From positions 1,824,001 through 1,888,000 of the forward strand of contig OZ254086.1 of the NCBI GenBank assembly GCA_965267575.1: a stretch of DNA of 64,000 nucleotides. Direction: 5' to 3'. The stretch comes from Calditrichales bacterium (GTDB lineage Bacteria > Calditrichota > Calditrichia > Calditrichales > J004). The translations under genes were made by a program, and so were the position numbers. Shown here piece after piece: positions 1 to 64,000 of the stretch; position 1 is the stretch's first letter; every line of letters starts with the position of its first letter. Under the pieces are notes generated by a model, which saw nothing but the letters and a program-made list of their open reading frames with translations, was not told where the DNA came from and searched no databases.

Positions 1-803
1 TGGATGGACAAAAGCTGAATCCGCCGAAATTGCTGCATGATAAGAAAATTGTTCTTTTTTCCGATTCGGCTCCGCAAAGCGAGTTGATACAAAAATACCT
101 GCGGCGTTGTGGCGGAAGCATCATGGAAGACGTTGAAAAATTGCCACACGCAAAACCGCATCTGATCATCGTGGATGTGCCGGCGGGGCTGGAAGAAGTG
201 CCCGAAGAATATATGGATAATGAAGCCAGAGCGCTGGAAAACGGTATACCGGTTATCTACCTGTTAGCGGTGGGCAGCCCGTTAAGGCGGCAGTTGGATG
301 AAAACAATCGCAACGTTTTAAACAAACCTCTGCGTTGGCACGTTTTTGAGCGAATGCTGCTAAGGCTTTTTGGTGAAAACGAGACTCCCGTAAGCGACAC
401 GCAGGTGATGAAAAAGTTGACCTTGAATCACAATAAGGCGCGGATCCTGATAGCCGAAGACAACGTGGTCAACCAGCGCGTGGCACGGCGCCTGCTGGAA
501 AGACTGGGATTTGATGCCGAGGTATCTCCTAATGGTGAGGACGCGTTTCAAAAGCAAAAAGCCAATCCTTACGACATTATTTTTATGGATGTGCAGATGC
601 CGGTGATGGATGGCATCGAAGCGGCGCGTTCGATTCGCTCCGGCAACGGGCAAAGCGGCAACAGGCCGGTGATCATCGCGCTGACGGCAAACGCCACTGT
701 CCAGGATCGCCAGCTCTGTCTGGATGCCGGCATGGATGATTACATAAGCAAACCAATCCGCCTGGAGGAGCTGAAATCGATATTGGAAAAACATTTAAAT
801 TAA
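1..803 (+). CDS. C-terminal part of a hybrid sensor histidine kinase/response regulator (receiver domains); 5'-truncated by window edge
   Basis: Frame open from window start; CheY-like receiver ILIAEDNVVNQ...IIFMDVQMPVMDG...IIALTA...YISKP preceded by a degenerate receiver. Confidence 0.85.
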   Translation, partial: DGQKLNPPKLLHDKKIVLFSDSAPQSELIQKYLRRCGGSIMEDVEKLPHAKPHLIIVDVPAGLEEVPEEYMDNEARALENGIPVIYLLAVGSPLRRQLDENNRNVLNKPLRWHVFERMLLRLFGENETPVSDTQVMKKLTLNHNKARILIAEDNVVNQRVARRLLERLGFDAEVSPNGEDAFQKQKANPYDIIFMDVQMPVMDGIEAARSIRSGNGQSGNRPVIIALTANATVQDRQLCLDAGMDDYISKPIRLEELKSILEKHLN

Positions 804-877
804 TTGGCCGTTAAAGATTTGTTTTGTCCGCTAATTTTATTCATTTTGCGACCTGCTTTTTAACAATGGAAAGACTT

Positions 878-3367
878 ATGAAGATATCGGTTTTTATTTT
901 GATTTTTTTTGTTTTTGCCGCGCTGGTCACGGCGCAACCCCTTTCTGAACATAAAGGCATCCACCAGGTGCATTGGGAAAAATTTTCTAAAGATACCCCC
1001 GATTTTACGGCGCCCGATCCGCCTGCTAAGGGCATTATTCCTCTGCAGCCACGCCTTGCCAAAAGCGACCTGTCCGCGAAAGTGTTTGGTTTCCTGCCTG
1101 ATTGGGAATACCCGGGGGCTATGAATAACCTGCGATTCGATCTTCTGACCCACATTGCCGCTTTTGATTTTACGGTTAATGAAAACGGGCAGATCAGCAA
1201 TCCCGCGCGCTGGCCCTGGACCGATCTGATCAATGAAGCGCACAGTAACGGCGTAAAGGTTATCCTTACGGCGGTCAGCTTTGATGGCTTTGTGGTGCAT
1301 GAACTGATCACCAATTCCGGCGCAAAAAACGCCTTCTTCAATAATCTAAAAAATAAAATGCGCACCTATAACCTCGACGGCGTTAATATTGATTTTGAAA
1401 ATTTCTATGAAAGCGATCGCGGCGCGCCGATCAATAATTTTATGGCCGATCTTACAAAGTTTTTGCACGATTCCATCCCCGGCAGTGAAGTGAGCATAGA
1501 CGGCCCTGCTGTGAATTGGGGAGATCATTGGGATTTTGAAGGTCTGGCCAACTCCTGTGATTATATCTTTATTATGGGCTATGCCTTTGCCGGAAGCTGG
1601 AGCGATTTTACCGCCTCAACGGCGCCGCTTACCGGCGGCACTTATAACATCACCAACACCGTTAAGGTGGAGTACAATGACGTGACATTCAGCCAGCCAG
1701 AAAAGTTGATTTTAGGCGTACCCTATTACGGGCACAGATGGCAAGCCGTAGACGGCAGCGCGCACGCCGCCATTGAGGATTTTGAGGGTTCTTATTTTTA
1801 TCGCAGCGCCGCTTCCGGGTTTGCCAATTACGGGACTTTGTGGGATACGCCGACCTCATCGCCGTGGTACCGTTACCAGAGCGCCGGCGAATGGTACCAG
1901 GTTTGGTGCGAGAACGAGCGCAGCCTCGACGAAAAATTCGATCTTGCCGATACGTATGGTCTTGGCGGTGTAGGCATGTGGGCGTTGAACTACGACGGCA
2001 GCCGTAACGAATTCTGGGAAGTGATCCGCCAGCATTACGCGTCGGGCAATCCCGTTTTGCCTTACGAGCCGCGCGGACTGCAGGTGACAAAAGATCAATC
2101 CGGTGATCTGGAAGTCGGCTTTGAAGCCGTTCCGGAAGCTAGCAGTTACTATGTTTACATTAGCGAAGATGGCCTTGCGTTTAATGATTCGGTCAATTCA
2201 GTTGCCACCACGGTAACCTTTGAAGGGCTGAATAGCGGGCAGAATTATTTCTTCCGCGTATGCGCTATTAATGATGCCGGGGCCGGACCCGTAACGGGCG
2301 TGCTGGCAGCAACAGCCGGTTTGAGCGACAGCACTGTTTTGATCGTTGACGGGTTTGACCGCACCAGCGGCACCAGCAACCCGCGAAATTATATCCGCCG
2401 GCATGCCGACGCCTTTGAGGACCTCGGTATATCGTTTGTTTCGGCCAGCAACGAGGCTGTTCAAAGCGGCGCTGTTTTGCTGGAAGATTACCCGATCGTC
2501 AATTGGTTTCTTGGCGACGAAAGCACGGCAGACGATACCTTTAATCCCGCTGAGCAGAGCAAGGTGAAGTCTTACCTGCAGCATGGGGGAAATCTGCTGG
2601 TAAGCGGTGCCGAAGTGGGCTGGGACCTGGTGTCCCAGGGCAACGACAGTGACAACACTTTTTACCGTGATTATTTGAAAGCTTCTTATGTGAGCGACGC
2701 ACCCAACAATAATAAATCAACATATTACACTGCCGGGGGGATGGCTTCTACACCGTTCGCTTCTGCCGGAATGTTTGATTTTGACGATGGAAATTACGGT
2801 ACGTTTGATGTTGACTGGCCTGATGCGATAAAAGGCGCAACAGGCGGTCAGCTTGGTTTTTCCTTTGATGGCGTCAATACGTCTTCCGGTGGTGCGGGTA
2901 TCTATTATAGCGGTACGTTTGGTTCATCGCAGCAGGCGTCGCGGCTGGTTTATCTATCCGTGCCCGTGGAGACCGTTTACCCGCTGGAGAAGCGTGTTGA
3001 TCTTTTACAAAGCATTATGGATTTTTTTGATGAGCCGCTGACAACCATAGAAGACAAAAAAGTTATAAGCGCGAATGATTTCCGGCTTTTGCCCAATTAT
3101 CCCAATCCTTTCAATCCCTCTACAACCATACGTTTTGTGGCACCGTCATCGGGCGAAGCGTTTTTGCAGGTGTATGACATTCAGGGCCGGGTAATTACGG
3201 CATCGCGGCGCAATATTACGCAAAGCGGCGAAGTGTCCTGGCAGTGGCCGGCAAATGGCATGGACACAGGTAACCTCTCCAGCGGGGTCTACATCTACAG
3301 GGTCATCTTTGAAACAAAAAACGGCCACCGTGTTAGTGCCGATGGCCGTATGAATCTCATTCGCTGA
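878..3367 (+). CDS. Secreted GH18 glycoside hydrolase with FN3 domain and C-terminal sorting (T9SS type A/FlgD-like) domain
   Basis: Signal peptide MKISVFILIFF (ATG 878 preferred over TTG 824); LDGVNIDFE catalytic motif, LILGVPYYG, GVGMWAL; FN3 (LNSGQNYFFRVCAIN); YPNPFNPSTTIRF...LSSGVYIYR tail. Confidence 0.85.
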   Translation: MKISVFILIFFVFAALVTAQPLSEHKGIHQVHWEKFSKDTPDFTAPDPPAKGIIPLQPRLAKSDLSAKVFGFLPDWEYPGAMNNLRFDLLTHIAAFDFTVNENGQISNPARWPWTDLINEAHSNGVKVILTAVSFDGFVVHELITNSGAKNAFFNNLKNKMRTYNLDGVNIDFENFYESDRGAPINNFMADLTKFLHDSIPGSEVSIDGPAVNWGDHWDFEGLANSCDYIFIMGYAFAGSWSDFTASTAPLTGGTYNITNTVKVEYNDVTFSQPEKLILGVPYYGHRWQAVDGSAHAAIEDFEGSYFYRSAASGFANYGTLWDTPTSSPWYRYQSAGEWYQVWCENERSLDEKFDLADTYGLGGVGMWALNYDGSRNEFWEVIRQHYASGNPVLPYEPRGLQVTKDQSGDLEVGFEAVPEASSYYVYISEDGLAFNDSVNSVATTVTFEGLNSGQNYFFRVCAINDAGAGPVTGVLAATAGLSDSTVLIVDGFDRTSGTSNPRNYIRRHADAFEDLGISFVSASNEAVQSGAVLLEDYPIVNWFLGDESTADDTFNPAEQSKVKSYLQHGGNLLVSGAEVGWDLVSQGNDSDNTFYRDYLKASYVSDAPNNNKSTYYTAGGMASTPFASAGMFDFDDGNYGTFDVDWPDAIKGATGGQLGFSFDGVNTSSGGAGIYYSGTFGSSQQASRLVYLSVPVETVYPLEKRVDLLQSIMDFFDEPLTTIEDKKVISANDFRLLPNYPNPFNPSTTIRFVAPSSGEAFLQVYDIQGRVITASRRNITQSGEVSWQWPANGMDTGNLSSGVYIYRVIFETKNGHRVSADGRMNLIR

Positions 3368-3369
3368 TT

Positions 3370-5520
3370 CTATTTTTCCGTCATGGTGGTTACACCGTCC
3401 CAGTCCGGAGCGGGCTCGTTGATCTTATACTCCAGGCAGCGCTTGCGGTACATTTTGGACGGGTAGTCATCGGGGTAAAGGTTCAGGCAAAAATCGAAAT
3501 AATCGATGGCCTGGCGCCAGGCACGGTTGCGGAATGCACTGACCCCGCGCTGGTACACCGAAAGCATTTCCAGGTATTTGCTGGGCAGCTTTTCATCACG
3601 CTCGGCGATAAGCTCAAACACCTCGATCGGCTTATCTTTACCCTTAACTTTAATCAGGTCCAACGGCCTGGTGTAAAAATCATTTTTTACATATTCGTAG
3701 GTGAATTCGCTGATCATGATCAACGTGTCATAGAACTTGTTAGCCCCTTCCAGACGCGCGCCAAGGTTTACGTGGTCGCCCATAACCGTATAGTCAAAAA
3801 CAGTCTGTGATCCCATGTTGCCGACAATCACTTCACCGGTGTTAATGCCAACCCGGGCCTGCAGCGCGGGTCTGCCCTCGGCTTTCCACTTTTCGCGCAT
3901 TTGGGCCAGCTTTTTCTGCATTTGCAGGGCTGTGCGGCACGCTGCCTGGGGGTGCTCTTCATAGGGTACCGGCACGCCAAACTCGGCCATGATCGCGTCG
4001 CCCTCATACTTATCAATAATACCGTTATTAGCCAGAACGATATCAGTCATAGCTGTCAGGTATTCATTCAGCAGTGTTACCAGCTCACGCGGCGTCAGCT
4101 TTTCCGATATGCTGGTAAAACCGGCCACGTCGGAGAACAGCACGCTGACCACTCGCTCTTCGCCGCCAAGCTGCAATTTATCAGGATTGTTTATAATCTC
4201 CTGAACGACACCTTCCGGCACGTAGTGGGCAAAGGCACCGCGCAACACCTTTTTCTCCCTCTGCGTTTCCAGGTATTGGTAAACCGTATGACCCACATAA
4301 GCGAAAACAATCACCAGGATAGGGTTGACCATGGGCATGACCAGGCTGTCACTCAAAAATAAACCCATTGACAGGGCGATGTAGCCCAACACCAGCAGCA
4401 CTGCGACGATGGTTGACCAAAGCGTGGGCAGAAACCGCGTGATAAGCCATACCAGAACAATCGCCAGAACAACAATCAGAATATGTGTGAAAAACGGTAC
4501 TTGGTAGAGATAATTGTTGTTCATCATTGTCAGCAGGGCGTTGGCGTGGATTTCCACCCCGGGCATTTCCACCTTAACGGGATTACCCTGATCGTCGGTA
4601 TATTCTAGGAAAGGCGTCGGGAAATTATCGTGCAGCTCCTGCATTGTGGCGCCTATCAACACGATTTTATCTTTCAGCTCGCCCGTGTACTTGAGGCCCG
4701 GTGGCAAGCCAAACTCAACATCGCCCGGATCATCGAACACGTCCAGGTCATAGTCCAGGTTGATGTCGAATTCGGAATCATCCAGCACGTTGACGAAAGA
4801 GTAATACTGAAAACTGTATGCCGGTCCGTGAAAATTGATCAGCATACCGCTTTGCTCATATTTGGGTATAATGCGGTCGTTCACAATGAATGCGCCAGGG
4901 TTGTTCTCCAGTTCAAGATCGGGGTCGTTGTTATACAGGCTCATAATGTGCGCGGCGAATGAACCGAACATCGAATCCTGATGGGCGTCGGCGACAAGAT
5001 AGCGGCGGTAAAAGCCATCCGCGTCGGCTTCGATCGCCACAATACCCCATGGTGTATCGTTTACCTGGAACTTTTCATATGGCGGTATGATTGTGGAGTA
5101 TTTGCGCTGCGTGGAGCGCAGCAGCTTACCGGCAAGAACCACGTTGTCGTTTTCAGCCAGTACCCTGGAAAGCTCATCATCATTTTCCGGACTGTACTTG
5201 TCCGGCTGGTCAAAAATAACGTCTACCCCGATTACCGCTGCACCTGCTTCATTGAGATTTTCAATAACATGGGCGAAATAGGAACGCGGCCAGGGCCAGC
5301 GATGTGCGGTCGCTTCATCGGACTGATCGTCGATTGCCAGAATAACAATCGGGTTGTCTTCCGGCACGACCGGCCCGCGCAATTCATAACGCATGTCCAG
5401 AAATTTCAGTTCAAGGATTTGCAGCGTATCGGTCAGGCTGAGAATATAGGCCAGAAGCACCGCCACAATGCTGATGCCGATCGTTTGAAGAGTACCTGAT
5501 CCTTTCTTCTGTTGTGCCAT
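3370..5520 (-). CDS. CHASE2-domain class III adenylate cyclase
   Basis: CHASE2 motifs (ILAIDD, RWPWPR, GVDVIF, MPGVEIHA), three TM helices, cyclase motifs FSDVAGFT, DKYEGDAIM, DYTVMGDHVNLGARLEG; ends APDWDGV. Confidence 0.93.
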   Translation of the reverse strand: MAQQKKGSGTLQTIGISIVAVLLAYILSLTDTLQILELKFLDMRYELRGPVVPEDNPIVILAIDDQSDEATAHRWPWPRSYFAHVIENLNEAGAAVIGVDVIFDQPDKYSPENDDELSRVLAENDNVVLAGKLLRSTQRKYSTIIPPYEKFQVNDTPWGIVAIEADADGFYRRYLVADAHQDSMFGSFAAHIMSLYNNDPDLELENNPGAFIVNDRIIPKYEQSGMLINFHGPAYSFQYYSFVNVLDDSEFDINLDYDLDVFDDPGDVEFGLPPGLKYTGELKDKIVLIGATMQELHDNFPTPFLEYTDDQGNPVKVEMPGVEIHANALLTMMNNNYLYQVPFFTHILIVVLAIVLVWLITRFLPTLWSTIVAVLLVLGYIALSMGLFLSDSLVMPMVNPILVIVFAYVGHTVYQYLETQREKKVLRGAFAHYVPEGVVQEIINNPDKLQLGGEERVVSVLFSDVAGFTSISEKLTPRELVTLLNEYLTAMTDIVLANNGIIDKYEGDAIMAEFGVPVPYEEHPQAACRTALQMQKKLAQMREKWKAEGRPALQARVGINTGEVIVGNMGSQTVFDYTVMGDHVNLGARLEGANKFYDTLIMISEFTYEYVKNDFYTRPLDLIKVKGKDKPIEVFELIAERDEKLPSKYLEMLSVYQRGVSAFRNRAWRQAIDYFDFCLNLYPDDYPSKMYRKRCLEYKINEPAPDWDGVTTMTEK

Positions 5521-5545
5521 GATAGATCCCCGTTTCTGAAAATAA

Positions 5546-5580
5546 GAAAAACGGCACCACTGTTTTGCAATGGTGCCGTT
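5546..5580 (-). terminator. Intrinsic terminator-like hairpin between the outer-membrane protein gene and the cyclase gene
   Basis: aacggcacca/tggtgccgtt inverted repeat followed by a T-run on the minus strand. Confidence 0.65.
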
Positions 5581-5600
5581 GGCTTGCTTTTAATTTTAGA

Positions 5601-8039
5601 TCAGAATGTTACATCGTAGCGGGTTACGATGATCGTATCCTGGTAATCAATGTTTGGCCTGTCACCATAGTCGATGTAATCCATGCGCAGCGACAGATTG
5701 CCAAGATCGCGGGAGTTAAAAAACAATCCTGCACTGTAGTTCAGGCGATTGTAATTTTGGTCGAACGTGCTGCTTACATTGTCAACCTGCTGTAAGCCCA
5801 GCGTGAAAAAGGGCTTAATGTTTACATCAGCAAAAGCTTTATCAAAACGGTATTCAACGTGTCCGAAAAAGCGGTTTATGTCGTTCGTCGTTTCGTTGCT
5901 GGCGTTTTCACCCAGCGTACTGGTCGATTGCGAAAACCCGAAACGCGTCGTCAACGGAAACTCCCAGTCGTTTTTAACCGACAGGCTGAATACGTTAAAG
6001 TCGGAATTGTTGGAAATATCCATCGAGTCACCGGCGGCCGGTGTCATGGTGTTTTCAACGCGGGTCAGGAAGTTATTGTCACGCGCAACGTTTGAAACGG
6101 AGAATGTAGCCGTATTGCGAATACTGCCTGTGAAAAACGAATAGGTTGAGGCCAGGCTGACACGCTGCGTTGTATTGTCTTCAGGATAAAGCGCCCCACC
6201 GCGGTAAATGTTGTCCGGCGGTGTGTTCCCATTATCGCGAGACTGGTTCCCGAAGGAAAGCGTAATGCTGGGCAGGCTCTGCAACGGGAAGTAGGACAAT
6301 GATGCTCCAAGGTCACTGTTATCGGTTTCAGCGTTTTCCTGAGACAGGTTGTCCGTGTAGTTTTTATAGTAAAGATTCAGGAAAACCTGGTTTTCAAAAA
6401 GACGGATGTTGTCCGTAATAAAGAAACCGCGAATGCCCTTAAGCAAATAGGGGTTACCGGCTGTCACGTAGTCGGCTTCAATGTTTTTATAGGTGAAGCG
6501 CAGATTGTTATTAAAATAATTGAGCGCCATTTCAAACTGCATAGCCAGGTTGGGCAGGGGAGCAAGGCCTTGTGTCAATGTGAGAAAACCTGTCGACTCC
6601 ATGAAGTTAACAAAGCTCTCGGCCAGGTCCTTTTCCGAGCCTTCCAGTTCATATCTGTCTGCCAGCGTATCAAAGTCAACTTCCGTGGTAGCGTCGCTGT
6701 TGGCGATACTGGCCTGCACACTGCTCATAATACGCACACGGCTGGCATCAAAATTCAGATTCAGCGTTGTACCTAATACCAGTGATTCCCGCGGGTTGGC
6801 TCCAAACTTAATCGAACCCGGATCTTCTTTGCCGTTTACCAGATTCAGTCCCCAGTCCACGTGTTTCCCGAAGTGGAAAACCGGGCGTATCGCTAAAAAG
6901 CTTTGCTCGTACGTCCCAAAACGCGTGATAGTCGTATCACTGCCCGCAATAGTCGCTTCGCCTTCCACGCCTTTTGCAGTCTGGCCGGCGGTTACATCAA
7001 GGTCAAAAAACGAAGATTTCATTCCAACGCCAAAACCCAGCACCCGGCGGTTCCAGAAAACAAGCGGATCATAGTCGCCGCTGAAATCACCACCGCGCAC
7101 ATACATGCGAAAATCGGGCGAGAAGTTATAGGCGACATAAGCGCCCACGCGGTTGGGGCTCTGCCCGCTAAAACCCTCGTCGGAACTAAAACGCCCGCGC
7201 AGGTAAAAATCCCAGGCGTTGTATCCGGCATCCCAGTCAAAACCTCCGCGGAAGAAATTATCGTCGCGCTTGCTAATGTTCTGATAGCGGTTATCTGCAA
7301 ACAGCGTTGTACGTTGGCGGAAACCGGCTTCGGCAGCGGAAGCACTGCTGGAGACACGGAAAGACCATTCGGTGGAGCCAACGGGATTACCGTTGCTATC
7401 AAATAACTTAAATTCCACGTTATGGATACCGGTACGGATATTTTGTGGTGAGAACGTATAAAGTGTACCGTCACGATCCATCAGGGTCGTAACGTTTACG
7501 CCGTCAATCAGAAGGCGCGTCCGGTCATGGTCGATCGCCGCATCGGCATCAGGTACCGAAATGGCCAGCAGCAGTTCATCCTGCGGCACAACATCATTCG
7601 GCTCCGGGCTCAGTATCAAAATTTCCACGCGTGATTGATAGGCAGCGGCCGGACCTTCACTGCCCGCGCTCAGGATAAAACTGAGCGGCTCATTGGCTGC
7701 GTTGGCCTCGGGATAGGTAAAAACATTGCCATCCATGGTTTGCATGGCAAAGTAATACTCCACATGCCCGCTATTTATCTGCGACGTGTTGAGTGTAGCC
7801 GACATGGTATAACCCTGTTCCTGCATGGGGACCGAGAGGTAATCGGCCTGGCCGCGCTCACGATAGAATAGCCGGCCCTCATAAATATTGGCATCAAAAG
7901 ACATGATGTTCAGGTCCAGGCGCAGCGCCTCTCCCTTTACGGCACTCTCTGGCTGGTAATGTACAAACACCGGAACGCCGGCAAAGAGATAGCTACATCC
8001 TGCAATTAACAATCCATAAAGTATATGGCGCATTTTCAT
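5601..8039 (-). CDS. Hypothetical outer-membrane protein (N-terminal Ig-like domains, C-terminal beta-barrel)
   Basis: Signal peptide, alternating beta-strand pattern, terminal YDVTF (C-terminal Phe); RBS ggaga. Confidence 0.7.
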   Translation of the reverse strand: MKMRHILYGLLIAGCSYLFAGVPVFVHYQPESAVKGEALRLDLNIMSFDANIYEGRLFYRERGQADYLSVPMQEQGYTMSATLNTSQINSGHVEYYFAMQTMDGNVFTYPEANAANEPLSFILSAGSEGPAAAYQSRVEILILSPEPNDVVPQDELLLAISVPDADAAIDHDRTRLLIDGVNVTTLMDRDGTLYTFSPQNIRTGIHNVEFKLFDSNGNPVGSTEWSFRVSSSASAAEAGFRQRTTLFADNRYQNISKRDDNFFRGGFDWDAGYNAWDFYLRGRFSSDEGFSGQSPNRVGAYVAYNFSPDFRMYVRGGDFSGDYDPLVFWNRRVLGFGVGMKSSFFDLDVTAGQTAKGVEGEATIAGSDTTITRFGTYEQSFLAIRPVFHFGKHVDWGLNLVNGKEDPGSIKFGANPRESLVLGTTLNLNFDASRVRIMSSVQASIANSDATTEVDFDTLADRYELEGSEKDLAESFVNFMESTGFLTLTQGLAPLPNLAMQFEMALNYFNNNLRFTYKNIEADYVTAGNPYLLKGIRGFFITDNIRLFENQVFLNLYYKNYTDNLSQENAETDNSDLGASLSYFPLQSLPSITLSFGNQSRDNGNTPPDNIYRGGALYPEDNTTQRVSLASTYSFFTGSIRNTATFSVSNVARDNNFLTRVENTMTPAAGDSMDISNNSDFNVFSLSVKNDWEFPLTTRFGFSQSTSTLGENASNETTNDINRFFGHVEYRFDKAFADVNIKPFFTLGLQQVDNVSSTFDQNYNRLNYSAGLFFNSRDLGNLSLRMDYIDYGDRPNIDYQDTIIVTRYDVTF

Positions 8040-8062
8040 TTGATCTCTCCTTCAGGCGCTTT

Positions 8063-8743
8063 TTATTCTTTTTCGGCTTTAAATTTTAACAGCTTGTTTT
8101 GTCCCCGATCGTTTTCAAACTCGAATTCAAATTCATCCGGTGTGTCATCATCGCCATCAAGGGACGGCTTTTCACCCGGCTTTGTCTTTGTTACGATGGG
8201 TTTGCTGTTTTGCGAGCTGACGTAGCCTTTTTCGCCTTTATTGAGTAAGGCGGTTCCGGCTTCGTTTTCGATCTCGATAACGCCTTCTTCGCCAAAGTAG
8301 GTGGTAGCGCCTTTAAACTCCTGGATTGTCCAGAATATGGTGCCCTTTACCGATGCCACAGACGTGGGTGTCGTAACGCGGTATGGGCTGCGCTGGCGGG
8401 TGATTTTGGAAAATATGGTACCTACTTCCACAAAAATGTTTTTTGCTACGGACTGGTTCTCTTTTTTGGTGTTAACCGTACAGGTGCTGTTGGGACGAAC
8501 ACGAAGCAGACTGTTGTCATCAAGAAATTTGATGGCAACACGGCCGGTTTTGTTGGTGGTAATTTTGTCGCCATCGGCAAGTTTGGTTCCGCGTTTTGCT
8601 TCAACCGATTTACCGGTTTCTTCATTCTTGATGCTTACGCCACCGCTGGCCTTTATCACAATAGCTACGGGATCATCGGCAGCCAGGTATCCGATAAAAA
8701 AAGTTATAAAAAGGGTTGTCAGCAGAATTGACAGCTTTTTCAT
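8063..8743 (-). CDS. FecR-domain exported protein
   Basis: Signal peptide; GDKITT...AIKFLDDNSLLRVRPNS and VTTPTSVASVKGTIF motifs typical of FecR-like domains. Confidence 0.85.
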   Translation of the reverse strand: MKKLSILLTTLFITFFIGYLAADDPVAIVIKASGGVSIKNEETGKSVEAKRGTKLADGDKITTNKTGRVAIKFLDDNSLLRVRPNSTCTVNTKKENQSVAKNIFVEVGTIFSKITRQRSPYRVTTPTSVASVKGTIFWTIQEFKGATTYFGEEGVIEIENEAGTALLNKGEKGYVSSQNSKPIVTKTKPGEKPSLDGDDDTPDEFEFEFENDRGQNKLLKFKAEKE

Positions 8744-8754
8744 TAGGGGCCTCC

Positions 8755-9906
8755 TTAGTTGCTGCTGATAATATTCAAATCCTTGATCTCAACATTCTGA
8801 TCACGATAGCGTTCCAGGATTTGATAGAGTTCCTGCGGCGAAACAGCGGAACCGTTAAAGCGAATTGTTTTCAGATCATAATTATCAAGTTGACGGATTA
8901 TTTCTTCGGCGCGGTTACCCAGGAGCTGCCTTAAAAGCTGTTCCAGTTCCTGCTTGGCCATGCTGTTTTCAGAAAAACCACCGGCGGCCGGGTCAACGAC
9001 TGTAAAGGACCAGATTTCACTTATAACTTCGTTCTCCCCGGATGAGGTCTGAATGAACGATTTTACCAGCCATACATATGAACCGCCGTATTCCAGCGGT
9101 ACGGCAGGTGCGCCGCTGGGGCCCGTTCCGTCCGGGTACTGCAGCGACAGACTGTTCAACCGGCCCGAGGCATATACCGGCACGGTATTCAGGATGTCCT
9201 CAATGGAGCCAAATTCATTGCGCTTTTTAAACACTACAAGCTGATACTCGCCACTGTTGCCGTTCCAGTTAAAGACAGGCTGCGTCGTGTAAACCTCATA
9301 GTCGATACCGGAGTTTACGTTTGCTCCCGGAGACACAAGGTTGATCAATGTGGGATTGGAAATACTGAAGTTTCTGCTGGTGCCGCCCTGCAGGTCATCC
9401 TGCGCCGGGTTCTTTATTCTGTTTTGAGATTGATAAGCGTTTATAGTTAGCTGGTATTCACCAACCGGAAGCTGGCCGGAACTAAGGATATTGCTGCGCA
9501 GATCTTCGGCCGCTTCGTTAATTCCGCTGTCACTGATGCGGACGATTGTGTTCGAGTTTGTGGGGTCAAAGGCAAATGTTCCGTTTGAAAGCGCGACATT
9601 GTCAAGCGTACCCATCGCACCAGCCGGCACCGTAAAGAAATCCGTTTCCGAGAAAGCCAGCAGTTCGCCGTTTACCGCAAAATCAATCCGCAAATAGGTA
9701 TTTGTAAGCTGTTGGCCGCTCGTGTTGGTTATACTCATACGGAACAACTGCTCCGAAGTACCAACCTGCAGAAAGTCCAGATCGGAAATAAAAACGGACT
9801 GATAACGCTCCAGCCCTAAATCTTCCACGACAATATTTAACTGGGCGTGCGCAAAGTTAAAACAGGCAAACACCAGTATCATTTGCCAAAGTTTGGAAAA
9901 ACGCAT
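8755..9906 (-). CDS. Hypothetical exported protein
   Basis: ATG 9906 after ggagg RBS, signal peptide ending AHA; beta-rich Ig/FN3-like body. Confidence 0.75.
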   Translation of the reverse strand: MRFSKLWQMILVFACFNFAHAQLNIVVEDLGLERYQSVFISDLDFLQVGTSEQLFRMSITNTSGQQLTNTYLRIDFAVNGELLAFSETDFFTVPAGAMGTLDNVALSNGTFAFDPTNSNTIVRISDSGINEAAEDLRSNILSSGQLPVGEYQLTINAYQSQNRIKNPAQDDLQGGTSRNFSISNPTLINLVSPGANVNSGIDYEVYTTQPVFNWNGNSGEYQLVVFKKRNEFGSIEDILNTVPVYASGRLNSLSLQYPDGTGPSGAPAVPLEYGGSYVWLVKSFIQTSSGENEVISEIWSFTVVDPAAGGFSENSMAKQELEQLLRQLLGNRAEEIIRQLDNYDLKTIRFNGSAVSPQELYQILERYRDQNVEIKDLNIISSN

Positions 9907-10066
9907 TGTGGATATCCTCCTTTTAGTGGAACGAAACAGGCCGGACATATGCCCGCCTCGAAAGATATGATGTTAGCAATCTCAAAGAGTTCAAGGTGTG
10001 ATTTATGTCCGATTATACAGAGCGACTGGTTTGAAAGCAAACCCCGAAATAACAAAAAATGCTGCC

Positions 10067-10900
10067 TTATAACTGCGAAATCAGCGGCTTGAAAACATCT
10101 TCTATTATTTTGGAAACAAGCGTCATAAACGTGGATTTCACTTTCTGAGCTGTCTCGGTCACATCATCATGGCTTAACCTGGCGGAAGATATGCCGGTGG
10201 CAAAATTGGTAATGCAGGATAAGCCTACCGTTTGCAGGCCAAGGGCATTAGCGCGGATAACCTCTGGTGCCGTGGACATGCTCGCCGCGTCTCCGCCCAT
10301 ACGGCGGATCATCTGCACTTCCGCGCTGGTCTCGTATGTCGGTCCGCTGGAAGCCCATAAAACGCCTTTTTTTAGATTGATTCCGTTGTCCAGTGCGCAC
10401 CGCTCTATGGCAGGATGCAGGTCGTCCGAATAGGGAGCGGACATATCGCTGAACTGGGCAATGCCGCGTAACGGCGAGTTGAAGAAAAAATTAACCTGGT
10501 CGGTGATAAGCATCAGATCCCCGGGGATAAGGCGCGGATTGGTGCTGCCTGCTGCGTTTGTGACCATTAACAGTTTTACACCCATGGCATGCATAATATC
10601 CACCACGTAGCTCACCTTTTGCAGAGAGTAGCCTTCATAAAAATGCGTTCGGCCCTGCACAGCCAGCAGGTTTACGCCTTTATGCCTGCCGAAGACCAGG
10701 TAACCTTTGTGGCCCGATACGGTGGATTTGGGATAATGGGGCAGGGAGGAGGTGGCGATCCTTACGGCCTCTTCAAAGCCATCCGCAAAATCGCCGAGGC
10801 CGCTTCCAAGTATCAGGCCCACGCGGGGCTTAGGCGGCTTATGCTTCTCAATCCCGGCAACGGTTTCCCGAAGCTGTCTGCTAAGATTTTCTTTGTTCAT
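10067..10900 (-). CDS. punA: Purine-nucleoside phosphorylase (trimeric family)
   Basis: GLILGSGLG, STVSGHKG, QGRTHFYEGY, TNAAG, GPTYET, MSTAPE motifs. Confidence 0.93.
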   Translation of the reverse strand: MNKENLSRQLRETVAGIEKHKPPKPRVGLILGSGLGDFADGFEEAVRIATSSLPHYPKSTVSGHKGYLVFGRHKGVNLLAVQGRTHFYEGYSLQKVSYVVDIMHAMGVKLLMVTNAAGSTNPRLIPGDLMLITDQVNFFFNSPLRGIAQFSDMSAPYSDDLHPAIERCALDNGINLKKGVLWASSGPTYETSAEVQMIRRMGGDAASMSTAPEVIRANALGLQTVGLSCITNFATGISSARLSHDDVTETAQKVKSTFMTLVSKIIEDVFKPLISQL

Positions 10901-11426
10901 AGAAAGATTTAAAAAATACTTTGCCATACATCAAGGCGGAAAAAAGAAGACTGAGCATGGCCAGGATAACAGCGTATTCAAAGAGCGTCTTAAAGCCCGC
11001 CAGAAAAACCAGTATGGCAAGGGCGATAAAGAAAACGGCCACTTTCCCCGGCCAGTTGGAGGACGCTATTTGTTGATGTTTTTCATAAATAAACAAAGCG
11101 CCAAAAAGAATAAAGACATCGCGTAACACAATTAGCAGCATCAGCCACAAAGGGAAATTCTGGAAAAAATAGAGCGCAATGACCGTGCCCCCGATGGTGA
11201 TTTTGTCAGCAATCGGGTCGAGGATTTTGCCCAGTTCACTTATTTGATTCAACTGCCTTGCGAGAAAGCCATCCAGCCAATCCGTGAGCATACCGAACAG
11301 TGCGATCCAGATAACCAGGTCGTTACGGTCTTCGTGAATAAAAAAAACCACCGGTATTACCAAGAAAATGCGCAAAAAACTCAGCGCATTGGAGATGGTC
11401 AGATTCTCTCGAAGGTTTAGTTCCAT
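10881..11426 (-). CDS. CDP-alcohol phosphatidyltransferase (PgsA-like)
   Basis: TISNALSFLRI; TDWLDGFLAR...LGKILDPIADK signature. Confidence 0.92.
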   Translation of the reverse strand: MELNLRENLTISNALSFLRIFLVIPVVFFIHEDRNDLVIWIALFGMLTDWLDGFLARQLNQISELGKILDPIADKITIGGTVIALYFFQNFPLWLMLLIVLRDVFILFGALFIYEKHQQIASSNWPGKVAVFFIALAILVFLAGFKTLFEYAVILAMLSLLFSALMYGKVFFKSFYEQRKS

Positions 11427-13123
11427 TGTATCCAGTAGGGTATTAAGGCCATGGGTTTATTCTGGACCTGCTGCAATACAGACACAGGTTTTTGCCAGGC
11501 TACCGACGGGTTCAGCAGACTTTCGACACGACCATAGAATTCCGTAAACAGTCCCTGCTCACGGGGGTAATAACTAATTCTCACAGATTCTTCTTCGTCA
11601 ATTCCGGCCATAACTTGCGCAAATCTAAGTGCAGAATAAAAACCGCCTACAGAATCGGCCATTCCGTTTTGGAAAGATTGACCACCGGTCCAGATGCGCC
11701 CGCCGGCGAGGGCGTCTGCAGATTCATAATTCATATCGCGGCCCATGGCAACTTTGGATACAAAATCAACATAAAAATCGTTTATAAGCCTTTGGATTAC
11801 ATTACGCTCCGATTGCGACCAGGGACGTGAAGTGGAAAACAGCGAAGCGTTTTCACCCCTTTGAATAATCTCCGGGTTAATGCCCAGTTTATCGTACAGA
11901 CCCGCTATATTAAATTTGCCGGCAAAAATGCCAATCGAGCCCACCAGGCTGTTGCTGTTGTTAATGATCGTATCAGCAGCCAACGCTACATAATAGCCGC
12001 CCGAAGCGCCGTAATCTCCGATGCTGGCAACAACAGGTTTCTCTTCTTTGGCTCGCATCACGGCATCCCAGATTACATTGGAAGACATGGCCGAGCCGCC
12101 CGGGCTGTCTATCCTCAGAATAATCGCTTTAATCGTGGATGAAGCCGCCGCCGAACGAATGTCGCTCACTATTGTTGATTCACCGGCCAGTTTGCCAAGC
12201 AAGGGATCATCCACATCGCTGCCCGGCGCAATCGTTCCGGTGATATGAATAACCGCGATACGCGATTTATCCCTGATGCCAAGAGAACTTGCCGGAATCT
12301 CGGCATAATCAGTCGCGCTGACCTTGTTCAGGCGCCCGGGAGATATAAAACTCTTCACGTCTCTCAGGAAAAGGTTACTATCGATGATCCCCGCCTGGAA
12401 GCCTTCACGGCCTGTAAAGCCACTGGTTTCGTTAATATGTTTTTTGATTGTCTCAGTGCTCAGGTTGCGGTTAATGGCGAACGCCTGCACGCTGTTTTCA
12501 TATAAGGAATCCAGGATCTCATTTAAAACCATGCGCTGCGTTTCAGACATGTCACCACGGGTGTAGGAATCGGGTGCATCTTTGTATTCACCTACATGCA
12601 CGAAATCTGCGCCAATCCCGATTTTATCAAAAAAGTCTTTATAAAAAACAACCTCGCTGCCAATGCCGGTTATGAAAATATTACCGTTCGCCGGCATAAA
12701 GACGGAATCGCAGGCACTGGCAATAAGCATATCACGCATAAAGGCATATTCACTGTATGCGTATATTTTTTTACCGCTTTTCCGGTAATTTTTGATGTAT
12801 TGCTGTATTTCTTCGGCCATCGCATAGCCGCATTGAAGCAGAGTCGGTTCAATTATAACGCCCTCGATTCTCTCATCCACGGCTGCTTTTTCCAGAACAT
12901 CCCTTACCTTTTTAAGATCGAGCGTAGTTCTGCCCAGAAGTTTTTCGAAAGGGTCATCCGGCCTGTAGTCCGGCAGGGAGCCGGAGAGGCTGATATGCAG
13001 GTAAGAGTTATCCTCCACGATGACCTCGCGCTCGGTGAGGCCGGCCAAAAAGAGAAAAAACAGGAAAAACAGTATAATGAATGCAGAAAGTAATACGGCC
13101 AGATATTTCAAAAATGATTTCAT
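11417..13123 (-). CDS. sppA: Signal peptide peptidase SppA (67K type)
   Basis: VGEYKD, LRIDSPGGS, ASGGYY, GSIGI, GGRIWTG motifs. Confidence 0.93.
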   Translation of the reverse strand: MKSFLKYLAVLLSAFIILFFLFFLFLAGLTEREVIVEDNSYLHISLSGSLPDYRPDDPFEKLLGRTTLDLKKVRDVLEKAAVDERIEGVIIEPTLLQCGYAMAEEIQQYIKNYRKSGKKIYAYSEYAFMRDMLIASACDSVFMPANGNIFITGIGSEVVFYKDFFDKIGIGADFVHVGEYKDAPDSYTRGDMSETQRMVLNEILDSLYENSVQAFAINRNLSTETIKKHINETSGFTGREGFQAGIIDSNLFLRDVKSFISPGRLNKVSATDYAEIPASSLGIRDKSRIAVIHITGTIAPGSDVDDPLLGKLAGESTIVSDIRSAAASSTIKAIILRIDSPGGSAMSSNVIWDAVMRAKEEKPVVASIGDYGASGGYYVALAADTIINNSNSLVGSIGIFAGKFNIAGLYDKLGINPEIIQRGENASLFSTSRPWSQSERNVIQRLINDFYVDFVSKVAMGRDMNYESADALAGGRIWTGGQSFQNGMADSVGGFYSALRFAQVMAGIDEEESVRISYYPREQGLFTEFYGRVESLLNPSVAWQKPVSVLQQVQNKPMALIPYWIQWN

Positions 13124-13130
13124 ACGAATC

Positions 13131-14432
13131 CTATAATGATGTTAGTACACCTGCGATGGTGGCTGTCATAAATGTAGATAGCGAGCCGCCTAATACCGCC
13201 AGCAATCCGAACTTAGCGATGTCCGAACGTCTGCTTGGCGCTATGCCGCCTATGCCGCCGATCTGGATCGCGATCGACGAGAAATTGGCAAAGCCGCACA
13301 GGGCATAGGTGGAAATTAAAACGGCTTTTTCGCTTAATACTCCCTGTGGAATCAACTGGGACAGGTTGAGATATGCGATAAATTCATTTAAGACAACCTT
13401 TTGCCCGATCAGAGAACCTACGTTTACGGCATCGGCCCAGGGCACTCCTATAATCCAGGCGATCGGGCTCAGCACATATCCGAGGATCAGTTCAAGCGTA
13501 ATCGGCTTCCCGCCTTGTGCCGTAATGCCTAGCCAGTCGGTGGCCACACTGCTGATAATGTAATTGAACATGGCGATCAAAGCGATAAAAGCCAGCAGCA
13601 TCGCACCCACATTCAGGGCCAGCTTAAGCCCGTCGGCCGCACCTGTCGCGGCTGCTTCAATCGCATTGGAAGACGTTTTTTCCACGTTAATTTTAACTTC
13701 GCCCATCGTTTTGGATTGCTGCATTTCCGGCATGAGCATTTTTGCTATAACTATGGTAGCCGGTGCGGCCATAATGCTTGCTGAAAGCAGGTGTTTTGCG
13801 TAATAGATCTGCTGCGCCGGATCAACACCACCCAAAAGGCTGACATAAGCGGCCAGCACACCCCCGGCGATAGTCGCCATGCCGCCCACCATCATCGTAA
13901 GCAGTTCGGAACGTGTCATCGGTTCGATATAGGGTCGCACTACCAACGGCGCTTCCGTTTGACCGATAAAGACGTTCGCCGCAACGGATATGGATTCGGC
14001 CCCGCTAATCTTTAATAACTTTGCCATCACCCAGGCCATCCCTTCCACGATTTTTTGCATAACGCCGAGATGGTATAAAACGCTCATTAACGAGCTGAAA
14101 AAAATGATAGTTGGCAGCACCTGAAAGGCGAAAATAAAGCCAATCCCAGGCTGCCCGTCAAAGGCACTTGCGAATGTTGCCTGGTTTGCCAAAGCACCAA
14201 AAACGAATTCAGCGCCTTCGTTGGTAAAGGATATGATCTTTACGAAGATATTTCCGATAAAATCGAATACTGCGGCCCCCCAAGGCGTCAGAATGACAAG
14301 GATGGCAAAAATAATCTGCATTAATACGCCAATGCCAACCTGCATCCATTTGATACTTTTTTTGTCCGCAGAGAATAAAAAGGCAATCGAAATAAGAACT
14401 GCTAGTCCGAAAATTCCGAAAAAAACATCCAT
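13131..14432 (-). CDS. nupC: NupC/CNT family Na+/H+-nucleoside transporter
   Basis: FAFQVLPTIIFF, FIGQTEAPL, GMATIAGGV, LNEFIAY, CGFANFSSIAI; ATG 14432 preferred. Confidence 0.93.
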   Translation of the reverse strand: MDVFFGIFGLAVLISIAFLFSADKKSIKWMQVGIGVLMQIIFAILVILTPWGAAVFDFIGNIFVKIISFTNEGAEFVFGALANQATFASAFDGQPGIGFIFAFQVLPTIIFFSSLMSVLYHLGVMQKIVEGMAWVMAKLLKISGAESISVAANVFIGQTEAPLVVRPYIEPMTRSELLTMMVGGMATIAGGVLAAYVSLLGGVDPAQQIYYAKHLLSASIMAAPATIVIAKMLMPEMQQSKTMGEVKINVEKTSSNAIEAAATGAADGLKLALNVGAMLLAFIALIAMFNYIISSVATDWLGITAQGGKPITLELILGYVLSPIAWIIGVPWADAVNVGSLIGQKVVLNEFIAYLNLSQLIPQGVLSEKAVLISTYALCGFANFSSIAIQIGGIGGIAPSRRSDIAKFGLLAVLGGSLSTFMTATIAGVLTSL

Positions 14433-14433
14433 A

Positions 14434-15009
14434 TCAGCTCTCTTTCTCCTCTTCTTTGGGCGGCTCAAAGCAATTTCGGCAGCGCGCTTCGTACGTGTCC
14501 GAAGCGCCGATAACTACTTTATCGCTTTGGCTTGTTTTGCGTTGTGTATGGTTTGCGGGGTTGCCGCATATTACACAAATAGCGTGTGTTTTGGTAATAT
14601 ATTCGGCTACTGCCAAAAGCTGTGGTATCGGTTCAAATGGTATGCCCCGATAATCCTGATCGAGGCCGGCCACAATGACGCGTTTACCCATGTTGGCCAA
14701 AGTCTGGCAAACCTTGATCAGGCTTTCATCAAAAAACTGGGCTTCATCGATACCCACCACCTGGGCCTCAAGTGCATATTCCAGCATTTCCTGTGGCTTT
14801 TTAATAACATGGGAACTGATTTTCTGGCGGTCGTGCGAAACGATGTCGGTTTTGCTGTAGCGCGTATCTATTTCCGGCTTGAACAGTTCACATTTCTGGC
14901 GTGCGATAATGGCCCTTCGCATTCTGCGGATGAGCTCTTCTGTTTTGCCGCTGAACATACTGCCGCAGATTACCTCTATCCAGCCGGTATGTTGCTTAAG
15001 TACATTCAT
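14434..15009 (-). CDS. tdk: Thymidine kinase
   Basis: GSMFSGKTEEL, IDEAQFF, AGLDQDYRG, YEARCRNC. Confidence 0.96.
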   Translation of the reverse strand: MNVLKQHTGWIEVICGSMFSGKTEELIRRMRRAIIARQKCELFKPEIDTRYSKTDIVSHDRQKISSHVIKKPQEMLEYALEAQVVGIDEAQFFDESLIKVCQTLANMGKRVIVAGLDQDYRGIPFEPIPQLLAVAEYITKTHAICVICGNPANHTQRKTSQSDKVVIGASDTYEARCRNCFEPPKEEEKES

Positions 15010-15027
15010 GTATCAATTCCTTTTGGA

Positions 15028-15651
15028 TTAGATTCCCTGTAGCAACTCTTTGATTTTACTAGTTAAAATATCGATGGCAATGAGGTTTTTTCCGCCGCGT
15101 GGTACAATAATATCGGCGTAGCGCTTAGATGGCTCGATAAACTGAGCATACATAGGACGAACCGTATCGGAATATTGTTTTATGACTGAATTAACCGATC
15201 TTCCACGCTGCTCGATATCCCGCTGTAATCTGCGAATAAAACATACGTCCGGAGGCGTATCCACGAAGACTCGTATGTCCATCTTTGAGCGTAAATCGGG
15301 ATCATAGAATATAAGAATACCCTCAAGGATGATGACTTTATGAGGTCCTACAATGCGCGGTTCTTTCTTGCGGCTATGTGTTTTATAGTCGTAAACCGGT
15401 TGCTCTATCGCTTCGCCGTTGATTAATTGCTGAATTTGTCTTTTTAAAAGCTCGTGATCGAAAGCATCCGGGTGATCGAAATTGCGTCCCGTCCTTTCGT
15501 TAAAAGGGATATTGCCGAGATCTTTGTAATACGAGTCTTCCTGGATCATGATAACTCGATCGGATCCCAATCTTTCTATAATGGTGTGGGCGATGAGAGT
15601 TTTGCCGGAGCCGGATGCCCCGGATATACCGATGATAATACCCTTTTTCAT
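15028..15651 (-). CDS. udk: Uridine kinase
   Basis: GISGASGSGKT, NFDHPDAFD, ILEGIL, RRLQRDIEQRGRS. Confidence 0.96.
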   Translation of the reverse strand: MKKGIIIGISGASGSGKTLIAHTIIERLGSDRVIMIQEDSYYKDLGNIPFNERTGRNFDHPDAFDHELLKRQIQQLINGEAIEQPVYDYKTHSRKKEPRIVGPHKVIILEGILIFYDPDLRSKMDIRVFVDTPPDVCFIRRLQRDIEQRGRSVNSVIKQYSDTVRPMYAQFIEPSKRYADIIVPRGGKNLIAIDILTSKIKELLQGI

Positions 15652-16043
15652 TTTTGCGTCAGCTTTGAGTCGTCAAAAGCCTTAGGTAATAGATCTTTTA
15701 TATGATAAGTATCATGCTTTGTCCCGTTACTAAGGACGACGGTCAGGTTTGGAGCATAGTCATACAGCAATTGCCGGCAGGCACCGCAAGGGGGGACATA
15801 GTCTTGCTTCTCTGCGGTTATGGCAATGGCTTCAAAATCGTTATAGCCCTCAGAAAGAGCTTTTGCAAGAGCGACGCGTTCGGCACAGATCGTTAGGCTG
15901 AACGAGCTGCTTTCGATATTACATCCTGTAATAATTTCACCACTCTTTGATAAAAGCGCAGCGCCCACCCGAAATCCTGAGTAGGGCACACGCGCATTAT
16001 GTTGTGCTTCAATCGATCTTTTTACAAGGAGGTTTTTATCCAC
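15648..16043 (-). CDS. cdd: Cytidine deaminase
   Basis: PYSGFRVGAAL, ICAERVA, PPCGACRQ. Confidence 0.95.
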   Translation of the reverse strand: MDKNLLVKRSIEAQHNARVPYSGFRVGAALLSKSGEIITGCNIESSSFSLTICAERVALAKALSEGYNDFEAIAITAEKQDYVPPCGACRQLLYDYAPNLTVVLSNGTKHDTYHIKDLLPKAFDDSKLTQK

Positions 16044-16055
16044 TTCGTTCCCGGT

Positions 16056-16514
16056 CTAGAATGGCAGATCGTCTTCTTCTTCCGCTGCTTCTGGCGCATT
16101 GCTTTTGCTCTTTGCGGGCGCAGAGGCTTCCTTGTTTACAGGCTTAGCTGTTGGCGCGTCCGTGTAATCGCTATCCCCCTTCGAGCCCAATAGCTGAAGA
16201 TCATTGACGACAATTTCCGTTTTATATCTTTTTTGGCCTTCCTTATCTTCCCAGCTTGAAGTCTGAATGCGCCCTTCAATATAAACAAGTTTGCCCTTTT
16301 TTAAATACTCTCCCGCTACCTCAGCCTGACGGCCAAAAGTAACAATATTATGCCATTCGGTTACTTCTTCCCATTCTCCGTCGCTTCCCTTGGTGCGGTG
16401 ATTTGTAGCCATAGAAAAGCTGGCTATTGCTGTACCGGATGGAGCATATCGTAACTCCGGATCCTGTCCCAAGCGTCCTATTAATACAGCTTTATTAACG
16501 GTTCCTCGCGACAT
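16056..16514 (-). CDS. ssb: Single-stranded DNA-binding protein
   Basis: VNKAVLIGRLGQDPE, TEWH, C-terminal DDLPF. Confidence 0.97.
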   Translation of the reverse strand: MSRGTVNKAVLIGRLGQDPELRYAPSGTAIASFSMATNHRTKGSDGEWEEVTEWHNIVTFGRQAEVAGEYLKKGKLVYIEGRIQTSSWEDKEGQKRYKTEIVVNDLQLLGSKGDSDYTDAPTAKPVNKEASAPAKSKSNAPEAAEEEDDLPF

Positions 16515-16545
16515 ACAGCCCTCCTTTCAAGAGTTAGGTTGAGTA

Positions 16546-16585
16546 AACAAAAAAGGCCCCGAATTTTTTTAAGATTCGAGGCCTT
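16546..16585 (-). terminator. Terminator-like hairpin between the peptide array and ssb
   Basis: aaggccccgaat/attcgaggcctt inverted repeat (1 mismatch) followed by T-run on minus strand. Confidence 0.55.
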
Positions 16586-16651
16586 AAAATTAGCGAAAAT
16601 ATTTATAAATACAAATTTGCCTCATTTGGAATGAGTCAGAACGGCACGACG

Positions 16652-16831
16652 TTACTCGCCTCCGTCTTTCTTTTTCTGATCATCTGGCGCCGGTGGCGGC
16701 GGCAGCGGAATAATCGTGGCATAAGAATGCTTGCCTGAGACTTTGTGCGATTGGGCTGCCTGGTTGACAATGGCCAGCGCGACCGCGGCCGTGAAAGTTA
16801 AAGCTACGATAAAAGCAGTGATCTTTTTCAT
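16652..16831 (-). CDS. Secreted proline-rich micropeptide, copy 1 (59 aa; not in ORF track)
   Basis: Translated by hand: MKKITAFIVALTFTAAVALAIVNQAAQSHKVSGKHSYATIIPLPPPPAPDDQKKKDGGE; aaggg RBS. Confidence 0.8.
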   Translation of the reverse strand: MKKITAFIVALTFTAAVALAIVNQAAQSHKVSGKHSYATIIPLPPPPAPDDQKKKDGGE

Positions 16832-16885
16832 GATATTTTTCCCTTAGTTAAAGCCATAAAAGATTGAATATTGGGTGGTAAAAAC

Positions 16886-17065
16886 TTACTCGCCTCCGTC
16901 TTTCTTTTTCTGATCATCTGGCGCCGGTGGCGGCGGCAGCGGAATAATCGTGGCATAAGAATGCTTGCCTGAGACTTTGTGCGATTGGGCTGCCTGGTTG
17001 ACAATGGCCAGCGCGACCGCGGCCGTGAAAGTTAAAGCTACGATAAAAGCAGTGATCTTTTTCAT
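16886..17065 (-). CDS. Secreted proline-rich micropeptide, copy 2 (59 aa, identical to copy 1; not in ORF track)
   Basis: Nucleotide-identical to 16652-16831. Confidence 0.8.
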   Translation of the reverse strand: MKKITAFIVALTFTAAVALAIVNQAAQSHKVSGKHSYATIIPLPPPPAPDDQKKKDGGE

Positions 17066-17119
17066 GATATTTTTCCCTTAGTTAAAGCCATAAAAGATTG
17101 AATATTGGGTGGTAAAAAC

Positions 17120-17302
17120 TTACTCGCCTCCGTCTTTCTTTTTCTGATCATCTGGCGCCGGTGGCGGCGGCAGCGGAATAATCGTGGCATAAGAATGCTT
17201 GCCTGAGACTTTGTGCGATTGAGCAGCCTGGTTGACAATGGCCAACGCGACCGCAGCTGTAAAAACTAAAGCGACGATGAATGTAGTGATCTTTTTCATC
17301 AT
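17120..17302 (-). CDS. Secreted proline-rich micropeptide, copy 3 (59-60 aa)
   Basis: aaggag RBS; differs from copy 1 by 8 synonymous and 2 non-synonymous codons, all in the 5' half. Confidence 0.85.
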   Translation of the reverse strand: MMKKITTFIVALVFTAAVALAIVNQAAQSHKVSGKHSYATIIPLPPPPAPDDQKKKDGGE

Positions 17303-17319
17303 ACTCTCCTTGTATTGGG

Positions 17320-17487
17320 TTATTTGTTGTTAATTTGACTAGGTGCCGGTGGCGGCGGAATTGGGATAACTGTAGCAAACACATAATTTTTGCCGTCCAC
17401 ATATTCATGTGTAGCCGTATTGATGATAGCTAAGGCAATGGATAGCGAAAAAATCGTGGCAACGAGAAAACGCGCAAATTTCTTCAT
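17320..17487 (-). CDS. Secreted proline-rich micropeptide, diverged paralog (55 aa; not in ORF track)
   Basis: Translated by hand: MKKFARFLVATIFSLSIALAIINTATHEYVDGKNYVFATVIPIPPPPAPSQINNK; aaaggagg RBS. Confidence 0.82.
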   Translation of the reverse strand: MKKFARFLVATIFSLSIALAIINTATHEYVDGKNYVFATVIPIPPPPAPSQINNK

Positions 17488-17510
17488 AAAGCCTCCTTTA
17501 AATTATACTT

Positions 17511-17732
17511 TTATTGCGCTTTTTTTTGATCAGACTTTTTGAGTTCTTTGTACGGATAAAGAGGCAGAGCTTTCATTAATATAACACTTTTATCTTTCTG
17601 CCACCTCTTTTTATATACATGCGGATATTGAATTTCAGCATAATTACGCATCTGGTTCAGGAAATCACTCAACTGTAGAAGAAAAAGAAAGATAAGAAAA
17701 ACCGTTAGAAGAGCCCGAAACGTACGCTGCAT
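17511..17732 (-). CDS. Small basic protein with N-terminal hydrophobic segment (73 aa)
   Basis: ORF track; aaggg RBS; directly upstream of the peptide array. Confidence 0.6.
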   Translation of the reverse strand: MQRTFRALLTVFLIFLFLLQLSDFLNQMRNYAEIQYPHVYKKRWQKDKSVILMKALPLYPYKELKKSDQKKAQ

Positions 17733-17750
17733 TTCATACCCTTGATTTTA

Positions 17751-17779
17751 ATGATAAAATTAGATATCGTTAGGTGCAA
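17751..17779 (-). promoter_or_regulatory. Putative sigma70-type promoter for the peptide array
   Basis: TTGCAC-17 nt-TATCAT on minus strand. Confidence 0.4.
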
Positions 17780-17857
17780 GAAATATAAAAGCTATCGTAT
17801 GAAATGCAATAATGCTTTAATAAGAAATTGACACTTAAGCATGTAGCTGTATATGGC

Positions 17858-17873
17858 AGTGACCTATGTCACA
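17858..17873. promoter_or_regulatory. CRP/FNR-family-like palindrome
   Basis: AGTGA-cctatg-TCACA, 9/10 match to TGTGA-N6-TCACA. Confidence 0.4.
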
Positions 17874-17890
17874 AAAATACCTATAAAAAA

Positions 17891-18967
17891 TTAATTTGCC
17901 AGCCTGCTGAGACGCTCATTTCGTTCGGCCATGCTTAATTCTTCAATCAATTCTTCAATTTCGCCTTCCAAAACACGGTCCAGCTTATAAAGGGTGAGAT
18001 TTATACGGTGGTCGGTAATTCGACCTTGAGGATAATTGTAGGTTCTGATTTTTGCGCTGCGATCGCCGCTGCCGACCATCGATTTTCGTTGCGCGTCAAC
18101 CGCATCTTGTTGCTCGGACAGGGCTTTGTCCAACAATCTGGAGCGTAATACTTTCAGGGCTTTGGTTTTGTTTTTTAGCTGGGACTTTTCATCCTGACAA
18201 CTTACGACAATACCGGTTGGAACGTGCGTAATGCGCACGGCAGAATCCGTTGTGTTTACGCTTTGCCCGCCGGGGCCGCTGGAACGAAATACGTCAATGC
18301 GCAAGTCATTGGGATCGAGTTCAATATCAACTTCTTCAGCTTCCGGTAGCACCACAACTGATACAGCAGAAGTATGTACACGTCCCTGAGTCTCTGTTTC
18401 CGGTACCCGCTGAACCCGGTGTACGCCTGATTCATATTTCAAGGTGCCATAAGCGTGATTGCCATCTATGGAAAAAATAATTTCCTTAAATCCGCCCCGT
18501 TCCGAAGGGCTGGAGCTCATTACATCGATTTTGAAATGGCCGCCTTCGCAATAGCGCTGATACATGCGGTACAGATCGCCTGCAAATATGGCCGCTTCAT
18601 CGCCACCGGTGCCTGCTCGTATTTCCATTAAAGCATTCTTGTGATCATCCGGATGCTTGGGCACCAGCATGAGTTTCAGTTTTTCTTCATACTTGTCAAT
18701 AACTTCTTCAAGCTCTTCCTGCTCAGCTTCGGCAAGCTCAACAAGTTCATCGTCCTCTTCAGCTGCAATTATTTCCTTATTGCCCTCGTAATTTGCCAGC
18801 GCTTTCAGATAAGGCTCGCCGGTTTCCAAAACCCTGGAGATATCGCTATGCTCGCGGGAAAGATCTTTAAATTTTTTTGGATCGGAATGAACGTTGGGGT
18901 CGGCAAGAGCTTCATTAAGCTCAGTCAAACGTTGCTGTAGTTGTAATATTTTAGGCTTAATTTTCAT
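17891..18967 (-). CDS. prfA: Peptide chain release factor 1
   Basis: [19 protein letters not shown] (PxT), GPGGQSVN. Confidence 0.97.
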
Positions 18968-18994
18968 AATATGTACCGCTGAAGAATTTTAAGT

Positions 18995-19029
18995 AAAAAA
19001 AAACGGAATGATTAAATATCACTCCGTTT
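18995..19029 (-). terminator. Intrinsic terminator after rpmE2
   Basis: aaacggaatgat/atcactccgttt hairpin with T-run on minus strand. Confidence 0.65.
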
Positions 19030-19047
19030 ATTGATAGAAAAATTTTG

Positions 19048-19290
19048 CTAGCGATTATATTTTCTGCGGAATTTCTCTACACGACCGGCTGTATCTACGA
19101 GCATTTGCTTACCTGTAAAAAAGGGATGAGATGCACTGGATATCTCAAGCTTGATCAAGGGATATTCTTTGCCATCTTCCCATTTGATTTTTTCGCTGCT
19201 GGTGGCCGTTGAGCGCGTCAGAAAAGCAAAATCAGATGAAGTATCTTTATATACTACAAATTGATACTCCGGATGAATGTTTTTTTTCAT
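19048..19290 (-). CDS. rpmE2: 50S ribosomal protein L31 type B
   Basis: MKKNIHPEY...[12 protein letters not shown]...AGRVEKF; no zinc-binding cysteines. Confidence 0.95.
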
Positions 19291-19351
19291 TTTTCCTCCA
19301 ATTTCTAAAGCCTATAAATATAAGAGGCTTTTCAGGCTTTAGCAAGATAGT

Positions 19352-20602
19352 CTAGCTGCTCATTGAACGTAAAAAGTCTTTGTTGTTCTTGGTTTCTCTT
19401 ATTTTGTCCATCAAGAATTCCATACCTTCAACGATATTCATCTCGTTAAGCAGTTTTCTTAAAATCCAGATCCTTGAAAGTTCTTCCTTGGTGAGAAGTA
19501 ATTCCTCTTTTCGCGTACCGGATTTGTTGATATCTATTGAAGGGAATATTCTACGGTCGGAAAGGCGACGATCCAGAACAAGCTCCATGTTACCGGTTCC
19601 TTTGAATTCCTCAAAAATCACTTCGTCCATGCGCGACCCCGTATCGATCAGGGCTGTGGCGATGATAGTGAGGCTGCCGCCTTCTTCGATGTTGCGCGCC
19701 GACCCAAAAAAGCGCTTGGGTTTTTGCAGCGCGTTGGAGTCCACACCACCGGAAAGGATTTTGCCGCTGTGCGGAACAACCGTGTTGTGGGCACGCGCCA
19801 AACGCGTAATACTATCCAGAAGGATAACAACATCACGATTGTACTCAACCATGCGCTTTGCCTTTTCCAGCACCATATCCGAAACCTGGACGTGCCTTTC
19901 GGCCGGTTCGTCAAACGTTGAACTTATTACTTCGGCATCAACGGACCTTTCCATGTCGGTTACTTCTTCCGGGCGCTCATCAATAAGCAGTACCATCAGC
20001 TGGACTTCCGGGTGATTTTTGGTGATCGAATTGGCAATCTTTTGCAGCAGGATCGTTTTACCTGTTCTTGGTTGCGCGGTAATCAGACCTCGTTGTCCCT
20101 TCCCGATGGGGGTCAACAAATCCATGATACGCATGGAGTAATCGCTGCGCTCTGTTTCCAGGTTCACCCGTTCGTTGGGATAAAGCGGTGTTAGTGTATC
20201 AAAAAATTTACGCTGGCGCGCCTTATCCGGGCTTTCAAAGTTAACAGCTTCTACACGGAGCAGAGCAAAGAAGCGCTCGTTGTCTTTGGGGGGTCTTATC
20301 TGGCCCGTGACGGTATCGCCTGTGCGCAGGCCAAAGCGCTTTATTTGAGAAGGAGAGACGTAAATGTCATCCGGGCCGGGCAGATAACTGTAGTTTTGCG
20401 AACGTAAAAAGCCGTATCCGTCAGGCAGGATTTCAAGTACGCCCTTTGAAAATATGAGACCTTCCTGGGCGGTTTGCTCTTCAAGGATTCTGAAAATAAG
20501 CTCTTGTTTTTTCAGACCGGAAAAGCCCGTTACGTTCAGATCGTTCGCGATCTTTGTAAGTTCTGTTATCTTTTTTTCCTTTAATTCTTCAATGTCCAGC
20601 AT
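19352..20602 (-). CDS. rho: Transcription termination factor Rho
   Basis: [36 protein letters not shown]. Confidence 0.98.
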
Positions 20603-20710
20603 GATGGGCCTCTTATGAAGTTTTTAACTCTTGAGTAGATTGTTTTTATGGGGTTTTGGGAAAGACAGGTGTTTCGTTCGAGTGCCTGCAATATAAACGC
20701 ATTTTGGTTT

Positions 20711-21994
20711 TCATGTCAAATGATTCAGAATTTCTCCGACAAGGTAATGGCTGCCCATGATAAGAAGATTGTCCCGGGGGGAAAGTTCGCTTCTAATCCA
20801 TTCGAATGCCGTAACCGAATCTTTAATATTTTTTACATTTTGATTGTAGCTGTCGAGGTGCATTTTTAGCAGGCTGCTTTCCTGGCGCCTCTCGGTGGCA
20901 GGTTCTGTTACAACGATTGTATCAAACCTGTTGCCCAAAAAGCGGCAGATCTTTTCGGCATCTTTGTCATTAACAAGTCCTAATAATAACGTCTTGCGCC
21001 CTTGTTTCCATTCCGGAAAGCGTTCCAGGCTGGTAATTGTCGTCTTAACACCATCGAGGTTATGGCTTACATCCAGGATTATGTTGGGCTCTTTTTGTAT
21101 GATTTGCAGCCGGCCCGGCCATATCGTGTCGCTTATGCAGTCAACGGTTTTTTGCTTGGTGAATGACAGGCGCATTTGCTTTGCATAAAGCTGTGTGCAG
21201 AATAGGGCAAGGGCGATATTTGCGGCCTGGTATTCACCGTTCTGGCGAGTTTGCAGCTCGTATTGATCGGTTGTTTTATTTTGTTTGATCTCCAGCAAAA
21301 AACGTGTTCCATCCAGGGAAGTTTCTTTCACATGCCAGCGACAAAGTTCGGGAAGATAATGGAAGGGATTTTTTTGGGCCTTTTCCATAATCAAACGGTG
21401 AACCTCAGGTTCCTGACCGGCACAAACGACCAAAGCGCCCGGTTTAATGATGCCTGCCTTTTCCCCGGCGATTTGCGTAAGCGTGTTGCCAAGTTGCTTT
21501 TGATGGTCATAACCAATATTGGTTATAACCACCAGATGGGGCTGCACGATATTGGTCGAATCCAGGCGGCCGCCAAGACCTGTTTCAATCACAGCCACAT
21601 CGACTTTTTGTTCGCTGAAGTAATCAAAAGCCAGAGCCGTTGTCGTATCAAAAAAGGTGGCTTTGCGTTCAAGAACCCACTGTTTGTGCCTGCTCCAGAA
21701 CTCGCATACAAATTGTTCTGAGATGAGTTGATCGCCCACGCGAATCCGTTCCCTGAAGTTGACCAGATGGGGCGATGTGTAAAGGCCGACCTTTAAGCCC
21801 AGGGCGTCCAGAATTCTGGCAATAAACCAGGCGCTGCTGCCTTTGCCGTTTGTGCCCGCAAGATGGATAACCGGGTATTTTTTATGTGGCTGATTGAGGC
21901 GATCGCAAAGCGCGGTGATATTATCCAGCCCCAGCTTTATGGCAAATTGCTGAAGGCCAAAGAGCTCTTTAACGGTTTGCTGGTAATTATACAT
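20711..21994 (-). CDS. folC: Folylpolyglutamate/dihydrofolate synthase
   Basis: AGTNGKGS, YTSPHL, ETGLGGRLDSTN, WPGRLQ. Confidence 0.95.
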   Translation of the reverse strand: MYNYQQTVKELFGLQQFAIKLGLDNITALCDRLNQPHKKYPVIHLAGTNGKGSSAWFIARILDALGLKVGLYTSPHLVNFRERIRVGDQLISEQFVCEFWSRHKQWVLERKATFFDTTTALAFDYFSEQKVDVAVIETGLGGRLDSTNIVQPHLVVITNIGYDHQKQLGNTLTQIAGEKAGIIKPGALVVCAGQEPEVHRLIMEKAQKNPFHYLPELCRWHVKETSLDGTRFLLEIKQNKTTDQYELQTRQNGEYQAANIALALFCTQLYAKQMRLSFTKQKTVDCISDTIWPGRLQIIQKEPNIILDVSHNLDGVKTTITSLERFPEWKQGRKTLLLGLVNDKDAEKICRFLGNRFDTIVVTEPATERRQESSLLKMHLDSYNQNVKNIKDSVTAFEWIRSELSPRDNLLIMGSHYLVGEILNHLT

Positions 21995-22000
21995 ATGAGG

Positions 22001-22408
22001 TTATATAAGCTTCCCCAAAATAAATCCAATCACGATGCCAACAAGTAAAACGACAGTGAGAATACGATAATTGACGACGTCTTTTGTGTAGCCACGTTTG
22101 ATCGCGAGAATAGAGACAAAATAGCCCAGCGCATTAATCAGCCAAAACAGCGGTAATGCCAGCACTTTGGCTATTATCGGACCAATAAGCGGGATCAGTC
22201 CTATAATATTGATAAGCCCGATAAAAGCCTGGGAAATGATACCAAAAATCACCACAGAGCCACCGATAACGGTTTTATCCACGTCATAATTAATGGCTAC
22301 GATCACAAACGATATCAATAGTATCCAGGTGACGATCGTTTTCCAGAAAGCCTGAAAAAAGAGCTTAAAGGAAAGAGTATAATGCTTGAGTTGGTCTTTG
22401 TCCGGCAT
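22001..22408 (-). CDS. Hypothetical membrane protein
   Basis: 135 aa, several hydrophobic helices, coupled between uppS and folC. Confidence 0.75.
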   Translation of the reverse strand: MPDKDQLKHYTLSFKLFFQAFWKTIVTWILLISFVIVAINYDVDKTVIGGSVVIFGIISQAFIGLINIIGLIPLIGPIIAKVLALPLFWLINALGYFVSILAIKRGYTKDVVNYRILTVVLLVGIVIGFILGKLI

Positions 22409-23202
22409 CAGATGTTGTTGAGCGCTACTCCGGGCTCCAGTTGTTCACTGATTTTGCCATAACGCCGTTCGCGCTGCAGGAAACTCCATACCGCCTCGAT
22501 AAGCTGCGGTTTTCGGAATTCCGGCCATGGTGTGGAGGTAACGTAAAGTTCAGAATAGGCAATCTGCCAAAGAAGGAAATTGCTGATGCGGTTTTCACCG
22601 CCCGTACGTATAATGAGATCGGGATCGGGCTGACCGCAGGTGTCCAGTTCCCTGGCAATAGCCTGGTCGTCGATATCTTCCGGCTGCAGTTCTCCGCGCT
22701 TGATCAGATGGGCAATTTTGCGCATAGCATCGATGAGTTCCTGCCGGCCGCCGTAGCTTAGCGCTACATTTAATATAAGGCCGGTATTTCGGTGGGTTCT
22801 TTTTATGGCAGAAAGCATGCTCTTCTGCGCCCGCTCGGGCAGTTTGTTCAGGTGCCCGATTGTCCTGATCTGCACATTTTGCTTGGCAAGACGGTTGATT
22901 TTTTTATTCACTGTGGATACCAGCAACTGCATCAACGCGGAAACTTCCCAACTAGGACGCTTCCAGTTTTCCTCGGAAAAAGTGTAAATCGTAAGGTTGT
23001 TTACGCCCATTTCAGAGCAGCCTTCCACGATTGCTTCCACGGAATCAACACCAATGTTATGTCCGGCCACACGCGGCAAACCCTTGGCCTTGGCCCAGCG
23101 CCCGTTTCCGTCCATTATAATCCCGATGTGCTTAGGAAGATTGGGGTGTTGTTTTATGAAATTTAGCTTTTCCTGATATTCCAGAGGTAAATCGTTAGAC
23201 AA
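22408..23202 (-). CDS. uppS: Isoprenyl transferase (undecaprenyl diphosphate synthase)
   Basis: HIGIIMDGNGRWA, FSEENWKRP, LIIRTGGENRISNFLLWQ; TTG 23202 preferred, start uncertain. Confidence 0.95.
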   Translation of the reverse strand: MSNDLPLEYQEKLNFIKQHPNLPKHIGIIMDGNGRWAKAKGLPRVAGHNIGVDSVEAIVEGCSEMGVNNLTIYTFSEENWKRPSWEVSALMQLLVSTVNKKINRLAKQNVQIRTIGHLNKLPERAQKSMLSAIKRTHRNTGLILNVALSYGGRQELIDAMRKIAHLIKRGELQPEDIDDQAIARELDTCGQPDPDLIIRTGGENRISNFLLWQIAYSELYVTSTPWPEFRKPQLIEAVWSFLQRERRYGKISEQLEPGVALNNI

Positions 23203-23422
23203 TTTCGTTCCCTGTTTAGAGATTCTATCCGTAATAAAAACGGGATAATTTAAACTGAATGCAAATAAAGTCAAGGCCTATACTTCGACCTTGTTTTTTC
23301 ACTCTTAAGCTACGTTATTAAAGAGATTTCTTTCTACCAGGTTCCATCGTGATTGTTTGCTTTTATTAAACAGGCAGATTAACTTCATCGGCTATTTGAG
23401 ATATTAAGGAAAACAGCCATTT

Positions 23423-25231
23423 ATGTACCTGGATTTTATCCGAAATTTTTGCATTATCGCTCATATTGACCACGGTAAATCTACCCTTGCAGACAGGCTT
23501 CTGGAGCATACTCAAACTGTCAGCCAGCGTGAACTGAAAGAGCAGATGCTGGACAGCATGGATCTGGAGCGCGAGCGCGGCATTACCATTAAATCACATG
23601 CCATCCGCATGAATTACAAGGCCGATGATGGCAATACCTATATATTTAACCTGATCGATACGCCGGGACACGTGGATTTTAGCTACGAGGTATCACGTAG
23701 TCTCGCTGCCTGCGAGGGCGCACTGCTCGTTGTGGATGCGGCCCAGGGCGTGGAGGCGCAAACCATCAGTAATCTGTACCTGGCCGTTGAAAGCGATCTG
23801 ACCATTATTCCGGTTATTAACAAAGTAGATCTGCCAAGCGCTGAGGTGGAAAAAGTCAAGAACCAGATTATCGAACTGATTGGTTGCGATGAAGATGAAA
23901 TTTTGCTCGCTTCGGCCAAAAGCGGCATCGGCATCCACGATATACTGGAACGCATCACGCGGGAGATCCCGCCGCCCAAAGGCGAGCCGGAAGGCAAACT
24001 GCAGGCACTTATTTTCGATTCCCTTTTTGACAGCTATCGCGGAGCGATCGCCTTTATCCGTGTTTTCAACGGTACGCTCAAAAAAGGTGAAGGCATACGT
24101 TTTTTCAGCAACACGCAATATTATGAAGCTGATGAGATCGGCACGTTGCGCTTAACGCGTGTGCCCGGCAAGGAGCTGCGGGCCGGCGAAGTGGGTTACC
24201 TGATTTCCGGCGCCAAAGATGTGCGAGATACCAAGGTGGGCGACACAGTTACGCACTCAAAGAATCCCGCTGAAAAGCCGTTGGCCGGTTATAAGGAAGT
24301 AAAGCCGATGGTATATTCCGGTATTTACCCCATTATCAGTGAAGATTTTGAAGACCTGCGCGATGCCCTGGATAAACTTACCCTTAACGATTCGGCGCTT
24401 GTTTACGTGCCGGAAACTTCCAAGGCGCTGGGTTTTGGTTTCCGCTGCGGCTTCCTTGGATTGCTGCATATGGAAATTGTGCAGGAACGGTTAGAGCGCG
24501 AATATGATCTGAGCATCATAAATACGGTGCCCAACGTGGTATATAAGGTGTATCTGACCAATGGCGAAATGGAGGAAATCGACAATCCGACCGAACTGCC
24601 CAATGCCGGCAACATCGATAAGATTGAAGAGCCGTATATCCGCGCCCAGATCCTGACACCACCGGAATATATAGGCAACATTATGAAGCTGAGCCAGGAA
24701 AAGCGCGGTGTGTTTGTCAATACAACCTACCTGGATGTGAACCGCGCCGATATGACAATCCTGTTTCCTTTGGGCGAGGTGATTTTTGATTTTTACGATC
24801 GCCTGAAATCTTATACGCGCGGCTATGCTTCGCTGGATTACGAATTTGATGAATACAAAGAGAGCGACCTGATCAAGCTGGATATTCTGATCAATGGTGA
24901 ACCTTTGGACGCGTTGTCGACCATTGTGCATCGCGAAAAGGCCTACGACTGGGGCCGGCGTCTCTGCCGCCAGCTCAGGAAACTGATCCCGAGGCAGATG
25001 TTCGAGGTGGCCATACAGGCAGCCATTGGCTCCAAGGTAATAGCGCGTGAAACCGTTAAGGCTATCCGCAAAAACGTGTTGGCAAAGTGCTATGGCGGTG
25101 ACGTAACCCGTAAGCGCAAGCTCCTGGAGAAACAAAAAGAAGGCAAAAAACGTATGAAGCAGGTCGGTCGCGTGGAGATTCCGCAGGAAGCTTTTCTGGC
25201 CGTACTATCAATGGATGAGGGCGATGATTAG
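23423..25231 (+). CDS. lepA: Elongation factor 4
   Basis: [45 protein letters not shown]. Confidence 0.98.
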
Positions 25232-25251
25232 GTCGCTGATGGAGGATAGAG

Positions 25252-25965
25252 TTGAGCAAAGAGTCTGTTAAAAAAGAGAAAAATGCCCGCGACGTTATCC
25301 GCGGCCTCTTCTTCGCGCTGATCATAGCGCTTATTATTCGCCAGTTTGTTGTTCAGGCCTATACGATTCCCACCGGTTCCATGGAAGACACCTTGCTGAT
25401 CGGCGATTTTTTGCTTGTAAATAAATTTGTTTACGGCATGCGTACCCCCGACTGGATCGGCATTCCCTATACAAAGTATGGATTCGATCTGCCCTGGCTG
25501 CGCTTTCCGGCCATAAAAGATGTAAAGCCGTATGACGTCGTGATTTTCCGTTTCCCTGAAGATACCAGCGTGGATTATATAAAACGTTGCGTAGCCACCG
25601 GCGGCCAGACGGTCGAGATCGTGGACAAAAAAATCATGGTGGACGGCGAGCCTTTTCCACGCCCGCCTGAGATGAAATTAATCGACAAACAGGTGTACCA
25701 GCGCAACGAATTCCCCAACTACAGCACATTCCGCGGCCTGGGCACGCGCGACAACTATGGCCCGATCACGGTGCGCGAAGACAGCTACTGGGTTATGGGC
25801 GATAACCGCGACAATAGCCTGGACAGCCGCTTCTGGGGATTTGTACCCCATGAGCTGATCGTCGGCCAGGCGCTGATCATCTATTTTTCATTGGATTACG
25901 ATGACTGGCCGCGCAAATTTTATGAAATGGTCCGTCTGAGTCGTATCGGATGGGTTATTCGCTAG
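25252..25965 (+). CDS. lepB: Signal peptidase I
   Basis: IPTGSMEDTL, YIKRC, MGDNRDNSLDSRFWG. Confidence 0.96.
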   Translation: MSKESVKKEKNARDVIRGLFFALIIALIIRQFVVQAYTIPTGSMEDTLLIGDFLLVNKFVYGMRTPDWIGIPYTKYGFDLPWLRFPAIKDVKPYDVVIFRFPEDTSVDYIKRCVATGGQTVEIVDKKIMVDGEPFPRPPEMKLIDKQVYQRNEFPNYSTFRGLGTRDNYGPITVREDSYWVMGDNRDNSLDSRFWGFVPHELIVGQALIIYFSLDYDDWPRKFYEMVRLSRIGWVIR

Positions 25966-25969
25966 CCCA

Positions 25970-27139
25970 ATGGCTTTGAAAAGCAAGAAGAACATTAGTA
26001 CCAATCCGGGGCTTTACATACACATCCCCTATTGCGATACCAAGTGCGGTTATTGCGATTTTTACTCCATCACCAATCACTCCACGCGTAAAGAGTTTAT
26101 CCCGGCCCTGCAAGCAGAGATGGATCTGTATGCCCGCCCGCCATTTTCCAAAGCCCTGTTTGACACAATCTATCTTGGCGGAGGTACACCCTCGCTGCTG
26201 GAGCCTGCCGAGCTAGAACAGATATTCAACCGTTTGCGCGCGCATTATGGATTTGCGGAGGATTGTGAAATTACCCTGGAGGCCAACCCCGGTACATTAA
26301 ATGAAGCAAAGCTGCGGGCCTATAAAGAGTTGGGCGTTAACCGGCTGAGTATCGGTATTCAGAGCTTCGATGAGAGGGAATTAAAATTGCTTGGCCGCAT
26401 ACATTCCGCGGATGACGCGCGCAGAAGTGTAGAGAAAACACGCTCGGCTGGCATTGTTAATATTAGCGTGGATTTGATTTTTGCCCTGCCCGGTCAAAGC
26501 CTGGAAACGTGGCAATCCAATATGGCCGAAGCGCTGAAGCTGGAGCCGCAGCATATTTCCGCCTATAACCTTATTTTCGAATCGGGAACGCAGTTTTACA
26601 AAAAGATGATTGTAGGCGAGATCGTTCCCAAAAGCGAAAACGAGGAGTGGCTTTTTTTTCGTGAAACGATTAAGACTCTGGAAAAAGGCGGCCTGAGCCA
26701 GTATGAGGTTTCCAATTACGCAGCGAGCGAGTCGCTCTACTCACGGCACAATTGTAAATATTGGGACCATACGCCATACCTGTCATTGGGGCCGTCGGCG
26801 CACTCTTACTGGGACGGAAAGCGCTGGTCCAACATGCGATCGGCCGCAGGCTATATAAAAAAGCTGCAGGAAGGGATATTACCTTTGGATTTTGAAGAGA
26901 ACCTGGACGAGGCTACTTTGCGTTTTGAACGGATGATGCTGGGATTGCGCACGCGCTACGGCGTGGATTTGGCCAGATTCCGGGAACATTTTCGGCAGCC
27001 GCCCGATAGCTATTATCCCGGCGTAATAGAGGCGCTGCTGGAAAACCGCTACGCTGAAATTAAAGACGGTTTTTTTCGTCTGACCAAAAAAGGATTGATG
27101 ATCTGTGATGAGATTGTGGCACGTTTTGCCCCGGCTTAG
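25970..27139 (+). CDS. hemW: Radical SAM heme chaperone HemW
   Basis: LYIHIPYCDTKCGYCDF, GGGTPS, YEVSNY, HNCKYW. Confidence 0.92.
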   Translation: MALKSKKNISTNPGLYIHIPYCDTKCGYCDFYSITNHSTRKEFIPALQAEMDLYARPPFSKALFDTIYLGGGTPSLLEPAELEQIFNRLRAHYGFAEDCEITLEANPGTLNEAKLRAYKELGVNRLSIGIQSFDERELKLLGRIHSADDARRSVEKTRSAGIVNISVDLIFALPGQSLETWQSNMAEALKLEPQHISAYNLIFESGTQFYKKMIVGEIVPKSENEEWLFFRETIKTLEKGGLSQYEVSNYAASESLYSRHNCKYWDHTPYLSLGPSAHSYWDGKRWSNMRSAAGYIKKLQEGILPLDFEENLDEATLRFERMMLGLRTRYGVDLARFREHFRQPPDSYYPGVIEALLENRYAEIKDGFFRLTKKGLMICDEIVARFAPA

Positions 27140-28913
27140 TTTTTTTGCGCTATTGCTTTCCGCGACCCTCACCTTTGCCCAAAATCCGCAGGAGTTGCAG
27201 CTTGCCGAACGCCTGATGCGGGCAGGCAATTTTGAAACGGCCTTACGGGTTTTTGAACGCCATTATGATGCCGGCATTTATACGCCCAAGGTGGTAAATG
27301 GCATTAGCCGCTGTCTTCGTGAGTTAGGGCAGTACGGCAGGTGGGTGGATTTTCTGATGGAGGTAAACCGCCGCAGCCCGGACGTTTACTCCTACCAGAT
27401 TGAATTGGGGGAAGCGCTCTATTTCAACAAGCAGCAGGACAGCGCTTTTGCCGTCTGGCGCGACGTGTACCAGACCGAACGCCCCGATATTATGCGCTAC
27501 CGGCTGGTGGCCCAGGCCATGGCCAATCTGCGGCTGATGGATGACGCGGCCGATGTTTACCTGGCGGCACTGGAACGGATGCCCAACCAGTTAACCCTGC
27601 ATTTTGACCTGGCCAATCTTTACCGCATTCAACTGGAATACGAAAAGGCGGTGGATCACTACATGGTCTACTTTGAGCGTTTTGACAAACAGCGCTCTTA
27701 TGTCAGGTCGTTGATTCTGAATATGGCACGGGACGATGAAGCGACCCAACGCATTATTGACCGGCTGGAAGAAAAAGAGGTTGATGGCAATCCCGATATG
27801 ATGGAGCTTTTGGCCAACCTGTACATGCGCAAAAAAAGCTATGCCCGCGCCTTTGAGCTTTACCGCGCAATCGAGCGTTACAGCGAACCGGGAACGTTTG
27901 CCTACATGAAACGCTTTGCGGTTGAAGCTGCCAAAGATGACGAATGGCCCTACGCCATCCGCGCTTACGATTACATGCTTCAAAACAGCGGGGAAAGACC
28001 TGCTGAAATTTTGTTCCGGATGGCGGAGGCCACCTATAGGTACGGGCGCGCCCAGAGCGACAGTCTGCCGCAACAGGCCTCTCAAAATGTAAACAAAGCT
28101 CTTGCGCTGCTGCAGGAAATCGATGCCCGCGGCAATTACGGTCGTGCGGCACGGGAACTGAGCGGGGATATTTACCTGGACTATTTTGAGGATCTCGATA
28201 AAGCACTGGAGTTGTATCGCTCGCTGCAGCCGGAAAAGATGAGGGGCGCCCAGGCCGATCGCCTGAAAATTAAAACAGCGGAAGTGATGCTTCTGAAAAA
28301 TGACTTGAAAGCGGCGGAAGATTTATACAAAGCCGTTGAAGATCAGCGCTATCAAAGTCTGGCGAATTTCCGCATGGCGGAGTTGCGTCTTTTCCGCGGC
28401 CAGGTGGAGCCGGCAAAAGAAGCGTTTAACGCCGTACTGGCAGCGGCGGGCATGCAGGACTCGCTTGCAAACAACGCGCTGGAGCAGATATTTTTTATTG
28501 ATAATTTTGCGGCGGACAGTGCCGCTTTCCGGAAATTTGTTGAAGCCGAGTTGCAGCAGAGGCAGAAGCAATACGGCCGTGCCGCCAAAACCTTTGAAGA
28601 GGTGGCAGGGGGCAGCGGTTCTCTGGCGCTGGAGGCGGCGTGGCGCGCGGCGGATTTGTACAAGCATCTGGATGAGACGGACAAGGCCGTTGAGCTGCTG
28701 GCAAATTCGCTGGACCGTTTTACGAATGCCGACGGTATTGATAAGATCACTTTTTTGCTGGCCACTATCCTCGAGGAAAAAGGCGACTTTGAAAGGGCGC
28801 TGACGCTTTACCGCGAAATCATCATCAACTACCCGTCCGGTTTCTACAATGAGGATGCCCGCCTGCGCGCACGGCAGATCACCGAGAAAATCCAAAACAC
28901 GGTTACACCCTGA
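27105..28913 (+). CDS. Exported tetratricopeptide-repeat protein
   Basis: Signal peptide, repeated TPR-like helical pairs, ends IIINYPSG. Confidence 0.85.
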   Translation: MMRLWHVLPRLSFFALLLSATLTFAQNPQELQLAERLMRAGNFETALRVFERHYDAGIYTPKVVNGISRCLRELGQYGRWVDFLMEVNRRSPDVYSYQIELGEALYFNKQQDSAFAVWRDVYQTERPDIMRYRLVAQAMANLRLMDDAADVYLAALERMPNQLTLHFDLANLYRIQLEYEKAVDHYMVYFERFDKQRSYVRSLILNMARDDEATQRIIDRLEEKEVDGNPDMMELLANLYMRKKSYARAFELYRAIERYSEPGTFAYMKRFAVEAAKDDEWPYAIRAYDYMLQNSGERPAEILFRMAEATYRYGRAQSDSLPQQASQNVNKALALLQEIDARGNYGRAARELSGDIYLDYFEDLDKALELYRSLQPEKMRGAQADRLKIKTAEVMLLKNDLKAAEDLYKAVEDQRYQSLANFRMAELRLFRGQVEPAKEAFNAVLAAAGMQDSLANNALEQIFFIDNFAADSAAFRKFVEAELQQRQKQYGRAAKTFEEVAGGSGSLALEAAWRAADLYKHLDETDKAVELLANSLDRFTNADGIDKITFLLATILEEKGDFERALTLYREIIINYPSGFYNEDARLRARQITEKIQNTVTP

Positions 28914-30175
28914 TGCGATTTACCCGAAAGATATTGACAATCCTTCTATTTACTTTTGCCGCCACCCAGGCCCAGTATATCCTGGTACCGATGGACCTGT
29001 CACAGACCAACCATCTTAAAGCTTACGGCGTGGCCTGGTGGATACTGAAAAAAGAGATCAACGTGGAGTGGCTGCTCAATTATCGCGGCGGGTCGTTTTT
29101 GTTTACGGACGCCCGGGCCTTCCGTGACGAGCTGGAGCTGCGCGGCATAAAGTATGAACCTCTTTCCGGGGTACAGGTAAATTCCATCTACGCGGAAATC
29201 GAAGAGAACAACATGGAAAAAGTGCTGCTGGAAAAGGCGCCGAAAATCGCCGTGTACACACCACCCGGCTACCAGCCCTGGGATGATGCCGTTACGCTGG
29301 CCATGACCTACGCGGAAATCGAATATGATAAGGTGTACGATGAAAAGGTGCTGGAGGGCAAGCTGGCCGAGTACGACTGGCTGCACCTGCACCACGAGGA
29401 TTTTACAGGCCAGTTCGGCAAGTTTTACGCCAGTTTCCGTAATGAGCCGTGGTATATAAAACAGCAGAAGGAATCCGAGCAGCTTGCCGCGCAACTGGGT
29501 TTTAACAAGGTTTCCGAACAAAAGCGCGCCGTCGCTTTTGAAATCCGGGACTATGTGCGGCAGGGTGGATTTATCTTCGCCATGTGCTCGGCCACGGACG
29601 CGCTGGACATCGCGCTTTCGTCCTGGCAGACGGATATCGTTGCGGCTGTTTTTGACGGCGACCCCGTGGAGCCGGGCTACCAAGAGAAGCTGGACTTTTC
29701 GCAGACGCTGGCATTTGAAGATTTTGAGCTGATGCCCGATCCCTCGATTTACGAGTTCTCCGACATTGATGTACCTCCCAGCCATATGCCGCGGTTGCGT
29801 GACCCGGAAAGCGACTATTTTTCGCTGTTCGAGTTTTCCGCCAAATATGACCCTGTGCCGACCATGCTGACGCAGAACCACGTTAACATCGTGAAGGGCT
29901 TTATGGGGCAAACGACCATGTTCCGTGAAAGCAAAATCAAGCCCAAGGTTACGATAATGGGCAAGATCGAAGAGAGTAATGAAGTTAAATATATTCACGG
30001 GAATGTGGGCAAAGGCACGTTTACGTTTTTGGGCGGCCACGACCCGGAAGATTACACTCACCGTGTCGGGGATCCGCCGACGGACCTTAACCTGCATCAA
30101 AATTCACCGGGCTACCGCCTGATCCTGAATAATGTTTTATTCCCTGCGGCACGGAAGAAAAAACTTAAAACCTGA
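28913..30175 (+). CDS. Conserved exported FCB-group protein (often mislabelled asparagine synthetase B)
   Basis: Signal peptide; HLKAYG, WLLNYRGGSF, WLHLHHEDFTGQ, FAMCSATD, GHDPEDY. Confidence 0.75.
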   Translation: MRFTRKILTILLFTFAATQAQYILVPMDLSQTNHLKAYGVAWWILKKEINVEWLLNYRGGSFLFTDARAFRDELELRGIKYEPLSGVQVNSIYAEIEENNMEKVLLEKAPKIAVYTPPGYQPWDDAVTLAMTYAEIEYDKVYDEKVLEGKLAEYDWLHLHHEDFTGQFGKFYASFRNEPWYIKQQKESEQLAAQLGFNKVSEQKRAVAFEIRDYVRQGGFIFAMCSATDALDIALSSWQTDIVAAVFDGDPVEPGYQEKLDFSQTLAFEDFELMPDPSIYEFSDIDVPPSHMPRLRDPESDYFSLFEFSAKYDPVPTMLTQNHVNIVKGFMGQTTMFRESKIKPKVTIMGKIEESNEVKYIHGNVGKGTFTFLGGHDPEDYTHRVGDPPTDLNLHQNSPGYRLILNNVLFPAARKKKLKT

Positions 30176-30183
30176 ACGGATTT

Positions 30184-30280
30184 TGACGGGAAAACAGGAT
30201 GGACAAGATAAAGTGAAACAAATTTTGTTCGTTAGAAATATCTCGAATTATTATATCTTATTAATCCTGTAATCCTGTCT
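30184..30280. repeat. Imperfect palindromic intergenic element (acaggat/atcctgt units)
   Basis: gacgggaaaacaggatggacaagata ... tatcttattaatcctgtaatcctgtc. Confidence 0.55.
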
Positions 30281-30307
30281 AATCTTTTTAAAGAAATTGA
30301 GGGTAAA

Positions 30308-30700
30308 ATGATCTCATTTTCGGTTAAGACATCTGAGCGTACTGAAATGATAGATATAACCGGGCGTGTGCAGCAGGCACTGGCCGAGCAGGATTTGCAG
30401 GATGGCATTGTGCTGGTTTTTGTACCGCATACCACGGCCGGCATAACGATCAACGAAAACGCCGACCCCGATGTGGAAAGAGACATGCTGAAGGAAATGA
30501 ACAAAGTGATCCCGTTTGAGGATAACTACCGCCATGCCGAAGGAAACAGCGCCGCGCACATTAAAGCGTCCTTATTCGGCTCGTCGGTGCAGGTGATTGT
30601 GAAAGACGGCCGCATGCAGCTGGGCACCTGGCAAGGCATTTTTTTCTGCGAATTTGATGGCCCGCGTCAGCGCAAAGTATGGATAAGTACACTAAAATAG
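30308..30700 (+). CDS. yjbQ: YjbQ/UPF0047 family protein
   Basis: VPHTTAGITINENADPDV, HAEGNSAAHIK, GTWQGIFFCEFDGPR. Confidence 0.93.
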   Translation: MISFSVKTSERTEMIDITGRVQQALAEQDLQDGIVLVFVPHTTAGITINENADPDVERDMLKEMNKVIPFEDNYRHAEGNSAAHIKASLFGSSVQVIVKDGRMQLGTWQGIFFCEFDGPRQRKVWISTLK

Positions 30701-30776
30701 CCTAAACTTGCCCCATAAAGAGGCACCCTGTAAATTTTACCAAAAAAATACCTGCCACGTTTGAAGGAGTAATTTC

Positions 30777-32084
30777 ATGTTAGACGAAACCATTGAGCTT
30801 TTTACCAAACGCGTGCGTGAAACGGTATTGGCCGATCAGCGCATGTCGCACATCCCGCTAGCCTACCTGATCACGCTGCAGATCCCGGACTCCATCAAGC
30901 ATTTTTTCAAGCAGGAAGTGGAGATCTGGCTGCGCGAGGAAGAAGAGAAATTTACAAGCGAGCGCTTTGATTACGACGAGCCGCAGGTGCGCATGCTGAT
31001 CGATCAGATTTTTGATCACCTGCAGCAGAATGCGGTTTTTGAGCTGACCAAATTCAATCACCTGCTGGAGCGCGCCGTAAAGCTGGAGCTGAATTACCTG
31101 GTGCGCCCGCACCGCACGCTGACGCAGTTTATCTTCCGCAACAGCAACAACGTCTCGACGATGGAAGTGTATGACACGCTCAAGTACTTCTTCAAATTCG
31201 AATATTATAAAAACGCCATTTCCGATTATTTCAATACCAAGTACCTGCGCAGCATCACGCAGGACCAGTTTGTTGACCTGATCAACCAGATCGATGAAAA
31301 AGCGTTTAGCGAGAACCGACTTGAGACAACGCTTAAAACGGTGAAGTCGATTATGGCGGCCCTGGCCGAGGCGCGCCAGCAGGATGTGGACAGCATCAGC
31401 GTAGAGGTTCTGCACGACGCACTCTCTGATCGTAACCTTGATGATTACGCCGGACTGGTTAAAGAAATAGTGGATAAGGGCCAGGTTAATGAACTGACTC
31501 TCGGTGAAGTGGAGCAGCTACTTAAAACCGGTAAACTGGAAGCCGGTGTCAGTGAAGAAACGCAGACCACGCTGGAACCGCACCGCGATATCGAAAGCGA
31601 AGCGCCGGAAGTGGATGTGGCCGAAATTGAGATGAAAGAGGCCGAAGTTGACCTGACCGAGGTTGAAGAGGAAGAAGACGAATTCGAGGAAGAACTGGAC
31701 GAAGAGACAGAAGCGGCGGCTGAAGCCATCACCGATGTGCGCAAATCCAATGTTGCCAGCGACCTGGCCGACCACGTAGCCAAACAGATCAGTTCTACTT
31801 CACCGTTGGCTGACCTGAATGAAATGATCAAAGGCCGCCAGCGCCGCAAGATCATTAAGCGCCTTTTCCGCAAAAACGAGCAGGAATTCCTCAAATTTCT
31901 GCAGTTGATCAACAACCAGCCAAACTGGAAATCGGCATCGCATATTATTGACGATGAGTTTTATAATCGCGAAATCAATCCATATTCCAAGGAAGCAATC
32001 GCGCTGAGCGACGTGATTTATCTGCGCTTTTTCCCCAAGGACAAATACGTGGGCGAAAAAAGCGACGACGTCAAGTTTGACTAA
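30777..32084 (+). CDS. Hypothetical helical protein with long acidic linker
   Basis: 435-aa ORF, aaggag RBS, E/D-rich tract. Confidence 0.8.
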   Translation: MLDETIELFTKRVRETVLADQRMSHIPLAYLITLQIPDSIKHFFKQEVEIWLREEEEKFTSERFDYDEPQVRMLIDQIFDHLQQNAVFELTKFNHLLERAVKLELNYLVRPHRTLTQFIFRNSNNVSTMEVYDTLKYFFKFEYYKNAISDYFNTKYLRSITQDQFVDLINQIDEKAFSENRLETTLKTVKSIMAALAEARQQDVDSISVEVLHDALSDRNLDDYAGLVKEIVDKGQVNELTLGEVEQLLKTGKLEAGVSEETQTTLEPHRDIESEAPEVDVAEIEMKEAEVDLTEVEEEEDEFEEELDEETEAAAEAITDVRKSNVASDLADHVAKQISSTSPLADLNEMIKGRQRRKIIKRLFRKNEQEFLKFLQLINNQPNWKSASHIIDDEFYNREINPYSKEAIALSDVIYLRFFPKDKYVGEKSDDVKFD

Positions 32085-32949
32085 TCGCCGGATGAAAAAG
32101 CTGTTCCTGATCATCGGGGCGGGCAGGATCGGGACCTCCCTCTACCGCGTGCTCAACACATCGCAGGAGGGCTGTGCCCATCTTTTTGGCAGGCAGGAGT
32201 GGGCCGCGTTTGACGAAGGCCGTATCGCCAAAGAGCATTATTCCACAACGCTCCCCGAAGATTTAGTGGAAAGTGTTAAGGCGATTGTCTTTGCTGTTCA
32301 GGACGATCGTATCAAGGATGCCAGCCGTGTTATTCTAAAATACCGTCTCAAAAACAAATGCGTTTTCCACCTTAGCGGCGCCAAGGGCAGTTCCGAATTG
32401 GAACACCTGGCCGCGCGTGGCGCATTGACCGGCGCCCTCCATCCCCTGCAATCTTTTGCCAATCCTTTTGAAGATATCCACCACTGGAAAAACGTGCTTT
32501 TCTCGTTTGAAGGCGATAAGGGCGCGCTGCTCCAAGCCAGGGATATTGCGGAGCGGGCAAAGGGCCGCCTGATCACCGTAAGCGAGGAGCAGAAAGTGGC
32601 CATACACCTGGCCGGTGTATTTTCTGCCAACTACTTGGTACCCATGCTCAACATAGCCGAAAATATCCTGCACACGGCGGGCATCAACGATCTACCCGCC
32701 AACGAAATGCTTTTTCCGCTGCTGCGCGGCGTCACTTTCAACTACGCTCAAAGATCATCCGAAAAAATACTTACCGGGCCGCTGGTGCGCGGAGACGTTA
32801 CCGTCCTGCGCCGCCACCTGGATTTTCTCAAACGCAATGAGGGCAACAGCGAGCTATATGTGCAACTGGCCCGGATGATCCTCGACAACCCCCGCTTTGA
32901 TATTGCCGACCGTGAGCGCATTGCCGCTCTTATAGAAACGTATAAGTGA
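32077..32949 (+). CDS. Rossmann-like/DUF2520 oxidoreductase (PanG-like family)
   Basis: IIGAGRIG, AVQDD, HLSGA, LHPLQSF, LTGPLVRGD; start may be ATG 32092. Confidence 0.88.
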   Translation: MTNRRMKKLFLIIGAGRIGTSLYRVLNTSQEGCAHLFGRQEWAAFDEGRIAKEHYSTTLPEDLVESVKAIVFAVQDDRIKDASRVILKYRLKNKCVFHLSGAKGSSELEHLAARGALTGALHPLQSFANPFEDIHHWKNVLFSFEGDKGALLQARDIAERAKGRLITVSEEQKVAIHLAGVFSANYLVPMLNIAENILHTAGINDLPANEMLFPLLRGVTFNYAQRSSEKILTGPLVRGDVTVLRRHLDFLKRNEGNSELYVQLARMILDNPRFDIADRERIAALIETYK

Positions 32950-33013
32950 TTGCTGTAACGTCTTCGTTTGCCCCGCGTCCAAAACAGAGTAAGTAAAATG
33001 ACAGGAGTGAACC

Positions 33014-33424
33014 ATGGCACGCATAACGCAAGACAAAGAGATCAAAAACATCCTTGAACAAAGTAAAGTAATCGCCGTCGTAGGTATGTCGCAAAAGACC
33101 TGGCGCGACAGCAACAAGATCGGCCGCTACCTGATGGACAACGGCTACCGCGTGATACCGGTGAATCCGGCCTACGATGAGATCGATGGCGAAAAATGTT
33201 ATGACAGCCTGAAAGACATTTCCGTGGATATTGATATTGTGGATGTGTTCCGCAAGCCCGAGGCGGTGGCTGAAATCGCCGACGAGGCAATCGACATTGG
33301 CGCAAAGACGCTGTGGCTGCAGCTTGGCGTGGTAGATGAAGAAGCCGCGGAAAAAGCCTCCAACGCCGGCCTGAATGTTATAATGGATCACTGCATCATG
33401 GTGGAACACAGGAAGTTGCTTTGA
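33014..33424 (+). CDS. CoA-binding protein (YccU-like)
   Basis: IAVVGMS, VIPVNP, DIVDVFR, LWLQLG, MDHC. Confidence 0.92.
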   Translation: MARITQDKEIKNILEQSKVIAVVGMSQKTWRDSNKIGRYLMDNGYRVIPVNPAYDEIDGEKCYDSLKDISVDIDIVDVFRKPEAVAEIADEAIDIGAKTLWLQLGVVDEEAAEKASNAGLNVIMDHCIMVEHRKLL

Positions 33425-33641
33425 GAATTTAATTTGGTACATGGCAATAAAAAAAGAGCTGCTTACTGATTCATACGGTAAGCAACCAGTTGTTTTGATA
33501 AATCGCCAGTTGGGTCATTTAGTATTCTCTTTTGCCTGGATTTTAAGTCAAGGCACATTGTTCTTTTTGCCTGTCCAAACCCGATTACCGCGCCTCCCTG
33601 CGCTCATCGGGATGAAATCATCCCGGATTTCAAAACAATCC

Positions 33642-33715
33642 CAAAAGACCTGACGCATTGAGTCTTGCACCTTTGGGTTTTTCGCAAAAAATTATGGATG
33701 GGAAACGGCGCTCTA
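33642..33715. repeat. Left half of a dispersed palindromic element
   Basis: caaaagacctgacgcattgagtcttgc...aaaattat...ggcgctcta; homologous to 39281-39355. Confidence 0.7.
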
Positions 33716-33772
33716 CAAAGAAATGGATATATTATAACTTGACTTTAAAAATATCCACGTTAAATTTAAACC

Positions 33773-34933
33773 ATGTTTAAAAGATGGTTTTCCGTTAAAG
33801 ACGATAAAAGCAGTCTGATAATAGGCCCCCGGCGCAGTGGCAAAACAACCTTGCTTAAAGCGCTGTTTCCGGACTATAAATATGTTACGCTCGATAACCT
33901 GGATTACCTGGATTGGGCCGGGAAAGATCCAAAAGGTTTTATAGAGAGTCTCGGTTCTAAAGCGATTATCGATGAAATACAACGCGATCCAAAATTGACT
34001 GTCGCGGTTAAGTACGCCATCGATAACCAAAATGTGCATTTTCTGATGACGGGTTCAAGCTCCATCGGTTTGCTGGATAAGGCTGCCGATACGCTGGCCG
34101 GCCGAATAAATCTGCGTGCTCTTCCAACGGCCTGTTTTGGCGAAAATGCAGGAGCTCCCACGCACAAAATTCTGGATGAACAGCCGGAACGTTTGCAAAT
34201 AAAGAAAGGGCAAAGACTCCTGGAAAACGCCCTGGAGTATGGCCAGTTCCCCGAGGTTCTTACCTGCCAAACGGACGAAGAAAAAAGCGATCTGCTTTTA
34301 AACTACCGTGACACATACTTCACGCGTGACCTGATGCAAATGGCCAACCTGGAAAACCTGGACGGGCTTTTGACGGTTTTTTATCATCTGGCACGTAGCA
34401 TTTCTTCGCATCTCGAAGTGGCAAATTTTGCCAGGGAATCGGACATGAGCTATCCGACGACAAAAAAATATCTCAACAATCTCTTTATGTCTCATCTGAC
34501 TTTTCGATTGTATGGGTATCAGTATGGCCCGGCTAAGAAATTTATCAAAGCTTCAAAAACCTATTTTGCGGACAATGGCATAATTAAAAGCCTGAACGTT
34601 AAACTAAATGATGGCCAGATCCTGGAAAACTTTGTCATTGCGGAATTTGAAAAACGTCGTAAGCTTGGTTTTTTGAAATGCGACAGGCTCTATTATTACA
34701 AAAGCGCCGCCGGCCGTGAAATAGACCTGTTGTTTGAAATTGATGACCGGCTTCACGCAATTGAGATAAAACATACCCGAAATCCGGCGCCAAGGGATGT
34801 AAGCAATCTGGTGCAATTTTCAAAGCAACTTGATAAACCGGTAAATCTGTTTTTGTTCTATACCGGCGAAGAATATGGCGAGATAAACGGCGTCAAAATA
34901 GTACCGGTGGCGGCATTGTTCGGCGGGGTCTGA
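33773..34933 (+). CDS. AAA+ ATP-binding protein with DUF4143-type C-terminal domain
   Basis: GPRRSGKTT, IIDEIQ, MTGSS, GQFPE, KTYFADNG, ENFV, REIDL, IEIK. Confidence 0.9.
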   Translation: MFKRWFSVKDDKSSLIIGPRRSGKTTLLKALFPDYKYVTLDNLDYLDWAGKDPKGFIESLGSKAIIDEIQRDPKLTVAVKYAIDNQNVHFLMTGSSSIGLLDKAADTLAGRINLRALPTACFGENAGAPTHKILDEQPERLQIKKGQRLLENALEYGQFPEVLTCQTDEEKSDLLLNYRDTYFTRDLMQMANLENLDGLLTVFYHLARSISSHLEVANFARESDMSYPTTKKYLNNLFMSHLTFRLYGYQYGPAKKFIKASKTYFADNGIIKSLNVKLNDGQILENFVIAEFEKRRKLGFLKCDRLYYYKSAAGREIDLLFEIDDRLHAIEIKHTRNPAPRDVSNLVQFSKQLDKPVNLFLFYTGEEYGEINGVKIVPVAALFGGV

Positions 34934-34965
34934 AAGGTTTTAATCAAGGCCTATGCCCAGGGACG

Positions 34966-35002
34966 GGCGCTCTATAATGCGTCGTCGCGCTTGGGGCGCG
35001 AT
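34966..35002. repeat. Right half of the dispersed palindromic element
   Basis: ggcgctcta-taatgcgtcgtcgcgcttggggcgcgat; homologous to 39347-39382. Confidence 0.7.
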
Positions 35003-35023
35003 AAGGATTTTTAGTTCTTTGAC

Positions 35024-36055
35024 ATGTGCCACCTCCGTTTCCGCAGCTCCGAAGCCAGCAGCAACCGGCCCTACCTGGAAGTAAAATACAAGATCGAATA
35101 CACCGCCAACTACTACCTGAAAGACCACCTGGGAAATATCAGGGTAACGGTGGATGAAAACGGCGACGTGGTCAGCCATGATGACTATTACCCCTTTGGG
35201 CTGCAGATGGCGGGGCGCTCCTTTAATGCCGGCACGGATAATGATATTTATAAGTACAATGGCAAGGAGCTGGATGATGAAGCCGGCATTAACTGGCATT
35301 ATTACGGGGCACGGTATTATGATGCAGTGATAGGGCGGTGGATGGCGGTTGATCCATTAGCTTACAAATATTATTCCGTCAGCCCGTATGTATATACTTT
35401 GAACAATCCAACGAAGTATATAGACCCAAATGGGATGGAAGTTCGTGGAGATAGTACAGACTTAGCACAAGTTGCTGAAAGTCTAAATAATGAAAATGAA
35501 GGCGCGAATGTAACTGTTGAAAAAAAGCCTGAAAAGAAAGTAGATGTTTGGGGAACAATTAAAAACTTCTTTTCTGGTTCAATAGAAGTCGCCTATACAA
35601 CAAATACTTACTTTGCTTTATCTACAAATGGAAGCAGTTTTAATTGGGGTGCAAATAAATTTACCTCGGCAATGTATGATGTGATAAATAGTCGAGATAT
35701 TATTTATGATGTGAAAATTTCTGAAAAATACAATGGCCCGGATAATGCTATTAAAGGGACTGATATAGCGTCACAATTAGGAGGTGGGTATTTTGATGAA
35801 AGAAGTGGAGGCGGAACCGTTTGGCTGTCGGGAGTTGGTACGCATAGCGAGTCAATAGGTGTAAGATTTATGCATGAAGCGATCGGACACGGACACCCGG
35901 TAACAGGTATAGGATGGGAAGGAAATGCCACACTTGTGAATCAGCACTACAATGGACGATACGATTCTGGTCACTACGGTTATCATCCTGTTGTCGGATG
36001 GAGATATATAAATTTATACAGGATGGAACAGGTGGGGAGGAAAGTACTTAAATAA
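35024..36055 (+). CDS. Orphan RHS core plus toxin tip (cassette 1), probably 5'-truncated
   Basis: YYLKDHLGNIR, DYYPFG, YKYNGKELD, YYGARYYD, IDPNG cleavage motif, AT-richer tip with HEAIGH. Confidence 0.85.
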   Translation: MCHLRFRSSEASSNRPYLEVKYKIEYTANYYLKDHLGNIRVTVDENGDVVSHDDYYPFGLQMAGRSFNAGTDNDIYKYNGKELDDEAGINWHYYGARYYDAVIGRWMAVDPLAYKYYSVSPYVYTLNNPTKYIDPNGMEVRGDSTDLAQVAESLNNENEGANVTVEKKPEKKVDVWGTIKNFFSGSIEVAYTTNTYFALSTNGSSFNWGANKFTSAMYDVINSRDIIYDVKISEKYNGPDNAIKGTDIASQLGGGYFDERSGGGTVWLSGVGTHSESIGVRFMHEAIGHGHPVTGIGWEGNATLVNQHYNGRYDSGHYGYHPVVGWRYINLYRMEQVGRKVLK

Positions 36056-37300
36056 TGGGGTTTTAGAAATGAATACTAAAAGCATCGTCAAAAAGAACAT
36101 TCTTATTATCTTTGGTATTTCTCTTTTAATCTCATCGAGCATTTTGATTTCTCAAAGTTTCAAAGATAATAAGTACAATAATAATAATATAAATAATGAA
36201 AATGTAATAAATAATTCAGGTTCTATTGATGGGATTGGAGTTCCATATTTTTACAAAGAACGGAGCATTTTTAGGACAACCCCGCAAGTACTTTTTGTAG
36301 TGATTTTTTCGATTCTCATGGGTTTTGTCTTTTTGTTCTTTCCCACCGAAGTAAAAGCTATTTTTTGTTATAATTTAAATCTGAAATATCTTATTGGCTA
36401 TTTAATTTTTGTCTTACTTTTTGCTTTTGCTATAAAATACTTTCATGTTAAAGTATTCTTTTATAACCACAATTTTTTATTTTTAAATGGTATTATTTTT
36501 TTGCTAATATTATTCTTGTTTTTAAGACTGTGGCGAATTAATCCGAGCAAACGAATAATATTTTTTATTAGTATTTTGTTATGTTTTTATCAAGGAATCG
36601 GACTACTGATTGAGTTGGGTAATTTTTTTGTACCATTATTTATCCACGAAGGTAAATGGCCGTTAGTAGATGGAAATTATATAGCAATATATGATTCATT
36701 CATGAATCACAAGTTTACGCTTGGATATACTCTGTTTAGATTACAAAATAATTTTCTTCTACTCTTTTCACTATTTTTTTTATTTAAGCTGAAACTTAAA
36801 GAATAAAATATCTAATTTTGTCATTTGTTTTTCGAGCTATTTTTGCTCTGAAACGGACATCCAGCTACAACTGGAGCGGCACGCTGGCCGAAGGGGATTA
36901 TGACCCCATGTACACCGATGAGCAGACCGTGGTGCTGAATCCTTACCAGTGGTACGAATGGGATGTGCTGGAAGCGGTCTCCATGTGGCACAGCGGCTAC
37001 GCCGGCAATTACGGAATGATCCTGATCGCAGCCAACGAAGACTCCCCCGGTTATGACGTCCGTTTCCGCAGCTCCGAAGCCAGCAGCAACCGGCCCTACC
37101 TGGAAGTAAAATACAAGATCGAATACACCGCCAACTACTACCTGAAAGACCACCTGGGAAATATCAGGGTAACGGTGGATGAAAACGGCGACGTGGTCAG
37201 CCATGATGACTATTACCCGTTTGGGCTTCAGATGGCGGGACGCTCCTTCAACGCCGGGACGGATAATGATATTTATAAATACAATGGCAAGGAGCTGGAT
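35034..37300 (+). repeat. 242-bp direct repeat at 35034-35275 and 37059-37300 (DNRLRE end plus RHS core start)
   Basis: Near-identical DNA encoding RFRSSEASSNRPYLEVKY...YKYNGKELD. Confidence 0.92.
36069..36806 (+). CDS. AT-rich membrane protein, candidate immunity for cassette 1
   Basis: Starts 13 bp after toxin stop; very AT-rich; multiple TM helices. Confidence 0.65.
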   Translation: MNTKSIVKKNILIIFGISLLISSSILISQSFKDNKYNNNNINNENVINNSGSIDGIGVPYFYKERSIFRTTPQVLFVVIFSILMGFVFLFFPTEVKAIFCYNLNLKYLIGYLIFVLLFAFAIKYFHVKVFFYNHNFLFLNGIIFLLILFLFLRLWRINPSKRIIFFISILLCFYQGIGLLIELGNFFVPLFIHEGKWPLVDGNYIAIYDSFMNHKFTLGYTLFRLQNNFLLLFSLFFLFKLKLKE

Positions 37301-37962
37301 ATGTATATAATTCACCCATTAATTATATAGATCCGATGGGTTTATCACCGGAAACAGATGAGATGATACGCCAATGGAGTAGTGAATGGGATGCTGTGTG
37401 GGGTCCCGCAAATGGAATGCTTCCGGGCTGGGATAGTTGGCATGGTTCCACCAATAGCTATTTGGAAAATTATCAAAATGACGCCGGCGGACATTGGGAA
37501 AGACAAGATTATGGAACATCGGCGGCTAACGACCCTATTACGTGGCATGGATATGATTGGATTTGGGCTGGCCCTTACGAAATTGGCTGGCTTGGGCTCT
37601 TATTAGAGGACATACCAGCAAGACATATTACTTTCAGAAATGGCAGTGTTTATGCTACAGACAGACGGGGGCCTGTTGGGACGTTTACCGTACATACAGG
37701 CATGCCTCCTGATGCGGGACTTCCCTCACTCAAACTGTTAAAAGGAAGCAAAGATGTAGCCGCACTGATTCAAATCGCGAAAAGAGCCAAAAAAACTGGT
37801 GTAACTGTTAAAGAGGCTAAGATTCTTTTAGAATGGGCAAGAGAATAAGGGCTTAAAACATCACAAGGAATTGAGCGCCATTTATCAAGAAATTTTAAAG
37901 ATTGGCATATTAGAATAGGCCGCACTAACCATATAAGAGTAAATAATTATCGTGGAAAGTAA
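36851..37962 (+). pseudogene. RHS cassette 2: DNRLRE-like fragment, internally deleted RHS core, toxin tip with nonsense codon
   Basis: Core jumps from KELD to YVYNSPINYIDPMG with a frameshift; tip interrupted by TAA at 37846-37848, frame then open to 37962. Confidence 0.8.
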
Positions 37963-37984
37963 TTTCGTTGAGCAGGAGGGTGTT

Positions 37985-38425
37985 ATGAAAGAAATTAATA
38001 TATCGCGTGGTTTTGCCAAAAAACACTACAAAGATATATTAAAACACGCCTTAGAACATTGTTCTTATTGTCTATATGTTGTGCAAGATTTTGAACTTGT
38101 AAATTCAAATGCATTGAAAATAATAAATAAAATGAGAATGAAGCTTGCAAAACAATATAAGGATTCGAAGTGGCCAGGAACTGAATTGTTAGATACGCAG
38201 GTCGATATTTTTATTCATATATTTGACTATGATACCTGCGAAATGCTAACCGGATTTGCCAGTGGCTTCCCTGCATGGCAGCATCCAGATTTACCTGAGG
38301 ATTTATGCCTATTGAGAGAAGATATGTCTCCATATTTCATATCAATTGCACACGAGCGTGATTTTTATTTCTTGTTACAAGACAATGAATTTGAACTGCT
38401 TAAACATAGGTTCCCCATGTTTTAA
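37985..38425 (+). CDS. Candidate immunity protein for cassette 2
   Basis: aggagg RBS before ATG 37985; AT-rich; WPGT and WQHPDLPEDL...SIAHE motifs; follows toxin tip. Confidence 0.75.
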   Translation: MKEINISRGFAKKHYKDILKHALEHCSYCLYVVQDFELVNSNALKIINKMRMKLAKQYKDSKWPGTELLDTQVDIFIHIFDYDTCEMLTGFASGFPAWQHPDLPEDLCLLREDMSPYFISIAHERDFYFLLQDNEFELLKHRFPMF

Positions 38426-38430
38426 AACTT

Positions 38431-39050
38431 TTGTATAAAGAAATGGACTCGCTGAAACAGGAACGGCGTCTTGCCCGGGCCGAGCTGGACGATTACGAGA
38501 ATAAAGCGTTGCTGAAATTTATGCGCCGTGGCAAAAAGCTGTTCCACCTGCCGGATGATATCGCCTATGCCGAAGCGGACTCCGCGGAAGGGGAAAACCA
38601 CGCCACCCTGAAACGGCGCCTGAAAACGATAGACGGCAAACAGACGCTGATCACGGGCATCAAATATCAAAAGCTGCAGAAGTTTGCGGCTGGTGCGGTG
38701 GTGCTGGACCCGACCATCGAGACATCGCTGGATGCGGTGGAAGATGTCTGGCTGGAAAATTCAGGCAACAAGAACTATTACAGCATGCTGCTGGTGGCCA
38801 AGGACCGCAACTATGCCAAGAAACGCTCAATCATCAAGTTTGACATCAGCAGCATCCCGGGCATGGCCACCATCCAGAGCGCATCGCTGAACATGTACTA
38901 CTTCAGCCGTGGCGGCAGCAGCAGTCAATATCCCTGGATCGATCGTCCTATTCGCACGCACCGGCTTTTAAAGGATTGGCAGGAAGCCTATGCCACCAGC
39001 ATCAAACGGACATCCGCTCAGAATTGGAGCGGCACACTGGCCGAAGGGGA
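38431..39050 (+). pseudogene. Fragment of RHS-associated protein with first half of a DNRLRE-like domain (cassette 3 arm, truncated)
   Basis: VVLDPT, EDVWL, RSIIKFDISSIP...IQSASLNMY, WQE; last 47 bp match 36851-36897. Confidence 0.7.
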
Positions 39051-39280
39051 ACGGCTCTTAAAACCTAAACACGCTAAGAGGCGTTTACTGCGCGTTTGTT
39101 GAGCGGGTCGTATAGCTCAAACTCAAGGCCCTGCGGGCCATACTGTCATAGCAGCTAAAAACGGCGGTAATTCTGCAACCCCATCGGGGTGTACCGGCAG
39201 GCCGCCGCGATGCGGCTGCTTCTTTTTCAGGTAACCTTTTCTATGACGGAATGCATCTACGATGCTCAAAACGTCGAAAG

Positions 39281-39382
39281 CAAAAAGACCTGACGCATTG
39301 GGTCTTGCTTCTTTCAGGCTTTCGCGTAAAATTATTGCCGGGGATAGGCGCCCTAAATGCGTCGTCGCGCTTGGGGCGCGAT
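39281..39382. repeat. Intact copy of the dispersed palindromic element
   Basis: Hairpins aagacc...ggtctt and tcgcgc-ttggg-gcgcga. Confidence 0.7.
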
Positions 39383-39470
39383 GGGGTGAGATATCCAATT
39401 AAAAATTTACTGACATCAAGGTTGTCTTGTGGCAAATGAAATTGTGCTATGAATACTACGTCAACATCTT

Positions 39471-39542
39471 AATTCAGCAATTCAGCAATTCAGCAATTCA
39501 GCAATTCAGCAATTCAGCAATTCAGCAATTCACTGATTCAAT
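39471..39542. repeat. 8-bp tandem repeat (AATTCAGC)x7 plus degenerate units
   Basis: Direct reading. Confidence 0.95.
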
Positions 39543-39545
39543 CAT

Positions 39546-40097
39546 TCAAGGATTAAGTCCCAGGTCGCCAGCGACGGGTTTAAGGGCATCGACAACAAAC
39601 TCCGCGTGGCTGTCGAAATCCAGGTTCAGCTCTTCGGCGCCCTGACGCATTTCTTCGCGGCTTACTTTGGCGGCAAAGCGTTTGTCTTTCATTTTCTTTT
39701 TTACCGATTTGGCCGAAACCTGGCTGAGAGCCTTGTCCGGTTTTACAAGCGTAACGGCGGTTATAAAACCGCACAGTTCATCTACGGCAAACAGGGCTTT
39801 GGCCATGCGGCTTTCGCGCGGCACGCCCGTGTAGGTGGCGTGGCCCATAATGGCTTCGCGGATATCCTCGTCCACTCCCGCTTCGGTCAAAATTTTCTCG
39901 CCTTTGTAGGGATGTTCTTCGGGGAATTTCTCGTAATCAAAATCGTGCAGCAGCCCGGTGATGCCCCATTTTTCCACATCTTCATTCCATTTTTGGGCGT
40001 AAGCGCGCATGGCGGCTTCCACGGCATAGGCATGGCGCCGCAGGCTGTCCGTTTCCGTGTATTGATGCAATAATTCCAAAGCCGTACTACGATCCAT
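39546..40097 (-). CDS. HD-domain metal-dependent phosphohydrolase
   Basis: LRRHAYAVE, GLLHDFDYE, AVDELCG, KKKMKDKRFAA. Confidence 0.9.
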   Translation of the reverse strand: MDRSTALELLHQYTETDSLRRHAYAVEAAMRAYAQKWNEDVEKWGITGLLHDFDYEKFPEEHPYKGEKILTEAGVDEDIREAIMGHATYTGVPRESRMAKALFAVDELCGFITAVTLVKPDKALSQVSAKSVKKKMKDKRFAAKVSREEMRQGAEELNLDFDSHAEFVVDALKPVAGDLGLNP

Positions 40098-40108
40098 AAT
40101 GATTCCCT

Positions 40109-40864
40109 TTATCCGCAGAGCACGCTGCCGGCATTGATGTTCATTACCTCGCCGGTAATGGCCCGCGACTTATCCGATGCCAGAAAGGCGATGCCGTGGG
40201 CGATATCTTCCGCTTCCGGTATAAAACCCAGCGCCATCTTCTTTTTAAGTTTGGCTTCGTCTTTTTTCATTGTTTCCGCGGTCATGTCGGTTTTTACCCA
40301 GCCCGGCGCCACGCAGTTTATGCGGATGCCCAGATCGCCCAGTTCCGCGCACATGGATTTGCTGTAGCTGATAATCGCGCCTTTGGTGGCGGCATAATGC
40401 GCGTGGTAGGTTTCACCCACCTGCCCGGCCGTGGATGAAATATTAATGATCGAGCCTTTGATTTTGTGCTCCTTCATATGCCGGGCCAGCATGGTGGTAA
40501 AATAAAAGACGCTGTCCAGGTTTATCTGTACCATCTTGCGCCACTCGTCCACGGTAAACGTATCCAGGTGCGCTTCTTTCCAGATACCGGCGTTGTTAAC
40601 AAGTATGTCAATCTTTTCAAATTTGTCGACCACCTTATTGATAAACAGTTGCACTTCCTGGTAATCGCTTACATCGCACTCGGCAAAGAACACCGCGCCG
40701 GGGTAACGTTCGCACTCCTGCGAGAGCTGATCGGCTGCCCGGTAGTTTTTGTTGTAGTTAAAGGCCACATTCGCGCCAAGCTGCATAAACAATCGTACGC
40801 AAGCCGCACCAATACCGCGACTTCCGCCTGTTATCAGGACGTTCTTCCCGCTGAAGTCCAGCAT
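40109..40864 (-). CDS. SDR family oxidoreductase (FabG-like)
   Basis: TGGSRGIG, NNAG, YAATK, VAPG; ATG 40864 after aaggag. Confidence 0.92.
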   Translation of the reverse strand: MLDFSGKNVLITGGSRGIGAACVRLFMQLGANVAFNYNKNYRAADQLSQECERYPGAVFFAECDVSDYQEVQLFINKVVDKFEKIDILVNNAGIWKEAHLDTFTVDEWRKMVQINLDSVFYFTTMLARHMKEHKIKGSIINISSTAGQVGETYHAHYAATKGAIISYSKSMCAELGDLGIRINCVAPGWVKTDMTAETMKKDEAKLKKKMALGFIPEAEDIAHGIAFLASDKSRAITGEVMNINAGSVLCG

Positions 40865-41103
40865 ACATTCTCCTTTTGATAGGGTATAGGGCAAGAGTTA
40901 AAGTGGTCGCAACGGAATCGGCAGCCAACTCATTCCGTCATGGTAATGACTAACAAAATAAACTGACAAAATCAAATTGAAATCGGCAAAAATATTGTAG
41001 CGATTTTCGATTTAAAACAGCTATTATTGATATATGTCATTACGGCCATCTTCGGGAATTGGGATTTTGTTGACCTTTTTAACGCAAACACAGCGGGGGA
41101 ATT

Positions 41104-42129
41104 ATGCAATCCTTTAAGGAATCCGGCATCGAAGTTTTTTCAACCTGTCCGCAATCCAAGGACGTGGACCGGGAAAAGTATCTGCAAAACGTTAAAGACG
41201 TGGCGCGCTGGAGCGAACAGGCCGGTTGCCGGGGCATTCTGGTTTACACGGATAACGGGATTGTCGATCCCTGGCCGGTAGCCCAGGTCATCATCGAAAA
41301 TACAAACGAGCTGGCGCCGCTGATCGCCGTGCAGCCCGTGTACATGCATCCCTATACCGTGGCCAAAATGATATCCACGTTCGGCTACCTGCACAATCGC
41401 CGTGTTTACCTGAACATGGTGGCCGGCGGATTCAAAACCGATCTGCTGGCGCTGAACGATCAGACGCCGCACGACCAGCGCTACGAACGGCTGACCGAGT
41501 ACACGCAGATCATCATGCAACTGCTGCAGGCCCAAAAAGGCGTTACCTATAAAGGTGAATTTTACAAGGTGGAAAACCTGCGTATGACGCCGCCGCTGGC
41601 CGACGCGCTGCTGCCCGGTATCTTTGTCTCCGGATCGTCTCCGGCCGGTTTGGCCGCTGCCAAAGAGATGGGCGCAACGGCGGTGCAATACCCCAAACCG
41701 TACCAGGATTACAAGGATGATCCGCCCGATCCGGCGATGAATTGCGGCGTGCGCGTGGGCATCATTGCCCGCGACAGCCACGAGGAAGCCTGGAAAGTGG
41801 CACACGAACGTTTCCCCGGCGACCGGCAGGGTGAGATCGCTCACAAGCTGGCCATGAAAGTCTCCGACTCGCACTGGCACAAACAGCTTTCCGACATGGC
41901 CGACCAGACCGCATCCGGCGAAACGCCCTATTGGATGTATCCTTTCAAAAATTACAAAACATTCTGCCCCTACCTGGTTGGCAGTTATAAGGAAGTAGCC
42001 GATGAACTGGCCGGCTACATTTCCGTGGGCTACAAAACATTTATCCTCGATATCCCGCCCGACAAGGATGAGCTGAACTACATCAACACGGTGTTCAGCA
42101 TGGCGGCCAAAAAGGAGAAGGCTTCATGA
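41104..42129 (+). CDS. LLM-class flavin-dependent monooxygenase
   Basis: PLIAVQP, LNMVAGG, YKGEFY, VSGSSPAG, LVGSYKEVA. Confidence 0.88.
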   Translation: MQSFKESGIEVFSTCPQSKDVDREKYLQNVKDVARWSEQAGCRGILVYTDNGIVDPWPVAQVIIENTNELAPLIAVQPVYMHPYTVAKMISTFGYLHNRRVYLNMVAGGFKTDLLALNDQTPHDQRYERLTEYTQIIMQLLQAQKGVTYKGEFYKVENLRMTPPLADALLPGIFVSGSSPAGLAAAKEMGATAVQYPKPYQDYKDDPPDPAMNCGVRVGIIARDSHEEAWKVAHERFPGDRQGEIAHKLAMKVSDSHWHKQLSDMADQTASGETPYWMYPFKNYKTFCPYLVGSYKEVADELAGYISVGYKTFILDIPPDKDELNYINTVFSMAAKKEKAS

Positions 42130-43709
42130 GCAGATTGCTGCACAGCTGGGTAACGGAGCAAGCCCAAAAACAACCCGATGCCCCGGCCATAACCCTGAAA
42201 AACGAAACGCTTACCTACACCCAACTGGATAAACGCTCTTCGCGGATTGCCGCCCTGCTGATGCAGCATGGCTGCCAAAAAGGCGACCGCGTCGGCTTGT
42301 TGATGAACAAAGACATTACGGCGATCTGCGCCATAATCGGTGTATTGAAAGCGGGCGGCGCCTATGTGCCGCTGGACCCTTCGAGTCCGGCCAGCCGCCT
42401 GGAGCACATGCTGCTGTCGGCCGAGCCGCCGATCATACTTGCCGCCGGAAAGGTGGATAAAATTGTCAGCGAGATTTATGCCTCCGGCAAGAGCAGCGCC
42501 GGCATCGGCCTGCTGGATGAGGCGGCCGATAAAGTCGAATCCGATAAGGTGATGTTCCGCTCGGCTGACGTGGCCTCAGCCCTGGAAAAAATATCCGCTG
42601 AAGTCACGCCAGAAGATCTGGCTTATATACTTTTTACCTCCGGCTCAACCGGCGTACCCAAAGGTGTGGCGATCACCCACAGCAACGTGGCCCATTTTGT
42701 GGAGTGGGCCGTCGACTATTTCGGCATGGATGCGTCGGACAAAACCTCCGGATTTTTCCCGCTGCATTTTGACTTGAGTGTGTTTGACATTTTTTGCAGT
42801 TTTGCCGCGGGGGCGCATTTGCACATTGTGCCGGCAGAAGCCACTTTGCTGCCCAACAAACTGGCCGCTTTCATGCGCGACAGCGAATTGACGCAGTGGT
42901 TCAGTGTCCCGTCGATATTGAACTACATGGCCAAATTCGATGTTGTCAAACAGGACGACATGCCAAAGCTTAAACGTCTGCTGTGGTGCGGCGAAGTGTT
43001 TCCGACGCCGCCGCTGATCTACTGGATGAAAAAGCTGCCGCATGTGGCTTTTACCAATCTTTACGGGCCCACGGAGGCGACCATTGCCAGCAGTTATTAC
43101 ACACTGCCGCGGGTGCCCGCCGCCGAAACGGACCCCGTGCCGATCGGTATACCCTGCGCCGGCGAAGAGTTGGTGATCATGAACGGCGATTTGAAAGAAG
43201 TGCCGCGCGGTGAAACCGGCGATCTCTATATTAAGGGTGTCGGGCTGAGCCCGGGCTACTGGCGTGACAAGGACAAAACAGCCGCCGCCTTCCTGACCGA
43301 TCCGCAAACAGGGGAGAGGATTTACAAGACCGGCGATTTGGCCTATCTTGGGGATGACAACCTGATCTATTTCCTGGGCCGCGCGGATTCGCAAATTAAG
43401 AGCCGCGGCTACCGCATTGAATTAGGTGAAATTGAAACGGCCCTGAATGCGTTACGCGATCTTCGTGAGGTGGCCGTTGTGGCCGTGGACAGCGGAGGAT
43501 TTGAAGGCGCCACCATTTGCTGCGCTTATGCCGCGGTAGACAGCAAGGACGTGGAGCCCAAGCAGGTGCGCAAGGAGTTGCAGAAAAACCTGCCGTCGTA
43601 CATGATTCCAACGGAGTGGATGGTTTTGGATGTGCTGCCCAAAAACGTAAACGGCAAAATCGATCGTAAAAACCTGAGACAACAATTCGAGAAAAAACTG
43701 GAAAGCTAA
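42126..43709 (+). CDS. Stand-alone amino acid adenylation enzyme (DltA-like)
   Basis: YILFTSGSTGVPKG, FDLSV, WCGE, NLYGPTE, YKTGD, GYRIELGEIE, NGKIDR. Confidence 0.92.
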   Translation: MSRLLHSWVTEQAQKQPDAPAITLKNETLTYTQLDKRSSRIAALLMQHGCQKGDRVGLLMNKDITAICAIIGVLKAGGAYVPLDPSSPASRLEHMLLSAEPPIILAAGKVDKIVSEIYASGKSSAGIGLLDEAADKVESDKVMFRSADVASALEKISAEVTPEDLAYILFTSGSTGVPKGVAITHSNVAHFVEWAVDYFGMDASDKTSGFFPLHFDLSVFDIFCSFAAGAHLHIVPAEATLLPNKLAAFMRDSELTQWFSVPSILNYMAKFDVVKQDDMPKLKRLLWCGEVFPTPPLIYWMKKLPHVAFTNLYGPTEATIASSYYTLPRVPAAETDPVPIGIPCAGEELVIMNGDLKEVPRGETGDLYIKGVGLSPGYWRDKDKTAAAFLTDPQTGERIYKTGDLAYLGDDNLIYFLGRADSQIKSRGYRIELGEIETALNALRDLREVAVVAVDSGGFEGATICCAYAAVDSKDVEPKQVRKELQKNLPSYMIPTEWMVLDVLPKNVNGKIDRKNLRQQFEKKLES

Positions 43710-43711
43710 GC

Positions 43712-44821
43712 ATGTATCATTTTAAGCGTCTTGCTCTGTGGGTGTTGATTCTGGCAAATGTCGCCTGTTCCAATCCTGAAGAGGACATAAAAGAGATCAC
43801 CCTGCCGGAAGGATTTCGCATCGGCATTTTTGCTGAGGATGTAAAAGGCGCGCGTTCCATGACCCGCGGCGATGAAGGCACTATTTTTGTCGGCACGCGG
43901 CACTCCGGAAATGTCTATGCCCTGCAGGACACTGACGGCGACAACAAGATCGATAAGCAGTATACGCTGATGAGCGATCTGTTTATGCCCAATGGCGTTG
44001 CTTACCGTAACGGCGATCTCTACGTGGCCGAGGTGAATAAAGTCTGGCGCCTGCCGGATATTGAAAATTCCCTCGATAATCCCAATCCCGAATTGCTTTA
44101 TGACAACCTGCCCGATGAAAAAAGCCATGGCTGGAAATACATTGCCTTCGGGCCCGATGACAAGCTGTACATTCCCATCGGCGCGCCCTGCAATGTCTGC
44201 GAGCGCGACGACGAACGCTATGCTACCATTAACCGCATCAACCCCGATGGCAGCGGCTTTGAGATCTACGCCCGCGGTGTGCGCAACAGCGTCGGCTTTG
44301 ACTGGCACCCGGAAACCGGCGAGCTGTGGTTTACCGACAACGGCCGCGACTGGATGGGTGACGATATTCCGCCTGATGAATTGAACCACGCGCCGCAGCC
44401 CGGTCTTCATTTTGGATTTCCCTACTGGCATGGCAGCGGTGTAAAGGACCCCGAGTTTGGCGACAAGATGGCGCTGGAAGAAGTGACAAAGCCCGTGCAG
44501 GATTTGGGTCCGCATGTGGCGGCGCTGGGTATGAATTTTTATGATGGCGATATGTTTCCTCCGGAATACCGCCATCAGGTGTTTATTGCCGAGCACGGCT
44601 CCTGGAACCGCACCGAGCCCATTGGCTATCGCGTTACACTTGTGCGCCTGGATGATGAAGGCAACTCCCTGGGCTATGAAGTTTTTGCCGAGGGCTGGCT
44701 GAAAGAAGACGGCACGGTAATCGGCCGGCCGGTGGACGTTTTTGAAATGCCCGACGGGTCGCTGCTGGTTTCCGATGATTACGCCAGCCTGATCTACAGA
44801 ATCTGGTACGAAGGCAGCTGA
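43712..44821 (+). CDS. PQQ-dependent sugar/sorbosone dehydrogenase family lipoprotein
   Basis: Lipobox-like NVAC; GAPCNVC, GVRNSVG, DNGRD, HGSWNR, GRPVDV. Confidence 0.88.
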   Translation: MYHFKRLALWVLILANVACSNPEEDIKEITLPEGFRIGIFAEDVKGARSMTRGDEGTIFVGTRHSGNVYALQDTDGDNKIDKQYTLMSDLFMPNGVAYRNGDLYVAEVNKVWRLPDIENSLDNPNPELLYDNLPDEKSHGWKYIAFGPDDKLYIPIGAPCNVCERDDERYATINRINPDGSGFEIYARGVRNSVGFDWHPETGELWFTDNGRDWMGDDIPPDELNHAPQPGLHFGFPYWHGSGVKDPEFGDKMALEEVTKPVQDLGPHVAALGMNFYDGDMFPPEYRHQVFIAEHGSWNRTEPIGYRVTLVRLDDEGNSLGYEVFAEGWLKEDGTVIGRPVDVFEMPDGSLLVSDDYASLIYRIWYEGS

Positions 44822-45741
44822 TGGCGAAACGCCTTAATATACTTCTTGTGGCTGAGGAGTCGGCCGGCATTCAGATGCTGCGCGCCATTCAAAAGTCGGA
44901 TCATAACCTGGTGGCGGTGCTGGCTTCGGAAAAGAAAGCGCAGGGCAGCAGTGCCTCTGTGTGGGCCACCGCGCAAAAACTGGATGTGCGTCTTTGGTCC
45001 GCCAAAAATGTCAAACAGGCCGGGTTTGCCGAGACGCTGCGCGAAGAAGCGATCGACATTTTATTAAATGTACACTCACTTTACATCATTAACGAAGAGG
45101 TGCTGAAAGCGCCGCGCATCGGAGCCTTTAATATTCATCCCGGGCCGCTGCCGCACATGGCCGGGCTGAATGCGCCGAGCTGGGCCATTTACAAGGGTCA
45201 CAAAACCCACGCCGTCACCATTCACAAAATGGAGCCGGGCATCGATACGGGCGCCATCGTTTATCAGAAAAGTTTTCCAATTGGCGATCGTGATACGGGT
45301 TTAAGCGTCGCCCTGCAGTGCATCAGGGAAGGCCTGCCGCTTTTGCAAAAGCTGCTGGATACGGCGGCTGAAGATCCGCGGGCCATACCGGCGCAAAAGC
45401 AGGACCTGGATAAAAGAAACTACTACAGCAAACAGGTGCCGCAGGAGGGAAAAATCGATTGGAACAAGCCGGCAGGTGATGTCCACAACTTTATCCGCGC
45501 CTGCGATTACGCGCCGTTTCCCAGCCCCTGGGGCCATCCGCGGGTGGAGTGTGGCGGCACAGACGTAACGATTACGCAAAGCGCGCTTACGGGAAAAAGT
45601 TGTGATGCCGCCCCCGGCACAATCCTCCGTATGGATGAAAAAACAGTTGCTGCCTGCGCTGATGAGTGGCTGGAAATAAAAAAGGCGCAGCTTGACGGAA
45701 GAAAAATTGACCCGGCAGAGTTGCCGAATCTTTGTATTTAA
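44821..45741 (+). CDS. Formyltransferase (Fmt-like, N10-formyl-THF dependent)
   Basis: FNIHPGPLP, IDTG, IDWNK...IRA. Confidence 0.88.
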   Translation: MAKRLNILLVAEESAGIQMLRAIQKSDHNLVAVLASEKKAQGSSASVWATAQKLDVRLWSAKNVKQAGFAETLREEAIDILLNVHSLYIINEEVLKAPRIGAFNIHPGPLPHMAGLNAPSWAIYKGHKTHAVTIHKMEPGIDTGAIVYQKSFPIGDRDTGLSVALQCIREGLPLLQKLLDTAAEDPRAIPAQKQDLDKRNYYSKQVPQEGKIDWNKPAGDVHNFIRACDYAPFPSPWGHPRVECGGTDVTITQSALTGKSCDAAPGTILRMDEKTVAACADEWLEIKKAQLDGRKIDPAELPNLCI

Positions 45742-45767
45742 TCTGAAAGACTAAGCGGGAGACAGGA

Positions 45768-46019
45768 ATGTCATCTATACAAGATGAGATTATTCAGTTT
45801 TTTGATGAAGAACTGAATATCGGAGTGCCTTCGGTAGACACGGACCTGGTTGAAGAGGGGCTTCTGGATTCACTGACGTTTGTGCAGTTGCTGTTCCATT
45901 TCGAGCAGCAGTATGGCATTGAGATGGATCTTGATGAGCTGGAAATCGATACATTGCGCTCCGTGGAACGTATCGCCAATTTTTTGATGTCGCAGGACGG
46001 CATGCACCGCGCCGGCTGA
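45768..46019 (+). CDS. Carrier protein (DltC-like)
   Basis: DLVEEGLLDSL phosphopantetheine site; acidic 83 aa. Confidence 0.9.
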   Translation: MSSIQDEIIQFFDEELNIGVPSVDTDLVEEGLLDSLTFVQLLFHFEQQYGIEMDLDELEIDTLRSVERIANFLMSQDGMHRAG

Positions 46020-46041
46020 ACCGAAGAATGAGGAAGAGAGA

Positions 46042-47148
46042 ATGACAAGCTATCCGAAAAATATTCGCCCGTTTAAAGAAGCGGACCTTGATGCCGTTTG
46101 CGATTTGTACCAGAAGATTCAGCGTGATCCAAAGCAGAAGGCGCCGGCAGGACTGCGCAGTGATTTCAAAAGCTATTTTCTGGATAATGTCTGGAGCGAT
46201 CCGGAGATACCGTCTCTTGTTTATGAAGAGAACGGGAAAATTATTGGATTTATTGGCAGCCACGTGCGGCCTTTGCAGTACAACGGCAAGCGTGTCCGCG
46301 CGGCCTACAGCGGCCAGCTTGTGAGTGATCCGCAGGGTCGTGCCCGTGCCGCCGGCGCCTTCCTGATGAAGGCTTACATCGAAGGCCCGCAGGATATAAC
46401 GATGACCGATGGAGCCACCGCCGCCGTGGCCCAGATCTGGACGCAACTCGGTGGTGATATCGCGCATGCCCGCTGCCTGCGCTGGACCCGGATACTAAGG
46501 CCCACGCGCTTTTTCAGCAGCAAGCTGGGCGAGCGTAACATGCTGGCGGTATCAGCGGCGCTTAAGCCTTTCAGCACCCTGCTCGATCCCATTGCCGGCA
46601 AGCTGATGAGCAGCGAATACAAACCGTCTGCAAAAAAACAATCCGATGAAAAGCTTACCGTAAAAACCTGGCTGGAAAACGTTGACAGTATTTATCCGGC
46701 GTCGCAGCTCAAGGGTAATTATTCTGAGGACCAGTTGAGCTGGTTGCTGGAAAAGGTCAGCGCGCTGGTTTCCCGCGGACGTTTTGAGGAGCACGTTGTG
46801 CGCGATGAAAAAGAACGCGTAATAGGCTGGTTTATGTATTTTCTGGCCGACGATGGTCAGGCCCAGGTTTTGCAGATCGCCGCGAAACCAAAACTGCAGA
46901 AGGCGGTGCTGGAGGATTTGTTTAATCATGCCTATCAGCGCGGATGCGTGGCCCTTCAGGGGCGCGTAGAGCCCTCTTTTATGCAGTCGCTGGATGACGT
47001 GGGCTGTATGTTCCGCTATTGGGGACCGTCCACCCTCGTGCACAGCCGCGATCCCGAGTTGCTTTTAGCCTACCAGAGCGGTCACGATTTCCTCACCCGC
47101 CTTGACGGTGAGTGGTGGATGGCCTTTCACCGTGATGAATACCGCTAG
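46042..47148 (+). CDS. GNAT-fold acyltransferase
   Basis: IRPFKEADL, GKIIGFIG, LVSDPQGRARAAG; length fits tandem GNAT domains. Confidence 0.7.
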   Translation: MTSYPKNIRPFKEADLDAVCDLYQKIQRDPKQKAPAGLRSDFKSYFLDNVWSDPEIPSLVYEENGKIIGFIGSHVRPLQYNGKRVRAAYSGQLVSDPQGRARAAGAFLMKAYIEGPQDITMTDGATAAVAQIWTQLGGDIAHARCLRWTRILRPTRFFSSKLGERNMLAVSAALKPFSTLLDPIAGKLMSSEYKPSAKKQSDEKLTVKTWLENVDSIYPASQLKGNYSEDQLSWLLEKVSALVSRGRFEEHVVRDEKERVIGWFMYFLADDGQAQVLQIAAKPKLQKAVLEDLFNHAYQRGCVALQGRVEPSFMQSLDDVGCMFRYWGPSTLVHSRDPELLLAYQSGHDFLTRLDGEWWMAFHRDEYR

Positions 47149-47366
47149 TTGAATTTGGAACTGGGAATTGGGGAATTAAGAATTGCGCATTTGAGATTCC
47201 TGTTTTTGACTGCGCTAAACCGACCGACATATCCCTTGCCCGTTTGGCGTTGGCGAATTGTTGGCTACGGGCAAAATTCTTCATACTTTCATTTTTTGTT
47301 AAACGATTAAAAACCTTTTTCCTTAACTTTCTCCGTATTTGGTCTGTCCCGTAAAAAAGTAAAATT

Positions 47367-49106
47367 ATGAACAAGAAGAACCTTATTAATGTGTTGGAGG
47401 ATATCGCCGTAATGCTCGAGTTGAAAGGCGAGAATCCGTTTAAGTCAATTGCGTATACCAATGCCGCCCGCGCCCTCGAGCAGGCCGAAGGCGACGTTTT
47501 AGAGATGATCCGCAACGGCGATATCAGCAAGCTGAAGGGAGTTGGTGATGCTATCTCCAAAAAGCTGCAAACGCTCGTCACGGAAGGACGCCTGCCTTAT
47601 TATGAAGACCTGAAAGAACAGTTTCCGCCGGGCTTGCTTGATATGTTGGAAATTCCCGGAATGGGGCCTAAAAAGGTAAAGATGCTGTTTGAGGACATGC
47701 ACATCGATACGATTGAAAAGCTGGAGAAAGCCGCTAAAGAGGACAAATTGAGCGAGCTGGAAGGGTTTGGTAAAAAGACGCAGCAGAAGATTTTGCAGGG
47801 TATCGAGCAGTACCGCAAATACAGCGCCCGTTTTCGCCTCAGCGTAGCCCTTGACGAAGCACAGAAAATTTTGCCTTACCTCAAAAAGAATAAAAAGATT
47901 AAGCGAATTGAAGTGGCCGGCAGTCTGCGGCGTTATAAGGAATCGGCCAAAGATATTGATATCGTTGCTTCCTGCTCGCCGGATGATCGTGAACAGGTAA
48001 TGGACTATTTTTGCGATTTTGAAGATAAAAAAAGAATCATCGGCCACGGGGAAACCAAGTCCAGTATTTTGCTTTTTTCCGGGATGGGCTGCGATCTGCG
48101 GCTGGTCGATGACGATGAATTTCCCTATGCGCTGCACCATTTTACCGGCAGCCGTGAGCATAACACCGCCATGCGCGGACGGGCCAAAAAAATGAATCTG
48201 ACGATGAACGAATACGGCTTGTTCAAAAAAGATGACAGCCGCCTGGATTGTAAGGACGAGAGTGAAATTTTTGCGGCACTGAAACTTTCATACATTCCGC
48301 CGGAGCTGCGCGAGGACATGGGTGAGATTGATGCGGCGGAAAACGACTCCCTGCCGGAGCTTGTTACGGAAGCTGACATCCAGGGCATTTTGCATGCCCA
48401 TTCCACATGGAGCGACGGAGCGGAGTCAATTAAAACGATGGCTGAAGAGGTTCGTTCGCGGGGTTACAGCTATCTGGGTATTAGCGATCACAGTAAATCG
48501 GTTATTTACGCCAACGGCCTGAATGAAGACCGTGTGAAACGTCAGCAGGAAGAGATCGATAAGCTGAATGAGGAGATGCACGGTTTCAGAATATTTAAAG
48601 GCATTGAGGTCGATATCCTGCAAAAAGGCAAGCTGGACTATGATGACAAAACGCTGGAATCCTTCGATTTTGTGATTGCCGCCGTGCATCAACCCTATAA
48701 TTTATCGGAAAAAGAGCAGACAGAACGTATCTGCGAAGCATTGCGACATCCGGCCGTAAGCATGCTGGCGCACCCCACCGGCCGCCTGATACTCAGCCGC
48801 GAGGGCTATGCCGTTGATATGGCCAAAGTTCTTGAGTGCGCGGCAAAAGAGGGCAAGGCCGTTGAAATAAACGCCCATCCCAAGAGGCTTGATCTGGACT
48901 GGCGCTGGGGACGCCTGGCGCGCGACCTGGGCCTGATGACATCTGTGAATCCCGATGCCCATAAAATTGAACATCTGGAATACGTCAAGCTGGGCGTGGG
49001 CATTGCCCGTAAGGGATGGTTTGGAGCGGACAAAGTGCTTAACACACGAAAAAGTGCCGAACTTGAAAAATGGTTTAAGAATGCACACTCTGGAAAAAAG
49101 AGCTGA
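47367..49106 (+). CDS. polX: DNA polymerase X with PHP domain
   Basis: GENPFK, AGSLRR, DID, HFTGS, LHAHSTWSDG, SDHS, NPDAH. Confidence 0.95.
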   Translation: MNKKNLINVLEDIAVMLELKGENPFKSIAYTNAARALEQAEGDVLEMIRNGDISKLKGVGDAISKKLQTLVTEGRLPYYEDLKEQFPPGLLDMLEIPGMGPKKVKMLFEDMHIDTIEKLEKAAKEDKLSELEGFGKKTQQKILQGIEQYRKYSARFRLSVALDEAQKILPYLKKNKKIKRIEVAGSLRRYKESAKDIDIVASCSPDDREQVMDYFCDFEDKKRIIGHGETKSSILLFSGMGCDLRLVDDDEFPYALHHFTGSREHNTAMRGRAKKMNLTMNEYGLFKKDDSRLDCKDESEIFAALKLSYIPPELREDMGEIDAAENDSLPELVTEADIQGILHAHSTWSDGAESIKTMAEEVRSRGYSYLGISDHSKSVIYANGLNEDRVKRQQEEIDKLNEEMHGFRIFKGIEVDILQKGKLDYDDKTLESFDFVIAAVHQPYNLSEKEQTERICEALRHPAVSMLAHPTGRLILSREGYAVDMAKVLECAAKEGKAVEINAHPKRLDLDWRWGRLARDLGLMTSVNPDAHKIEHLEYVKLGVGIARKGWFGADKVLNTRKSAELEKWFKNAHSGKKS

Positions 49107-49160
49107 TTTAGCTTATCTTTCATAGCTGTTTTTGATCTAACTCCCCGGAGGGAAAATACT

Positions 49161-50213
49161 ATGGCTTATACGATTGCAGTGGATGCGATGGGTGGCGATC
49201 ATGCGCCCCATGAAGTGGTAAAGGGTGTTGTGGAAGCCTTGAATGAAGAACCGGATTTGCGTGTCATCCTCGTAGGTGACGAGAAGGCTATTCGCCGGGA
49301 ACTTGCCGCCAACAATTACTCCGATGATCGCGTGGATATTGTTCATACCGATCAATCTGTTCCCATGGATGCTTCACCTAAGCCGGCGCTGGAGCAACAT
49401 CCCAACGCGTCTATTGTCCTGGCGATGAAGCAGGTGAACAGCGGTACGGCCATGGCCTGCGTGAGTGCCGGTAACACGGGCGCTACCGTTCTTGCGGCAG
49501 CACAGAATCTGCAGATGATTGAGGGGCTGGAACGTTCCGCGCTGGCTGCGATTTATCCCACCGCCAAGTTCACCCCCGAGAGCCGCGGTCACGCGCTTAT
49601 GCTCGATGTAGGCGCGACAATCAAGTGCAACGCCAAGCAGCTTGTCCACTTTGCCATTATGGGCCATTACTACATGCAAAAGATTATGGGTATTGATGCG
49701 CCGCGCCTGGGTTTGCTTAACAACGGTGAAGAAGCAAGCAAGGGCGGACCGGTTCTTACCCAGACCTACAAATACCTCAAAGAGATCAAGATGATCAACT
49801 TTGCCGGAAACGCTGAAGGCAAGGACATTCCCAAAGGCACCTTTGATATTATTGTCTGCGAAGGATTTGTAGGCAACGTGGTGTTGAAGCTTTTGGAAGG
49901 CGTGGCTGAGGTGGTCAAGGACACCGGCAAATACGCCTTTAAAAAGAAGTTTACCTGGAAAATCGGTTTGGCCCTCTTGCGCCAGGGTGTTCACAAGCTG
50001 AAAACAAAAACGGATTATTCAGAATATGGCGGCGCACCAATTCTGGGCTTTAACAAGATTGTTATCAAGGCCCACGGGCGCTCCAACGCCAAGGCCGTAA
50101 AAAATGCGGTTAAAGTGGCTCTGCGCGCCGTGAAACAAGACATCATCACGCAGATATCGGGCTCTATACATAAGTTTAATGAAGAGCACCAGATTGATTT
50201 TGTGGAAGTATAG
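49161..50213 (+). CDS. plsX: Phosphate acyltransferase
   Basis: IAVDAMGGDHAP, SAGNTGA, LDVGA, GFVGNVVLK, YGGAPILG, KAHGRS. Confidence 0.95.
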   Translation: MAYTIAVDAMGGDHAPHEVVKGVVEALNEEPDLRVILVGDEKAIRRELAANNYSDDRVDIVHTDQSVPMDASPKPALEQHPNASIVLAMKQVNSGTAMACVSAGNTGATVLAAAQNLQMIEGLERSALAAIYPTAKFTPESRGHALMLDVGATIKCNAKQLVHFAIMGHYYMQKIMGIDAPRLGLLNNGEEASKGGPVLTQTYKYLKEIKMINFAGNAEGKDIPKGTFDIIVCEGFVGNVVLKLLEGVAEVVKDTGKYAFKKKFTWKIGLALLRQGVHKLKTKTDYSEYGGAPILGFNKIVIKAHGRSNAKAVKNAVKVALRAVKQDIITQISGSIHKFNEEHQIDFVEV

Positions 50214-50276
50214 GGGTGTAACTCTTACGGAAGCTTTGCATCTTATAGTTTTTTACGATTAAGGGAATTTGAATTT

Positions 50277-50672
50277 ATGAGTAAAACCACGCTTATCTGG
50301 ATTGCTGTAATAGGGGCGGCGCTGTTGTTTTTTTACGCGCGCAATTATTTTCAGGATGCCTCGCTGCCCTCAGTGACGGCCGAAGAAGTGCAGCAACGCC
50401 TGGGCAAAAAAGATTCTACGATGTTTTTCCTCGATGTGCGGACGCCGGGTGAATTCAACGGGCCGCTTGGACACATAAAAGGCGCCAAACTGATCCCGGT
50501 GCAGGAGCTGGCCGGGCGTGTTGACGAACTGTCCAAATATAAAAACAAGGAAGTGATCGTTTATTGCCGTAGTGGTAATCGCAGCCGCTCTGCAACACGG
50601 CTTCTGCTGGAAAACGGTTTTGACGCTAAAAATATGTTGGGCGGGATGCGCGCCTGGAATAAAGAGAAATAG
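50277..50672 (+). CDS. Membrane-anchored rhodanese-like protein
   Basis: LDVRTPGEF, GHIKGA, YCRSGNRS, GGMRAW. Confidence 0.92.
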   Translation: MSKTTLIWIAVIGAALLFFYARNYFQDASLPSVTAEEVQQRLGKKDSTMFFLDVRTPGEFNGPLGHIKGAKLIPVQELAGRVDELSKYKNKEVIVYCRSGNRSRSATRLLLENGFDAKNMLGGMRAWNKEK

Positions 50673-50747
50673 GTCGTGAAGTCAGGAGGTCCGGAAGTCT
50701 CGAAGTCTTCTTTTCCTTTCTCATTATCTTAAGCTTTATCAATTCTT

Positions 50748-50782
50748 AATGCCGGGAGATGCGCATCTCCCGGCATTTTTTT
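50748..50782. terminator. Terminator between convergent genes (perfect 30-bp palindrome)
   Basis: aatgccgggagat-gcgc-atctcccggcatt then T-run. Confidence 0.8.
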
Positions 50783-50785
50783 ATT

Positions 50786-52189
50786 CTACTTTGTAAAATA
50801 ATCCATCACTTCCTCCAGTGCCGCCGAGCAGACCGGATCAAACGGCGCCATGCTCAGGCTGAACATGCGGCAATCCACCGAGGGACGATACAGGCCATAT
50901 TGTTCATAGCCCGCGCCTTCAAAGGCACCTGCTCTGCCGCTCCACGGACTGTTGTCCAGAACCGCCTGTTGCTTTTGGATGTACGGTTCACGCTTTTCGT
51001 AATAATCTGCGGCCAGGCGATCCAGTTTACCGCGCTCAAAGGCCAGGCTGTCATACAGCTCTTTCTGCCACGGAGTGGGCAGCGGGGTATCTTCCGCCAC
51101 AAATTCTTTCCATTTCAGATTGTCTTTATCCAGCAGCGCTGTAACATTGCGCTCCCACGGTTCCACGTCCTTTTTGTAGAATTCTTCATAGCTGATCTGC
51201 GAGCTGTAATACTCATCGCCCAGACCGGCAAAACTGTGGCCGAATTCGTGGACGTACACGTAGTCCATCTGCCAGGCCTGATCGGGGTGATCCGGGATGG
51301 CGTAGGTGGTCGTGTACAGGTTGTAAATGCCCCCGCCGCCGTAGCGGTCATCGTTGATCAGGATGTTTACGTAATCGTACGGAACCAGGCCAGCGGCGTC
51401 GCGCAGTGCCTTATTGTTTTCAGTAAGAATGTAACGTGCCGAGCCGAACGTATTGTATTCGCAACCCAGGGCGCTATTCTTCCAGATCCCTTTGTCCGGT
51501 TTGGGGATACCGCTCACTTTGGAGGTCACCTCAACTATCCACACGTTGAAATCGTTTTTTCGCGATTTGAAAGGTTCCGTTTCAAACAGCTCATCGTTAA
51601 AATGGCGGGCGTCGCGCCGGAACTTAACCATGTCCCCCTCGGCATAGCCATCACCAACGATCACAAGGTCGACCTTTGTCGCCGGATCGCCGTTTTGCAT
51701 GATCGCGGTAACTTTCCAGTCCGGCTTTTCTGGTTTTGTGTTGACAGCCACTTTGTCATTTGGGTCTATCGTTGTTCGCCAGATTTCGTCGAATTCCATT
51801 TTGGCATTGCGTCTTGCAACCGCCAGTTCGACTTCGTTTTTAGGCTTGGGAAGCAGCCACGTTTCATGAAAAGTATGCCATCTTTGTTTGGCTTCAGCCG
51901 TTGTTTGCCATTCGTTAAAAACTGTGGAATAGCCGCGGCTGTAAATAAGCTGGCCGCTTTCGGCGTCATACATTCTCACCTGGTATTCCCCCAGGTTAAG
52001 CGGGGTGATCATCTGCGTGCGCGTACCGGCCCACTCCCCGTCCTCATAAAGCTGATCCAGCGCAAACAGCTCTTCGCCTTTCGTGCCGGTGTGATAGTAA
52101 TCCACCCGCAGCGTTTTGCCCGTAAAGTGATCGCTAAAAGACTGCGCCCACAACGCCGACGCCATAAAAACCAACAAAAGAGATTTCAT
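50786..52189 (-). CDS. Peptidase M64 (IgA peptidase family), exported
   Basis: ATG 52189 with signal peptide; KTLRVDYYHTG, YGGGGIYN, HEFGHSFAGLGDEY, AFEGAGY. Confidence 0.92.
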   Translation of the reverse strand: MKSLLLVFMASALWAQSFSDHFTGKTLRVDYYHTGTKGEELFALDQLYEDGEWAGTRTQMITPLNLGEYQVRMYDAESGQLIYSRGYSTVFNEWQTTAEAKQRWHTFHETWLLPKPKNEVELAVARRNAKMEFDEIWRTTIDPNDKVAVNTKPEKPDWKVTAIMQNGDPATKVDLVIVGDGYAEGDMVKFRRDARHFNDELFETEPFKSRKNDFNVWIVEVTSKVSGIPKPDKGIWKNSALGCEYNTFGSARYILTENNKALRDAAGLVPYDYVNILINDDRYGGGGIYNLYTTTYAIPDHPDQAWQMDYVYVHEFGHSFAGLGDEYYSSQISYEEFYKKDVEPWERNVTALLDKDNLKWKEFVAEDTPLPTPWQKELYDSLAFERGKLDRLAADYYEKREPYIQKQQAVLDNSPWSGRAGAFEGAGYEQYGLYRPSVDCRMFSLSMAPFDPVCSAALEEVMDYFTK

Positions 52190-52396
52190 TCCACCCTCCA
52201 CTGAGTTAGTCAGATCGAAGCACAAATTTATACAAAGTGAAAAGCCGTTCAAGTTAATATAGTTTCGAAGTTTCGAAGTCAGGAAGTCAAAAGTCATAGG
52301 TCATCCTGATCGTGATCATGCTCCTTGATTTTTTACGTCTCCCGGTTGGAGGTTCCGGTGTGTCTCAGCCGCTATGTCGGATGATACTTATTTTGT

Positions 52397-52564
52397 GTCG
52401 CTCTGAGTGTTCCTGTCATTCCGGTCTTAACGCCGGGATCTGACAGAAGACAAAGTACCACTTGAGTCCATGAAAGAACTGAGTAGAGCGTGAAGTGCTC
52501 CTCATGTATGATGTAATGGAAATATTCATTGCCTATTGAGATGCTGAAACGAGTTCAGAGTGAC
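52397..52564. repeat. REP-like palindromic remnants
   Basis: gtcgctctga...tcagagtgac outer arms; internal gtcattccggtcttaacgccgggatc and gagatgctgaaacgagttcag. Confidence 0.5.
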
Positions 52565-52654
52565 GTCTGAATACATTAGCACTTTAATACGCTAACACAT
52601 AGCACCTTAACACTTTTTTCTTGCATCGGCGAATTACGTCTTATATATTTCAAT

Positions 52655-52674
52655 CGTTTCAAAAAAATCAAACG
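52655..52674. promoter_or_regulatory. Putative operator CGTTT-N10-AAACG (site 1)
   Basis: cgttt-caaaaaaatc-aaacg just before the regulator ATG. Confidence 0.6.
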
Positions 52675-52677
52675 CTT

Positions 52678-53160
52678 ATGCCCGACGCCCTTTCTCTCAA
52701 ACAGGAATTTGTCCAGGATTATGGTGAAGCCTACCAGCACTTCGGTTTGCCCGTGCTGATGGGCCGCATTGTCGGTCTGCTTCTGTTTGAAGGTCGGCCG
52801 GTGAGCCTGGATGAAATTACCAGTGAGCTGGGAGTTAGCAAGGGGCCTGTCAGTCAGATTGTACGGCGGCTGCGTGACCACAACCTGGTGCTGCGCAAAT
52901 GGGTGCCCGGGGACCGTAAAGATTATTATGAAGCCGATCCCAATATTTTTGGCAACGCCTTCCAACACCGTATCGCCCTTATGCAAAGCAATCTCGACCT
53001 GGCGCAGAAATATATCAAGCTGCTGGAGACGACCGACAACAGTGCCCCACAGGCCTTCCGCGACAACGTGCAGGAAATGGCCGATTTTTACACGCTGATG
53101 ACCACGCATTTTAAGGTTTTTGCGGATGAGTGGCAGGAGCAACGGACGAAGAAAAAATGA
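52678..53160 (+). CDS. GbsR/MarR family transcriptional regulator
   Basis: FGLPVLMGRIVGLL, SLDEITSELGVSKGPVS, PGDRKDYY. Confidence 0.9.
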   Translation: MPDALSLKQEFVQDYGEAYQHFGLPVLMGRIVGLLLFEGRPVSLDEITSELGVSKGPVSQIVRRLRDHNLVLRKWVPGDRKDYYEADPNIFGNAFQHRIALMQSNLDLAQKYIKLLETTDNSAPQAFRDNVQEMADFYTLMTTHFKVFADEWQEQRTKKK

Positions 53161-53270
53161 GTTTTCTTATCTCCCCTTAAAAAAGGGGACCAAGGGGTTG
53201 TAAGCTAATTTTTGGAGCAATTTTGAAGGACAACCCTCGTGCCCCTTTCATACCGGGGTTATGTAGTTTG

Positions 53271-53290
53271 CGTTTTAAAATTTTCAAACG
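53271..53290. promoter_or_regulatory. Putative operator CGTTT-N10-AAACG (site 2)
   Basis: cgttt-taaaattttc-aaacg 30 bp before the SDR ATG. Confidence 0.6.
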
Positions 53291-53320
53291 ATCAAAAAGC
53301 TTAGACGGGAGAAGTGAAAA

Positions 53321-54049
53321 ATGAAGCGGCTTCAGGATAAAGTGGCCATCATTACCGGTGGAGCGCAAGGAATCGGCGCGGAAACCGCCAAAGTTTTTGC
53401 CGAAAACGGTGCGCGTGTCTTCATCTGGGATGTTAACGCTGATGCCGGTGAGGCTTTGGCCAAAGAGATCGGCGGACAATTCTTAAGGGTTGATGTGGCG
53501 GATAAATCCAGCGTTGACGCGGCAACCGGCAAAGTAAAAGACGAAGCGGGACGGATTGACATTCTGGTCAATAATGCCGGCATTACCCGCGACGCCACCC
53601 TGCACAAAATGGAAGAGGCGCAGTGGGATCAGGTCATTGACATCAACCTGAAGGGTGTCTTTTTGTGCGGGCAGGCCGTGGCCAAAGTGATGCGCGAACA
53701 GGGCAGCGGCATAATCCTCAATACCAGCTCGGTGGTGGCGTTGTATGGCAACTTTGGTCAGACCAACTACGTGGCGGCCAAATCCGGACTGATTGGCATG
53801 ACCCGCGTCTGGGCCCGTGAACTGGGTTTTAAAGGCGTGCGTGTTAACGCCGTGGCCCCCGGTTTCATTGCCACAGAAATGGTGAAAACCGTGCCAGCAA
53901 AAGTGATTCAATCGCTGGAAGAGAAAACACCGCTGGGACGTCTCGGTGATCCCAAAGATATCGCCAACGCCTATCTCTTCCTGGCATCGGATGAGGCGGC
54001 GTTTATTACCGGCGCGGTGCTCAGCGTGGACGGCGGCCTGGTGCTATAG
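53321..54049 (+). CDS. 3-oxoacyl-ACP/acetoacetyl-CoA reductase family SDR (FabG/PhaB-like)
   Basis: TGGAQGIG, NNAGITRD, GNFGQTNYVAAK, VAPGFI. Confidence 0.92.
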   Translation: MKRLQDKVAIITGGAQGIGAETAKVFAENGARVFIWDVNADAGEALAKEIGGQFLRVDVADKSSVDAATGKVKDEAGRIDILVNNAGITRDATLHKMEEAQWDQVIDINLKGVFLCGQAVAKVMREQGSGIILNTSSVVALYGNFGQTNYVAAKSGLIGMTRVWARELGFKGVRVNAVAPGFIATEMVKTVPAKVIQSLEEKTPLGRLGDPKDIANAYLFLASDEAAFITGAVLSVDGGLVL

Positions 54050-54100
54050 ACGAACCAAAATCCACCAATTAGAAAATTCACTCATTGATTCGGAAGGCGC

Positions 54101-55090
54101 ATGCGAAACGCGATTATAACTACAACAGCCATGGCGGTGCCGCGAAAGGTTCTGCCCAACAGTTACTTTAACGAACTGCTCGGCGAAGATGTCGACACAT
54201 GGCTGCGAGAGAACCTGACCATCCACGAACGGCGCTGGCTGGCGGAGGACGAAAGCACCGCCGACCTGTGCGAAGGAGCGGCCAGGGAGATCCTGAAAAA
54301 ATCGGGCTTGGCGGCGGAACAACTGGACCTGATCATCATTGCCACCGATACCCCGGAGTACATTTCACCAAGCACCGCCTCGGTGCTGCAGCATCGCCTG
54401 GGGGCAAAAAACGCCGGCACTTTTGATATGAACACCGCCTGCGCCGGTTTTGTGACCGCTCTGGACACGGGCAGCAAATACATTCGTGCCGACCAAAAAT
54501 ATAACAATGTGCTGGTGATTGGCGCCTATGGCATGTCCAAGTACCTCAACATGCAGGACAAAAAAACGGTGACCCTGTTTGCCGACGGCGCGGCCGGTGT
54601 TTTGCTGAAGGCATCCGAAGACGAAGGACATGGCATGCTGGGATCGCAGCTGCACACCGAAGGCCAGTACCACGGCTGGATGGGTATTTACGCCGGCGGC
54701 ACACACGAGCCGATCGACCAGAACGCGCTCAGCAACGGCGATCATAAACTTAAATTTGTCAAAAAATTTCCAAAAGAAATCAACCCAACCACCTGGGCAC
54801 GCATGGTACGTCAGGTAGCGGATGAGGCCAGCCTGCGGGTCAGCGATATCGACCACATATTTTTCACGCAGATCAACATCAACAGCATTTATGAAACGAT
54901 GGAGATGCTCGGGCTGCCGATAGATCGCACGCACACCGTGATGGATCGCTATGCCTACACCGGCTCGGCCTGCATCCCGATGGCCCTGGCCGAGGCTAAT
55001 GCGCAGGGAAAAATCAAAAAGGGTGATGTGGTCTTTTTTATGGGCTCCGGCGGGGGGCTGGCTTTTGCCTGCGCCGCTTTCCGCTGGTGA
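54101..55090 (+). CDS. KAS III (FabH)-family protein with non-canonical active site
   Basis: ATDTP, ACAGF (catalytic Cys), LFADGA, GSGGGL; TQIN replaces HQAN and AYTGSA replaces GNTSAA. Confidence 0.9.
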   Translation: MRNAIITTTAMAVPRKVLPNSYFNELLGEDVDTWLRENLTIHERRWLAEDESTADLCEGAAREILKKSGLAAEQLDLIIIATDTPEYISPSTASVLQHRLGAKNAGTFDMNTACAGFVTALDTGSKYIRADQKYNNVLVIGAYGMSKYLNMQDKKTVTLFADGAAGVLLKASEDEGHGMLGSQLHTEGQYHGWMGIYAGGTHEPIDQNALSNGDHKLKFVKKFPKEINPTTWARMVRQVADEASLRVSDIDHIFFTQININSIYETMEMLGLPIDRTHTVMDRYAYTGSACIPMALAEANAQGKIKKGDVVFFMGSGGGLAFACAAFRW

Positions 55091-55094
55091 AGAA

Positions 55095-55202
55095 AACCAC
55101 GGAGGCGCAGAGAATTACACGGAGTGCTCGGAGGTGCTAATTTTTTTTCAAACAGTTTTAATCTCAGTGGCCTCAGTGTTCTGCTCCGTGAACTCTGTGG
55201 TT
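55095..55202. repeat. Palindromic intergenic element
   Basis: aaccacggag...ctctgtggtt ends with internal cacggag/ctccgtg units. Confidence 0.65.
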
Positions 55203-55273
55203 AGACTGTAGCGCAAGGGATGCATGGAAAAGCTTGGTGCACTAGTTCAACAATCTACATTTAAAGGAGAAAG

Positions 55274-56764
55274 ATGCACGATTGGGGTATGGCCGGCTGG
55301 ATTCTGATCGGTCTTTACATGACGGTGACTTTGGTGTTCGTGGTACGCGGTGCCGTGCGCATCAAAAACATGTCCGATTACGCCCTCGGTAATATCTTCT
55401 TTTCGCCGGTGGCCGTCGGGCTGGCCCTCGCCGCATCGATGACCTCCGCCGCCACCTTTATCATCAATCCCGGTTTTGTGGCTATTTATGGCGTCACTGC
55501 CGTCATCTCGTACGCCTTTGTTCTGCCTGTCGCGGCGATGACCTCACTGGTGATTCTCACCAAAAGCTTCCGCGCCCACGGCAGCACAGTCAAGGCGCTT
55601 AGCATGGCGCAATGGATGTCGACGCGCTACAAATCCCCCGGCTACGGTTTTTTCTTCGCCATCCTCTCGCTGCTGCTTATCACCTTCATCGTGCTGATTT
55701 GTGTCGGTTTGACCAAGGTGATCTCCAAAACCCTGGACATATCGGAAATGACCGCGCTGGCCGGTATCGTGATTTTCATTTTTGGCTATATGATGTACGG
55801 CGGCGCCAACTCGATGGTCTATACCAACACCATCCAGGCGCTGGTAATGATCGTTGTGGCCATTATTTTGCTGACCAGCGGCTACGAGCATTTCAGCAAC
55901 GGCGTCCACGGTTTACTGGATAAGCTGGCTGCGATCGATCCGGCCCTTGCCCAACCGCTAAATAAAAACAGTTTCCTTTTCCGCGACTACTTCGAAATCG
56001 GTTTTGTTCAAATTGTGGTGGGCATTGCCATTGTCTGCCAGCCGCACATCATCACCAAGTCGCTTTTGCTCAAAGACGACAAAGGCGTCAACCGCTATCT
56101 CACCGTCGCTGTGGTTACGGAAATCCTCTTCTTTCTCGTGGTCATCGCCGGGCTTTACGCGCGTTTTGCTTTTCCGGATCTCACCTTCAACGGTGAACCG
56201 TTAAAGATGGACGGGATCATTTCGGCCTACGTGGTTAAGGAGTTCCCCGTTTACATCGGTCTCGTGGTTGTGCTGGGCCTCATTTCCGCCGGCATTTCCA
56301 CGCTGGAAGGCCTGATCCAGGCGCTGGCTACCACCATCACAGAAGACATCATCCGGCCTGTAAGCCGCAAGCTGGACAAAGTTCGGTTTATTGACAAAAA
56401 CGGCATTCTTATAAATAAAGGTGTGATTGCCTTGTTGGCGCTGGTGAGCATCTGGCTCTCCTGGGACCAGTTGGTCAATCCCAAGCTGAGCGTGGCCATT
56501 TTTGCCCAGAACGGGGTTTACGCTTACTTCGCCGCAGCGTTCTTGCCCATCGTGCTGGGTATGTTTGTAAAAGAGCTGCCGCGTGTGGTACCGATTGCCG
56601 CTTCGGTGACGGCTGTAATCGTCCATTTCACCATGTATTATGCCAAACTGCCGGTGCCTTTCAGCGCGGCCACGGGTGAAAATCCCGGTGTGGCGGCGGC
56701 GGTTGCCATCATCATTTCGGCGGTTGTTGCCTTTCACCTGATGCTGGTTTACAGGGGGAAATAG
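55274..56764 (+). CDS. Sodium:solute symporter family protein
   Basis: About 13 TM helices, SMTSAATFI, YGGANS..YTNTIQ, QPHI, SAGIST. Confidence 0.88.
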   Translation: MHDWGMAGWILIGLYMTVTLVFVVRGAVRIKNMSDYALGNIFFSPVAVGLALAASMTSAATFIINPGFVAIYGVTAVISYAFVLPVAAMTSLVILTKSFRAHGSTVKALSMAQWMSTRYKSPGYGFFFAILSLLLITFIVLICVGLTKVISKTLDISEMTALAGIVIFIFGYMMYGGANSMVYTNTIQALVMIVVAIILLTSGYEHFSNGVHGLLDKLAAIDPALAQPLNKNSFLFRDYFEIGFVQIVVGIAIVCQPHIITKSLLLKDDKGVNRYLTVAVVTEILFFLVVIAGLYARFAFPDLTFNGEPLKMDGIISAYVVKEFPVYIGLVVVLGLISAGISTLEGLIQALATTITEDIIRPVSRKLDKVRFIDKNGILINKGVIALLALVSIWLSWDQLVNPKLSVAIFAQNGVYAYFAAAFLPIVLGMFVKELPRVVPIAASVTAVIVHFTMYYAKLPVPFSAATGENPGVAAAVAIIISAVVAFHLMLVYRGK

Positions 56765-56766
56765 CT

Positions 56767-58257
56767 ATGATGTACGCGACAGACTGGCTGGAAAAATGGG
56801 CAGCTTACAGCCCCGGCCGAATGGCATTACGTGAGCACAGTCGCGACCTGCAGTGGAGCTACAAAGAGATGAATGGCCGCGTAGACGCGCTGGCCGCTCA
56901 CATGCGCAACGAGTGGAAACTGCAGCCCGGTGACCGCCTGGCTGTTTACTCTAAAAACTGCGCCGAGTATGTCTTTCTCTTTTTTGCCTGCATTAAAAGT
57001 GGCGTGATTATGGTGCCGCTCAATTTCCGCCTGATGCCCGAAGAACTGAATGTGCTGCTTGGCGACGCAGAACCCACACTTTTGCTTTACGAAAAAGAAT
57101 TCGCTGCGCAGGTCAGCGCTTTACAAATGTCTGAAAACGGCGCCCTCAAAAGGCTGGATGAGCTGACGCCATTTCTTATAGAGAAAGCGCTCCCAAAAGC
57201 TTTTGCGCAATCACTGCCCGTGGAGAGCGAGCGCGCCATAATGATCCTTTATACATCGGGAACGACCGGTCTGCCCAAAGGCGCCATGATCAACCATAGG
57301 ATGCTGTTCTGGAACTCCATCAACACCGGGCTGCGCCTCAACATCACCGCCGATGACCACACGCAGAGTTTCGCGCCGTTTTTCCACACCGGCGGCTGGA
57401 ATGTGCTGCTGACGCCCTTTTTCCATCACGGGGCCTCGCACACGCTGCTGGACGGTTTTGACGCCGGTCTGATCCTGAGGCTGATGGAAGAGGAAAAATC
57501 GACCTTGCTGTTTGGCGTGCCCACTATGCTGCAAATGATGGCCGATGATCCGGCCTTTGAAAAATGCAATCTGCAAAGCGTGCGCTACGCTATTGTCGGC
57601 GGAGCGCCCATGCCCAAACCGCTGATTGATACCTGGCACGAAAAAGGCATCGCCATCCGTCAGGGCTATGGCCTCACCGAGGTTGGCCCCAACTGCTTCT
57701 CGCTGCATCAGGACGATGCCATCCGCAAGAAAGGCTCCATCGGCCTGCCCAATTTTTACATCGATGCGCGCGTGGTTGGCGAAGACGGTCATGATTGCGA
57801 GGCCGGCGACGTGGGAGAGTTGTGGTTGAAATCCCCCGTGGTGACACCCGGCTACTGGCGCAATCCAAAGGCCACAAATGGGGCCATAACCGACGGCTGG
57901 TTCCACACCGGCGACATGGTGACCCGTGATGACGAGGGCTACTACTACGTGGTGGATCGCAAAAAAAACATGTTTATCAGCGGCGGCGAAAATGTGTACC
58001 CCGCCGAAGTGGAAAAATTTTTGTACAGCCATCCGGCGATCAAAGAGGTTTGCGTGATTGGCGTGCCCGACGATAAATGGGGCGAAGTGGGCAAGGCGTT
58101 TGTCGTGCTGAAAAAAAAATCTGCTGAAACGGAAGAAAGCATCCGCGCCTTTTGCAAGGGGCGTATTGCCGGCTACAAAACGCCCAAACATGTAGCCTTT
58201 GTCGATGAACTGCCCAAAAACGCTGCCGGAAAAATTGACCGAAAATCCCTTTACTAG
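56767..58257 (+). CDS. Acyl-CoA synthetase (AMP-forming; FadD/MenE-like)
   Basis: YTSGTTGLPKG, QGYGLTE, WFHTGD, SGGENVYPAEVE, AGKIDR. Confidence 0.92.
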   Translation: MMYATDWLEKWAAYSPGRMALREHSRDLQWSYKEMNGRVDALAAHMRNEWKLQPGDRLAVYSKNCAEYVFLFFACIKSGVIMVPLNFRLMPEELNVLLGDAEPTLLLYEKEFAAQVSALQMSENGALKRLDELTPFLIEKALPKAFAQSLPVESERAIMILYTSGTTGLPKGAMINHRMLFWNSINTGLRLNITADDHTQSFAPFFHTGGWNVLLTPFFHHGASHTLLDGFDAGLILRLMEEEKSTLLFGVPTMLQMMADDPAFEKCNLQSVRYAIVGGAPMPKPLIDTWHEKGIAIRQGYGLTEVGPNCFSLHQDDAIRKKGSIGLPNFYIDARVVGEDGHDCEAGDVGELWLKSPVVTPGYWRNPKATNGAITDGWFHTGDMVTRDDEGYYYVVDRKKNMFISGGENVYPAEVEKFLYSHPAIKEVCVIGVPDDKWGEVGKAFVVLKKKSAETEESIRAFCKGRIAGYKTPKHVAFVDELPKNAAGKIDRKSLY

Positions 58258-58290
58258 AAACCCTAACCAACCTTTACAGGAGGATTTGTT

Positions 58291-58797
58291 ATGAAGCGTT
58301 TAATTCATCTTTTAAGCCTGGTAGTACTGGCTTCCATGCTGGTTTGGTCCTGCAGCGAAGAAGACGACAGCGGTACCAACGGCAACAACAACACCGATCC
58401 CTGGGTCGGGACGTGGTTGAGTGCCGATGCCGACGTAGCGCCCCTTTTGGCGGCCGTTTTCAGTATTGACTCCGTCCGTGTTGAAATGAAGGACGACGGC
58501 AGCGTTTTCTTGGATCAGCATGTGATGGGCGCCGGCTGGACCAGCAACAGCGGTACTTACACCGTAACCGAAAGCGCCAGTGGCAATGTGCACAGTATTT
58601 CCATTTCCTACAGCTCGCCGGCTTTTGAGCAGGAAGGCATCGTCGAAATTACCGAAGGCTCGCCGGATGTAATGCGTCTCGAGGTGGTTCAGACTGTTCC
58701 GGACATTGGTGCCACGCCGCGCACACCGGCTACGGGTTTTGGCAGCGATACGGCACTGGGCACATCCAACATTCAAACCTACAGGCGTGTTGAATAA
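58291..58797 (+). CDS. Hypothetical lipoprotein
   Basis: Lipobox VWSC, acidic linker, WVGTW beta-rich domain; aggagg RBS. Confidence 0.8.
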   Translation: MKRLIHLLSLVVLASMLVWSCSEEDDSGTNGNNNTDPWVGTWLSADADVAPLLAAVFSIDSVRVEMKDDGSVFLDQHVMGAGWTSNSGTYTVTESASGNVHSISISYSSPAFEQEGIVEITEGSPDVMRLEVVQTVPDIGATPRTPATGFGSDTALGTSNIQTYRRVE

Positions 58798-58867
58798 TAC
58801 TCTTGTTGTTTAAAGGATTGTAATCGATCCAGGGATGGATTTTTAACTTTTACCACGGTAACGAACT

Positions 58868-60397
58868 ATGAAACGGATTCTTGCAATCGTTTTGCTGACC
58901 GGATCGCTGTGGGCGCAATCTTCCACCGACTATTTTGCGGAGGATAAGGAGATCTGGCCGCGCGAAGAGTTTACCTTTATCGGTTATTACTTCATGCGCA
59001 GCGAACAGGCCAACATTGCTCCTACCAATGAATTTTTGAAAGGTCAGGTGGTGGGTCGGTTGTTTGGCGGAAATACCACCAAAACATCGGATCGCACATC
59101 GGCCTTTACCGAGCAGCGCTTTATCCCGATCATCGCCTATTCGCCCCGGCTATTTGACGGATGGGCCACCATGCGCATGTCTTATGAGTTTGACTGGACC
59201 TGGGGTGATGCCAACTATGGCGCCGGCGGCAACTTCGGCGGCGCTTTCGGTGCGGATTTCGTCAATATGCAGACCCAGAACCTGTTCATCGAATTCCGGC
59301 CCGAGCGTAATATTTTTATCAATGCCGGATTAACCCGCCTTTTTGATAATGTGCGCGTGCCCGCTTACACCTTTACCAGCACGCTGCTCAATACGGGCTA
59401 CCGGCTTGCATTCTGGGGCTCCGATGCCAGCGGTCTGGCCGGCCATTATTACGGCGAACGCTATCGTGCCAAGGCCGGTGTCTACCAGCTCTATGAAAAC
59501 AACGTCGACCAAAACGATGATGTGATATTGCATGAGCTGCATGCCGAGTATGATCTCGATATCGTAAACACTATTGGTGCAACGGTGTGGTATTTAAAGG
59601 ACCGTGCCAATGGCGAGGGTGGTGTTTCCATCCTGGGGCAGGGACTCAATTCCGGCCTCAGCAACTACAACGGCGTCTATAATTTCAACTTCGGCGCGGA
59701 GCCCTATGAAGCGGACATCTTCTGGCTAGGCACGCACTTTCACGGCAACCCGCTTCTAAACCAGGGTCGTTTTGGGTACAACGGTTTTGCCGTTCTTAAC
59801 AGCGGCACAGCCAGGTCAGAATCACACGATGTGGATATTATGGGTTACGCCGCCAACCTGCGTCTGGCTTATAAGTACGGACGTACCGCCAACGACTATG
59901 TAGCTTTGGACGGTATTTTTACCAGCGGGGACAAAAGCAACATCGAAGATGGTAAATATACGGGTGTGCTTACCGGCAATAACTGGACGGCACCCGGCGC
60001 GGTTTTTATCAGCCACGGATTGTATCTGCTGCTGCCGCACGGTAATGTGGTGAACCGTTTCAACGGAGCGGTGATTGACATCCAGAACATCGGCTACGGA
60101 CTTGCCGGCGGGTCGCTTTCCGCGGCCTACGATATCGTTCCCAATAAATTCCGTGTTAAACTGGGCGCCGGCGCTGCTGCTTCCAATGTGGCACCGGTCG
60201 ACGGTGGTACATTGCTGGGCAGCGAGATCAACCTGAATCTGCTATACAGTCCAAAAGTGTTCATGGATATCGAGTTGCATGCAGCCTACCTGCAGTTGGG
60301 CGATTTCTTCGAAAGCCCGGTTGTAAACGGTGGCATCGACGGTACGCCGAAAGATCCCTGGACCGTTTTTCTGACCTTTAAATGGATCATGTTTTAA
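58868..60397 (+). CDS. Hypothetical outer-membrane beta-barrel (porin-like)
   Basis: Signal peptide, Gly/aromatic beta-strand pattern, ends FKWIMF. Confidence 0.75.
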   Translation: MKRILAIVLLTGSLWAQSSTDYFAEDKEIWPREEFTFIGYYFMRSEQANIAPTNEFLKGQVVGRLFGGNTTKTSDRTSAFTEQRFIPIIAYSPRLFDGWATMRMSYEFDWTWGDANYGAGGNFGGAFGADFVNMQTQNLFIEFRPERNIFINAGLTRLFDNVRVPAYTFTSTLLNTGYRLAFWGSDASGLAGHYYGERYRAKAGVYQLYENNVDQNDDVILHELHAEYDLDIVNTIGATVWYLKDRANGEGGVSILGQGLNSGLSNYNGVYNFNFGAEPYEADIFWLGTHFHGNPLLNQGRFGYNGFAVLNSGTARSESHDVDIMGYAANLRLAYKYGRTANDYVALDGIFTSGDKSNIEDGKYTGVLTGNNWTAPGAVFISHGLYLLLPHGNVVNRFNGAVIDIQNIGYGLAGGSLSAAYDIVPNKFRVKLGAGAAASNVAPVDGGTLLGSEINLNLLYSPKVFMDIELHAAYLQLGDFFESPVVNGGIDGTPKDPWTVFLTFKWIMF

Positions 60398-60407
60398 GGA
60401 GGGGGCA

Positions 60408-64000: not shown

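Follow-up and report, generated by a model that had tools for sequence, protein, structure and literature searches.

A candidate cassette for loading, capping and oxidizing a small amino acid, with a tandem-GNAT protein, in a Calditrichales bacterium

Described carrier-loading systems and the layout of the locus

A stand-alone adenylation enzyme accompanied by a carrier protein and tailoring enzymes is a common layout in natural-product pathways. Fmt-type enzymes formylate the carrier-held aminoacyl group in LgrA, the linear gramicidin synthetase, and GNAT-type enzymes, among them OlsB and the N-acyl amino acid synthases, N-acylate lipid precursors from acyl-ACP; MbtK is likewise a GNAT. In the AlmE/AlmF/AlmG system of Vibrio cholerae lipid A, the glycine carrier ligase AlmE is a stand-alone adenylation enzyme that loads a small carrier, from which a separate transferase delivers the residue to the envelope without DltB or DltD (PMC4278540). 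In myxothiazol and melithiazol synthesis, the MOX domains of MtaG and MelG are luciferase-like monooxygenases physically attached to an adenylation domain that activates glycine, and they alpha-hydroxylate the carrier-bound glycine (PMC11411415). They sit within a multimodular NRPS that releases its chain as a terminal amide. The acylation of mycobactin by MbtK, MbtL, MbtM and MbtN, with roles for the last three given in PMC11633376, follows a logic in which a ligase loads a carrier, a flavoenzyme alters the group tethered there and a GNAT passes it to an amine. Finally, in the RfbL/RfbK acyl branch of the polysaccharide cluster for the V. cholerae O1 O-antigen, an adenylate-forming enzyme acts with a carrier protein to make the group that N-acylates an amino sugar (PMC12208996).

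We analyzed a stretch of 64,000 nucleotides from a Calditrichales bacterium (the window), in which six plus-strand open reading frames lie between two conserved flanks. The features are as follows.

39546..40894, minus strand: left conserved flank, outside the cassette, with an HD-domain gene (39546-40097) and an SDR/FabG-like gene (40109-40894) (Pfam)
40895..41103, no strand: 209 bp of intergenic DNA 5' of the operon, forming the left boundary of the inserted block (sequence)
41104..42129, plus strand: core member, an FMN-type monooxygenase of the luciferase-like (LLM) kind with a distant likeness to SsuD (Bac_luciferase, Pfam)
42126..43709, plus strand: core member, a DltA/AlmE-like stand-alone enzyme that adenylates amino acids, with the pocket code DLFFLCLIAK (TIGR01733)
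43712..44821, plus strand: passenger, an exported beta-propeller like GSDH/sorbosone dehydrogenase, whose N-terminus resembles that of a lipoprotein (signal judged by eye) (GSDH and DUF7133)
44821..45741, plus strand: Fmt/ArnA-type formyltransferase, the predicted capping enzyme here (Formyl_trans_N and Formyl_trans_C)
45768..46019, plus strand: core member, a carrier protein of 83 aa whose phosphopantetheine serine lies within LLDSL (PP-binding)
46042..47148, plus strand: tandem-GNAT acyltransferase of 368 aa, from a family without a name, predicted to off-load the carrier (predicted-structure match)
47149..47366, no strand: 218 bp of intergenic DNA, forming the right boundary of the inserted block (sequence)
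47367..50213, plus strand: right conserved flank, outside the cassette, with PolX (47367-49106) and PlsX (49161-50213) (Pfam)

A first-pass annotation of this DNA had described six tightly coupled genes, and the operon is confirmed as real: the printed sequence contains the ATGA overlap, the 2-bp gap, the TGATG overlap and the gaps of 26 and 22 bp. Pfam assigns to the six genes, in order, Bac_luciferase; AMP-binding with AMP-binding_C; GSDH/DUF7133; Formyl_trans_N with Formyl_trans_C; PP-binding; and weak Acetyltransf_1/Acetyltransf_9. As had been noted, condensation, thioesterase and MBOAT domains are absent from these six genes, and Pfam found none in the other 55 ORFs scanned in the window. 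In the region upstream of the operon (40895..41103), promoter-like matches are no commoner than in shuffles. The functional reading attached to the operon was borne out in part: its comparative side held up, the membership of the sugar dehydrogenase did not, and the likeness to Dlt amounts to resemblance.

The reading that we favor, and hold to be just on the probable side, is that the genes at 41104-43709 and 44821-47148, less the GSDH-like gene, form a horizontally acquired cassette through which a small amino acid would be loaded, capped, oxidized and put on a cell-surface amino sugar. The adenylation enzyme, judging from its family and pocket residues, would activate a small alpha-amino acid and form a thioester on the 83-aa carrier. 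The formyltransferase, replaced by a carbamoyltransferase in sister cassettes, would then cap the free amino group, as the either/or pattern of these enzymes and the gene fusions suggest. A two-component-type luciferase-like monooxygenase would oxidize the tethered residue, possibly at the alpha-carbon if the analogy with the MtaG/MelG MOX domains holds, which is a guess; oxidation at that position would make the N-cap necessary for stability. The tandem GNAT would finally move the finished acyl group from the pantetheine arm of the carrier to an amine; from the neighborhoods of related loci, this amine most likely belongs to an amino sugar on its way into a cell-surface polysaccharide. The GSDH-like gene, which separates the adenylation gene from that of the formyltransferase, lies outside the system.

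This arrangement departs from each described system. In contrast to AlmEFG, the cassette has a tandem GNAT and not an LpxL-family transferase, it adds a monooxygenase and an N-capping enzyme, and its likely acceptor is an amino sugar rather than lipid A. By description it resembles MtaG/MelG, in that LLM-adenylation fusions also occur in this cassette family, but here the proteins are separate and lack condensation or thioesterase domains. The likeness to the mycobactin module is also one of description, and there the cargo is a fatty acyl group, the tailoring enzyme an acyl-ACP dehydrogenase and the acceptor a siderophore lysine. For RfbL/RfbK, likened by description only, the cargo is 2,4-dihydroxybutanoate and not an amino acid, and the partner enzymes are different.

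Adenylation enzyme, carrier and predicted substrate

The adenylation enzyme scores 386.2 bits against the amino-acid adenylation domain model TIGR01733 (cut-off 317.4), and the equivalents of D235 and K517 are present. The motifs FDLSV, WFSVPS, WCGE and GPTEATIA, quoted earlier for this enzyme, were located in its translation, as was EEGLLDS in that of the carrier. The carrier matches PP-binding at 39.5 bits (Pfam); across 22 homologues its D34 is nearly invariant and its S35 invariant. Among the domains expected of an NRPS, the adenylation domain is present by TIGR01733, and Pfam found neither condensation nor thioesterase in the operon and window.

The term "Dlt-like" is apt as a resemblance of the adenylation enzyme and carrier to DltA and DltC, but both proteins score below the cut-offs of the corresponding models (adenylation enzyme: TIGR01734, 322.7 bits vs 559.85, and NF003417, 340.9 vs 476; carrier: NF003464, 34.7 bits vs 68, and TIGR01688, 29.7 vs 52.35). 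A true Dlt-type D-alanylation of teichoic-acid-like polymers would explain the DltA-like motifs, including the WCGE cysteine, and the fact that, of the named NCBIfam equivalog/subfamily models, those for DltA and DltC fit these two proteins best; we regard it as extremely improbable. The 98.2%-complete genome has no match to DltB (MBOAT, PF03062), which was matched in control genomes, and none to DltD (PF04914), and the monooxygenase, formyltransferase and GNAT play no role in Dlt systems. The organism also has a protein that carries a C-terminal sorting domain for type IX secretion, which suggests that the organism is diderm and counts against this reading. Membership in the Dlt system is ruled out by the absence of DltB and DltD. 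In DltABCD transfer proceeds across the membrane via an MBOAT, whereas in the cassette it would be cytoplasmic, via the GNAT.

The pocket code DLFFLCLIAK is identical in 30 of 55 aligned homologues, and 45 of the 55 carry the type D-L-x-F-x-C-L-I/V-A-K. Over nine aligned positions it matches AlmE at six, DltA at five, including the Cys, and the prolyl ligase 6o6e at four. The AlmE structure 4oxi matches the whole adenylation enzyme at 197 bits and the pocket segment at 62 bits. The best-scoring solved enzyme over that whole segment is a prolyl-carrier ligase (74 bits vs 62 for AlmE), so that glycine is a leading guess only. The pocket predicts a small amino acid as the cargo, in keeping with the earlier proposal: the substrate is probably a small alpha-amino acid, with glycine the most likely candidate and alanine the next.

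The nearness of the pocket to AlmE, and the 197-bit match of AlmE among PDB structures, would also suit an AlmEFG-like route in which the tandem GNAT stands in for AlmG and the aminoacyl group ends up on a membrane lipid, be it lipid A or some other. An LPG_synthase_TM gene adjoins the cassette at the Azospirillum locus L033, the block in the window lies beside plsX and near fabG/fabH-like genes, and GNAT-type N-acylators of lipid precursors that use acyl-ACP are known. The plsX neighborhood, however, is a conserved flank, present in relatives without the cassette; Pfam found no LpxL/AlmG-type acyltransferase in the operon or window; lipid genes are not recurrent neighbors in the 76 related loci; and AlmEFG itself has no monooxygenase or formyltransferase. 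We consider such lipid aminoacylation to be quite improbable.

Tailoring and off-loading enzymes and their conservation

The LLM scores 109.4 bits against Bac_luciferase (Pfam, cut-off 27.9), which places it in the general family, and is 49-64% identical to its counterparts in related loci. An identity as the alkanesulfonate monooxygenase SsuD was rejected, with TIGR03565 at 112.9 bits against a cut-off of 518.2 and the SsuD models at 113 bits against cut-offs of 510-518. The formyltransferase exceeds the cut-offs of both Formyl_trans_N (73.8 bits) and Formyl_trans_C (51.5 bits), and its translation contains N-x-H and D-T-G, which we take to be the motifs of the family. Among solved structures it comes closest to ArnA (101.6 bits) and Fmt (80.8 bits), and the LgrA F domain is absent from its PDB matches at E<=1e-6. 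It scores below both equivalog cut-offs (ArnA, 129.4 bits vs 777; Fmt, 103 vs 201.5). The enzymes compared act on a carrier-held aminoacyl group (LgrA F domain), a tRNA-held aminoacyl group (Fmt) or a sugar amine (ArnA), and the cassette enzyme differs from them in being free-standing and below the ArnA and Fmt equivalog cut-offs. Since it is as near to ArnA, a sugar-amine formylating enzyme, as to Fmt, it may act on the sugar or after transfer.

The GNAT protein has no NCBIfam match and no PDB match by sequence. Acetyltransf_1 reaches 26.4 bits (cut-off 20.7), yet no single stretch passes alone, and Acetyltransf_9 reaches 23.9 bits (cut-off 25). An AlphaFold2 model (pLDDT 89.6) matches two-GNAT enzymes over residues 1-357, so the predicted structure upholds the proposed tandem architecture of two GNAT folds in one chain, of the class seen in N-myristoyltransferase and Eis-like enzymes. 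The structural matches of the model include amino-sugar N-acetyltransferases and MshD.

To assess conservation, we used loci collected via the GNAT protein (n=76), a set that covers the trio only where it occurs with this transferase. The LLM, the adenylation enzyme and the GNAT occur together in 44 of the 76, a recurrence beyond chance. The carrier is present in 41 of these 44 core loci, so that all four core genes occur in 41/76; in the window they are adjacent on one strand. Gene order is also maintained: the LLM lies directly upstream of the adenylation gene in 38/44 core loci, the carrier comes after the adenylation gene in 38/44, and the GNAT after the carrier in 27/44. A flavin reductase adjoins the cassette at three core loci, for instance L056. 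As for the cap, 21 of the 44 core loci have a formyltransferase, 15 a carbamoyltransferase, none both and eight neither; the window cassette has the formyltransferase only. The adenylation-enzyme tree contains at least three formyl/carbamoyl switches, and the two cassette types are neighbors on it within Solirubrobacterales and within Pseudonocardiaceae.

Fusions join the LLM to the adenylation enzyme (P0124), a formyltransferase (P0121) or a DegT aminotransferase (P0123), and the carrier to the GNAT (P0156, P0158, P0160 and P0164; in P0158 the carrier portion can be aligned with the carrier of the window). Most of the fusion proteins come from single metagenome contigs, some may be frameshift artefacts, and P0128 consists of domain fragments only. 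From the carrier-GNAT fusions we infer that the carrier-held acyl group would be the donor for the GNAT. Co-conservation extends to the four core genes and a capping enzyme, but not to the sugar dehydrogenase. In agreement with the first-pass annotation, no characterized pathway with this gene set was found in the literature; the cassette is widespread, and we found no published description of it.

The dehydrogenase-like protein (GSDH, 66.8 bits, Pfam, with a DUF7133 match also) had been suggested as a possible constant member. Its gene occurs in 0/76 GNAT-seeded loci, and so in 0/44 core loci, and cassette genes occur in 0/80 loci that hold its 49-67%-identical homologues; its best match among 40 relatives is 32% identical. 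It is physically within the operon but outside the conserved gene set, a local passenger.

Gene neighborhoods, predicted acceptor and origin

The first-pass annotation had raised the question of polysaccharide genes next to the cassette elsewhere, and such genes are present. In 8 of 16 Pfam-annotated loci the cassette is surrounded by a polysaccharide cluster, with DegT, NTP-transferase, dehydratase/epimerase, Bac_transf, Wzy_C, flippase, GT2/GT4 and polysaccharide deacetylase genes as neighbors, and this makes an amino sugar the likely acceptor. By tblastn, at least two polysaccharide-type matches were found at 15/44 core loci and at least one at 25/44; with nine queries, 19/44 gave no such match within ~10 kb. 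GNAT homologues without the trio also lie among nonulosonic-acid or polysaccharide genes (L045, L060, L015). These neighborhoods, seen elsewhere, suggest that the acceptor is likely an amino sugar of a cell-surface polysaccharide. In the window, Pfam found no polysaccharide genes among the six genes and the other ORFs scanned, and one must go ~244 kb from the cassette to reach the closest strong DegT gene of the genome.

The lack of glycan genes in the window, and of polysaccharide-type matches at 19/44 core loci, would fit instead a product in which the GNAT joins the capped, oxidized amino acid to a soluble amine to give a chelator, signal or antimetabolite. This free small molecule, whose acyl part could be for example an N-formyl-N-hydroxy or alpha-hydroxy amino-acid derivative, we judge unlikely. 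The cassette shares the common natural-product layout, and some copies have neighbors unrelated to polysaccharides: siderophore-interacting protein genes near those of Actinomycetospora, an MFS transporter and an ornithine-cyclodeaminase-like gene near a Pirellulaceae copy, lasso-peptide-like genes beside L010, an MFS transporter at L012 and phosphonate genes at L066. A free small molecule is at odds with the polysaccharide genes around 8/16 annotated loci, the DegT-LLM fusion and the GNAT homologues that lie without the trio among sugar-nucleotide genes. No exporter or regulator conserved with the core was found in the related loci, which also speaks against it.

Five of the six genes appear to be a horizontally acquired copy of the cassette. 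A search of 41 relatives and of 86 genomes from the phylum gave a full-length match to the GNAT in G000 alone, and no relative in that set has the cassette. The GC content of the cassette genes is 0.54-0.56 vs 0.49 for the window. The flanks are conserved in three relatives of the same order that lack the cassette: the HD-domain and SDR/FabG-like genes keep their orientation there at 57-70% identity, and PolX and PlsX are 53-66% identical and syntenic. In these three relatives, the slot between the same flanks is filled by FKBP, by RecQ, or by a T9SS cargo protein, an unknown protein of 402 aa and a HAD hydrolase.

Gene content of the operon

The operon consists of six plus-strand ORFs, and their junctions are those given in the first-pass annotation: an ATGA overlap, a 2-bp gap, a TGATG overlap, a 26-bp gap and a 22-bp gap. 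The motifs quoted there were all seen in the translations, and the observation as a whole was confirmed. We use the term cassette for the monooxygenase, adenylation enzyme, carrier, GNAT and capping enzyme, the last being the formyltransferase in the window copy.

Genes of the operon (window coordinates, strand, product and supporting matches)
41104-42129, +, luciferase-like monooxygenase (LLM); Bac_luciferase 109 bits (Pfam), SsuD models only 113 bits against cut-offs >500 (NCBIfam)
42126-43709, +, amino-acid adenylation enzyme; TIGR01733 386 bits, passing the cut-off of 317
43712-44821, +, GSDH/sorbosone-dehydrogenase-like beta-propeller (Pfam); lipoprotein-signal-like N-terminus, judged by eye
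44821-45741, +, Fmt/ArnA-type formyltransferase, two domains, both present (Pfam, NCBIfam)
45768-46019, +, PP-binding carrier, 83 aa (Pfam); DltC cut-offs not reached (NCBIfam)
46042-47148, +, GNAT, 368 aa; weak Pfam GNAT matches

The adenylation enzyme remained below the NCBIfam cut-offs for DltA (323 and 341 bits versus 560 and 476), and the carrier matched the OlsHI ACP model below threshold (34.6 bits versus 130). The GNAT had no NCBIfam match, gave only a chance-level sequence match in the PDB (E 0.42), and fell in the ESM Atlas into clusters named 'hypothetical' or 'putative GNAT'. No condensation, thioesterase or MBOAT domain was detected by Pfam in the six genes or in the other window ORFs scanned, and neither MBOAT nor DltD was found genome-wide (one contig, 98.2% complete). 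A true Dlt system is ruled out by the absence of DltB and DltD, and a nonribosomal peptide synthetase by the absence of condensation and thioesterase domains. Elsewhere the genome encodes one phosphopantetheinyl transferase and one flavin reductase. A promoter and terminator scan gave no more sites than shuffled sequences, and none of the six proteins matched a PADLOC defence family.

Conservation of the cassette and its arrival in the host genome

A word-indexed search with the GNAT recovered 580 relatives at E<=0.001, nearly all named 'hypothetical', with the best non-self match 45% identical. A profile search of 1.84 billion representatives gave 2311 clusters (50% identity level) at E<=0.001 and 1282 at E<=1e-30. 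Scanning of species-representative genomes yielded 76 loci, mostly from Actinomycetota (Pseudonocardia, Actinomycetospora, Solirubrobacterales, Gaiellaceae and Acidimicrobiales), together with a Pirellulaceae, an Azospirillum, Gammaproteobacteria, Methylomirabilota and others. These loci were searched by tblastn with the six window proteins, using thresholds of at least 150 bits for the LLM, 300 bits for the adenylation enzyme and 80 bits for the GNAT.

The cassette is co-conserved. The LLM, adenylation enzyme and GNAT occur together in 44 of the 76 loci (the core loci), and the carrier is present in 41 of these. Identities to the window copies are 49-64% for the LLM, mostly 48-58% for the adenylation enzyme (35-37% in two degraded loci), 31-52% for the carrier (55% across a 44-aa partial match), 36-55% for the formyltransferase, and mostly 31-41% over the full length for the GNAT (26% in one degraded locus). 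Some of the remaining 32 loci are short contigs or broken, frameshifted copies (e.g. L037, L069 and L070), and about twenty carry the GNAT without the trio. The LLM gene lies immediately upstream of the adenylation gene in 38 core loci, the adenylation gene upstream of the carrier gene in 38, and the carrier gene upstream of the GNAT gene in 27. The window order of LLM, adenylation enzyme, formyltransferase, carrier and GNAT, with the inserted gene ignored, is common only to the Azospirillum locus L033. No published description of the gene set was found in the literature covered, outside which most subscription journals lie, and the cassette is not described in the passages covered from the lipocone paper (PMC12419801).

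The first-pass annotation had proposed a Dlt-like pathway with the dehydrogenase as a possible member, and had asked whether it is a constant one. By tblastn, the GSDH-like gene was found in none of the 76 GNAT-seeded loci. In the reciprocal direction, a metagenome scan recovered 560 relatives of the GSDH-like protein, and among the best 80 loci (49-67% identity, 1.4-17 kb each, 675 kb in total) none contained the LLM, adenylation enzyme, formyltransferase, carrier or GNAT at E<=1e-6. The gene is therefore not a constant member and is a passenger; the earlier interpretation is supported in part, in that its core stands and the dehydrogenase is ruled out as part of the pathway. Its best match among 40 relatives of the host genome is 32% identical. 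Its GC content (0.546) is close to the values of the cassette genes, so that it may have come in together with the block.

The block itself is an acquired island. A full-length match to the GNAT was found only in the host genome, both among 41 relatives and among 86 genomes of its phylum, where two further matches were weak (E 4e-5 and 9e-4, 24-26% identity over half the protein). The flanking genes, HD(-)-SDR(-) and PolX(+)-PlsX(+), are kept in three same-order relatives at 53-70% identity, and none of the six window genes occupies the slot between them in any of the three. GC content is 0.54-0.56 in the cassette genes (0.48 in the carrier gene) versus 0.49 for the window. The nearest relatives of the adenylation enzyme are Actinomycetota and Pirellulaceae copies, placed with no strong branch support. 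The window copy is a clear example of a module moving as a unit into a phylum in which none of the other 85 genomes searched has it; this copy adds mainly the story of its transfer.

Several observations concern the surroundings. The SDR-PolX slot is variable among the relatives: in the two that are annotated (L174:4894-9962 and L175:2783-10099) it measures 5.0-7.3 kb and holds an FKBP, a RecQ helicase in one or a 1173-aa T9SS cargo protein in the other, a 402-aa unknown protein and a HAD hydrolase. Window positions 35024-39102, a run of small plus-strand ORFs in a low-GC stretch (0.38 at 36-38 kb), look like another variable region; two of these ORFs have CBM96 or disaggregatase-repeat matches and the others are without a family. 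Positions 824-3367 encode a chitinase-like GH18 protein; it has an fn3 domain as well as a C-terminal sorting domain for type IX secretion, which suggests that the host is a diderm of the FCB-type lineages. A sodium:solute symporter gene followed directly by a second stand-alone AMP-binding ligase gene (55274-58257), and an alpha/beta hydrolase gene further on (60408-61358), showed no visible relation to the cassette.

Putative capping enzymes, fused proteins and the adenylation pocket

The putative capping enzyme is of two kinds. A formyltransferase was found in 21 of the 44 core loci and a NodU/CmcH-type carbamoyltransferase in 15; no locus has both, and eight have neither. We mapped this label on a quick maximum-likelihood tree of the adenylation enzyme (43 rows), from which L016 and L057 were left out as no ORF passed the length filter, and in which the L009 row sits on a long branch (length 10) that is unreliable and probably represents the wrong paralogue. 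At least three changes are needed, and carbamoyl clades adjoin relatives of the formyl type (Solirubrobacteraceae beside L028, Actinomycetospora beside Pseudonocardia); being related, the sequences do not count as independent cases, and these switches are a pattern rather than a statistic. The separation of the two enzymes together with these changes suggests that one stands in for the other at a single step, the simplest reading being that both cap the same amine. The formyltransferase is related equally closely to ArnA and to Fmt, so capping could take place on the carrier or possibly after transfer.

Longer LLM relatives, checked with Pfam, include several gene fusions, most of the fusions being from single metagenome contigs. 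P0124 (883 aa) is a full LLM-adenylation fusion, with partial ones in P0126 and P0129; P0121 (705 aa) joins a formyltransferase to an LLM; P0128 is a fragmentary formyltransferase-LLM-adenylation protein; and P0123 (760 aa) joins a DegT sugar aminotransferase to an LLM. The joining of an LLM to part of an AcrB-type transporter in P0122 is probably an artefact. On the GNAT side, an N-terminal extension of ~100 residues was seen in six of the top 150 representatives of the GNAT family, and in four of these (P0156, P0158, P0160 and P0164) it contains a PP-binding domain; in P0158, the carrier portion could be aligned to the window carrier through the DS site (36% over 45 residues). The carrier-GNAT fusions are the best evidence here that the GNAT draws its donor from the carrier, as the fusions among LLM, formyltransferase and adenylation enzyme are that the monooxygenase and formyltransferase act with the adenylation enzyme. 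Separately, a GNAT-family member is fused to an ATP-grasp domain (P0237, 801 aa) and a PylC-like ATP-grasp gene lies near one cassette (L043:5444-6460); this association may represent another way of extending the transferred group.

An AlphaFold2 model of the GNAT, built with 22 sequences (pLDDT 89.6, pTM 0.88), consists of two GNAT halves linked by helices. Its top Foldseek matches were N-myristoyltransferases and an Eis-like Bacillus enzyme (E about 1e-12 to 1e-13, TM about 0.5), in agreement with the tandem GNAT called from the sequence alone. The predicted fold does not reveal the acceptor.

For the adenylation enzyme, the ten Stachelhaus positions were placed from the A4, A5 and A10 motifs. 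The resulting pocket code, DLFFLCLIAK, is conserved: of 55 aligned homologues, 30 have exactly this code and 45 have its type, the other 10 being a different adenylation enzyme. The pocket also has the acidic residue and the lysine by which the alpha-amino and carboxyl groups are held. Over the nine positions covered in solved enzymes, the pocket segment shares six with AlmE, five with DltA (3dhv) and four with the prolyl-carrier ligase 6o6e, whereas over the whole segment the prolyl ligase scores highest (74 bits versus 62 for AlmE). AlmE is a glycine carrier ligase (PMC4278540). From these comparisons we estimate that the substrate would be glycine in the first place and alanine in the second.

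A second type of cassette was also observed, in which the same tandem-GNAT family adjoins a different AMP-binding enzyme (28-29% identical to that of the window, pocket type DYN[PA]TTMR) and a class I/II aminotransferase. Its GNATs are encoded at the following positions, and an asparagine-synthase-like gene is also present in L004 and L015.

GNATs of the second cassette type (locus and approximate position)
L004, 4405-5466
L015, 8815-11379
L025, 10001-11056
L065, 9952-11055

In L020 (13981-15078) and other Actinomycetospora loci, an alanine dehydrogenase gene is convergent to the carrier gene, with a siderophore-interacting protein gene nearby; this arrangement could bear on the substrate or be a coincidence.

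Candidate acceptor and proposed pathway

The glycan context of the cassette is recurrent. Pfam annotation of neighbours at sixteen cassette-bearing loci placed eight (L001, L002, L007, L008, L024, L034, L046 and L056) inside polysaccharide clusters, with genes for DegT aminotransferases, NTP-transferases, 4,6-dehydratase/epimerases, Bac_transf priming transferases, Wzy_C, flippases, GT2/GT4 glycosyltransferases and polysaccharide deacetylases, the last of these being frequent. With nine polysaccharide-type tblastn queries, 15 of the 44 core loci had at least two matches and 25 at least one; neighbour counts are lower bounds, as the GC3-based choice of ORFs in high-GC loci misses some genes. 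GNAT homologues without the trio also lie among sugar genes: in L045 with NeuB, an NTP-transferase and a dehydratase, in L060 beside a CapD-like dehydratase and a UDP-GlcNAc 2-epimerase, and in L015 beside Bac_transf, a deacetylase and a flippase. Together with the DegT-LLM fusion, these neighbourhoods point to the amine of an amino sugar as the likely acceptor. Against this, the window has no polysaccharide genes, and the nearest strong DegT gene in the genome is ~244 kb away; L012, L014, L020, L041 and L043 lie outside glycan clusters; L010 adjoins lasso-peptide-like genes; and in the Methylomirabilota locus L066 (2778-6631) the cassette adjoins a phosphonate-tailoring set of a PEP mutase-nucleotidyltransferase fusion, a TPP decarboxylase and a metallo-beta-lactamase-fold gene.

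In the pathway that we propose, the adenylation enzyme would load a small amino acid onto the carrier, the formyltransferase would cap its amine either there or following transfer, and the monooxygenase, served by a separate flavin reductase (adjacent in three of the 44 core loci), would oxidise the residue. Carrier-bound glycine is the substrate of the MOX domain of MtaG/MelG, which hydroxylates it at the alpha-carbon (PMC11411415); with an N-cap, a product of this kind would be stabilised. The GNAT would then move the group to the amino sugar. We consider this mechanism as a whole plausible and slightly on the probable side. A bolder version, which we think unlikely, is that an N-capped, alpha-oxidised glycyl group is built on the carrier and that a tandem GNAT, reading a carrier thioester rather than acyl-CoA, attaches it to an amino sugar, giving an undescribed glycan decoration: N-formyl-alpha-hydroxyglycyl in formyl-type cassettes and a ureidoglycolyl-like group in carbamoyl-type ones. 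On this view hydroxylated glycine would need the N-cap for its chemical stability, and this would account for the interchange of formyl- and carbamoyltransferases and for their never occurring together. By the same conjecture, the module crossed into a distant type IX secretion phylum, where it gained an exported dehydrogenase-like protein of the PQQ type, and this protein might act extracellularly on the decorated polymer.

To our knowledge, two systems aminoacylate the cell envelope by way of a carrier protein, Dlt and AlmEFG, and both matter for surface charge and resistance to antimicrobial peptides. The first two steps of the cassette parallel theirs. Its general scheme (ligase, carrier, flavoenzyme, GNAT) is similar to that of the MbtK-N module of mycobactin, in which MbtK is the GNAT part; the roles of MbtL, MbtM and MbtN are given in PMC11633376. 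Like the RfbL/RfbK branch of the O-antigen cluster in V. cholerae (PMC12208996), it would serve a sugar N-acyl group. It is a member of none of these. We rate the cassette as belonging with carrier-protein aminoacylation of envelope components, and the window copy as one more member of the family, acquired by horizontal transfer and carrying a passenger gene in addition. The cassette would add a third route with a different mechanism: it would run in the cytoplasm, depend on a tandem GNAT and include capping and oxidation on the carrier. The family is large, spans Actinomycetota, Planctomycetota, Pseudomonadota, Methylomirabilota and the host lineage, and probably marks unknown sugar decorations in many soil bacteria. 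Two features could be tested in it: a GNAT supplied by a carrier protein, and the exchange of formyl and carbamoyl caps.

Two further sets of genes were noted beside the cassette. Some formyl-type cassettes have an APH-type kinase, a polysaccharide deacetylase and a methyltransferase within 10 kb (L001:12540-13349, L008:12778-14169 and L011:12726-14045), a set detected by tblastn in three of the 44 core loci. FemAB-like Acetyltransf_6 genes recur at L007:12872-14002, L010:15028-16209, L033:8704-9957 and L034:7652-8728, that of L033 sitting between the carrier and GNAT genes; their recurrence hints at a second aminoacyl transfer step.
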